Of a stretch of DNA of 32,000 nucleotides, positions 1 through 32,000 are shown one piece after another. The notes under the pieces are model-generated. The model did not search any database. It was given only the letters and a program-made list of their open reading frames with translations, and was not told the origin of the DNA. Within the stretch, counting starts at the first letter, position 1. The number at the start of each line of letters is the position of its first letter. This stretch comes from Alkanindiges sp. WGS2144 (GTDB taxonomy: Bacteria; Pseudomonadota; Gammaproteobacteria; Pseudomonadales; Moraxellaceae): the NCBI RefSeq assembly GCF_043950625.1, contig NZ_CP171007.1; one strand, written 5' to 3'. Made by a program: the position numbers and the translations under genes.

Positions 1-1
1 G

Positions 2-2371
2 GGTGATCCGGTGTATGCACAGTCCAATTTCCGTAAGGGCATTGAAAAGGGCCTGCTGAAAGTTCTATCCAAAATGGGCATTTCAACAGTTGCCTCTTAT
101 CGTGGCGGACAGTTGTTTGAAGCTATTGGTTTATCTAGAGAAGTCGTAGAGCTGTGCTTTAAAGGAGTGCCAAGCCGTATTGCTGGCGCAAGCTTTACTG
201 ATCTGGAAAACGACCAGAAAAAACTGGCACAACTGGCATGGCAGACCCGTAAGCCTTTGGATCAGGGTGGCTTACTCAAGTTTGTGTATAACAAGGAGTA
301 TCATGCGTTTAATCCGGATGTGATTGCTGCCCTGCATAAAGCGGTTCGCTTTGGCAAATATGAAGATTTCCGCGAGTATGCCAATCTGGTCAATCATCGC
401 CCGGTTGCCACGATTCGTGATCTGTTTAAGCTCAAAACTGACAACAGTATTACGCTGGATCAGGTAGAAAGCGTAGAAGATATCTTACCGCGCTTTGATT
501 CTGCGGGTATGTCTTTGGGTGCACTGTCACCAGAAGCGCATGAATCGATTGCTATTGCCATGAACACCATTGGTGGTCGTTCCAACTCCGGTGAAGGTGG
601 TGAAGACCCTGCGCGTTATGGCACGATACGTAACTCGAAAATCAAGCAAATTGCGTCTGGTCGCTTTGGGGTAACCCCGGCGTACCTGTGTTCTGCTGAA
701 GTGTTGCAGATTAAGGTAGCGCAAGGTGCAAAACCGGGTGAAGGTGGACAATTGCCGGGTGGTAAGGTGAATGGCCTGATTGCGCGTCTGCGTTATTCGG
801 TGCCGGGCGTGACCCTGATTTCGCCGCCACCCCATCACGATATTTATTCCATTGAAGATTTGTCGCAGTTAATTTTTGATCTAAAACAGGTCAATCCGCA
901 GGCCATGGTATCGGTCAAGCTGGTGTCCGAGCCGGGCGTAGGTACGATTGCGGCAGGAGTTGCCAAAGCCTATGCCGATTTCATTACCATTTCTGGTTAT
1001 GATGGTGGCACAGCGGCTTCTCCTTTAAGTTCTATTCACTATGCTGGTTCTCCCTGGGAGTTAGGCTTGAGTGAAGCGCATCAGGCCCTACGCGTCAATG
1101 ATTTGCGTGGCAAGGTTCGCGTGCAAACTGACGGTGGCTTAAAAACCGGACTTGATGTGGTAAAAGCTGCCATTTTAGGTGCAGAAAGCTTTGGTTTTGG
1201 TTCAACCCCAATGATTGCGCTGGGCTGTAAATACCTGCGTATTTGTCACCTGAATAACTGCGCCACGGGCGTTGCGACCCAGCAAGATCACCTGCGTCAG
1301 GAACATTATATTGGCGAACCGGAAATGCTCATTAATTTCTTCCGCTTTATTGCTGAAGAAACCCGTGAATGGCTGGCTGCGCTGGGTGTGAGTTCATTAC
1401 GTGATCTGATTGGCCGTACCGATTTGCTGGAAGTGCTGCCGGGTGAAACCGATAAGCACGCCCATCTGGACTTAACTGCCTTACTGGCGACGCATCCAGC
1501 TGGTGAGGGCAAGGCGCAATATTGTGAAGTAAGCAGTAATGAGCCATTTGATAAAGGCTTGCTGGCTGAGCGCATGGTTGAAGTGATGTTGCCTGCGATT
1601 GAATCTGGTGAAGGCGGCAGTTTTGATTTCATTATTGGTAACTGTGACCGCTCAATTGGTGCCCGTGTTTCGGGTGAAATAGCCAGGCGTTATGGTAACT
1701 TGGGTATGGAAGTTGCTCCTGTCGTGGTTCACCTTAAGGGGACAGCAGGTCAGTCTTTAGGGGTCTGGAATGCGGGCGGCCTGCATTTGCGTCTGGAAGG
1801 TGATGCTAACGATTACGTTGGTAAAGGCATGGCTGGTGGACAAATTGCGATTTATCCGCCAAAAGGGTCGCCATTTAACACTCAGGACACCGCTATTATT
1901 GGGAATACCTGTCTGTATGGTGCGACAGGTGGCAAGCTATTTGCCGCAGGTACAGCAGGTGAGCGTTTTGCGGTGCGTAACTCAGGCAGCTTTGCGGTGA
2001 TTGAAGGTGCAGGCGACCATTGTTGTGAATATATGACTGGCGGTATTGTGACCGTACTGGGTCGTGTTGGACATAACTTTGGCGCAGGCATGACCGGTGG
2101 TTTTGCCTACGTGCTGGATCTGGACGGTGATTTCTTTGATTACTGCAATCATGAGTTGATTGATCTTAACCGGATATCCACAGAGTCCATGGAAGGCTAT
2201 CGTCACCACCTGCTGGATATACTGCAAGATCATGTGCGTGAAACAGGCAGTGCCTGGGGACAAACCATTATTGATGAGTTTGATTCCTATAGTCGCAAGT
2301 TCTGGCTGGTTAAACCAAAAGCGGCAAGCTTGACGGGTTTGTTAAAAACCACCAAAGCGGACCCACAATAA
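2..2371 (+). CDS. gltB: glutamate synthase large (alpha) subunit, C-terminal ~790 aa; 5' end lies outside the window
   Basis: The frame is open to the window edge (codons in phase from nt 2), so the GTG at 11 in the track is internal. The translation has glutamate synthase alpha-chain hallmarks: [56 protein letters not shown]. The C-terminus has G-rich beta-helix strands ([34 protein letters not shown]). gltD follows 68 nt downstream. Confidence 0.97.
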
Positions 2372-2436
2372 GCCTCTTTCAATTTTGCACAACAGGCAAG
2401 TGCTGCCGTCTATGGATAATAGCGGGGAAGCACTGA

Positions 2437-3876
<1,440 letters not shown>

Positions 3877-3900
3877 GCTTTATTGTTAGTTGTTTAATTG

Positions 3901-3938
3901 AAAGCAGCTTGGGCGTAGGACTTAAGCTGCTTTTGTGT
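3901..3938 (+). terminator. intrinsic terminator after gltD
   Basis: Arm aaagcagctt (3901-3910) pairs perfectly with aagctgcttt (3924-3933). A ttttgtgt run follows. It lies 25 nt after the gltD stop. Confidence 0.7.
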
Positions 3939-4130
3939 CCCATAATATATCATTAAGCGCTGGATATTCTTGTCGAATAATTCTATTCATTGTTACTCCC
4001 GACGCTCAGGTTAAGGTTTTAGTATAGTGGCTATAAATTAAGCTATTTATGCAAGATAATTTACAAAAACCCGCACAAACATTGAGCACTTTCGTCACCT
4101 GTTGAACATTCATGCCATAGTCAGCCTGGT

Positions 4131-4160
4131 TCAATTTGACAATACTGTATGTCAAATTGA
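4131..4160. promoter_or_regulatory. perfect 10-bp inverted repeat (candidate operator) upstream of the hydrolase gene
   Basis: tcaatttgac (4131-4140) and gtcaaattga (4151-4160) are exact reverse complements separated by 10 bp. The repeat ends 20 nt before the ATG at 4181. Confidence 0.45.
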
Positions 4161-4180
4161 ATTAATTAAAGGATATCGCC

Positions 4181-5071
4181 ATGAGTGCTGTGGCCCCTAC
4201 CATCCCCAACAAGAAATATTTAAACCGGCGCAAAGCCAGCGGCATTACCGTGCGTCGTCTAGATTTTAACCCCAAGCTCATCAAGCGCCACTTTTTTGCA
4301 GACTCGCCTGTGATGTCGCATTTACTCACTGCACTATCGTCTACCTTTCCGATTGGTGAGCAGTTTTTTGTACATAGTGTGCGCAACGTGCGTGACCGTA
4401 TTGAAGATGAACAATTGCAGGCCGAAATTGCCGCCTTTATTGGCCAGGAAGCCATGCACTCCAAGGCGCACGAAGAGTTTAATCAGTCCTGGCGCCGTGA
4501 TGACTATCAACTGGACAGCTTTCAGGCCTGGCTGGCCAAACATGAGGTACGCATCAAAAAAGCGCCCTATAAAGTACAACTGGCGGTGACCAGCGCCTTT
4601 GAGCATTTTACTGCCTTGCTGGGTAGTTATGTATTAAACCACCCTGAAATACTGGAAACGCTGGATGATGAAGCAGTTAAACTATGGGTATGGCATGCTA
4701 TTGAAGAAGTTGAGCACCGTGCGGTAGCCTTTGATGTGTATCAAGCCCTGTATGGAGACTTAAAACTACGCCGACAGGTCATGCAGGCCGTAACCACCAG
4801 CTTTGGCAGCTTAACCTTATATGCCACGCAGCGCCTGTTCTGGCAGGATAAATGGAAAAGCCTGCCAAAAATTGGCAGTAACCTGCGTGGCCTGTATCTG
4901 GTGGCAAAAATGCTGATTAGCTTAACGCCTGAATATTTGTCCTATTACAAAAAGGATTTTCACCCATCTGATATTGATCACAGCAAGGCTGTCAATTACT
5001 GGAAAAAGCGTATGGCTGAGCAATATCAGGTCGCAGGTTTTATGGAAGCGGCTAATCGTACCATTCATTAA
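4181..5071 (+). CDS. predicted metal-dependent hydrolase (PF10118-like, function uncertain)
   Basis: 296-aa ORF with a GGA-containing RBS (aaaggatatcgcc ATG). H/E-rich helical motifs: FIGQEAMHSKAHEEF and HAIEEVEHRAVAFDVY. An N-terminal FFADSPVMSHLLTALSSTFPIGEQFF segment resembles the 'predicted metal-dependent hydrolase' family. Family recalled from memory, not searched. Confidence 0.65.
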   Translation: MSAVAPTIPNKKYLNRRKASGITVRRLDFNPKLIKRHFFADSPVMSHLLTALSSTFPIGEQFFVHSVRNVRDRIEDEQLQAEIAAFIGQEAMHSKAHEEFNQSWRRDDYQLDSFQAWLAKHEVRIKKAPYKVQLAVTSAFEHFTALLGSYVLNHPEILETLDDEAVKLWVWHAIEEVEHRAVAFDVYQALYGDLKLRRQVMQAVTTSFGSLTLYATQRLFWQDKWKSLPKIGSNLRGLYLVAKMLISLTPEYLSYYKKDFHPSDIDHSKAVNYWKKRMAEQYQVAGFMEAANRTIH

Positions 5072-5100
5072 TATTTCTTAGATCACTTCAAGCGCTGCTT

Positions 5101-5128
5101 ATCCCCCTTTTTCATGCAGGGGATTTTT
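5101..5128 (+). terminator. possible weak intrinsic terminator after the hydrolase gene
   Basis: atcccc (5101-5106) pairs with ggggat (5119-5124), followed by tttt. The stem is short and the loop is 12 nt, so this is only moderately convincing. Confidence 0.4.
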
Positions 5129-5285
5129 CATTAAAAATAAAGCACTTTTAGATTTGTGTCATGGCTTTCGGAAGTACTTACCCCTAGCTTATAACAAGTT
5201 ACTAAAAATGTTCACAATTTCATGGTGGAAAAACCTGATAATTGGTAGATGATAGCAATATGACCAATAACAACAGGTTAGTGAA

Positions 5286-5915
5286 ATGTCACGTCAGGTA
5301 CTTTCAACTTTATTATTAACGGCTGTGCTGGCAACCACCATGCCAGGTTGCGGCTATAACAACTTACAAGCCAAGGACGAAGCAGTGAACGCCAGCTGGT
5401 CAGAGGTACTGAACCAGTACCAGCGTCGTGCCGATCTGGTACCCAATCTGGTCAATGTGGTCAAAGGCTATGCCAGTCACGAGCAGCAGGTTTTAACCGA
5501 AGTGACCAATGCCCGCGCCCGTGTAGGCAGCATGCAGGCCACGCCTGAGCTGGTCAATGACCCCGAAGCATTTAGAAGATATCAGGAAGCGCAAGGCCAG
5601 CTCACCAGTGCCTTGTCACGCTTGCTGGTGGTATCGGAAAATTACCCTAACTTAAAAGCCGATACGGCGTTTCGGGATTTGAGCGCCCAGCTGGAAGGTA
5701 CCGAAAACCGCATTACCGTCGCGCGTAATCGTTATATTACCAGCGTGCAGGATTACAACACTTATGTACGCCAGCTGCCACAATCCATTACTGCCAAAGT
5801 GATTGGCATGCAGCCCAAGCCAAACTTTAGGGTAGACAATGAAGCGGCGGTATCTACCGCACCGACAGTCAATTTCGATACAGGTAGTAGTGGCAACACG
5901 AACCGCACGCCTTAA
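5286..5915 (+). CDS. lemA: LemA family lipoprotein
   Basis: The N-terminus has a signal peptide plus lipobox-like TMPGC. NASWSEVLNQYQRRADLVPNLVNVVKGYASHEQ and NRITVARNRYITSVQDYN are typical LemA-family sequence. Two TPM-domain genes follow, which is the usual operon partner set. Confidence 0.9.
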   Translation: MSRQVLSTLLLTAVLATTMPGCGYNNLQAKDEAVNASWSEVLNQYQRRADLVPNLVNVVKGYASHEQQVLTEVTNARARVGSMQATPELVNDPEAFRRYQEAQGQLTSALSRLLVVSENYPNLKADTAFRDLSAQLEGTENRITVARNRYITSVQDYNTYVRQLPQSITAKVIGMQPKPNFRVDNEAAVSTAPTVNFDTGSSGNTNRTP

Positions 5916-6040
5916 ACTGCTTAACTCGAGCTGCTTAAGATGGCTAAAAAATATTGGCAAAACTGGCGCTGGTGTTGGCGGGCTGTGGATAACTTGGTAT
6001 TTATACACAGGGCAATTAGCAGGCATATAAAGGCAACGCA

Positions 6041-7228
6041 ATGCGAATCATAAAGCAGCCCCATCAGCTTTTCAGCCTATTTAGGCAGCACATGAGCAAC
6101 TCATTTTTGCTCACTATGCTTGCTGTGCTGCTGATATGGATGTGCTGTGGCCTAAATAGTGCTCAGGCTGCTAATATTTCTGTTACCGAATCACAAGCGG
6201 CAGTAAATAGCCCCACAGATGATCAGCTTGCAGAAGGCGCAGTTATTTTAAAACAACTTCAAAAAGCAAACCCGCAAGGCACGCCTGCCATTCCGCCAAT
6301 TTTGCCCAAAACCGCTCAGAACAATACAGGCCAAAATAATATAGGACAAAACAGTACAGCGGCCAGCACGCAAACCGCGCCGCCACCTGCCCAGCCAGAT
6401 AGCAGTCTGGTGCAGGCCAAACTGCCTGACCTTAACAGCCCGGTGATTGATCAGGCCAATATATTAACTCCTGACCAGAAGCAGGCCATTAGCCAGCAAA
6501 TTTTAGGTATTTATCAGGCTGGCCGTGCGCAAATTGGACTAATCATATTGCCCAGTACCGGACAGGAGCCAATTTTTAACTATGCCGCGCGGGCATTTAC
6601 CGCTTGGCAACTGGGTGATAAAAAAATAGACAATGGCCTGCTCATTGTGGTGGCAATCAATGACCACAAAATTCAGATATTAACCGGTTATGGCCTGGAA
6701 GGCGTGCTGCCGGATGTGGTGCTCAAACGGATTATTGAAGAACAAATCACCCCAGCGTTTCGCCAAAGTAACTATGCACAAGGCTTAAGCGCTGGCATCA
6801 GCAAAATTGACAGCATTTTGCAACTTGACCCGGAAATTGCTAAAGCCAGTGCTGACCAGCTTAAGCAACAACAAGCCGCCCAAGCCCGGCAGCAACAGCA
6901 ATCACAAAGTGCCTTAACCATATTGATCATTTTGTCGGTCATCGGCGTGGTCGCTAGTGCTTTTTTTGGGCGCTCACTCAGCGCTAGTTTGGCAGGTGCC
7001 GTTGGCGTAGGTTGGGGCTTAACCAGCGGACTTGGCTTAATTGGGAGTCTGCTATTAGGCGGTGGGGTATTTTTTTTACTGATTAGCTCAATTGCTCAAT
7101 TAATTTTGTCCGGTTTTTTTCGTGGTGGTGGCGGATTTGGCGGTAGTCGCGGTGGCGGTTTTGGTGGAGGAGGCTATCGCGGAGGCGGTGGTTCATTTGG
7201 CGGTGGAGGGGCGTCCGGCTCATGGTAG
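6041..7228 (+). CDS. TPM-domain membrane protein (YgcG-like) with Q-rich linker, TM region and Gly-rich tail
   Basis: Signal peptide (LLIWMCCGLNSAQA) and a TPM core (PVIDQANILTPDQKQAISQQI...GLIILPSTG...DNGLLIVVAINDHKIQILTGYGLEGVLPD). Then QQQAAQARQQQQSQ, hydrophobic segments and GGGGFGGSRGGGFGGGGYRGGGGSFGGGG. An alternative start at ATG 6092 is possible. Confidence 0.85.
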   Translation: MRIIKQPHQLFSLFRQHMSNSFLLTMLAVLLIWMCCGLNSAQAANISVTESQAAVNSPTDDQLAEGAVILKQLQKANPQGTPAIPPILPKTAQNNTGQNNIGQNSTAASTQTAPPPAQPDSSLVQAKLPDLNSPVIDQANILTPDQKQAISQQILGIYQAGRAQIGLIILPSTGQEPIFNYAARAFTAWQLGDKKIDNGLLIVVAINDHKIQILTGYGLEGVLPDVVLKRIIEEQITPAFRQSNYAQGLSAGISKIDSILQLDPEIAKASADQLKQQQAAQARQQQQSQSALTILIILSVIGVVASAFFGRSLSASLAGAVGVGWGLTSGLGLIGSLLLGGGVFFLLISSIAQLILSGFFRGGGGFGGSRGGGFGGGGYRGGGGSFGGGGASGSW

Positions 7229-7785
7229 ATTCTATACAACCCAATGATTTTGCAAGTCATCATCAGCCTCAAAACTCCCCACGGCGTTTTAACCTGCTGT
7301 GCTGGTTTAAGCATGCCTGTTATATACCCTGGCGTACCCGGCATTATTTTAACGCCCAGGCACGTGAGCAAATCCATCAGGCAGTAACCCAGGCCGAGTT
7401 TGGCCATGCTGGTGAAATTCAGGTGATTATTGAGGGGCATTTGCCACTGGATTTGGCTTTGCGTGGTGACACAGCGCTACGTGCCAGACAGTTATTTGCC
7501 CAATATGGTGTGTGGGATACCGCCTATAATAGTGGGGTACTGCTATATATTAATTTGTGCGCCAGACAGGTCGAAATACTGGCTGATCGAGGTATTCATC
7601 AGTTTGTAAACGATGAGCACTGGCAGGCAATTTGCCAGCAGGTCACCAGCTTACTGGCGCATGGGCACTATGCAGATGGCGTTTTGGCTGGTGTGCAGCA
7701 GATCGGCGCGACCCTTGAGCAGTTTTATGACCAGAAAGTACAGGACTTGGGCAATGAGCTAGGTGATGGTGCGGTGTTTTTGTAA
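7222..7785 (+). CDS. TPM-domain protein (second gene of the lemA-TPM-TPM operon)
   Basis: The start overlaps the upstream stop by 7 nt. TPM-like core: REQIHQAVTQAEFGHAGEIQVIIEG...NSGVLLYINLCARQVEILADRGI...EHWQAICQ. Confidence 0.8.
   Translation: MVDSIQPNDFASHHQPQNSPRRFNLLCWFKHACYIPWRTRHYFNAQAREQIHQAVTQAEFGHAGEIQVIIEGHLPLDLALRGDTALRARQLFAQYGVWDTAYNSGVLLYINLCARQVEILADRGIHQFVNDEHWQAICQQVTSLLAHGHYADGVLAGVQQIGATLEQFYDQKVQDLGNELGDGAVFL
7705..7728 (+). repeat. direct repeat copy A1 (within the 3' end of the TPM gene)
   Basis: ggcgcgacccttgagcagttttat encodes G-A-T-L-E-Q-F-Y. It recurs at 8629-8652 with a single substitution. Confidence 0.85.
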
Positions 7786-7824
7786 AAAGCAAATTTAATT
7801 TCCTGACACTATTTTTATAGCAGT

Positions 7825-8214
7825 CTAAATATAAATGATACTGTCACTGTAGCGGGCTACCGTCGTATCATGGGTAACTAGTCGAAGCGGTTCGGCGCGG
7901 GCTTGAGCAACCAGTAATCGATCAAACGGATCCCGATGCAGGTTGGGTAGCTCATCTAGCATAAGTATATGTGTCGTTGTAATGCCCAGAATAAAATAGC
8001 CAGATTGTTGAAAATACGCATGTGCCTGTTTGCCAGAGATAGGCATGTTACTGCGTTGTAGAGCATGCTTAATGCATATCTCCCAAATACTGACATCGCT
8101 CACAAAAATTTTATTATCAGATGAACTAATCAGTGACCGGGCGTGTGGTGTTAACTGTGGCGCGTCAGTAATCGCCCATAGTGCAACATGGGTATCCAGT
8201 AATAACTGCATCAC
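7825..8214 (-). CDS. vapC: PIN-domain toxin (VapC family)
   Basis: 129 aa. N-terminal LLLDTHVALW carries the first PIN acidic residue. SIWEICIK and LPNLHRDPFDRLLVAQA...LVTHD are typical PIN/VapC segments. It overlaps the upstream antitoxin gene by 4 nt. Confidence 0.85.
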   Translation of the reverse strand: MMQLLLDTHVALWAITDAPQLTPHARSLISSSDNKIFVSDVSIWEICIKHALQRSNMPISGKQAHAYFQQSGYFILGITTTHILMLDELPNLHRDPFDRLLVAQARAEPLRLVTHDTTVARYSDSIIYI

Positions 8215-8471
8215 ACTTTGCCAAAAAATAGCCGTGCGACTTCTTCATTATCCTGATCAATATTATCAGGAATCACTAGCCCCTTAGCGATACCAATACG
8301 CTGTGCCGGTGCGACACAGGCTTCTATTGGCACCAGTCTGGCAGCAGGGCGACCATGACGTGCAATAATCACCTCTTTTTCAATACCACGTTCAATCTGG
8401 TCAACCAGTTTTGATAGTGTGGTTTTCGCCTCTAGCATATTGACATAATGCATGATCAAACTCCTCTGCAT
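8211..8471 (-). CDS. Phd/YefM-family antitoxin
   Basis: 86-aa ORF. NMLEAKTTLSKLVDQIERGIEKEVIIARHGRPAARLVPIE is the canonical Phd/YefM N-terminal domain. The true start may be an internal Met (MHYVNM or MLEAK). It is translationally coupled to the PIN gene. Confidence 0.85.
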   Translation of the reverse strand: MQRSLIMHYVNMLEAKTTLSKLVDQIERGIEKEVIIARHGRPAARLVPIEACVAPAQRIGIAKGLVIPDNIDQDNEEVARLFFGKV

Positions 8472-8625
8472 TAGCTAATGCTGACTAATGTAACTTTTTT
8501 TGATATTCATTGCAACATTGCTAAATTCTGGTAACTCTGCAAACGGTTGAGAGAATACTCAATCCTTTTGGTTTTAAATTCCAGGTGGTACGGCGAAATT
8601 AGGCGCATTGACCAGCATACTGTAA

Positions 8626-8667
8626 ATAGGCGCAACCCTTGAGCAGTTTTATCAGATTAAACATTGA
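8626..8667 (+). pseudogene. displaced relic of a TPM-gene 3' end, containing direct repeat copy A2 (8629-8652)
   Basis: The segment reads I-G-A-T-L-E-Q-F-Y-Q-I-K-H-stop, immediately after an in-frame TAA (8623-8625). Positions 8629-8652 match 7705-7728 at 23 of 24 nt, and the one change (GCG to GCA) is synonymous. Confidence 0.55.
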
Positions 8668-8959
8668 ATCCTATGTGTTTTCCAGTTGGAAGCTCTACAT
8701 CAATACGCAGCTTCCCTCCCATCGCTTCAACATACTTTTTCATGGTTGAAATTTTAAGATCATTGCCACGATTTTCGATTGCAGAAAGGGATGGCTGTTT
8801 TATTCCTAAAGATTCAGCCAGTTCTTTTTGTGAAATTTCTAATTCTTCACGAATCAGGTAAAGCTGGTTTTCAAGTAACAATGCTTCAGCCAGCTCTTGA
8901 ATACGTGCCTGGCTTTCTGGTGAACGAGTAGCAAGTAGTTCTTTTAATGTCTTGGTCAT
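8657..8959 (-). CDS. higA: XRE-family HTH antitoxin (HigA-like)
   Basis: 100 aa with the HTH segment ISQKELAESLGIKQPSLSAIENRGNDLKISTMKKYVEAMG. It lies 4 nt downstream of a Gp49/HigB-like toxin gene, i.e. the toxin-first order typical of higBA. Confidence 0.8.
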   Translation of the reverse strand: MTKTLKELLATRSPESQARIQELAEALLLENQLYLIREELEISQKELAESLGIKQPSLSAIENRGNDLKISTMKKYVEAMGGKLRIDVELPTGKHIGFNV

Positions 8960-8963
8960 GTAA

Positions 8964-9308
8964 CTAATCTCCTAATGATTCAAGATGAAGTGCATATTGC
9001 TGATCAGCAATTGCTAATACCTCGTCATAAAATCGCTTTTTACTGCTTTTATCACCGATACAGAGCACAATAGCTTGACGTAATGGATCAAATGCAAAAA
9101 AAGCCCTCAGGGGTTTACCACGATGCTGAACACGCAGCTCTTTTATGTTGGTAAATTTCGAGTTATAGACAGTATCAACTAACGGTCTACCTAAACTGGG
9201 TTCTTGCTGCTCCAAGACGACCAATGCAGCCAAGACTTTCTCTTGTGTTGATTCATCTTGTTGTATAAGCCATTCGTTAAACAGATTTGTTGTGATTACT
9301 GTCCACAT
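8964..9308 (-). CDS. higB: RelE/ParE-superfamily toxin (HigB / phage Gp49-like)
   Basis: 114 aa. KELRVQHRGKPLRAFFAFDPLRQAIVLCIGDKSSKKRFYDE matches the Gp49-like HigB pattern (R..G...R.ff.....i.ll.g..K). It sits upstream of its HTH antitoxin. Confidence 0.8.
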   Translation of the reverse strand: MWTVITTNLFNEWLIQQDESTQEKVLAALVVLEQQEPSLGRPLVDTVYNSKFTNIKELRVQHRGKPLRAFFAFDPLRQAIVLCIGDKSSKKRFYDEVLAIADQQYALHLESLGD

Positions 9309-9327
9309 ATCACAGTAAAAATATAGA

Positions 9328-9450
9328 TTATAATATATATGTTATAAAAATTTCATAGCTGATGCAACCAATAACTGTAACAGCCCCAATTAAAACGGAC
9401 ACCTTTAATGAGGGGGTATTATCCAGCGCCCAGCAGATTTTATACATCCC
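9328..9450 (-). repeat. copy B1: duplicated 3' end of the small membrane-protein gene at 10876..11121 (39-codon ORF 9328..9447)
   Basis: The core 9376-9443 aligns with 10913-10979 with 5 substitutions and one 1-nt indel (hand alignment). The minus-strand ORF reads MYKICWALDNTPSLKVSVLIGAVTVIGCISYEIFITYIL. The other copy reads ...NKICWALCNTPSLKVSVLVG.... Weaker similarity continues to both stop codons. Confidence 0.7.
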
Positions 9451-9502
9451 AAAACCCAACTGTGCGATAATTAGCCTAAACTCTCGCTAGAGATATGCGC
9501 TC

Positions 9503-9691
9503 ATGCCCATATTTTCAAAATCAGCAACGACTGCCCTGGCAATCCTGGCGGTTGATAATATTCGCTTAACGCCCGCATCCATGGCCTTACTGGCCGCACG
9601 TGACCGTGGCGAAATTAGCCGTGAGCGCTTTAAAGAGCAGGTGCGTCAGCGTGCTTACCGTCTTGCTGGTATTGGTAATCATACTGCCTGA
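9503..9691 (+). CDS. small VbhA-like (Fic-antitoxin-like) protein with no Fic partner in the window
   Basis: The 62-aa ORF aligns by eye to Bartonella VbhA: ALAsqrLEGlepdP....GE versus ALAILAVDNIRLTPASMALLAARDRGE. The inhibitory (S/T)xxxE(G/N) motif is degenerate here (IxxxDN). No Fic/DOC gene follows. Confidence 0.4.
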   Translation: MPIFSKSATTALAILAVDNIRLTPASMALLAARDRGEISRERFKEQVRQRAYRLAGIGNHTA

Positions 9692-9769
9692 TTATGTAAT
9701 GCATAAAATCAGACATGAGTACTGATGATCATTACTATGCAACATTTGCTTGTTATGCTTTCGGCTTGG

Positions 9770-10003
9770 TTACAGCAGCGCAGTCAAATTTTCCTTGCCG
9801 TATTTAAAGTGGTTGACCCAGACAAGCGTGTTAATTAAAACATTCATTAATGAAAGTCTGAACCACGTCTGGGAATTGCCTGCATGTTTGCTGTGCTGCC
9901 ACCTAGCATCGCCAATCGCTTGGCAGCCTGGATATGAATAAATGTTTTAATGGCCTCACGGAATAAGTCCGCTTTATCCATGATGCTATCTGCCAGCTCT
10001 CAT
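9770..10003 (-). pseudogene. decayed vapBC module: internally deleted RHH-type VapB relic plus a 25-codon PIN stub
   Basis: The minus strand reads ATG AGA (10003), is then out of frame, and resumes as ELADSIMDKADLFREAIKTFIHIQAAKRLAMLGGSTANMQAIPRRGSDFH-stop (9999..9847). This resembles the VapB pattern eLl.eA...tg....eav..AL..l. An ATG overlapping that stop (TAATG, 9847) opens MNVLINTLVWVNHFKYGKENLTALL-stop (to 9770). That is a PIN N-terminus truncated after 25 codons, with N where the first catalytic D normally sits. Confidence 0.55.
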
Positions 10004-10185
10004 GGCAATCTCCAGTCAGCACTGGTTTAATTTGCAGGTAGTGTAGTGAAATCAGGGAGCTACACTAGACCTATGGCTCCCAATAGTCCACGAACTTACA
10101 TTTAAGCAACATGCTGTATAGACAATATGCCTACATAGTGCCAATATTGTGATACTAATTTGCGTGTCCTATAGGTGACTCTACT

Positions 10186-10443
10186 ATGTCAAACGCTAGC
10201 ATAAATATCCGAACTGATGCAGAGTTAAAAGCAAAAGCACAGCAAACCTTAGCTGATCTCGGTCTTGATATGACCACAGCCATTAATATATTTCTTAATC
10301 AGGTTGTTTATAGAAATGGTATCCCTTTTGAAATTACCAAACCACCAAAGGTTACAACTAAGCTAGGTGGCTGGGAGGATAAAATCAAGCTGGCTGAGGA
10401 TTTTGATGAGCCGTTAGATGATTTTCAAGAGTATATGAGATAA
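10186..10443 (+). CDS. RelB/DinJ-family antitoxin
   Basis: 85 aa. INIRTDAELKAKAQQTLADLGLDMTTAINIFLNQVVYRNGIPFEI is the canonical RelB/DinJ RHH domain. The acidic tail is LAEDFDEPLDDFQEYM. Its stop overlaps the PIN start by 1 nt (TAATG). Confidence 0.85.
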   Translation: MSNASINIRTDAELKAKAQQTLADLGLDMTTAINIFLNQVVYRNGIPFEITKPPKVTTKLGGWEDKIKLAEDFDEPLDDFQEYMR

Positions 10444-10835
10444 TGCGTTCAGCAGCATATTTGTTAGATACACATGCAGTATTATGGATGGCTAGTCGTC
10501 CTGATAAATTGTCCGAGTTGGCTAAACAAGCCATTCTTGATCATCGTTACGATAAGTATGTTAGTGTTGCTTCAGCTTGGGAAGTGGCTATAAAACTGAG
10601 CCTTGGGAAGCTGGAACTCTCAGGTGGCGTGAAGGAGTTTTTCAGAATTTGTAGTAGCAATGGTCTAGCTATACTTAATATTGAAAAAGCTCATCTCCAA
10701 CTAGTCGAGACGCTTCCTTTTATTCATAGAGATCCATTTGATCGATTACTTATTGCCACGGCTACGAGAGAAAACCTTACTTTAATTAGCGCAGATAGTC
10801 ACGTAAACCAATATGCAGTACCATGTTTATGGTAA
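10443..10835 (+). CDS. vapC: PIN-domain toxin (VapC family), paralogous to 7825..8214
   Basis: 130 aa with YLLDTHAVLW, SAWEVAIK and LPFIHRDPFDRLLIATA...LISAD. These motif blocks match those of the PIN toxin at 7825..8214. Confidence 0.85.
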   Translation: MRSAAYLLDTHAVLWMASRPDKLSELAKQAILDHRYDKYVSVASAWEVAIKLSLGKLELSGGVKEFFRICSSNGLAILNIEKAHLQLVETLPFIHRDPFDRLLIATATRENLTLISADSHVNQYAVPCLW

Positions 10836-10875
10836 TTTTTGGTGGTTTATAAGGATCAAACGCGATATTGCCAGT

Positions 10876-11121
10876 TTAATACATATATATCACAGGGAAA
10901 ATAATCACTAGATGTAACAGCCCAACTAAAACGGATACCTTTAATGAAGGGGTATTACACAGCGCCCAGCAGATTTTATTCACCCGTTTCGGGAGGTTAA
11001 TAGCCGTACCCAGCGCTTGCTCATGAGCCAGCTTACCTTGAATAATCACATTGAAATCAACTGGCTCACCGTGAGTCATGATGCCATGCGTGCAGCTTCT
11101 ATTGCGGGAGAGCAAGGTCAA
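10876..11121 (-). CDS. hypothetical small protein with hydrophobic C-terminus (TTG start in track; may be shorter or a remnant)
   Basis: I recognise no family for this ORF. Its C-terminal third (KICWALCNTPSLKVSVLVGLLHLVIIFPVIYMY) is the repeat copy B2 (core 10913-10979). There is no clear RBS. Confidence 0.35.
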   Translation of the reverse strand: MTLLSRNRSCTHGIMTHGEPVDFNVIIQGKLAHEQALGTAINLPKRVNKICWALCNTPSLKVSVLVGLLHLVIIFPVIYMY

Positions 11122-11475
11122 TATCGGCTAATGCAGCGCCTGTTTTTGTTTAATTATTGCTTAGCCGTTGCTTGATTCGGATTATATTTAAAGGGAAGTT
11201 GAGGCTTAGCCTAAATAAGCAACATCGCCAGTATGTCCATACTGATATGCTGGTTAAAACAGTATTAGTCCAATTTGACTGTTTCGATACAAGTGCTGGC
11301 TACACTAAGATGAAATATTCTAAACGATTAATTCAAATTTTTTAATCAATATATGACAAAATACGTCACTTTTTTCATTTATAGGTCATTGTATTTTTTT
11401 GGAAAAGTGTGATAGCTTCATCAACTTTGCCTAATTTAGCGAATTTTTAATGCGGTACAAAACTTGTACTTGCCT

Positions 11476-11491
11476 TGGCATAACAAATGCA
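11476..11491 (+). promoter_or_regulatory. sigma-54 (-24/-12) promoter of pilA
   Basis: TGGCAT-aacaa-ATGCA compared with the consensus TGGCAC-N5-TTGCW. It ends 70 nt upstream of the ATG. A 6-bp-arm palindrome gtacaa-aac-ttgtac (11455-11469) lies just upstream. Confidence 0.75.
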
Positions 11492-11561
11492 ATATAAAAA
11501 GCGTGTGCAAAAAGGTTGGCGTTGACAACCGACAATAGAGTTTATTTCTTGGGAGAATTTT

Positions 11562-11975
11562 ATGAACGCACAAAAAGGTTTTACATTAATTGAGTTGATG
11601 ATCGTTGTTGCGATCATTGGTATTTTGGCTGCAATTGCGATTCCTGCTTATCAGAACTATACCAAACGTTCTCATGTTTCTGAAGGCTTGAGCTTAGCTG
11701 GCGGTGCAAAAGCTGCTGTAACAGAAGCTTTTTCTTCTAGAGGAGAATGGCCAACTAATAACGCAGCGGCTGGCTTACCTGCAGCGGCAAGTATCAAAGG
11801 TAACGCAGTTCGCAGTGTCACGGTAGGCGGTAGTACTATTACCATTGTTTATAATACCAAAGTTGCAGCTGGTGCTGACTTAGTTCTACAAGGCGCCTCT
11901 ACTTCAGGTGGCGTAACTTGGACTTGTACTGGTGGCTCTTTGAAATCTGAGTTACGTCCAGCTAACTGTCGTTGA
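11562..11975 (+). CDS. pilA: type IVa major pilin (prepilin, 6-aa leader)
   Basis: MNAQKG|[27 protein letters not shown] is the class III signal with G-1, F+1 and E+5. There is a C-terminal disulfide loop (C122...C136). Strong RBS (gggagaatttt ATG). The protein ends ...PANCR, so it has no C-terminal Ser. Confidence 0.93.
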
Positions 11976-11988
11976 TAGCTATATTTGA

Positions 11989-12017
11989 AAAAGCATCTAT
12001 TGATTAGATGCTTTTTT
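11989..12017 (+). terminator. intrinsic terminator after pilA
   Basis: aaaagcatcta (11989-11999) pairs with tagatgctttt (12005-12015) around a 5-nt loop. The T-run is 12012-12017. Confidence 0.8.
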
Positions 12018-12036
12018 ATTTTATGAGTATAATATA

Positions 12037-13968
12037 TTGAAGAAGGTTATTCCTTATATCTTGCTGTATTTTAGCTTAGCTATTACAGTGCTTATTTATC
12101 AGCAAGGTCTGCATGGGAATTATATTTTTGATGATGTAGCAAATATATTAGAAAATAAAAAACTATCCATTAATTCTCTGGACTGGCTTAGCCTACAGGC
12201 AGCTTGGGATTCGGGTGACGCAGGACCTTTAGGCCGCCCCATCAGTATGTTGTCTTTTGCTTTAAATCATTATTTTTCTGGTTTTGATCCTTATTACTTT
12301 AAACTTACTAATTTAATTATTCATTTATTTAACGGATTATTGGTTTTTTTAATTAGTTCAAAAATACTCCAATGGCTAAGTAAACGCTATCAGAAAGTTA
12401 GCTTGCACAGTGCGCCATGCTTGGCTGTATTAGTAAGCACTGTATGGCTGGTGCATCCACTCAACCTAACTAGCATACTCTATGTTGTACAACGTATGAC
12501 TAGTCTTTCGGCATTATTTGGTTTGCTAGCGGTATTAATTTACTGTACATGGCGCATGCGCACAGTAACCTGGTTAAGTACAGGAGTTGCTACTTTCGGA
12601 CTAGGCTTAGCTTTGTTAGCGTCTATTTACAGCAAAGAATCTGGTATTTTATTTATTTTACTAATTTACTGGATAGAGCTTATTTTATTCCAAGCCAAGA
12701 ATAATAGTTTTCAATCAATTTATATTAAGCAAATTAAGTTAATTTATTTATTATGGGGACTCGTGGTAGTTAGTTTTTTAGTATTTTTATATTTGCTCCC
12801 ACCATACCTGAATCCCGCCAATTTTGCCCGTCGTGAATTTTCTTTAGATGAACGATTACTCACTGAGGCCAGAGTAATCTTCTTTTATTTGAAAATGTTT
12901 TTTTATCCGCTGCTTTCAGATTTAAGCTTATATCATGATGATTTTCCAATCTCAAAATCAATTACACAACCTATCACCACACTATATTCCTTAGTTGGCT
13001 TAGTAGGTATTAGTGCTGTCTGCATCGCTTTAATCAAAAAACATCCAATGTTGCTTTTTGCATGGGGCTGGTATGTAATTAGCCAGTTATTAGAATCAAC
13101 ATTTATTAGTCTGGAACTTATACACGAACATCGCAACTATTTTGGCACTACTGGCTTTGTCATTACTGCTATTTATTACCTAGCGCAAATTAAAAACGAA
13201 AAAATACAGCCTTTTATTTACCTGCTTGGTGGGCTTTATGTGGCGAATTTAGCATTAACGACTTGGCAACGTGCAGAGGTTTGGTCTAATTTGGTAGATC
13301 ATGCTGCTTATGAGGCAACTATGCATCCTAAATCTGACCGCGCTAATTATCAGCTTGCGCGTATTTATATGAACCTAATGCAGCTTCATCCTGAACAACA
13401 GGCCTACTATGCTGATTTAGCAAGAAAAGCATTGATACAATCCAAACACAGCTATATGCCAGCTAATGGTGCATGGTTTGCTGAATTACATTTTAATTCT
13501 TATTTGAATCAACTCCCAGCACAACAAACCATTGATGAGTTGATATGGCGATTAAAACATGAACCCTTTCAAAATAATAATATAAGTTTTTTAAGTGCAT
13601 TCGCTAACTGTCAAATAAGAGGCTCTTGTAAAGTGCCGCATGACCAAGCAGTGCTTATCATTGCAGCAGGTTTGGATAATTTAGGCGTGGGGAATGATCT
13701 CAAGTCGGAGATTTATAAGCTATTAACGCAATACTATATAGGCGTTATTTCAGACTTTGAAAAGGGCGAGGAGTTTATGCAGCATGCAGTGGCTTTGCAT
13801 GAAGATGTAAATGGGCGGCTTTTATTTGCCCAGGTTTATCGTCTGCAGGGTAAGTATGGTCAGGCCAATGCCCAATTACAGCGTGCCAAGCAATTGGATA
13901 AACGCCAAATCTGGTATAAGGAAATAGCAATTGAGCAAAGAAATTTGCGACAAGCAGAAGCCAAATGA
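12037..13968 (+). CDS. polytopic GT-C-like glycosyltransferase with C-terminal TPR domain (TfpW / PMT / TMTC-like); candidate pilin glycosyltransferase
   Basis: 643 aa with a TTG start. The first ~400 aa contain many hydrophobic segments. YIFDD (D32-D33) follows TM1, where GT-C enzymes carry their acidic motif. LYVVQRMTSLSALFGLLAVLIY resembles the DUF1736/TMTC segment. The soluble C-terminal ~220 aa has TPR-like repeats (ANYQLARIYMNLMQ..., LLFAQVYRLQGKYGQANAQLQRAKQLD). The gene lies directly downstream of pilA. Confidence 0.65.
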   Translation: MKKVIPYILLYFSLAITVLIYQQGLHGNYIFDDVANILENKKLSINSLDWLSLQAAWDSGDAGPLGRPISMLSFALNHYFSGFDPYYFKLTNLIIHLFNGLLVFLISSKILQWLSKRYQKVSLHSAPCLAVLVSTVWLVHPLNLTSILYVVQRMTSLSALFGLLAVLIYCTWRMRTVTWLSTGVATFGLGLALLASIYSKESGILFILLIYWIELILFQAKNNSFQSIYIKQIKLIYLLWGLVVVSFLVFLYLLPPYLNPANFARREFSLDERLLTEARVIFFYLKMFFYPLLSDLSLYHDDFPISKSITQPITTLYSLVGLVGISAVCIALIKKHPMLLFAWGWYVISQLLESTFISLELIHEHRNYFGTTGFVITAIYYLAQIKNEKIQPFIYLLGGLYVANLALTTWQRAEVWSNLVDHAAYEATMHPKSDRANYQLARIYMNLMQLHPEQQAYYADLARKALIQSKHSYMPANGAWFAELHFNSYLNQLPAQQTIDELIWRLKHEPFQNNNISFLSAFANCQIRGSCKVPHDQAVLIIAAGLDNLGVGNDLKSEIYKLLTQYYIGVISDFEKGEEFMQHAVALHEDVNGRLLFAQVYRLQGKYGQANAQLQRAKQLDKRQIWYKEIAIEQRNLRQAEAK

Positions 13969-14064
13969 TACAACAGTTATTAAGCTACTACCTGCTACAT
14001 GACTGCTAAACGGACAACAAGCTTATGCTAGAATGTTAAAGCCAGCCGTCTAAAGGATAAAGTA

Positions 14065-14916
14065 TTGAAACTAAGCATTGTGCTGCCTGCCAAAAATGAA
14101 TCGGAAGCAATTGAAACAACTATTCAGGATATTGTTAAGCTAGCAATTGCCCATGAAATCATCGTGGTCAATGATGGTTCAACCGACAGCACTGCCGAAA
14201 TCGCTCGTCAGGCAGGCGCAAAAGTACTCAACCACCCCTACTCTAAGGGGAACGGTGCAGCCATTAAATCAGGGGCACGCGCTGCAACTGGTGATGTGAT
14301 CGTTTTTATGGATGCCGATGGACAACACGATCCACAAGATGTTCCAAGATTATTAGAAAAAATAAATCAAGGCTACGATTTAGTAGTGGGCGCACGGCAA
14401 AAAGGCTCTCAAGCCAGTCTTGGGCGTGGGGTAGCTAATAAGCTATATAACAACCTAGCCACTTATATGACTGAGCATCAAGTAGAAGATTTAACCTCAG
14501 GGTTTAGAGCAGTACGGGCAGATGAGTTTAGAGAGTTTTTGTACCTATTGCCTAATGGGTTTTCCTACCCCACTACGAGTACTATGGCCTTTTTTCGGGC
14601 TGGCTACTCGGTGACTTATGTACCTATTCATGCAGCTAAGCGTATTGGTAAAAGTCATATTAACCCAATAAAAGATGGGGTACGCTTTTTTTTAATCATT
14701 TTTAAAATTGCTACATTGTTTTCACCGCTCAAAATGTTTTTACCTATTGCTGTAGTGCTCTTCTTGATGGCAACAGGGTGGTATGGCTATACCCTGTGGG
14801 ATGCTGGACGGTTTACCAATATGAGTGCGTTACTATATACAGGCAGTGTAATGATTTTTTTAATGGGATTAATTTCAGAGCAGATCACAGCGTTGATGTA
14901 TAAAGATAGTCAATAA
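14065..14916 (+). CDS. GT2 polyprenyl-phosphate glycosyltransferase (GtrB/ArnC/DPM1-like)
   Basis: 283 aa, TTG start preceded by aaggat. LSIVLPAKNE...IIVVNDGSTDSTAEIA...KGNGAAIKSG...VFMDADGQHD carries the DxD motif. Two C-terminal TM helices (FFLIIFKIATLF...PIAVVLFLMATGWYGY; ALLYTGSVMIFLMGLISEQI) complete the architecture of lipid-phosphate sugar transferases. Confidence 0.85.
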   Translation: MKLSIVLPAKNESEAIETTIQDIVKLAIAHEIIVVNDGSTDSTAEIARQAGAKVLNHPYSKGNGAAIKSGARAATGDVIVFMDADGQHDPQDVPRLLEKINQGYDLVVGARQKGSQASLGRGVANKLYNNLATYMTEHQVEDLTSGFRAVRADEFREFLYLLPNGFSYPTTSTMAFFRAGYSVTYVPIHAAKRIGKSHINPIKDGVRFFLIIFKIATLFSPLKMFLPIAVVLFLMATGWYGYTLWDAGRFTNMSALLYTGSVMIFLMGLISEQITALMYKDSQ

Positions 14917-14925
14917 GATATTTTA

Positions 14926-16149
14926 ATGGGTCCTATCACAAAATCCACCTTACGTACCAGTTCAGTATTAAGTTTACGTTTGTTAGTTCAAGCGGGAACA
15001 TTATTACTCGTTGCTCGTATGCTTGGGCCAGACCAATTTGCAGCTTTTGCAGGGATTGCAGCCCTAGCTGTCTTATTAGGTACCTTTTCAACCTTCGGTA
15101 CACATCTAGTTTTACTGGCGGAGGTTGCTAAAGATAAAGTACAACGTCAGCAAGTGCTGCGTTATGCTGTGCCTACCACACTCATTACAGGTAGCCTATT
15201 ATTTCTTACTTATATCGCTGTATGCATATTATTTTTTAAAAATATTGAGTTACCCCTATCGGTCATACTCTGCATTGGTTTTACAGAAACTGTTTTATTC
15301 CCCTTATTTTTAATACCTGCCGTTGAGGAATTAGCATTAGAAAAAACCGCACGCTCGCAACTTTTAATGATTTTTCCTTTAGCCTTGCGCACTCTAGCAG
15401 CAGGTGTAGTGATGCTACTTGCTGTAAGCCAGCCATTGGTCATTTTTGCCTGGCTATACCTCGTTAGTGCTGTGTTAGCGTTACTGTGCATGAAATGGTA
15501 TAAGCCAAACGCCTGGCTTAGCCCTAGTGAGTGGCAACTAGCGAATAAGCAGGAATTAAAATACAATGCAGGTTATGCAACGCTAGCATTGACTGCCGCT
15601 GGTCCGAGCGAGCTTGATAAGATGTTGGCTGCAAAACTATTGCCACTAGAGATAGGTGGGTTATATATTGCAGCGTCAAGAGTTATTGGTGCAGCGACTT
15701 TACCTGTGACAGCATTATTACTTGCTGCAATGCCTCGGTTATTTCGTGGTCATGCCGAAACTCAAGCGCAATCCCAACGCTTGAATCGCTGGATATTAGG
15801 CTCTGTTTTGATTTATGGGATTATTTTAGCTGGGCTGTTATGGCTATTTGCACCATGGGTAGAGTGGCTGTTTGGGCAAAAATACCATGGCATAGCGGAA
15901 ATATTGCAATGGCTATGTTGGGTTATACCTGCATTGGCACTTCGGATTAGTCTAGCGAGTATGTTGATGACTAAGGAGAAGCCTTGGCTACGGGCTGGCA
16001 TTGAAGTTTTTGGAATGTCGGCTCTTGTGATTGGAGCTACTATTCTTTATCCTCTGTTAGGGATAGCGGGAATGGTATTAGCATTGGCCATTTCAGAGTG
16101 GGGGATGGCTATTGTTGGTTGTTTTTTTGCTTTGTATAGATCTACTTAA
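14926..16149 (+). CDS. Wzx/MOP-superfamily flippase-like membrane protein
   Basis: 407 aa and almost entirely hydrophobic. The N-terminus LSLRLLVQAGTLLLVARMLGPDQFAAFAGIAAL matches the Polysacc_synt/Wzx pattern (l..l..i.lar.Lgp..fG.f). There is no large periplasmic loop of the kind seen in Wzy or ligases. Confidence 0.7.
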   Translation: MGPITKSTLRTSSVLSLRLLVQAGTLLLVARMLGPDQFAAFAGIAALAVLLGTFSTFGTHLVLLAEVAKDKVQRQQVLRYAVPTTLITGSLLFLTYIAVCILFFKNIELPLSVILCIGFTETVLFPLFLIPAVEELALEKTARSQLLMIFPLALRTLAAGVVMLLAVSQPLVIFAWLYLVSAVLALLCMKWYKPNAWLSPSEWQLANKQELKYNAGYATLALTAAGPSELDKMLAAKLLPLEIGGLYIAASRVIGAATLPVTALLLAAMPRLFRGHAETQAQSQRLNRWILGSVLIYGIILAGLLWLFAPWVEWLFGQKYHGIAEILQWLCWVIPALALRISLASMLMTKEKPWLRAGIEVFGMSALVIGATILYPLLGIAGMVLALAISEWGMAIVGCFFALYRST

Positions 16150-16164
16150 GGATATATATTCATA

Positions 16165-17007
16165 ATGGGCATAGATGTTCATGCATTGCAGCTACTTCAA
16201 TATAATAAACAATATAATAAGGGGTTAGGCAAAACGCTTACACTGGGCAGATTAGCTATACTATTGGGTTCCAGATTAGCAAAGAAATGGGCAGGAACAG
16301 ACCAAGGCGCGTGGTGCGAGGATTTATTGATTAAAAATTTTAATGCAGAGCAAGTAGATTCTATCGATAATTCAGGCTACGAGGACGCAAGTATTATATA
16401 TGACTACAATTGCCCAGTACCTAATGTACTTAAGAATCAATATGATACTGTATTAGATTTTGGCTGCTCAGAACATATATTTGACGTTGCACAAGCCTTT
16501 AAAAATACGATTAGTGTATGCAAAGTAGGTGGGATTATATTGCATATACTGCCTACTGATGGTTTTTGTGGACACGGATTTTATCAGTTTACCCCTGAAT
16601 TTTTCTTTTCTCTTTACTCCCAGGAGAATGGCTTTAAAAATACGGAAGTTTTTCTTTCTGATTTATACAATCCAAAAAAATGGTATAAAGTAAACAGACC
16701 AAATAATGGACAACGTATTAATATTAGAACAACCAATGAAACATATGTAATCGTTAGAACTGAAAAGAACAGTGATAAAGAAATATTTTTACAGCAATCT
16801 GACTATACTCATTTGTGGAATGAAGGAAATAGTAAAACTGCCAAGCCCTATAAGATAGGTAAAATTACTCGAATTCGAGAAGCTCTAAGTTTCTCATCAT
16901 TTATGGTAAAACTATTTATGTTACTAGTTGCACGCATGCCTTCAAATGGAACAAAAAAACTCAGTCAACATAAATCATTAAGCCTATTTAAGCCACCTTC
17001 GATATGA
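16165..17007 (+). CDS. class I methyltransferase-fold protein with an atypical motif I (function uncertain)
   Basis: 280 aa with an aagga RBS. YDTVLDFGCSEHIFDVAQAFKNTISVCKVGGIILHILP matches the fD.V.....lEHv.d.......i...LkpGG.l motif of Methyltransf_11/23-type enzymes. VDSIDNS fits motif II. The Gly-rich SAM loop is not evident (GKTLTLGRLAI). Confidence 0.45.
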   Translation: MGIDVHALQLLQYNKQYNKGLGKTLTLGRLAILLGSRLAKKWAGTDQGAWCEDLLIKNFNAEQVDSIDNSGYEDASIIYDYNCPVPNVLKNQYDTVLDFGCSEHIFDVAQAFKNTISVCKVGGIILHILPTDGFCGHGFYQFTPEFFFSLYSQENGFKNTEVFLSDLYNPKKWYKVNRPNNGQRINIRTTNETYVIVRTEKNSDKEIFLQQSDYTHLWNEGNSKTAKPYKIGKITRIREALSFSSFMVKLFMLLVARMPSNGTKKLSQHKSLSLFKPPSI

Positions 17008-17036
17008 TATCGCTTTAAAGCCTAATGGGTGTTAGG

Positions 17037-18137
17037 TTAAGTACATTTGTTAGCTGTTAAAATCACTTCCCAAGCGTCAGCAGCCTTTCCTACAGTAAAA
17101 GCTTTAGCACGCTGTAATAATTCTTGCGAAGATACAAGGCTTTTGTCTATCAATCCCTGAGAGATACCATTTGCTAAAGCTAGAGGATCTTCATTCCCAA
17201 CCAAAATACCCCAGCGACCATCTTCTAAAATTTCCCTAGGACCATGCGGGCAATTTGTTGCAATAATTTGGCAACCGCTTGCCAATGCTTCAACCAATAC
17301 TAAACCAAACCCCTCAAAACGAGAAGATAATATAAATAAATCAGCCTGCCTCAGAACGTCTAACGGCGTATCTGTGTGGCCCCGTAAGGAGATACGCTGC
17401 TGCAAGTCATATTTATCAATCAAATTTTGCAGAGCTTGCTTATCTTCACCATTGCCCCAGATATCTAGGTGCCAAGGTTGAGGAACTTTAGTCATTGCTT
17501 CTATAAGGATATCAAAACCTTTTTGGCGAGTTAATCGTCCAAGTGCAACAATGTTAGGTATTCTATTATTTGATATCTCTTTCGGCGCTTTGGGAATAAG
17601 CTGTGTATCATCTAAAACAGGGTTATAAATGGTAATAACTTTATTTTGAACTACTTTAAATTTATCTAGTATATCCTGTCGCACACCATTAGAAACAGCC
17701 ACAACGGCATCACATTTTTTATATACAATAGATGCAAATATTTTATCTAGCTGAAATCGCAATCGCCCTATTATATTTGGCTCGGCAGTAATTAAATCAT
17801 GTGTAGCATGTACACCGTGTGCCCAAAAAACTTTTTTACCTGAACGGTTTATGGCTAGGTGAGTTAAAAAGCCAATATCAGCAAATGCAGTGATAATATG
17901 GGTAGGCCGCCATATTTGTATTAGTTTGGAAAGATTAGGAACGAACTGATGCAGACCACCAGCAGCGATTTCATATATAGGACATAAGTCTTGAGCTTCT
18001 TGTAGAAACTCACCATAGGCTCGACGTAGAGCAAAAGCACATTCATGACCACGTCGCTGCAATTCGGCGACCAAACGCAGCGTCACACGCTCAACGCCCC
18101 CAGTAACCATACGCGGTAGAACAAATAGGATTTTCAT
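17037..18137 (-). CDS. GT4-family (GT-B) glycosyltransferase
   Basis: 366 aa. MKILFVLPRMVTGGVERV is a GT4 N-terminal motif. LGRLTRQKGFDILIEA and SRFEGFGLVLVEALASGCQIIATNCPHGPREIL carry the EX7E region. The start overlaps the upstream gene by 4 nt. Confidence 0.85.
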   Translation of the reverse strand: MKILFVLPRMVTGGVERVTLRLVAELQRRGHECAFALRRAYGEFLQEAQDLCPIYEIAAGGLHQFVPNLSKLIQIWRPTHIITAFADIGFLTHLAINRSGKKVFWAHGVHATHDLITAEPNIIGRLRFQLDKIFASIVYKKCDAVVAVSNGVRQDILDKFKVVQNKVITIYNPVLDDTQLIPKAPKEISNNRIPNIVALGRLTRQKGFDILIEAMTKVPQPWHLDIWGNGEDKQALQNLIDKYDLQQRISLRGHTDTPLDVLRQADLFILSSRFEGFGLVLVEALASGCQIIATNCPHGPREILEDGRWGILVGNEDPLALANGISQGLIDKSLVSSQELLQRAKAFTVGKAADAWEVILTANKCT

Positions 18138-19234
18138 AAGTCAACTTGAGAAATAAGTAGTTTATTTATCTTTCCTTTTACTTGAAGAGTAATCTCATTC
18201 CAATACATATAGCTCGGTTTATTAACTAGAAAACAATCTTTTAGCTGCTTAACTATAGCAGACGCTAGACTTTCAGGATTATTTGGTTCTGCTAAATAAG
18301 GCTCTAACTCTGCAGCTTGGTTTGGAAAGTTTGCAAACAAATTTGGTGAGCGTGTCGCAACGATAGGACGTTGCATCATCATGGCTTCTCCTATTTTATT
18401 AGGCGCAGCTGCATCAAGAAAAGCAGAGCGACGATGTGGAATAGCGAGTGCATCACAAGCGGCTAGTGCATAAGGCACCTCTCTAAAAGGTACATTACCT
18501 AGGTAGCGTATACTCGGTTGGCTCAAATCTAAGTTTGGATCAGATCGTCCACCTAGTAGTAGCATTATATCATGACCTTGCTGGCGTAATATTTTTACAG
18601 CATCTATTAAATCTTGCACACCTCTATCGGGCTCCATACTACCAAAATAGCCCACAAATGTTTGTGCTAGAGGTAGCTGTAGCTTAGTCCGTGCTTCTGT
18701 TTTGTCTATAGTCGTAAAATGCTTGGCATCTATGCCATTACTCAAGATTGTATCGTATTGCGGTTGCCCCAGTTTCTGTAATAATGTATGACTAGCAAAA
18801 AAACGCATATCTGCTTTTTTTAATAAGAAGCCAAATAGGTCAAATCCTAGTGGCTTCATATATCCAGAGAATTCATCATATTTATCGTATACATCAAATA
18901 TAAATTTTGCTTTATGCGATATTGCTAATATATAACCCAGTAGACCAATATAACAATCTCCACTTGCTATAATTACATCATATTTTTCTTGCTCAATGCT
19001 TTCTTGAATATATTGGTAGAACACTGCTCCTGTTTTTACAGGTGTAGAGGTGATTTTTAAGTGTTTGTCAGTGGCTTTTATTTTTTTTGATGAATGATAG
19101 TCAATAAGCCAGAGCTTAATTTTTATATCTTGCTCTTTGGATAAATGTAAGGGTAACTGATAAATACGACCGAATTTTTCAGTTAGCGCATCACGGTTAG
19201 TATTGAAGCGTTTGCCTATGAAAAGGATATTCAT
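18134..19234 (-). CDS. GT-B fold glycosyltransferase (GT4-like, divergent)
   Basis: 366 aa. MNILFIGKRF..., FVGYFGSMEPDRGVQDLIDAV and APNKIGEAMMMQRPIVATRSPN have a GT1/GT4-like layout. The classic EX7E is less clear than in its neighbours. Confidence 0.65.
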   Translation of the reverse strand: MNILFIGKRFNTNRDALTEKFGRIYQLPLHLSKEQDIKIKLWLIDYHSSKKIKATDKHLKITSTPVKTGAVFYQYIQESIEQEKYDVIIASGDCYIGLLGYILAISHKAKFIFDVYDKYDEFSGYMKPLGFDLFGFLLKKADMRFFASHTLLQKLGQPQYDTILSNGIDAKHFTTIDKTEARTKLQLPLAQTFVGYFGSMEPDRGVQDLIDAVKILRQQGHDIMLLLGGRSDPNLDLSQPSIRYLGNVPFREVPYALAACDALAIPHRRSAFLDAAAPNKIGEAMMMQRPIVATRSPNLFANFPNQAAELEPYLAEPNNPESLASAIVKQLKDCFLVNKPSYMYWNEITLQVKGKINKLLISQVDL

Positions 19235-19248
19235 ATAATTGGAATTCT

Positions 19249-20427
19249 CTATAAATTTTCTACTACATAATGTAAGGATCTCCCAAAATTAAACCATTCA
19301 AATTGCTTAGCAAAATTTTGAATATCATCCTTATTTTGAATATTATCCTTTGACAATGGACTTTCTAACAATAAAATAATCTGTTTACTTAGTTTTATAT
19401 AATTATTTCTTTCTACTAAATAACCAGAAACTCCATCTTTTACTGCGTCCACAACACCTCCTGTTGCAAAGCCAACAGTAGGTAAGCCATGGGCAGCGGC
19501 TTCAATGGCGACCATACCAAAACCTTCGGGATCATCAGGAATATGGCGTACAGGAAACACATGTATGTCTGATACTTCATACACAATAGCTAACTGTTCC
19601 TTATCAGTTATTACACCAAGAAATACTATATGACTTTCAATCTTATGATTTCTAGCCACCTTTAATATCTCTTCCTGAGTTTGCATACCTGCAGCTAAAG
19701 AATTTCTAGGTGATTCACCAACTACAACCAAAATAGTATTAGGCTCGTGTTTTACTATTTCAGGCAAAGAATATTTAACAAACTCTTTTAAACCCTTACG
19801 TGTGGTTAGGCGCCCTACAGAGAGAAGGATTTTTTTATTTTTAAGATTATACGTTTGTCTGAATGCCTGAACCTTTTCCAATGGCTGAAAAGCCGTCGGT
19901 AGCTCAACTCCTGGATAAACAATACTAATAATTTCTTCCCGTATTCCAGCATTACTGGCTAACACTTTGGTAGGCCTACTATTAACAATAATATGATCTA
20001 ATTTTTTAAAAAAAGGAATCCAAAAAATTTGGTAGCTTTTTTTGGGGACAGTAATGTCAAAGCCATGTAGATAAGCTATTGACTGTGCTCCGCAAAGTTT
20101 GCTAGTAAACCATGCCAACGGTGCAGTTAAGCCGCTACCAGCCAGAATTACATCTGGTCTGTCTATTAAAGCAAACCAAATAGACTTGATAAAAGCAACA
20201 AACATAAATAAAGGCAAGGGTTTTAGGGGTGCTTCACTTAGTTTTATGTTTTTTGGCTTTAACTTCTTTGACCCTCTAGGGCCTATCACCTTTACCTCAG
20301 TATATTTACTGAGTTCATCAGCCATATGCCAATTGAGGCGCTCCATACCCCCTACAAGAGGCGGCAAATTGCGAGTAATTATTAAAATCTTTCTAGAAGA
20401 GCTTGCTTTATTTGAAAGGGTTGTCAT
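19249..20427 (-). CDS. GT4-family (GT-B) glycosyltransferase
   Basis: 392 aa. ILIITRNLPPLVGGMERL, VGRLTTRKGLKEFV and PEGFGMVAIEAAAHGLPTVGFATGGVVDAVKDGVSGYLV carry the EX7E region. The start overlaps the end of the acyltransferase gene by 20 nt. Confidence 0.85.
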   Translation of the reverse strand: MTTLSNKASSSRKILIITRNLPPLVGGMERLNWHMADELSKYTEVKVIGPRGSKKLKPKNIKLSEAPLKPLPLFMFVAFIKSIWFALIDRPDVILAGSGLTAPLAWFTSKLCGAQSIAYLHGFDITVPKKSYQIFWIPFFKKLDHIIVNSRPTKVLASNAGIREEIISIVYPGVELPTAFQPLEKVQAFRQTYNLKNKKILLSVGRLTTRKGLKEFVKYSLPEIVKHEPNTILVVVGESPRNSLAAGMQTQEEILKVARNHKIESHIVFLGVITDKEQLAIVYEVSDIHVFPVRHIPDDPEGFGMVAIEAAAHGLPTVGFATGGVVDAVKDGVSGYLVERNNYIKLSKQIILLLESPLSKDNIQNKDDIQNFAKQFEWFNFGRSLHYVVENL

Positions 20428-22342
20428 ATCTTTTTAGGTACTCAATTGCTATTTCCTTAGAGCCAGCATAAGTAAGATGCTGACTATCCCGATAGAGTGG
20501 GATTCCATTTAGCGAGGAATAACATTTTACGCTATCACAAATAATACGGTTAAGATCTAGTACAATAAGCTCAGGATAGCGTTGCTGTACTTTATTTAAT
20601 ATATCTAACCATTCAGCAAAGTCTGCATCATACTTCACTTTATCAAATGTACAATCATCTTTGACAAAATCTTTTCTCAAATTGCAGTTAATGTCTACAT
20701 CGACCAAGATCGGATTATCATTAATCAGGACAGGGGCGGCGCCCGTTTGAGCAATAGCCTTAATAGCTTTCTCTAAACCTAGGATAAAGTTTTGCTTAGA
20801 GTTTTTTTCTTCTAAAGAACCATCTTCGGCTAAAGAGTATATATTTCTTTCCCAATTATGAGGAAAAAACCCCCCCATAATTACAAACCTAAATTTATTA
20901 TTTTTGATCAATGTTTGATTGGATGAATTAATTTGATAAAAATTTTGATTGACCTGAATTTCTCCTGTTTGCATGTTCCGAACTGATCTATTCATACCAG
21001 GCAGGTAAGCCGTAGAGGAAAAAGTAACTTCATAACCTTTGAGCTTCGCGTTCTTTGCCAAATAATCAACAAAACCTCTCTGGGCATTAGCATGACTGTC
21101 GCCTACTAATAGAAAGTCTATTTTTTCTTTGTTAGTTTCTCCTAAAAAGCAGTCCGAATGTGGATGATTGCTTTGGTCTATACATTTAATCTGGTTAAAG
21201 TCATCTATAACTTGGCTAGGTAATGCTGTTGCTTGTTTGGCATTTTGTAGAATAGAAAAATTGTTCACACCAAAAGCTAATACAATTATTAAGCTAGGGA
21301 GAGCAAATAAAGTTTGAATAGGTTTATGCCGATATAAGAAATAAAGCTTAATTTTTTTCTCTATTAATTCATAAGTTAGGCCTGAAAAAGCAATTGTAAG
21401 AACTATAACAGCAATAGAAGTGAGGCTGGTAAGAGGTACTGATAACAGAGATAAATAGACAATAATAGGCCAATGCCATAAATACATGGGATAGGAAATC
21501 TTTCCTATGTATTGTATTGGCTGAAAAAATTTACCTGCAAAACCATGGGCGCCATAAATAAATAGTGCAGCACCTAGACAGGGTGCAAGAGCAGTGTATG
21601 AGGGAAATAGGGAGTTTCGCGTAATTAATAGACTGGATACAATTATTAAAGTAAGTGAAGCTATCGCCATAAGAGTTGAGATTTGGGGACTAAACTTCTT
21701 TGGGGGCAATAAAGTAATAAGAGCACCTATGCAAAACTCAAAAATGCGCGAGGGCAATAAATAGTAAGCTCCTATAGGATCTTTTAAGGCGGAAATATAA
21801 GAAACAACAAGTGACAGTAGAGTAATAAAGATTAGAACGATTAGCCTCGATTTACCTTTAATATTAAGTAGAAACAAAAAAAACACTGGCCATACTAAAT
21901 AAAATTGCTCTTCTAAGCTTAATGACCATATATGAAGTAGAGGAGTTGACCTTGCAGAAATACTAAAATAGTCATTGAGTAAAGTATAATAATAAATATT
22001 TGAGGTAAGGGTAACAGAAGCAACAGCAGTTTTAAGGAATTCCTTCCATTCACCTTCAGTTAGAATAGAGTAAAATACGATAGAGCTGCTAAAGATAACT
22101 GTGAAAAAAGCTGGAGCTAAGCGAATAATGCGGCGTTGATAAAAATCTTTAAATGAAAAGCAAGTGGTTGTTTGCCTCTCTTGAGAAATAGCTCTGGTGA
22201 TGAGGAATCCAGAAATGACTAAAAAAACGTCAACTCCAATGAATCCACCTTTAAAATAGGAGAATTCAAGATGATGAAAAATAACTAATAGTACAGCTAA
22301 AGCTCTAAGGATATCGATGTGGGGTAAATACGTGGTTTTCAT
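20408..22342 (-). CDS. acyltransferase-3 (AT3) membrane domain fused to a periplasmic SGNH domain (OafA/OatA-like O-acetyltransferase)
   Basis: 644 aa. N-terminal YLPHIDILRALAVLLVIFHHL...GFIGVDVFLVISGFLIT is the AT3 signature, followed by ~10 TM segments. The C-terminal soluble domain has SGNH block I (LLVGDSHANA) and a distal DSQHLT. Confidence 0.85.
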   Translation of the reverse strand: MKTTYLPHIDILRALAVLLVIFHHLEFSYFKGGFIGVDVFLVISGFLITRAISQERQTTTCFSFKDFYQRRIIRLAPAFFTVIFSSSIVFYSILTEGEWKEFLKTAVASVTLTSNIYYYTLLNDYFSISARSTPLLHIWSLSLEEQFYLVWPVFFLFLLNIKGKSRLIVLIFITLLSLVVSYISALKDPIGAYYLLPSRIFEFCIGALITLLPPKKFSPQISTLMAIASLTLIIVSSLLITRNSLFPSYTALAPCLGAALFIYGAHGFAGKFFQPIQYIGKISYPMYLWHWPIIVYLSLLSVPLTSLTSIAVIVLTIAFSGLTYELIEKKIKLYFLYRHKPIQTLFALPSLIIVLAFGVNNFSILQNAKQATALPSQVIDDFNQIKCIDQSNHPHSDCFLGETNKEKIDFLLVGDSHANAQRGFVDYLAKNAKLKGYEVTFSSTAYLPGMNRSVRNMQTGEIQVNQNFYQINSSNQTLIKNNKFRFVIMGGFFPHNWERNIYSLAEDGSLEEKNSKQNFILGLEKAIKAIAQTGAAPVLINDNPILVDVDINCNLRKDFVKDDCTFDKVKYDADFAEWLDILNKVQQRYPELIVLDLNRIICDSVKCYSSLNGIPLYRDSQHLTYAGSKEIAIEYLKRYDNPFK

Positions 22343-22469
22343 TTAAATATATTGTTTTTACTATGGCTAAGCTGTTTTGATGAATACAAATAATAATACT
22401 TAAGTGACATTTTTTACTACTAGAATTAATTTTCTGAATTTAAGCAGTTGATTTAGATGGTATTTTTTT

Positions 22470-22485
22470 TGGCATAAAAATTGCT
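22470..22485 (+). promoter_or_regulatory. sigma-54 (-24/-12) promoter of the second pilin gene
   Basis: TGGCAT-aaaaa-TTGCT compared with the consensus TGGCAC-N5-TTGCW. It ends 34 nt upstream of the ATG and is preceded by a T8 tract. RBS aaaagga at 22505-22511. Confidence 0.75.
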
Positions 22486-22519
22486 GATTATGCTAAGAAA
22501 TAAGAAAAGGATATAAATC

Positions 22520-22969
22520 ATGCCTAGTCAGCACGGCTTTACACTCATAGAGCTTATGATTGTGGTGGCAATTATTGGGCTTCTAGCTGCCATAGCCATT
22601 CCTGCCTATCAGAATTATACAGCACGGAGTCAGGTTGCGGAAGCATTGAACATGGCTAATGCTTTTAAAGGGGAAGTAGTTAGCTATTATGGTGAGTCTG
22701 GTACTTGTCCAACGATTACAGGTTTAGGACTGCCAGCCTCTGGTGATTTAAATGGCCGTTATATAGATTCTTTGTCTACTTCTACCCCACAAGGGGCAGT
22801 TTGTGCCATTACTTTTAACTTTAAATCAGCAGGAACAAATAGTGGGTTGAAAAATAAGCATCTGACCTTGGCTATGCTGGATATTAGCATTCAAGGTTCT
22901 GCACAGTGGCTATGTTCTTCTGAAGATATACAGCAAATTTATCTGCCCAGTACTTGTCGGGGTATCTAA
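22520..22969 (+). CDS. second type IVa pilin paralogue (four-cysteine, 149 aa)
   Basis: MPSQHG|[27 protein letters not shown] gives the same 6-aa leader length and processing site as pilA. The globular domain is unrelated in sequence. Cysteines sit at precursor positions 63, 95, 132 and 146. The protein ends ...STCRGI. Confidence 0.9.
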
Positions 22970-23091
22970 AACTATTACAAATTATACGCCTTAATGACTT
23001 TAAGTTACACCGCCTCAACATTCTACTAACAGATATATTCACAGTTGGGGGTTAATATTATTGTTATCCCAAGATTCAAAGACCCCCTTCA

Positions 23092-23118
23092 GCCCGCCCC
23101 CCGCGGGCTTTTTTTTGG
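23092..23118 (+). terminator. intrinsic terminator after the second pilin gene
   Basis: agcccgc (23092-23098) pairs with gcgggct (23104-23110) around a ccccc loop. A T-run of 7-8 follows. Confidence 0.8.
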
Positions 23119-23163
23119 GTGTTCATTGCAGACAGTAGACAGGCCGATCATTAAAATAAGTTT

Positions 23164-23568
23164 TTAAGTGTCAAACCAGTTGAGGCATTGCAAACCTGTA
23201 ACTCGTCTAAATTCCCGTATATTACGCGTCACGAGCTGTCCATGTACAGACAGTGCTGTTGCTGCAATTAATACATCATGGGCGCCAATGGGCGTACCCA
23301 ACTTTTCCAGATCGACCCTGACCTTCGCTGCTATTTGAGCGACCTGCTCATCAAAGGGAATCACCCGAACATATTGTAAAAAGTGCGCTAGGGCTTGCAA
23401 ACGTGGCTTGGCTTGCGAGGGCGCTAAGCGTCGTAAGCCGTATTGCAATTCATAAACCACGATGGCAGGTACAGCAACTTGCTCAGGTGTGGTCGCTTCC
23501 AAAGCAGCTACAACACACGGTTCGCCTCGAAAATAATAACTAATCGTATTGGTGTCTAAGACAAGCAT
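23164..23568 (-). CDS. vapC: PIN-domain toxin (VapC family)
   Basis: 134 aa. MLVLDTNTISYYFRG is the PIN N-terminus, with IVVYELQYG and AHDVLIAATALSVHGQLVTRNIREF. It overlaps the upstream antitoxin stop by 1 nt. Confidence 0.85.
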   Translation of the reverse strand: MLVLDTNTISYYFRGEPCVVAALEATTPEQVAVPAIVVYELQYGLRRLAPSQAKPRLQALAHFLQYVRVIPFDEQVAQIAAKVRVDLEKLGTPIGAHDVLIAATALSVHGQLVTRNIREFRRVTGLQCLNWFDT

Positions 23569-23801
23569 TAAAATATAATCCGATCTGGGTCTTTTCCTTC
23601 CTGTAAGGTTTCATCCCGCAAGGGAAAGTCAGTAAATGACCCCGCCAGTTGCGTTAGAGTAACAGGCCATTGCTGCCTGGCATGTTTTTTTATCAGGTCA
23701 GCCACCCATTTGCTGTTGGATACCCCTGATAGTTTTGCCGATTGCCGCAGTAATTGTTCAATTTCATCATCTAGATATAAAGTAATTTGTGACATGTTCA
23801 T
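23568..23801 (-). CDS. vapB: ribbon-helix-helix (CopG/VapB-like) antitoxin
   Basis: 77 aa. ITLYLDDEIEQLLRQSAKLSGVSNSKWVADLIKKH fits the RHH pattern of a beta-strand followed by two helices. It is translationally coupled to the PIN gene. Confidence 0.7.
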   Translation of the reverse strand: MNMSQITLYLDDEIEQLLRQSAKLSGVSNSKWVADLIKKHARQQWPVTLTQLAGSFTDFPLRDETLQEGKDPDRIIF

Positions 23802-23932
23802 GCCTCCTGAATAGTTATAATATAATTTCTATTATAAGTTTATTTCATGCTTTTTAGTAGAGTGGTGGGTAAAGCAACAAACTTTCTGCCAACAATCTGA
23901 ATTCAACACGCTCATCCTGCTTGTTCAGAAAT

Positions 23933-23953
23933 AAAAAACTGGCACAAGGCCAG
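23933..23953 (-). terminator. intrinsic terminator after bfr (minus strand)
   Basis: On the minus strand, ctggc-cttgt-gccag is followed by ttttttat. It lies 30 nt after the bfr stop. Confidence 0.6.
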
Positions 23954-23982
23954 TGGAGTAAAGCGAAAAAAGCCAGCGCTTA

Positions 23983-24447
23983 TTAAAGCTGCGACTGGAT
24001 AAAGTTTTCAATACCAATTTCATTAATCAGGCCAAGCTGCGTACCTGTCCAGTCAATGTATTCTTCTTCGCTGTCCATAATTTCGCGTAGCATATCGCGG
24101 GTCACAAAATCCGCTGCTTGTTCAGCATGGGCAATGGCTGCTTTGAGCGTGGTATGGTTGTCATTGGCCATACGCAGGTCGCAGGCCAGAATTTCCTGCG
24201 TGTGCTCACCAATGTGCAGTTTGCCCAGCTGTTGCAGGTTTGGCAGGCCTTCTAAAAATAATATGCGTTTGATGACCTTGTCGGCATGCTTCATCTGGTG
24301 GATGGATTCCTTGTAAATATGATGCCCCAGCTTGTCAATGCCCCAGTCTTCCAGCATTCGGGCATGCAAAAAATACTGGTTAATGGCAGTAAGCTGGTTA
24401 TACAGAACCTGATTTAAGTGAACAATCACTTGCCGATCACCTTTCAT
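23983..24447 (-). CDS. bfr: bacterioferritin
   Basis: MKGDRQVIVHLNQVLYNQLTAINQYFLHARM...ESIHQMKHADKVIKRILFLEG carries the di-iron E/H ligands and the heme Met in the IHQMKHAD context. I place the start at ATG 24447, preceded by tgagg. The track ORF extends to a TTG at 24480. Confidence 0.93.
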   Translation of the reverse strand: MKGDRQVIVHLNQVLYNQLTAINQYFLHARMLEDWGIDKLGHHIYKESIHQMKHADKVIKRILFLEGLPNLQQLGKLHIGEHTQEILACDLRMANDNHTTLKAAIAHAEQAADFVTRDMLREIMDSEEEYIDWTGTQLGLINEIGIENFIQSQL

Positions 24448-24685
24448 GGCAAACCTCACAATATTGTTTTTTAGCATCAAGGCTTAAGGTACGCCAAAAA
24501 CTGTATTTCTTCGAGTGCTTTATGGAACTGCAAATGAAAATAACAATCAGATGAAATAGTTTTGTCTAAGCTTGGCAGGATATTAACGGTTCGTAGTGCT
24601 GTAGATGCGCCGCAGCAATTTTGACTATATGCTGTGCTACACTGTTAAGTTGAAATCAGGAGTCATTCTGCACTGGAGCAAAATA

Positions 24686-25267
24686 ATGAGCATTGCCTAT
24701 AAATACCATATGAGTGAGCAGGACTATTTAAGCAGTGAACTGACTAGCCCGGTTAAGCGCGAATTTATTGCTGGTGAAGTGTTTGCCATGGTCGGGGCGA
24801 GTTCCGCGCATAATCTGATAACCGGTAATATGTATGCAGCGCTGCATCAACATCTTAGAGGCAAACCCTGTCGTCCTTATACCAATGATATGAAAGTGCG
24901 TATTGCCGGGGATTATTATTATCCGGATGTGCTGGTGGATTGTAGCGAGCTGGCTGATGATGACTATGCCACGCACACCCCGATTTTAATCATTGAGGTG
25001 TTATCGCAATCCACCAAAATCTATGACAAAACCTTTAAGCGTGAGCGCTATCAGCAAATTCCCACCTTGCAGGAATATGTGATGATTGAGCAGGAAACAG
25101 CCGTGGTTGAAGTGCTGCGTCGCATGGATAGCTGGCAGCCACATTACTATGGTTTGGGTGAGCGGTTCAGGCTGGAATCTATAGGGCTAGAGATGTCGGT
25201 AGAAGAGGTATATGAACGGATTAACAATGAAGACATGCGAGCCTGGCGGGCGCAATCAGCAGGTTAA
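24686..25267 (+). CDS. Uma2-family (DUF820) putative endonuclease
   Basis: REFIAGEVFAMVGASSAHNLI...YYYPDVLVDCS...PILIIEVLSQSTKIYDKTFKRERYQQIPTLQEYVMIEQ matches the Uma2 PD-(D/E)xK-like pattern (PDv.v....., EVlS.sT...D...K...Y). The start is set at ATG 24686, after ggag. The track ORF begins at 24605. Confidence 0.8.
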   Translation: MSIAYKYHMSEQDYLSSELTSPVKREFIAGEVFAMVGASSAHNLITGNMYAALHQHLRGKPCRPYTNDMKVRIAGDYYYPDVLVDCSELADDDYATHTPILIIEVLSQSTKIYDKTFKRERYQQIPTLQEYVMIEQETAVVEVLRRMDSWQPHYYGLGERFRLESIGLEMSVEEVYERINNEDMRAWRAQSAG

Positions 25268-25360
25268 GATGTTTTATGGCACAAAGATATGAAACAACAT
25301 AATAAAAATCCGCCTTAGATGGATGTTGATAACCTAAAGCGGAGAGGAGAAAGCAAAAAT

Positions 25361-25555
25361 TCAGGCGGCTACAGAAATCCGTGCCGCAATCTCGGCCAGG
25401 TTCTGGTCAATGAGTTCGCGTGCTTCAGGAACACAGCGGCCACAGCAGGTACCAATATCCAGCTCATCACGCACGTCACGGAAGCTGGAAGCCCCATTTT
25501 CTACACTCGCCCGGATTTGGCGATCGGTCACAGCACGGCACAGGCAAACATACAT
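25361..25555 (-). CDS. bfd: bacterioferritin-associated ferredoxin ([2Fe-2S])
   Basis: 64 aa. MYVCLCRAVTDRQIR...GTCCGRCVPEAREL shows the CxC...CxxC cluster ligands typical of Bfd. Confidence 0.9.
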   Translation of the reverse strand: MYVCLCRAVTDRQIRASVENGASSFRDVRDELDIGTCCGRCVPEARELIDQNLAEIAARISVAA

Positions 25556-25587
25556 GGCTTGTTTTTCCGATAGTGAAAGTACAAATA

Positions 25588-25617
25588 AGATAATAGATAT
25601 TATTGATAATTATTATC
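25588..25617. promoter_or_regulatory. Fur box(es) upstream of bfd
   Basis: attattgataattattatc (25599-25617) matches the 19-bp consensus GATAATGATAATCATTATC at 15 of 19 by my count. An overlapping gataatagatattat begins at 25588. The element lies 33-60 nt upstream of the bfd start. Confidence 0.65.
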
Positions 25618-25716
25618 GTTTGTCAAGCAATCTTGATCGCTATGCTCAAAATTTACCTGATTTTTTGTAAGTGGTGTTTTTGTAAATATATACTCTTTTT
25701 ACAGCGTATGAGCAAC

Positions 25717-25738
25717 AAAAAAGCCACACAGGGCGGCT
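25717..25738 (-). terminator. intrinsic terminator after ridA (minus strand)
   Basis: On the minus strand, agccgc-cctgt-gtggct (one G.U pair) is followed by tttttg. It lies 21 nt after the ridA stop. Confidence 0.55.
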
Positions 25739-25758
25739 AATTTGCACAGGCCTCGCAT

Positions 25759-26145
25759 TTAATTGGCAGAAATCACCAGTACACCATCCATTTCAACTTG
25801 TGCACCACGCGGCAGACTGGCCACACCCAGGGCAGCACGGGCCGGGTAGGGCTGGGTAAAATATTCGCCCATAATCTGGTTGACCAATTGAAAATTGCCC
25901 AGATCGGTTAAAAAGATGTTGAGCTTGGCGATGTCGGCCAGTGAGCCACCCGCTGCTTCACATACGGCTTTTAAGTTGTCAAACACGCGGCGAATTTGTG
26001 CTTCAGTGCCATCCACCAGCTCCATGCTATATGGATCCAGGCCAATTTGCCCGGACAGGTACACCACGTTATCAATTTTAATGGCCTGTGAATAAGTGCC
26101 AATTGCCGCGGGTGCCTGTTCGCTGTGAATGACGGTGCGTGCCAT
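25759..26145 (-). CDS. ridA: RidA-family reactive-intermediate deaminase
   Basis: [28 protein letters not shown]...KLNIFLTDL...[23 protein letters not shown] is canonical YjgF/RidA sequence. The start is set at ATG 26145, after ggag. Confidence 0.92.
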
Positions 26146-26196
26146 GGGAAGCTCCATTAATTAGTCAGTTGTGCCGCATCATAACGGATTTGGGGC

Positions 26197-28350
26197 TTAA
26201 GCTAAAGAATCCTGTTTAACCGTTTGTTCACGCGCTACAAAACTGCTGCCCAGTCGGGTTAAGCTGGGGAAATCCAGCAATATGCGCAATTCCCGTATGA
26301 GTTTAGCCAGATGATCACGGTCGCGTACAATCAGTGATAAATAGGTTTTGTCGTGATCACGGGTGAGCTGTTCCAAACCCGCCTGAAACTGACGGATGGT
26401 ATAGATGACTTCGGTGGTTTGCTCGGCATCCAGCTTTTTATCAATATATAAATAGGCCGGAAAGCGGGCTTCTTCCTCGGGGTTGCGTTGCCAGTTGAGA
26501 GGGATAATATTTTCCGGATGTTGCTGGCCTTCATGGAGTAAATTACTACAGCGTGCCCGATGCACAATTAGACCGCGGCGGGTGAGGTGACCACGAATAG
26601 GATCATCCAGAATGGGCGTGCAGCAATTGGCATAGCGCACTTCTATGCCTTCTGTGCCACGAATGAGCTGGTCAGACTGTTCAGGGTGCTGATGGCACTG
26701 GTCGGCATACAGGCGCGAGGCGACCAGTTGCGGTAACAGGTCTCCCAAGGCAATTTGTTCAAACAGTTGTTCTTTATTTTGGACGTGGCGCCAGTTCAGC
26801 AGGTTTTCCCAATCCTGAGTGCTTAAGTCCCGAATACCATGGTTATATAGCTTTAAGGCACGGTTTAATGCCTGTTCACCTACCATTCTTTGTTCATCAA
26901 TATCCTGATCACGCAGAATATTCTGAATGGAGCGGCGTGCTTTTGGGGTGTTTACAAAACTGAGCCATTCCGGATTGGGGGTGGCGAGCACATCGGTAAT
27001 GACCTCTACTACCTGTCCACTGGCTAACGGTGTACTAAGTGGCTTAACGTTACCATCAATTTTGGCACCAATGGCATGGTTGCCCAAAAACAGGCTGGCT
27101 GCATAGGCAAAGTCAACGGCAGTGGCGCCACGTGGTAATTCGTGAACATCGCCATCCGGCGTGGAGACCAGAATTTTTTCACGGTGCAGGTAATCAAGCA
27201 GGGAGCTTAGGGTGGTTTTGGCACAGTCGCGGTCAATCAGCTCGCTTAAGTTGGTTAAAGACGCCTGAATGGCTGAACGGCTGGCCTGGGGTGCGGCATC
27301 ACCCAAAACCACGCCCAGGCGAGCTGCTTCACGCATACGCGGTGTTTGCAGGGTTAAGTCCAGTGTGGTGACTTCCCCGCGCATGGTCATGGTTAGCGCC
27401 TGATGCCCACCGGGTAGAGGGTTACGAATATGGTCTTCCAGTTGGAGCACGTGAAAATGCTGCTGCAAGTAGTCTGACAGTTGATCGCAGGCTGCCACGG
27501 TGTCTAGCACAATGTCAAAAGCATGATAATGAATAAGAGAGTTTAAGTCGGTTTTATTTTTAAAGAAGCGCTGAAATAGCTGGATGTTGTTGTCTTTTTC
27601 TTCAAGGGTGCCTTGTAGGCCAAGAGTTTTGATAGTTCGTTCAAGGCGTTCTGCCCAGATTTTCTGATAGGTACTGCGCTGGGTGCGGGTGGATTGTAGT
27701 GCGGCCTGAATACGGGTAAATAAAGCAGGATCAAGGTTTTCGTAGCATAACAACTCCAGCTGGTCAGCAATGTCATTCATACCGACCAGACGCGCCATAG
27801 GCAAAAAGATATCAAAGGTTTCCTTGGCGACACGCTGGCGTTTTTCGGGTCGCAGCGCCTCAAGCGTGGACATGTTATGTAAACGGTCGGCCAGTTTAAT
27901 AATAATGACACGTGGATCGTGTAGGGTAGCCAGCAGAATTTTACGGAACGAGGCGGCTTTGTTGTCCTGTTTATCCTTGGAAATGGTCAGTTTGGTTACG
28001 CCGTCGACCAGTTCGGCCACAGTGATGCCAAACTGGCAGCAGATTTCGTCCTTGCTGATGTCGGTATCTTCAATCACATCATGTAGCAGGGCGGCCATCA
28101 GGCTATCGGCATCCAGACGCATGTTGCCCAAAATACAGGCCACTGCAATAGGATGCAAAATATAAGGTTCCCCACTTTTACGAATGACACCGTTATGGGC
28201 ATGATTGGCAAAATTGCAGGCAGCCAGCACCTGCTGAATTTGTTCAGTACTTAAATAGATTTCTAGAATATTGGCAAGCTGTTGCTGGGCATGACGAATA
28301 ACGTCGCCTTGCATGGTATTTTTCCCGGATGAATAAGCAAAGATGATCAT
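26197..28350 (-). CDS. spoT: SpoT-type RelA/SpoT homologue with intact HD hydrolase domain, TGS and C-terminal domains, and a degenerate synthetase region
   Basis: HD domain: SGEPYILHPIAVACILGNMRLD...ALLHDVIEDT. TGS domain: ILVSTPDGDVHELPRGATAVDFAYA. The gene lies downstream of rpoZ. The start may instead be Met13 (28314). Confidence 0.92.
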   Translation of the reverse strand: MIIFAYSSGKNTMQGDVIRHAQQQLANILEIYLSTEQIQQVLAACNFANHAHNGVIRKSGEPYILHPIAVACILGNMRLDADSLMAALLHDVIEDTDISKDEICCQFGITVAELVDGVTKLTISKDKQDNKAASFRKILLATLHDPRVIIIKLADRLHNMSTLEALRPEKRQRVAKETFDIFLPMARLVGMNDIADQLELLCYENLDPALFTRIQAALQSTRTQRSTYQKIWAERLERTIKTLGLQGTLEEKDNNIQLFQRFFKNKTDLNSLIHYHAFDIVLDTVAACDQLSDYLQQHFHVLQLEDHIRNPLPGGHQALTMTMRGEVTTLDLTLQTPRMREAARLGVVLGDAAPQASRSAIQASLTNLSELIDRDCAKTTLSSLLDYLHREKILVSTPDGDVHELPRGATAVDFAYAASLFLGNHAIGAKIDGNVKPLSTPLASGQVVEVITDVLATPNPEWLSFVNTPKARRSIQNILRDQDIDEQRMVGEQALNRALKLYNHGIRDLSTQDWENLLNWRHVQNKEQLFEQIALGDLLPQLVASRLYADQCHQHPEQSDQLIRGTEGIEVRYANCCTPILDDPIRGHLTRRGLIVHRARCSNLLHEGQQHPENIIPLNWQRNPEEEARFPAYLYIDKKLDAEQTTEVIYTIRQFQAGLEQLTRDHDKTYLSLIVRDRDHLAKLIRELRILLDFPSLTRLGSSFVAREQTVKQDSLA

Positions 28351-28424
28351 CTTCTAATGAAAAGCAAAATGCCAGCCTTGTCAATGAATAAATCAAGTTT
28401 TTGGGAAATAACGCCCATTTGCAC

Positions 28425-28460
28425 AAAAAAAGCCTGATTTTTTAGCAAATCAGGCTTTTT
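28425..28460. terminator. perfect bidirectional hairpin terminator between rpoZ and spoT
   Basis: agcctgattt (28431-28440) and aaatcaggct (28447-28456) are exact complements around a 6-nt loop. On the plus strand an A-run (28425-28430) precedes the hairpin and a T-run follows it. On the minus strand the stem is followed by T8. Confidence 0.7.
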
Positions 28461-28524
28461 GATGGTGAATGCAGACAGGGATGCTGGCTGAATGCGGTTC
28501 ACACTAATGGTCTGGAAAAATCAA

Positions 28525-28800
28525 TTAAAAGCTAAAGTTGTCCAGATTTAAAGTCGGTGCCAGCGCCAGATCCAGACTGGAGGGTTGCAAGGCTTCATCT
28601 TTTTGCTTGAGGATATCGCGGGTAACATGGCCTTCTGCAATCTCACGCAAAGCCATGACGGTGGGTTTATCATTGTCCCAGGGCAAGGTAGGTTCACTGA
28701 TACCGCGAGCCAGTTGCCGCGCGCGTTTGGCAGCCACCAGAACCAGTTCAAAACGGTTTTCTACTGCGCCCAGGCAATCTTCTACAGTTACGCGTGCCAT
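28525..28800 (-). CDS. rpoZ: RNA polymerase omega subunit
   Basis: [30 protein letters not shown] is the canonical RpoZ N-terminus. Confidence 0.95.
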
Positions 28801-28919
28801 TTACGGTTCTCGTTCAAAGTGAATGGATAAGCTTGTAAAGCCGAAAAAAGACCTAAAATTATATGCCAAAATCTGCTTTGACTCAAGCTTTAGCGAAGGT
28901 GTTGACGGGATTAACCCGC

Positions 28920-31301
28920 CTAGTAACCTGCCCGTGGCTTGGCATTGGATTTGCCGGGTTTTTTACCAGACTTTTTCATTTTGGGTTTGCCTTTTTTAGC
29001 TGTCTCAGTGGATTTGCTGCCGGATTTTTTACTACTGGTTTTGGCTGACTCCTTGCTTAAATCTTTGACAGGCCGGGTCTTGCCAGTGTTTGAAGAAGCA
29101 GTGTGTTGTCGAGGGGCTTTTTGCCTGAGCGCTCGTCCCTGACTACTGAGCTGTTTCACCAGGGCAAAGTCAATTTTTCGGTCTTCCAGATGCACTGCAA
29201 GTACCTTGATACGTACCTGATCGCCCAGACTAAAACGCTGGGCATGTTGCTGGCCGACCAGACTCTGGCTCATGCCGTCAAATACAAAGTAATCGTCCCC
29301 CAGCTGGCTAATATGTAGCATGCCGTCGACGTATAAATCACTCAGGGTCACAAACAGGCCAAAATCAGTGACCGCCGTAATGGTGCCGTCAAATTCTTCA
29401 CCAATATGCTGCTCCATGTAATGGCATTTCAGCCAACTGACCACACTGCGTGAGGCTTCATCGGCGCGGCGCTCCGTTTGCGAGTAATGTTCACCAGCAG
29501 CAGCCAGTGCCTGACCTTCCAGCTCACTGGGTTTTTGTCTTAAAAAGGCTTTAATGGCACGATGCAGCAATAAATCCGGGTAGCGGCGAATAGGCGAGGT
29601 AAAGTGTGTATACGCTTCATAGGCCAGGCCATAGTGCCCCAGATTTTTTGGCCCGTAATAGGCTTGCATCATAGAGCGTAGTAAGACGGCATGGATACTG
29701 GTGGCATCAATCCGGTCACGGGTTTTTTCAATAATGTCCTGATAATCGGCCTGAGTGGGCTTTTCTGGAAAATCAAAGCCCAGCAGTCGCACATAATCAC
29801 GCACTTTTTGTACCCGGCTGGGTTCTGGCGCTTCATGGTTACGGAACAAAATAGGCAGGTCATTGCTGAGGGCAAAGTCTGAGGCGCACACATTGGCCAG
29901 TAACATGCACTCTTCAATCAGGCGGTGGGCATCGTTGCGCACACGCGGCAGGATTTCACGAATGGCTCCCAGCTCGTCAAAGGTCATATAGGTTTCAATG
30001 GTTTCAAACTCCATTGCGCCACGCTCTTGACGCACCTTAAGCAGGGTTTGAAACAGCTGGAACAGCACATTAACCGATTTACGTACCGCAGCATTACCCG
30101 GCAGCGCATCAGTTTGACCATGCAGGTAGGCAGCCACCTGCGTATAGGTCAGGCGTGCCTGAGAGTGCATCACAGCAGGGTAGAACTCATAACCAGTAAT
30201 ACGACCCAGACGGGACAGTTTGATATCACATACCATGCACAGGCGATCAACCTGCGGCATTAGAGAGCATAAGCCATTGGAGAGTGCTTCTGGCAGCATG
30301 GGAATGACATGATTGGGAAAATAGACCGAGGTACCACGTTCCTGAGCTTCATCGTCCAGTGCGCTGCCGGGGCGGACATAATGACTGACATCAGCAATAG
30401 CCACCACCAGCCGATAGCCACCGCCCACGCGTTTTTCGGCATAGACGGCATCATCAAAATCACGAGCATCTTCACCATCAATAGTAACCAGTGGCAGGTC
30501 GCGTAAATCCACCCGGTTCTGGTGCTCATTACCGGCAGGTTCTTTAAAACGGGTTGCTTCAGCCAGCGCGTCCGCACTAAATTCAAATGGTAAATCAAAA
30601 TCCAGAATGGTTGCTGGGATGATCAATTGGCTGTCAGCCTTGTCAGCCAGATTGGCAATAATATGACCATTGGCAAATTCTTCACGACTGGGCCATTCAT
30701 CAATGGCAATCTGGGTTGAATCGCCTGGCCTTAGGCCGGCATGCGCAATTTGTTCTGGTTCCAGTGCCACCGGCTGATGTGCGTTAGGCTGGGCAGGCTG
30801 CACAAAGTATTCGCCTTCATGCTCAATTACCTTACCAATCAATTCTTTTTGCTGGCGCTCCAGCACCTCAACAATATAGCCGGTCATGCGACCCCGGCGG
30901 TCGGTGCCATTTTGTCGTACCTTGACCAGGTCACCATTAAATACCAGACGCATCTCGCGTTCCGGCAGGAAAATGTCCATTTGGTCTTCCAGGACCACAA
31001 AACCAAAACCTTTGCTGTTGCTTTGTACCCGGCCAGTGAGCAGGTCTTCGTCGGTAATGACGCGGAACAAGGGCGGATAGCCTGAAGAGCGAGCCAGTTG
31101 TCCATCACGCACCATGGCAGCCAGCCGGCGGCTTAGGGCTTCAATGGCGTCTGGGTGTTCCAACTGATATTGTTCGACCAGTTCTGCATGGGAAAAGCCG
31201 TCTTTTTGTACGGCAATGGTTTGTTGAATTAAAGTTCTACTTGGAATAGGGGAGTCGTAACGTTTGGCTTCGCGCTCGGCATCTGGGTCTTGCCAGTTCA
31301 T
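28920..31301 (-). CDS. rnr: ribonuclease R
   Basis: 793 aa. It contains an N-terminal HTH/CSD region, an RNB domain (DGEDARDFDDAVYAEK..., HFTSPIRRYPDLLLHR), an S1 domain (FDGTITAVTDFGLFVTL) and a Lys-rich C-terminal tail. Confidence 0.95.
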   Translation of the reverse strand: MNWQDPDAEREAKRYDSPIPSRTLIQQTIAVQKDGFSHAELVEQYQLEHPDAIEALSRRLAAMVRDGQLARSSGYPPLFRVITDEDLLTGRVQSNSKGFGFVVLEDQMDIFLPEREMRLVFNGDLVKVRQNGTDRRGRMTGYIVEVLERQQKELIGKVIEHEGEYFVQPAQPNAHQPVALEPEQIAHAGLRPGDSTQIAIDEWPSREEFANGHIIANLADKADSQLIIPATILDFDLPFEFSADALAEATRFKEPAGNEHQNRVDLRDLPLVTIDGEDARDFDDAVYAEKRVGGGYRLVVAIADVSHYVRPGSALDDEAQERGTSVYFPNHVIPMLPEALSNGLCSLMPQVDRLCMVCDIKLSRLGRITGYEFYPAVMHSQARLTYTQVAAYLHGQTDALPGNAAVRKSVNVLFQLFQTLLKVRQERGAMEFETIETYMTFDELGAIREILPRVRNDAHRLIEECMLLANVCASDFALSNDLPILFRNHEAPEPSRVQKVRDYVRLLGFDFPEKPTQADYQDIIEKTRDRIDATSIHAVLLRSMMQAYYGPKNLGHYGLAYEAYTHFTSPIRRYPDLLLHRAIKAFLRQKPSELEGQALAAAGEHYSQTERRADEASRSVVSWLKCHYMEQHIGEEFDGTITAVTDFGLFVTLSDLYVDGMLHISQLGDDYFVFDGMSQSLVGQQHAQRFSLGDQVRIKVLAVHLEDRKIDFALVKQLSSQGRALRQKAPRQHTASSNTGKTRPVKDLSKESAKTSSKKSGSKSTETAKKGKPKMKKSGKKPGKSNAKPRAGY

Positions 31302-31487
31302 AGGTTCTCTTTTTTACTCTTTGGACATTAAAAATAGTTCACCTGTCTACCATACACTAAAATGCGGTTATTCATATGACAAGTGATCGTTTGTTGTATT
31401 AATACTTCACTTATATGGTGCATTAATGTACTAATGCAAGGGCACCAAAAATTTATGTTAATTGCCTAGACATTGAGCAATGCAGGC

Positions 31488-31516
31488 TTGACGCTGACAT
31501 AAAATATTTCTACTAT
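31488..31516 (+). promoter_or_regulatory. sigma-70 promoter for tRNA-Leu
   Basis: TTGACG (31488-31493), a 17-nt spacer, then TACTAT (31511-31516). A GC-rich discriminator (agcgcacc) follows. The mature tRNA 5' end is at 31531. Confidence 0.55.
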
Positions 31517-31530
31517 AGCGCACCTAATAT

Positions 31531-31615
31531 GCGGATGTGGCGGAATTGGTAGACGCGCTAGTTTCAGGTATTAGTGTCGCAAGACGTGGAGGTTCAAGTC
31601 CTCTCATCCGCACCA
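31531..31615 (+). tRNA. tRNA-Leu (anticodon CAG), class II with long variable arm, encoded CCA
   Basis: Acceptor stem gcggatg pairs with catccgc. Anticodon stem-loop is ctagt-ttCAGgt-attag. Variable arm gtgtcgcaagacgt and T-arm ggagg-ttcaagt-cctct. Near-identical in layout to E. coli tRNA-Leu(CAG). Confidence 0.95.
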
Positions 31616-31653
31616 AATTTGATTACTTGCCATTTGAAAAGTGAGTGATCTTC

Positions 31654-31690
31654 AAAAAGCCTTGATGTGTGAGCATCAAGGCTTTTTTAT
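31654..31690 (+). terminator. intrinsic terminator after tRNA-Leu
   Basis: agccttgatg (31658-31667) pairs with catcaaggct (31674-31683). A ttttttat run follows. Confidence 0.8.
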
Positions 31691-31723
31691 TATTGTTTAT
31701 TACTGCTAATATTTCTAAACCTG

Positions 31724-31999
31724 TTAAATGACAAAAGAAATCATCAGCAATAGTCCGGTAAATACGGTAAACAAGCTAAGCACAATGGGCTGATTGACTG
31801 AGTAACCTTCTATAAACTCTGCGGCGGTGAGTGACCTTAAGGCAATGTTATATTGATAAATAGACCACAAGCTAATAATCAGGCCAAAACTGACAACCAC
31901 CAGCCCCAGCCCAAAATTAAAAGCAAGTTTATTGGCGTATTTATCCGGCTCAATGAGCCTTACCAGAAAATTTGATTTTTCAATTAAAAAACCAAAAGC
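31724..31999 (-). CDS. partial CDS (3' end) of a hypothetical membrane protein; 5' end lies outside the window
   Basis: The minus-strand frame is open from the window edge to TAA at 31726..31724. It reads ...AFGFLIEKSNFLVRLIEPDKYANKLAFNFGLGLVVVSFGLIISLWSIYQYNIALRSLTAAEFIEGYSVNQPIVLSLFTVFTGLLLMISFVI. It has two hydrophobic segments. It is absent from the ORF track because it has no start codon in the window. Confidence 0.4.
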   Translation of the reverse strand, partial: AFGFLIEKSNFLVRLIEPDKYANKLAFNFGLGLVVVSFGLIISLWSIYQYNIALRSLTAAEFIEGYSVNQPIVLSLFTVFTGLLLMISFVI

Positions 32000-32000
32000 A

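Follow-up and report, generated by a model that had tools for sequence, protein, structure and literature searches.

On a Moraxellaceae chromosome of Acinetobacter-like type, two type IVa pilin genes with sigma-54-type promoters flank a set of sugar-transfer genes at the hypervariable type IV pilin locus. The reading that we favour, and consider fairly likely, is that the cassette headed by the first pilin gene (pilA1) glycosylates its pilin in a TfpW-like manner, while the second pilin is the resident one and has lost its oligosaccharyltransferase (OTase). The cassette is widespread and apparently unstudied, and its most likely role is to glycosylate the pilus, with a lipid-phosphate sugar as donor. 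We infer both the function of the cassette and the regulation of the two pilins from sequence, that is from the window (the whole 32,000-nucleotide stretch of DNA that was analysed) and from related loci, which are numbered with the prefix L.

The locus and its relatives

The features of the locus are the following.

11353..11369, + strand: candidate site for a PilR-type activator, ATGACAAAATACGTCAC, some 105 bp before the -24 element of pilA1
11455..11469, no strand assigned: inverted repeat GTACAA-AAC-TTGTAC, judged to be chance
11476..11491, + strand: sigma-54-type -24/-12 element of pilA1, TGGCAT-N5-ATGCA (motif TGGCATAACAAATGCA and conservation)
11562..11975, + strand: pilA1, type IVa major-type prepilin, 137 aa (Pfam Pilin E = 1e-21, N_methyl)
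11986..12018, + strand: hairpin with T-run between pilA1 and the GT-C gene (-17.5 kcal/mol, z = -5.1)
12037..13968, + strand: membrane glycosyltransferase of 643 aa with a GT-C fold and a TPR domain at the C-terminus, resembling TfpW or TMTCs, putative pilin O-glycosyltransferase
14065..14916, + strand: GT2 polyprenyl-phosphate glycosyltransferase, GtrB/ArnC/DPMS/AglJ-like (Pfam Glycos_transf_2 E = 2e-33)
14926..16149, + strand: MOP/Wzx-like putative flippase, 407 aa (Pfam Polysacc_synt 28.7 bits, cut-off 28.2)
16165..17007, + strand: 280-aa protein with a weak methyltransferase-like match (Pfam Methyltransf_23 E = 0.009, below cut-off)
17037..18137, - strand: GT4a, GT4 glycosyltransferase (Pfam Glycos_transf_1 and Glyco_transf_4)
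18134..19234, - strand: GT4b, GT4 glycosyltransferase (Pfam)
19249..20427, - strand: GT4c, GT4 glycosyltransferase (Pfam), a frequent companion of the GT-C/GT2 cassette
20408..22342, - strand: AT3-SGNH O-acyltransferase, 644 aa (Pfam Acyl_transf_3 E = 4e-35, SGNH E = 3e-31)
22404..22420, + strand: degenerate half-site GTGACA, at -116 from the ATG of the second pilin
22470..22485, + strand: sigma-54-type -24/-12 element of the second pilin, TGGCAT-N5-TTGCT (motif TGGCATAAAAATTGCT, 11/11 consensus positions)
22520..22969, + strand: second type IVa prepilin, 149 aa, four Cys (Pfam Pilin E = 5e-18)
23091..23109, + strand: GC-rich hairpin and T8 run, intrinsic terminator after the second pilin (-18.2 kcal/mol)

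The locus is bordered by gltBD/LemA/TPM genes on one side and by bfr-ridA-spoT on the other, and the island differs from its flanks both in GC content (34-42% versus 45-51%) and in GC3 (0.26-0.37 versus 0.41-0.54). When compared with L082 and L084, the closest relatives by cassette sequence, cassette proteins are 83-91% identical versus 46-67% for most flanking proteins (GltD at 87% and RidA at 81% being exceptions), and the pilA1 cassette has thus probably been exchanged horizontally. In particular, pilA1 is 85% identical to the L082 pilin, GT4a and GT4b are 85% and 91% identical to their L084 homologues, and the GT4a-GT4b DNA segment (17069-19234) is 89.7% identical to L084.

The first-pass annotation had suggested that each pilin, together with its adjacent module, could be an exchangeable cassette. 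This view holds for pilA1 and its downstream genes, whose pilin-GT-C-GT2 order is found repeatedly across Gamma- and Betaproteobacteria, but not for the second pilin and the neighbouring minus-strand genes. Indeed, GT4c homologues (37-51% identity) share loci with the GT-C/GT2 pair in distant taxa and lie directly after GT2 in L010, L019 and L023; since they travel with that pair without the second pilin, the minus-strand genes are not its module. Across relatives, the two-pilin bracket is recurrent but not fixed, the second pilin being a fragmented pseudogene in L082 and L084.

The two pilins

Both pilin genes are complete and encode proteins that match Pfam Pilin (PF00114) and N_methyl (PF07963), and they lie in the same orientation, in agreement with the initial description. 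The same is true of the 6-residue leaders (MNAQKG in pilA1, MPSQHG in the second pilin) and of the nearly identical mature N-termini, as residues 7-34 differ by a single I/L exchange. Along codons 6-34, 18 of 29 codons differ, 17 of them synonymously, and dS is saturated, so that a recent duplication is excluded, as had been proposed. The globular domains, previously described as unrelated, instead prove on alignment to be diverged homologues, with 28% identity (42% for the whole protein, E = 8e-34) and a fit to the Pilin model through the C-terminus in both. The best solved relative of pilA1 is Neisseria PilE (E = 7e-29), and the second pilin matches 5ihj and 5cfv, two structures of A. baumannii PilA for which pilA1 gives no match at E <= 1e-5.

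By its position, the second pilin corresponds to the OTase-linked, resident pilin of Acinetobacter. The initial annotation had paired it with the adjacent minus-strand genes, whereas in relatives the second pilin is followed downstream by a Wzy_C O-oligosaccharyltransferase of the PglL/TfpO/PglS type and then by bfr. This arrangement, with a 543-546-aa Wzy_C/PglL_A protein beside bfr, resembles the pilA-tfpO and comP-pglS loci of Acinetobacter and Pseudomonas; unlike these, the window contains neither a Wzy_C OTase gene nor a remnant of one, and the sequence thus points to an intact pilin whose partner OTase has been lost. A further difference concerns the C-terminus, as the TfpO type requires a C-terminal Ser on the pilin, while the second pilin ends in CRGI, within a motif (YLPSxCRGI) that is conserved in its orthologue group.

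It is possible, although we lean away from it, that the second pilin has a specialised role at low abundance (e.g., as a ComP-like competence pilin) or is encoded by a decaying gene, and that the fibre is made from pilA1 only. Such a role would fit with the fragmented gene of L082 and L084, the missing OTase and an upstream palindrome that is reduced to a half-site. It would also fit with Legionella pneumophila PilA1/PilA2, two related major-type pilins of one locus, only one of which is reported to form the fibre (PMC13170364); the pilin genes of the window, unlike those of Legionella, are about 10.5 kb apart and split by glycosylation genes. Against this possibility, the gene in the window is intact, has a terminator and a ribosome-binding site, encodes a leader peptide and matches the -24/-12 consensus in full, and its product is nearer than pilA1 to the solved A. 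baumannii PilA structures. Furthermore, it shows dN of 0.14-0.15 versus L087 and L089 (0.14 for L087) with saturated dS, and is thus under purifying selection.

The GT-C cassette

The preferred reading of the cassette as a pilin glycosylation system centres on the 643-aa enzyme, which defines the system and had gone unrecognised in the first reading of the island. Its AlphaFold2 model (pLDDT 83.9, pTM 0.80) has many transmembrane helices and, after them, a domain of helical repeats. Matches to TPR structures fall in the C-terminal part, while all the high-probability (at least 0.98) structural matches of the transmembrane domain are GT-C enzymes, namely STT3A, AglB and Pmt4, with weak E values of 0.02-0.14. 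No Pfam or NCBIfam model covers the GT-C membrane domain, with no match to Pfam PMT or TMTC, and the residues D32-D33, which follow the first transmembrane helix, are invariant.

Among the closest parallels is TfpW of P. aeruginosa/paraeruginosa group IV strains (Pa5196, PA7), a GT-C/TPR enzyme that glycosylates the pilin, is linked to pilA and carries a DDX motif (bioRxiv 10.1101/2020.04.19.049825). Set beside its published description, the 643-aa protein shares with TfpW (about 646 aa) a gene directly downstream of pilA, transmembrane helices with a GT-C fold, a C-terminal periplasmic TPR domain and a counterpart of the DDX motif, which in TfpW lies in the first periplasmic loop; a polyprenyl-phosphate-linked sugar and O-glycosylation of the pilin would also be common to the two systems. 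However, the proline motif YX6PFX7P of TfpW is missing in all 272 family members that were checked and is replaced by Y-x6-P-x8-H, the window has no D-arabinofuranose pathway genes, tfpX is missing, and a GT2 synthase of the GtrB/DPMS type adjoins the GT-C gene. TMTCs likewise join a GT-C domain to TPR repeats (PMC7801869). A GT-C homologue is called 'protein O-mannosyl-transferase' in one source.

The GT2 protein, whose best NCBIfam matches (AglJ, dolichyl-P hexose transferase, PpgS and ArnC) are all under the family cut-offs, has ArnC, DPMS and GtrB as solved relatives, GtrB being aligned over its full length, and would make the lipid-phosphate-sugar donor. A MOP/Wzx-like gene is kept after GT2 in L081-L086 and L091, and in L093 and L094 an ABC exporter takes this slot; the 407-aa MOP protein may be the flippase of the system. 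The 280-aa protein has a 69% identical homologue at the same position in L091, and the best full-length solved relative of GT4c is PimB', a lipid-acting mannosyltransferase. The AT3-SGNH enzyme, which we take to resemble OafA, is missing from the related loci examined and is thus a strain-specific addition.

We consider it unlikely that the genes lying between the two pilins act in the synthesis or modification of a surface polysaccharide (capsule, lipooligosaccharide or exopolysaccharide), with the GT-C/GT2 pair as an ordinary Gtr-type modifier lying beside pilA. Polysaccharide loci typically contain genes for GT4 enzymes, a MOP flippase and an AT3-SGNH acyltransferase, and the ones found here could serve a polysaccharide instead. 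Moreover, three-component systems of the GtrA/GtrB/GtrC type, in which GT2 loads the sugar on polyprenyl phosphate and GT-C uses it outside the cytoplasm, as proposed here, classically act on O-antigens and teichoic acids (PMC11127046). Unlike in those systems, the acceptor here is probably a pilin, and in place of a GtrA-family small flippase there is a MOP or ABC exporter. A pilin gene lies directly upstream of the GT-C gene, on the same strand and within 500 nt, in 68/73 genome loci from many genera (GT2 being directly downstream in 54/71), and the pair is kept even where glycan genes are absent nearby, as in L034. The hairpin between the two genes, likely a partial terminator or attenuator, is conserved in structure, being found at the same place with a different sequence in L082 and L001. 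A protein acceptor is also suggested by the TPR domain and by the precedent of TfpW.

Regulation of the two pilins

The -24/-12 motifs reported upstream of both pilins are present and conserved among orthologues. In the window, the consensus with at most one mismatch gives 7 matches versus 5.1 expected, so that the count alone is not significant; a motif fitted post hoc gives 2 matches versus 0.30 expected, a number reached in 4 of 100 shuffles. The case for the two elements is thus one of position and conservation rather than counts. Indeed, the pilA1 element is kept as TTGGCAY-N5-RTGCW in all seven aligned Acinetobacter-type loci and, in other genera, precedes most of the pilins linked to a GT-C gene, and six of seven second-pilin orthologues carry TGGCAT-N5-TTG(C/A)W 32-40 nt before the ATG, although the -12 is GA rather than the canonical GC in four of the seven.

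These GA variants and the lack of enrichment would suit the idea that the matches are fortuitous AT-rich sequence and that sigma-70 promoters drive both pilins. We find this improbable, given the conservation of the pilA1 element in both position and sequence, the absence of sigma-70-like sites on the + strand in either upstream intergenic region, and a chance of about 3e-4 that a correctly oriented match falls within the 150 nt before both starts (at a rate of 7 per 64,000 strand positions).

The candidate activator site of pilA1 aligns with GTGACA-N5-TGTCAC in all seven Acinetobacter-type upstream regions, and since its pattern is not over-represented in the window (6 matches versus 9 expected with up to three mismatches) it is backed by conservation only. 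Second-pilin orthologues in L001 and L093 have the full palindrome TGACAAAATATGTCA at -117/-118 from the ATG, while the second pilin of the window retains only the left half of this TGACA-N5-TGTCA-type element, a match at chance level within the window. In A. baumannii, the sigma-54-dependent regulator pair PilSR is reported to stimulate the expression of pilA (PMC8088505). A PilR-type regulator may act at the pilA1 site, and transcription of both pilins probably starts at sigma-54 promoters under one such activator; rpoN, pilR and pilS are not located in the window. The suggestion of two intact major-type pilins under the same promoter type is upheld. As for the palindrome at 11455-11469, it does exist, but its proposed function as a regulator site was not sustained: it counts among ten inverted repeats of 6-7 nt within 400 bp and is missing from the aligned orthologous promoters, and is thus attributed to chance.

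Finally, it is very improbable that the second pilin gene serves antigenic variation of pilA1 as a silent donor in recombination, like Neisseria pilS, with the shared 5' segment (84% identical over 114 nt, in direct orientation) as anchor, as the gene is complete and, unlike silent cassettes, has its own promoter, start codon and leader, and the short runs of identical DNA and saturated synonymous sites give no sign of ongoing gene conversion.

Proposed mechanism and implications

In the proposed pathway, pilA1, the attenuator hairpin and the genes for the GT-C/TPR glycosyltransferase, the GT2 synthase and the flippase form an ordered cassette. At the cytoplasmic face, GT2 would attach a sugar to undecaprenyl phosphate; the neighbouring GT4 enzymes may extend the lipid-linked sugar, which may also be methylated. 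GT4 enzymes use nucleotide-sugar donors in the cytoplasm, and the extension of a monophosphate-linked sugar by GT4-type enzymes is unusual in bacteria. The MOP protein would then flip the lipid-linked sugar, and the GT-C enzyme would transfer it to Ser/Thr residues of PilA1 in the periplasm while the TPR domain holds the pilin. The glycan may in addition be O-acetylated by the AT3-SGNH enzyme. The pathway as a whole would follow the principle of TfpW, PMT/TMTC and Gtr three-component systems, here with a pilin as acceptor and with a hexose-type donor rather than D-arabinofuranose.

The two pilins are linked, at least by ancestry, to different mechanisms of glycosylation. Shared sigma-54/PilR control makes two antigenically different pilus subunits possible, one glycosylated and one probably not. 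Pilin glycosylation guards against pilus-specific phages (bioRxiv 10.1101/150227), and the variable, horizontally exchanged glycan genes are consistent with diversifying pressure from such phages.

Organization of the locus

The locus is bounded by two type IVa pilin genes, pilA1 and the second pilin. The first-pass annotation had described it as a glycosylation island bracketed by these two genes, each with its own sigma-54 motif, and this core observation is correct. Its interpretation stands in part: bracketing by two pilins recurs in other genomes, but the gene for a 643-aa predicted GT-C glycosyltransferase, an ORF that the family scans leave unassigned except for a weak TPR hit, had been missed. 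The gene map, built from the ORF listing together with Pfam and NCBIfam scans, is as follows.

Gene map of the window
Left flank: gltB-gltD, metal hydrolase, LemA, two TPM proteins
7825-10835: three toxin-antitoxin modules
11562-11975, + strand: pilA1
12037-13968, + strand: 643-aa ORF, weak TPR hit as sole family match
14065-14916, + strand: GT2 glycosyltransferase
14926-16149, + strand: MOP/Wzx-like protein, 407 aa
16165-17007, + strand: 280-aa unknown protein
17037-22342, - strand: convergent block of three GT4 enzymes and an AT3-SGNH acyltransferase
22520-22969, + strand: second pilin
Right flank: vapBC, bfr, Uma2, ridA, spoT, rpoZ, rnr, tRNA-Leu

GC content is 34-42% across 12-22.5 kb versus 45-51% in the flanks, and GC3 is 0.26-0.37 in the island versus 0.41-0.54 in the flanks. 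In the window, tRNA-Leu is the sole Rfam match, no integrase or transposase gene is present, and no long repeats flanking the island were found. Three type II toxin-antitoxin modules, Phd/PIN (7825-8471), Gp49(HigB-like)/HTH (8657-9308) and RelB/PIN (10186-10835), lie between the TPM genes and pilA1, and a fourth, vapBC (23164-23801), just 3' of the second pilin; none of the four occurs at the equivalent position in the related loci L081-L086. A 65-nt direct repeat (89% identical, 9385-9449 and 10921-10985) on either side of the RelB/PIN module may be a trace of its insertion. The Uma2-family gene (putative restriction endonuclease-like, 24605-25267), with bfr on one side and the bfd/ridA region on the other, seems to travel with the second-pilin end of the locus, since a homologue lies directly 3' of the second pilin in two related loci (L087, L093).

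Two old pilin genes and their promoters

Both pilins have the short Gly-ended leader of type IVa pilins (MNAQKG in pilA1, MPSQHG in the second pilin), Phe at +1, Glu at +5 and a hydrophobic N-terminal helix, with N_methyl matches at E = 6e-11 and 2e-10, respectively. The near-identity of their N-termini noted at first pass is borne out, as residues 7-34 differ by a single I/L. In the underlying DNA, 18 of 29 codons between positions 6 and 34 differ, 17 of these synonymously, and dS is saturated; the copies are thus old, as had been proposed in arguing against a recent duplication. The globular domains had in turn been called unrelated, which does not hold: their alignment gives 28% identity, and the Pfam Pilin model covers each of them up to the C-terminus (E = 1e-21 for pilA1, 5e-18 for the second pilin). 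Cys pairs occur near this end, with two Cys in pilA1 and four in the second pilin. The second pilin, unlike pilA1 at an equal threshold, matches A. baumannii PilA structures. It is intact in the window (dN 0.14-0.15 and saturated dS against L087 and L089), and we reject its reading as a silent cassette, since the coding sequence is whole and evolves under purifying selection.

A -24/-12 element lies upstream of each pilin exactly where the first-pass annotation had placed it, at 11476-11491 (10 of 11 consensus positions) and at 22470-22485 (all 11), each with GG at -24 and GC at -12 at the fixed spacing of TGGCAC-N5-TTGCW. A count-based test is weak, as the relaxed consensus gives 7 matches against 5.1 expected, and a motif fitted post hoc 2 against 0.30. 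In seven Acinetobacter-type loci, TTGGCAY-N5-RTGCW and a Shine-Dalgarno sequence are kept 5' of pilA1 in otherwise diverged upstream DNA, and most GT-C-linked pilins of other genera also have a -24/-12 element. It is this conservation, not the count, that settles the pilA1 element as a predicted sigma-54 promoter. The same seven loci keep a GTGACA-N5-TGTCAC palindrome, a candidate activator site, ~105 bp 5' of the pilA1 promoter; sites for sigma-54 activators are expected ~70-150 bp upstream. A different palindrome (11455-11469), initially put forward as a possible regulator site, is rejected: it is unconserved and chance-like, since 400 bp contain ten short inverted repeats, itself included. 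Conservation is partial at the second pilin: TGGCAT-N5-TTG(C/A)W is found 32-40 nt 5' of the ATG in six of seven orthologues, with GA at -12 in four of the seven. Two orthologues carry TGACAAAATATGTCA at -117/-118, and in the window the left half-site alone remains, at -116. No sigma-70-like site is present on the + strand of either pilin intergenic region, and both promoters would be driven by PilR and RpoN. Neither the linkage of two pilins nor a sigma-54 promoter before a pilin gene is in itself unusual.

A GT-C/TPR protein encoded next to pilA1

At E <= 1e-5, 1,797 proteins are related to the 643-aa protein, and those nearest to it are Acinetobacter proteins named hypothetical, TPR or 'protein O-mannosyl-transferase'. 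Its family is very large, with 26,043 clusters (50% identity) matching at E <= 1e-3 and still 4,731 when the limit is E <= 1e-30. Sequence and profile searches against the PDB returned TPR proteins only, and the membrane domain matches no Pfam model, even at E <= 10. The AlphaFold2 model is confident (pLDDT 83.9, pTM 0.80) and shows a membrane domain of many helices, then helical repeats; the C-terminal part gives TPR structure matches. Since these swamped the whole-protein Foldseek search, residues 1-425 were re-modelled separately; STT3A, AglB and Pmt4, all GT-C enzymes, were then the only matches with probability of at least 0.98, at weak E-values (0.02-0.14). In addition, F31-D32-D33 is invariant in 24 homologues, just past the helix at 5-25. 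This GT-C enzyme would glycosylate PilA1 on Ser/Thr.

Its gene follows pilA1 on the same strand after a 61-nt gap that contains a hairpin. This terminator-like hairpin between pilin and GT-C gene is conserved in structure, not in sequence, and agrees with the way attenuators are placed at pilin accessory genes (PMC11841053).

The cassette across genera

Among 185,579 species genomes scanned, 442 loci encode a GT-C relative, and synteny was counted in the best 80 of these, which come from many Gamma- and Betaproteobacteria. In 68 of the 73 judgeable loci, the GT-C gene is preceded within 500 nt by a pilin gene of the same strand; a GT2 gene is directly 3' of the GT-C gene in 54 of 71 and anywhere in the locus in 60 of 71. 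The main rival reading, that these genes modify a polysaccharide and merely adjoin pilA, is argued against by this pilin linkage, which is near-universal across genera. Two tandem GT-C/TPR paralogues occur in twelve of the best 80 loci (3' of the pilin in L008, L010, L015, L023, L031, L048, L054, L062, L068, L077 and others), which suggests two successive or alternative transfers.

The best solved relatives of the GT2 are ArnC, dolichol-P-mannose synthase (DPMS) and GtrB (E = 2e-19 to 5e-16), all enzymes that load polyprenyl phosphates, and the GT2 would make an undecaprenyl-P-sugar. The slot after it encodes a MOP protein in the window and in L081-L086, and an ABC exporter of ~570 aa in two other loci (L093, 340-2067; L094, 3312-5021). 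This alternation of MOP protein and ABC exporter suggests a flippase role for the slot, and the window's MOP protein would flip the lipid-linked sugar. In one further locus (L071), a flippase fragment and a sulfotransferase gene lie 3' of the GT-C gene. Homologues of GT4c, one of the minus-strand glycosyltransferases, travel with the cassette in distant taxa, and its best full-length solved relative is PimB', a lipid-acting mannosyltransferase. The GT4 enzymes, together with a methyltransferase-like protein and the acyltransferase, would elaborate the glycan. The benefit would be evasion of pilus-specific phages.

Comparison with known glycosylation systems

To our knowledge, TfpW, which is arabinofuranose-specific, is the only GT-C-type pilin glycosyltransferase to have been studied. 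A GT-C/TPR enzyme of 646 aa whose gene lies 3' of pilA, it has DDX and YX6PFX7P motifs and a polyprenyl-P-D-arabinofuranose donor, and putative homologues adjoin pilA in several genera including Acinetobacter venetianus (bioRxiv 10.1101/2020.04.19.049825). The window protein shares with it the gene position immediately 3' of the pilin on the same strand, the size (~650 aa), the order of N-terminal multi-helix GT-C and C-terminal TPR domains, and the DDX motif in the first periplasmic loop (D32-D33). However, YX6PFX7P of periplasmic loop 4 is absent from all 272 family members checked, which have Y-x6-P-x8-H instead (Y284-x6-P291-L-x7-H300 in the window protein). None of the D-arabinofuranose genes (DPPR synthase, DprE1, DprE2) is found among the window ORFs, and a GT2 adjoins instead. 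In two loci that lack the GT2 (L034, L039), the neighbours are housekeeping or unrelated genes (such as purD and argS in L034) and say little about the donor. A search for TfpW by name, in the clusters of ten family representatives of 645-647 aa, gave no informative names. As the proline motif is absent and the window has no arabinose-pathway genes, and as the comparison is with TfpW's description, we regard the window protein as TfpW-like in its probable mode of action and refrain from calling it an orthologue. The cassette appears to use a GT2-made donor, unlike TfpW's. No paper characterising the GT2-coupled GT-C/TPR form was found in the literature searched, where pilA-linked TfpW homologues are noted.

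The three-component Gtr system resembles the cassette in its GT2 polyprenyl-phosphate glycosyltransferase; it differs in that no GtrA-family match occurs among island ORFs of at least 120 aa, with the 407-aa MOP protein instead. A PglL/TfpO/PglS-type Wzy_C enzyme has no Pfam match in the window and leaves no tblastn trace at E <= 10.

The second pilin in relatives and exchange of the cassette

Orthologues of the second pilin belong to one tight Acinetobacter group, whose members have four Cys and end in YLPSxCRGI. In four loci (L001, L091, L092, L093) a gene for a Wzy_C/PglL-type O-oligosaccharyltransferase (OTase; 543-546 aa where complete) lies 3' of the orthologue, either adjacent to it or with one inserted gene between them, and bfr is next in the three loci that reach far enough; neither the OTase gene nor a remnant of it is present in the window. 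The full double arrangement is seen in L091, with GT-C, GT2, flippase, variable glycan genes, second pilin, OTase and bfr in this order. The bracket is therefore a recurrent, not fixed, architecture of Acinetobacter as judged from these sequences: it recurs in L091, but the second pilin is fragmented in L081-L086, which of all loci with readable flanks have the cassettes closest to that of the window. The remains in L082 (18626-19106) and L084 (18840-19164), between the glycan genes and bfr, are pseudogenes that have lost the -1 Gly and part of the N-terminal helix and carry frameshifts. In L087, an IS1595-family transposase gene (165-839) lies directly 5' of the second-pilin orthologue, and the contig ends there.

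Identity to L082 and L084 is discontinuous along the locus. The cassette proteins are 83-91% identical and the GT4a-GT4b segment reaches 89.7% DNA identity to L084, whereas flanking proteins are at 46-52% (TPM), 67.5% (LemA), 67% (bfr) and 62-63% (SpoT), with GltD (87%) and RidA (81%) more conserved. DNA homology starts 10 nt before the pilA1 start codon. By housekeeping genes the closest relative is instead L087 (SpoT 85%, RpoZ 92%), where the second pilin is 79% identical. From this discontinuity and the L087 pilin we infer a resident second pilin and an imported or exchanged pilA1 cassette, which the low GC of the island fits.

Significance

Taken jointly, these features admit a wider reading that we consider rather unlikely, namely that the pilin-GT-C/TPR-GT2 cassette is a large uncharacterised bacterial pathway of protein O-glycosylation from an oligosaccharide on undecaprenyl monophosphate, comparable, as an O-linked route of bacteria, to AglJ/AglB in archaea. 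In such a pathway, the chain would be begun by the GT2, lengthened by GT4-type enzymes and exported by a Wzx-like or ABC flippase, and the GT-C enzyme would transfer the glycan en bloc to the pilin. Some Acinetobacter would run it at the same locus as a Wzy_C OTase pathway with the second pilin, and two differently glycosylated pilus subunits would serve as a defence against pilus-specific phages.

Pilin glycosylation affects phage susceptibility, immune recognition and pilus function, and pilin-specific transferases are tools for conjugate-vaccine engineering. The cassette is far more widespread than the studied TfpW, with a relative in 442 of the scanned species genomes and 4,731 clusters at 50% identity and E <= 1e-30. 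The value of the locus thus lies in a widespread pilin-GT-C/TPR-GT2 cassette whose predicted catalytic domain is without a Pfam model, and in its presence alongside what is left of a second pilin glycosylation module that differs in mechanism. A strain with both the cassette and an intact second pilin offers a natural test bed for asking if bacteria use two pilus subunits of different surface chemistry under a single regulator.

Follow-up and report, generated by a model that had tools for sequence, protein, structure and literature searches.

The locus analysed here is compared with TfpW, whose published plan comprises N-terminus in, C-terminus out, an acidic motif in periplasmic loop 1 (PL1) and a periplasmic TPR domain, and for which the model has the glycan assembled in the periplasm from monosaccharide donors. 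The donor genes of TfpW, placed elsewhere in the genome by the first-pass annotation of this DNA, do lie elsewhere in P. aeruginosa but not, according to published work, in P. indica and Kingella denitrificans; genes for D-arabinofuranose (D-Araf) belong to the TfpW system. A MATE/MOP-type flippase has also been documented in a three-component system (PMC11127046). Pilin-accessory cassettes are known to have a terminator behind pilA (PMC11841053), and the pilA–tfpO and pilA–tfpW cassettes carry an attenuator hairpin in a short gap, as here.

The window, a 32,000-nucleotide stretch of the genome of Alkanindiges sp. WGS2144, contains at 11476–22969 what we read, with a probability of roughly 0.6, as a TfpW-type island dedicated to pilin O-glycosylation, likened to TfpW by its published description and inserted at pilA. 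The order of the genes, their folds and families, the predicted topology and the conservation of the pilin/GT-C/GT2 triad were computed directly; the features are as follows:

11476–11491, plus strand: sigma-54 type −24/−12 promoter-like motif TGGCATAACAAATGCA, upstream of pilin 1
11562–11975, plus strand: type IVa pilin gene 1, pilA-like (137 aa; mature protein ends ...RPANCR; Pfam Pilin 1e-21, N_methyl 6e-11)
11986–12018, plus strand: intrinsic-terminator-like hairpin and T-run (14-bp stem, 5-nt loop), between pilin and GT-C gene
12037–13968, plus strand: 643-aa polytopic GT-C-fold protein with a predicted periplasmic C-terminal TPR domain (TTG start), TfpW-like, proposed pilin glycosyltransferase
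14065–14916, plus strand: GT2 polyprenyl-phosphate glycosyltransferase of GtrB/ArnC/DPM1/AglJ type (283 aa; PF00535 2e-33)
14926–16149, plus strand: Wzx-like membrane protein of the MOP superfamily (407 aa, about 11 TM), candidate flippase for the lipid-linked donor
16165–17007, plus strand: 280-aa ORF, weakly methyltransferase-like
17037–18137, minus strand: GT4 glycosyltransferase a (366 aa; Glycos_transf_1 1e-31, Glyco_transf_4)
18134–19234, minus strand: GT4 glycosyltransferase b (366 aa; Glyco_trans_1_4 6e-18)
19249–20427, minus strand: GT4 glycosyltransferase c (392 aa; Glycos_transf_1 2e-30)
20408–22342, minus strand: AT3 and SGNH acyltransferase of OafA/OafB type (644 aa; Acyl_transf_3 4e-35, SGNH 3e-31)
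22470–22485, plus strand: second sigma-54 type promoter-like motif TGGCATAAAAATTGCT, 35 nt 5' of the pilin 2 ATG
22520–22969, plus strand: type IVa pilin gene 2, closing the island (149 aa, ends ...PSTCRGI; Pfam Pilin 5e-18)

The island is low in GC, strain-variable and bordered by toxin–antitoxin modules, and the D-Araf genes of the TfpW system are absent from it. The pattern TGGCAY-N6-TGCW has two matches in the whole window, one before each pilin gene, with 0.78 per window expected by chance. Much of the layout given in the first-pass annotation was reproduced: the 643-aa ORF starts 61 nt after pilA, the gap holds the hairpin and T-run, which on its sequence appears to be an attenuator-like element of a pilin cassette, the downstream same-strand genes follow at gaps of 96, 9 and 15 nt, and both pilins lack a C-terminal Ser (pilin 1 ends ...NCR, pilin 2 ...CRGI). 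The end then assigned to the module, at 16149, did not stand, the remaining low-GC island as far as the second pilin gene being occupied by a convergent operon (17037–22342) of three GT4 genes and the AT3–SGNH acyltransferase gene; a second pilin gene also closes the island of A. johnsonii (L003). The label 'methyltransferase-like' for 16165–17007 was not confirmed, matches being sub-threshold only (Methyltransf_23 E 0.009; 0.0017 for the A. bohemicus orthologue); no sequence match for this ORF was found in the PDB, and it is restricted to the three closest loci.

Over the 80 other genomes or loci of the gene-neighbourhood survey, drawn from different genera and chromosomal contexts, the recurrence of pilin, GT-C and GT2 genes is far beyond chance. 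A same-strand pilin gene lies ≤700 bp upstream of the GT-C gene in 59 of 73 loci and anywhere upstream in 67 (none upstream in 6/73), and pilin 1 is 62–73% identical to the pilins upstream of the GT-C gene in Acinetobacter loci. GT2 orthologues, found in 60 of 71 related loci, are better conserved than the GT-C proteins (54–64% versus 31–35% identity across loci). Flanking genes differ among the beta- and gammaproteobacterial loci (pilSR, pilB, gltBD), with pilS/pilR or pilB further upstream of the pilin gene in many genera; downstream ORFs mostly encode GT2, GT4, SAM-methyltransferases, MOP proteins and nucleotide-sugar enzymes, and related islands always carry variable cytoplasmic glycosyltransferase and methyltransferase genes. 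In Acinetobacter, only pilin and glycan genes lie between the conserved flanks, formed by TPM phosphatase genes and ferritin/RidA/SpoT.

The GT2 has the DxD motif (DAD) and the two C-terminal TM helices first ascribed to it, and its best NCBIfam match is AglJ (3e-41), followed by Dol-P-hexose transferase, PpgS, ArnC and PgfS. Against the PDB it matches ArnC (1.6e-19), DPMS (7e-18) and GtrB (3e-16), the alignment covering the catalytic domain of ArnC and DPMS and the full length, including the TM hairpin, of GtrB sll0501. The Wzx/MOP-like identity of the 407-aa protein was likewise upheld, narrowly by Pfam Polysacc_synt (28.7 bits, cut-off 28.2) and by HHalign against clear MOP proteins of related islands (probability 97.4%, E 1.5e-11). 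The flippase is no fixed component of the system: a candidate of any kind lies within 7.5 kb in only 35 of 87 loci, the slot holding a MOP protein, a PglK-like ABC exporter (as in other Acinetobacter strains), an MprF-like/LPG_synthase_TM-like protein or none, and in A. johnsonii an identical GT-C protein (P0088) occurs in two island types whose downstream genes differ, a MOP protein being encoded in one and an ABC exporter in the other. The earlier proposal of a complete pilin O-glycosylation pathway is retained for the GT-C fold, the polyprenyl-phosphate GT2, the MOP candidate and the pilin link, whereas the pathway probably comprises more than three components.

Within the convergent operon, GT4a has PglJ (1e-39) and PglH as its best NCBIfam matches, both below cut-off; PglJ and PglH are extenders of lipid-linked oligosaccharides. 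GT4b has orthologues (46% identity) in two betaproteobacterial islands (L022 and L030), and GT4c is the GT4 most frequently kept beside the GT2 in other islands, with orthologues 37–59% identical at many loci. The AT3–SGNH gene shares an operon with GT4c, given their 20-nt overlap, and has orthologues in the islands of A. bohemicus and A. towneri. The loci with genes listed showed no initiating phosphoglycosyltransferase, nor did one appear among the 25 commonest downstream families, and we know of no characterised bacterial precedent for a GT4 acting on an undecaprenyl-monophosphate-linked sugar; the GT4 enzymes could serve another pathway. Since the island contains the GT4/acyltransferase operon and related islands carry similar genes, a simple one-sugar, three-component scheme is probably too small. 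The strict form of that scheme, in which undecaprenyl-phosphate-monosaccharide made by the GT2 is flipped by the MOP protein, after which the GT-C attaches single sugars to pilin Ser/Thr or, like TfpW, polymerises them in the periplasm, leaving the GT4/acyltransferase operon to another pathway or to pilin 2, is somewhat unlikely. The characterised, structurally solved GT2s of this type (GtrB, ArnC, DPMS) all make monosaccharide donors, as the TfpW model also uses in the periplasm, a MATE/MOP-type flippase has precedent (PMC11127046), and the pilin/GT-C/GT2 triad is the sole universally conserved part; of 68 loci, 41 carry a member of the two main GT4 clusters in the 7.5 kb downstream and 27 carry none, and tandem GT-C paralogues, present at about 15 loci, suit stepwise periplasmic addition. 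However, GT4, GT2b, methyltransferase and nucleotide-sugar genes lie within the pilin-bounded island at each Acinetobacter locus, the same gene types adjoin the triad again in unrelated chromosomal contexts, and PglK-like ABC exporters and Wzx-like proteins typically carry oligosaccharides; the 643-aa protein and its relatives, moreover, are without the proline-rich 'polymerase' motif of TfpW (YX6PFX7P).

Conserved gene order speaks strongly for a link to pilin. That link would be coincidental, a shared recombination hot spot placing the genes beside pilA, if the GT-C/TPR protein and GT2 acted on LOS, capsule, peptidoglycan-linked polymers or other periplasmic proteins, and polysaccharides or lipid A are indeed what most bacterial three-component systems decorate; loci with no upstream pilin gene, extra GT-C copies remote from pilins in some genomes (e.g. 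L042, L084) and the low-GC, strain-variable island with its toxin–antitoxin flanks are compatible with such a target. This is nonetheless improbable, given the same-strand adjacency to pilA despite differing flanks, the hairpin in the gap (pilin-to-GT-C gaps show stable folding in nearly all of 65 related loci), conserved as in the tfpO and tfpW cassettes, and a TPR domain suited, as in TMTC, OGT and TfpW, to a protein acceptor.

The 643-aa protein matches no curated family in Pfam or NCBIfam; some sources name its relatives 'pilus assembly protein PilF' or 'TPR protein'. The segment LYVVQRMTSLSALFGLLAVLIY (residues 148–169), described at first as DUF1736/TMTC-like, is present and forms the family's most conserved block, but the DUF1736 label is without an HMM match: DUF1736, PMT and PMT_2 do not match the protein (E up to 1) and are not among the 25 families with most matches in a set of 51 diverse relatives, and no sequence profile ties it to PMT, PMT_2, ArnT or DUF1736. 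Its GT-C assignment, made by fold only, is supported by an AF2 model (pLDDT 85.5; built on just 37 sequences, each sharing at least 52% identity with the query), whose membrane domain (residues 1–423) matched PglB, AglB, ArnT, Pmt1/2, Stt3 and AftB in Foldseek (probability about 1.0), with Pmt4, DPY19 and ALG6 as further GT-C matches; E values ranged from 3.5e-3 to 0.1 and TM-scores from 0.3 to 0.46 (best match PglB, E 3.5e-3, TM 0.46), and matches outside GT-C had probabilities ≤0.35. Combining the AF2 helices with the positive-inside rule yields 11 TM with the N-terminus inside and the C-terminus outside, in agreement with the TfpW plan, and places both the TPR domain in the periplasm and the Asp-Asp pair noted after TM1 (D32-D33, nt 12130–12135) in PL1. 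The C-terminal tail is, as anticipated, an all-helical TPR solenoid by profile and structure matches. D32 and D33 are invariant in 51 homologues of only 29–45% identity, along with at least 20 further residues, including R67, K89, H96, Q152-R153-M154, K200-E201, R273, Y284, P291 and H365-R366-N367-Y368. The likeness of the protein to TfpW is one of presumed working, not of demonstrated orthology. That it is instead a non-catalytic pilus-assembly or pilin-chaperone accessory (cf. TfpY/TfpX/TfpZ, PilF-like TPR protein) on a GT-C-like scaffold is very improbable, for although relatives bear such labels and other pilin cassettes encode non-enzymatic accessories, the acidic pair and charged or polar residues of the periplasmic loops are invariant family-wide, the partnership with a lipid-phosphate-sugar synthase is tight, and PIGU is the single non-catalytic GT-C-fold match among many catalytic ones.

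For a pilin-dedicated island, we infer a scheme extending to donor lipid, sugar identity, pilin as acceptor, order of steps and the choice between one sugar and an oligosaccharide. Transcription of pilA would start at the sigma-54-type promoter, with read-through of the hairpin terminator giving low-level expression of the genes downstream. At the cytoplasmic face, the GT2, held by its two C-terminal TM helices, would transfer sugar from a nucleotide sugar to undecaprenyl phosphate, and the cytoplasmic GT4 enzymes would probably lengthen the lipid-monophosphate-linked sugar before the MOP protein flips the product into the periplasm. There the 643-aa GT-C would transfer the glycan to pilin Ser/Thr prior to pilus assembly, with D32-D33 as the putative catalytic pair and the TPR solenoid as pilin holder, and the AT3–SGNH protein would probably, judging from its domains, O-acylate the glycan.

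The GT-C family is very large and widespread, and the arrangement is common beyond this genome: a hitherto uncharacterised three-gene core adjoins pilin genes in many beta- and gammaproteobacteria. If the proposed reading is true, its biological role, by analogy with TfpW and TfpO, would likely be to shield pili from phages and antibodies specific for them.

The island around the 643-aa protein lies in a stretch of reduced G+C content (33-44% from about 8 to 23.5 kb, vs 45-52% in the flanks), and is laid out as follows, in window coordinates:

Left part of the window, in order: gltB, gltD, a metal hydrolase gene, LemA and two TPM-domain genes
Between the TPM-domain genes and pilin 1: three toxin-antitoxin modules
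11562-11975, plus strand: pilin 1, type IVa
12037-13968, plus strand: ORF of the 643-aa GT-C/TPR protein, TTG start at 12037
14065-14916, plus strand: GT2 (283 aa)
14926-16149, plus strand: MOP-like membrane protein (407 aa)
16165-17007, plus strand: 280-aa ORF
20427-17037, minus strand: three GT4 genes (GT4a, b and c), in an overlapping operon with the acyltransferase gene
22342-20408, minus strand: AT3-SGNH acyltransferase, in the same overlapping operon
22520-22969, plus strand: pilin 2, type IVa, 149 aa, ending ...PSTCRGI, which closes the island
Right of pilin 2, in order: a PIN toxin gene, ferritin, Uma2, RidA, SpoT and RNase R

A self-contained module of GT2, flippase and GT-C/TPR enzyme at 12037-16149 had been proposed in the first-pass annotation; the unit is larger, running from 11476 to 22969. 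All of the annotation's coordinates checked correct, including the gaps of 96, 9 and 15 nt downstream of the GT-C gene; its observation was essentially right, and its interpretation right in outline. The 61-nt gap between pilin 1 and the GT-C gene contains the hairpin terminator described there, with a T-run (11986-12018), and stable hairpins are predicted in the pilA-to-GT-C gaps of nearly all related loci; attenuation of accessory-gene expression by a Rho-independent terminator behind pilA is a published design of pilin cassettes (PMC11841053). A perfect TATAAT hexamer (12028-12033) is located between the terminator and the TTG start of the GT-C gene, and a six-codon ORF (ATG at 12023 to TGA) overlaps this start.

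Only two matches to the sigma-54 -24/-12 pattern TGGCAY-N6-TGCW occur in the 32-kb window (chance expectation 0.78 per window), at 11476-11491 and 22470-22485, respectively 71 nt and 35 nt 5' of the start codons of pilin 1 and pilin 2; because the only two matches just precede both pilin genes, RpoN/PilR-type promoters are suggested for both. Within the low-GC stretch, the island is closely hemmed in on either side by toxin-antitoxin modules (7825-8214, 8657-9308, 10186-10835 and 23164-23568): two PIN toxins, an HTH and Gp49 pair and a VapBC-like pair. Pilin 2 has no accessory gene behind it, and a second pilin is likewise found at that end of the Acinetobacter johnsonii locus L003; the equivalent pilin of A. 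bohemicus (58% identical) adjoins a TfpO-like Wzy_C gene.

The 643-aa protein is 100% identical to a hypothetical protein of Alkanindiges sp. WGS2144 (Moraxellaceae). Its membrane domain finds no match in Pfam, NCBIfam, or PDB sequence and profile searches, only the C-terminus scoring, as TPR; no curated GT-C family of Pfam or NCBIfam (PMT, PMT_2, DUF1736, ArnT, STT3) matches it, the PDB profile search returned TPR proteins only, and HHalign of the GT-C/TPR family profile against the PMT_2-like ORF of a related locus (L021) gave no signal (probability 0.1). An AlphaFold2 model with 37 homologues as input was confident (pLDDT 85.5, pTM 0.83). With the full-length model, Foldseek was swamped by TPR proteins, STT3A appearing first at rank 27, and residues 1-423 were modelled separately to escape these matches. 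All high-probability matches of this domain were GT-C enzymes or GT-C-fold proteins, namely PglB, PIGU, AglB, ArnT, Pmt1/Pmt2, Stt3, AftB, Pmt4, DPY19 and ALG6, with probabilities of 0.7-1.0, TM-scores up to 0.46 and E-values from 3.5e-3 (PglB being best, at E 3.5e-3 and TM 0.46), whereas unrelated transporters in the same search reached probabilities of at most 0.35. Membership of the GT-C superfamily (GT-C_A fold), as first annotated, is thus favoured by Foldseek on the model and not by curated sequence profiles; the predicted assignment is based on fold, topology and motif position, not on sequence-profile homology, and HHalign to the PMT_2-like ORF is negative.

The modelled helices and the distribution of Lys/Arg in the loops predict 11 TM helices, with the N-terminus in and the C-terminus out. 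TM1 corresponds to helix 5-25, and seven residues beyond it lies D32-D33 (DDV at 32-34), the Asp-Asp pair noted earlier at nt 12130-12135, which the predicted topology places, as had been anticipated, on the periplasmic side, in loop 1 (26-90). Predicted periplasmic loop 4 (258-312) holds Y284-x6-P291 and Y299-H-D-D302, and loop 5 (358-367) holds H365-R-N-Y368; the TPR-like C-terminus is recovered as a TPR solenoid (residues 419-642), also periplasmic in the prediction. D32-D33, Y284/P291, Y299-H-D-D302 and H365-R-N-Y368 do not vary across 51 homologues that share only 29-45% identity with the query. The segment previously likened to DUF1736/TMTC, LYVVQRMTSLSALFGLLAVLIY (residues 148-169), does exist, and no other block of the GT-C/TPR family is as strongly conserved; its family assignment did not hold, as a search of the protein at E <=1 gave no DUF1736 (PF08409), PMT or PMT_2 match, and none of the three figures in the 25 families with the most matches to 51 diverse relatives. 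To judge from the adjacent, co-conserved GtrB/ArnC-type GT2, the protein would take a polyprenyl-phosphate-linked sugar donor.

The GT2 matches PF00535 at 2e-33 and carries a DAD motif; the solved structures that it matches best are ArnC (1.6e-19), Pyrococcus DPMS (7e-18) and GtrB sll0501 (3e-16), and the GtrB alignment spans residues 2-275, including two C-terminal TM helices, in agreement with the GtrB/ArnC architecture originally described. The best NCBIfam matches are AglJ, Dol-P-hexose transferase, PpgS, ArnC and PgfS, all below equivalog cut-offs. From these matches, the GT2 is therefore classified by sequence as a polyprenyl-phosphate sugar synthase. The 407-aa protein narrowly exceeds the Pfam Polysacc_synt cut-off (28.7 vs 28.2 bits), and the profile built from its orthologues can be aligned over 401 columns to unambiguous MOP proteins of other islands (HHalign probability 97.4%, E 1.5e-11), making it a candidate flippase of the MOP family. 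The methyltransferase label of the 280-aa ORF did not hold, its resemblance to methyltransferases in Pfam being only weak; PDB sequence searches with this ORF and with the MOP protein returned nothing useful. GT4a is closest in NCBIfam to PglJ and PglH, extenders of lipid-linked oligosaccharides, and the AT3-SGNH protein is of OafA type, in which the SGNH domain acts in the periplasm.

The locus is not a peculiarity of this genome: it belongs to a pilin-linked GT-C/GT2 family that is very widespread and uncharacterised. A profile search recovered 47,447 representatives of 50%-identity clusters at E <=1e-3, TPR-only matches included, and 6,433 such clusters at E <=1e-30; members are named 'hypothetical', 'TPR protein', 'PilF' or 'protein O-mannosyl-transferase' by their sources. 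In A. bohemicus, A. johnsonii, A. qingfengensis, A. towneri and A. tianfuensis, pilin, GT-C and GT2 genes always follow one another in this order, with most of these triads occupying the same chromosomal site, between TPM genes and ferritin/RidA/SpoT. The GT2 is followed in Acinetobacter by a MOP protein, a 570-aa PglK-like ABC exporter, or neither, and further 3' by varying GT4, GT2, SAM-methyltransferase, nucleotidyltransferase, dTDP-sugar, Stealth and acyltransferase genes. Within A. johnsonii, one GT-C protein, P0088, recurs unchanged in two types of island, the first containing a MOP protein and GT2, methyltransferase and GT4 genes (L003), the second an ABC exporter and nucleotidyltransferase, HAD, WavE and GT4 genes (L004, from GCA_030325455.1, and L005), the GT2 genes of the two being 78-80% identical.

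Across other genera, sampled at one genome per species, 80 further beta- and gamma-proteobacterial loci were kept. The proposed linkage recurs: among loci with enough sequence, a same-strand pilin gene lies <=700 bp upstream of the GT-C gene in 59/73 and anywhere upstream in 67/73, and a GT2 orthologue is present in 60 of 71, immediately 3' of the GT-C gene in 45 of these 71. GT2 orthologues are 54-64% identical to the window protein, compared with 31-35% for the GT-C. Beyond the pilin, the upstream genes are pilS/pilR or pilB, and the GT-C-linked pilins are therefore the regulated major pilin. A GT4 gene occurs downstream in 41/68 loci, and the commonest betaproteobacterial order is pilA / GT-C / GT2 / GT4 / epimerase / GT2. 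Among 131 de-duplicated downstream ORFs, GT2 (16), methyltransferases (12), GT4 (11), MOP (8) and nucleotide-sugar enzymes dominate, and no phosphoglycosyltransferase family appears among their 25 commonest families. Such conservation rules out that the GT-C gene is a chance neighbour of pilA.

The putative flippase, by contrast with its place in the module first proposed, is an interchangeable accessory and not a defining part of the pilin-linked GT-C/GT2 system: its assignment to the MOP family stands, but the slot is variable or empty elsewhere. Another polytopic ORF is found <=7.5 kb away in only 35/87 loci, and 25 diverse examples include 8 MOP, 5 LPG_synthase_TM, 3 PMT_2 and 1 ABC-2 proteins. 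The LPG_synthase_TM (MprF flippase-like) proteins recur in islands that have no MOP or ABC protein (L062:8970-9896, L016:3349-4404, L007:16961-17938 and others), and could be a third flippase type. Some islands encode a second GT-C protein, of PMT_2 type, 3' of the TPR-bearing one (L021:4509-6041 and two other ORFs), and in about 15 loci a single pilin gene is followed by a tandem array of two or three GT-C paralogues (L013, L015, L030, L041, L044, L050, L055, L056, L073, L075, L078, L080, L086 and L088, with three in L088), which suggests several specificities, or else steps taken one after another in the periplasm. In other islands there is a sulfotransferase or a Stealth sugar-phosphate transferase (L045:10095-11021, L006:14558-15577), hinting at sulfated or phosphodiester-linked pilin glycans. 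Two contigs labelled 'MAG: Klebsiella pneumoniae' and 'uncultured Enterobacteriaceae' (L056, L079) carry pilSR / pilA / GT-C cassettes typical of other gamma-proteobacteria, and may have been wrongly binned or labelled.

What this analysis shows is the order of the genes, the predicted folds and topology, and the co-conservation. The best-supported reading is that the island is a pilin-dedicated O-glycosylation system; what serves it as acceptor, sugar and carrier, and how large a unit is transferred, we infer. The GT2 would charge undecaprenyl phosphate; the MOP protein would flip the product, probably after extension by the GT4s; the GT-C/TPR enzyme would transfer the glycan to pilin Ser/Thr in the periplasm; and the AT3-SGNH enzyme would acylate it. 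In a further-reaching reading, to which we assign a probability of roughly 0.3, the pilA / GT-C-TPR / GT2 triad is a major uncharacterised protein O-glycosylation route that builds an oligosaccharide on undecaprenyl monophosphate, flips it and transfers it en bloc to pilin. Here, an AglJ/GtrB-like GT2 would initiate, cytoplasmic GT4/GT2 enzymes and methyltransferases would extend, interchangeable MOP, ABC or MprF-like transporters would flip, and a GT-C of relaxed specificity would move the oligosaccharide to pilin. Such logic is that of euryarchaeal AglB, and is unlike both the Und-PP / Wzy_C route (TfpO, PglL) and one-sugar three-component systems. The archaeal parallels are that AglJ of Haloferax, which starts a dolichyl-monophosphate-linked oligosaccharide, is the best NCBIfam match of the GT2, and that the PglB and AglB oligosaccharyltransferases are the best structural matches of the GT-C domain; archaeal pathways also have MOP-type flippases. 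AglB and PglB differ in being N-glycosylation enzymes that act on Asn in sequons through the STT3 WWDYG catalytic domain. All window matches to this pathway fall below family cut-offs, and en-bloc transfer is a hypothesis only.

Transfer of one sugar, in the manner of a strict three-component system, is rather unlikely, yet it remains a serious rival because we know of no characterised bacterial precedent for GT4 extension of an Und-monophosphate sugar. The GtrA/GtrB/Gtr*, ArnC/ArnEF/ArnT and CsbB/GtcA/YfhO systems, and Citrobacter ORF15/14/12, which founded GT136, encode synthase, flippase and GT-C together, as the synthase, candidate flippase and GT-C are here, and their GtrB and ArnC are homologous to the window GT2; a MATE/MOP-type flippase also has precedent in a three-component system (PMC11127046). 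Their acceptors are polysaccharide, teichoic acid or lipid A, where pilin would be the acceptor here, and they differ further in that the GT-C of the window bears a TPR domain, the island holds extra cytoplasmic glycosyltransferases, and the flippase is not conserved across the family. Involvement of the GT4s is favoured because the pilin-bounded islands contain nothing else; because the flippase slot is filled by oligosaccharide-type exporters (Wzx-like, PglK-like); because the GT2 is conserved far better than its surroundings, as expected of a constant first sugar and a variable outer glycan; and because identical GT-C proteins coexist with different glycan gene sets.

Single-sugar protein O-glycosylation by GT-C enzymes is also known from TMTC1-4/PMT with DPM1 and actinobacterial Pmt/Ppm1, which modify Ser/Thr from a polyprenyl-phosphate monosaccharide made by a DPM1-type GT2. 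Eukaryotic TMTCs (GT105) share the architecture of GT-C domain and C-terminal TPRs, and Pmt1/2 and Pmt4 are among the structural matches; the 643-aa protein differs in having no Pfam PMT, PMT_2 or DUF1736 match and no MIR domain, and in belonging to a system dedicated to one substrate encoded next door. In streptococci, GtrB/Pgf systems (PgfS, PgfM1/M2) combine a GT2 Und-P-sugar synthase and a GT-C to O-glycosylate extracytoplasmic Ser/Thr-rich protein regions (PMC11092751). PgfS is among the NCBIfam matches of the GT2, but these systems occur in Gram-positive hosts, use other GT-C families that have no TPR, and have no pilin link.

In behaviour, the closest system is TfpW, the GT-C pilin arabinosyltransferase of Pseudomonas (para)aeruginosa group IV pilins (PA7, Pa5196), compared here by published description. 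As with TfpW, the gene lies directly behind pilA on the same strand with a terminator between (the layout of those 59 related loci), and the protein is predicted to have about 11 TM helices, an internal N-terminus, a large periplasmic C-terminal TPR domain and a DDX motif in periplasmic loop 1, and would use a lipid-phosphate-sugar donor made in the cytoplasm. TfpW homologues have been reported adjoining pilA in several genera, Acinetobacter venetianus included, and a proline-rich motif in periplasmic loop 4, YX6PFX7P, is reported to be conserved in TfpW and its homologues. A regular-expression search found this motif in 0/106 family ORFs (88 loci) and 0/408 full-length homologues, the 643-aa protein keeping only Y284-x6-P291, followed by L292 and H300. 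The donor route also differs, with a GtrB/ArnC-type GT2 in place of the DPPR synthase/DprE1/DprE2 pathway to decaprenyl- or undecaprenyl-P-D-Araf, and the island, unlike that of TfpW, has its own flippase candidate, MOP or ABC, as well as several GT4s of the cytoplasm. D-arabinofuranose genes (DPPR synthase, DprE1, DprE2, GtrA-like) were found neither among the window ORFs nor in the checked islands that have no GT2; D-Araf-type islands were rejected among the 80 loci, where candidate ORFs were methyltransferases, LPG_synthase_TM proteins, a GT4 and a sulfotransferase. No named TfpW, A. venetianus, Azotobacter or T. turnerae protein was present among the family cluster members looked up, a plasmid tblastn for TfpW gave no match, and a protein search seeded with an Exilibacterium homologue returned no Teredinibacter turnerae protein.

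The Wzy_C enzymes TfpO/PilO, PglL and TfpM of Pseudomonas, Neisseria, Acinetobacter and Moraxella resemble the system in their pilin-adjacent genes, periplasmic pilin glycosylation and lipid-linked donor, but differ in fold and family; a TfpO/PglL-type enzyme is rejected because the 643-aa protein has no Wzy_C domain, in line with the distinct route first proposed. The donors of TfpO are O-antigen or capsule units on Und-PP, encoded by pathways that lie elsewhere, and its target is a C-terminal Ser. This residue is missing from both pilins, as had been noted (pilin 1 ends ...NCR and pilin 2 ...CRGI), and 5 of 58 GT-C-linked pilins end in Ser. Ser/Thr content (23% vs 23%) and C-termini do not discriminate GT-C-linked from other pilins; when close pilins are aligned, Ser/Thr positions of the alpha-beta loop (YSS.G..P.T.N) prove conserved, as a lead only. 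The GT-C cassettes of A. bohemicus and A. towneri are neighboured by a TfpO-like gene that has a pilin of its own.

To our knowledge, only two enzyme types have been tied to pilin glycosylation, Wzy_C (TfpO/PglL/TfpM) and the D-arabinofuranose enzyme TfpW, and no description of a pilin-linked GT-C/GT2 family was found in the literature searched. In many beta- and gamma-proteobacteria, environmental and clinical Acinetobacter species included, genes of the family have pilA on one side and a lipid-phosphate-sugar synthase gene on the other; if pilin glycosylation is its function, it would constitute a third, probably common, route, would account for pilins that do not end in the Ser used by TfpO, and would offer glycoengineering a new protein O-glycosyltransferase whose donor pathway is portable. 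Pilin glycosylation shields type IV pili from pilus-specific phages and antibodies, and if transfer is indeed en bloc, the islands would be strain-variable 'pilus serotype' cassettes shaped by phage pressure.
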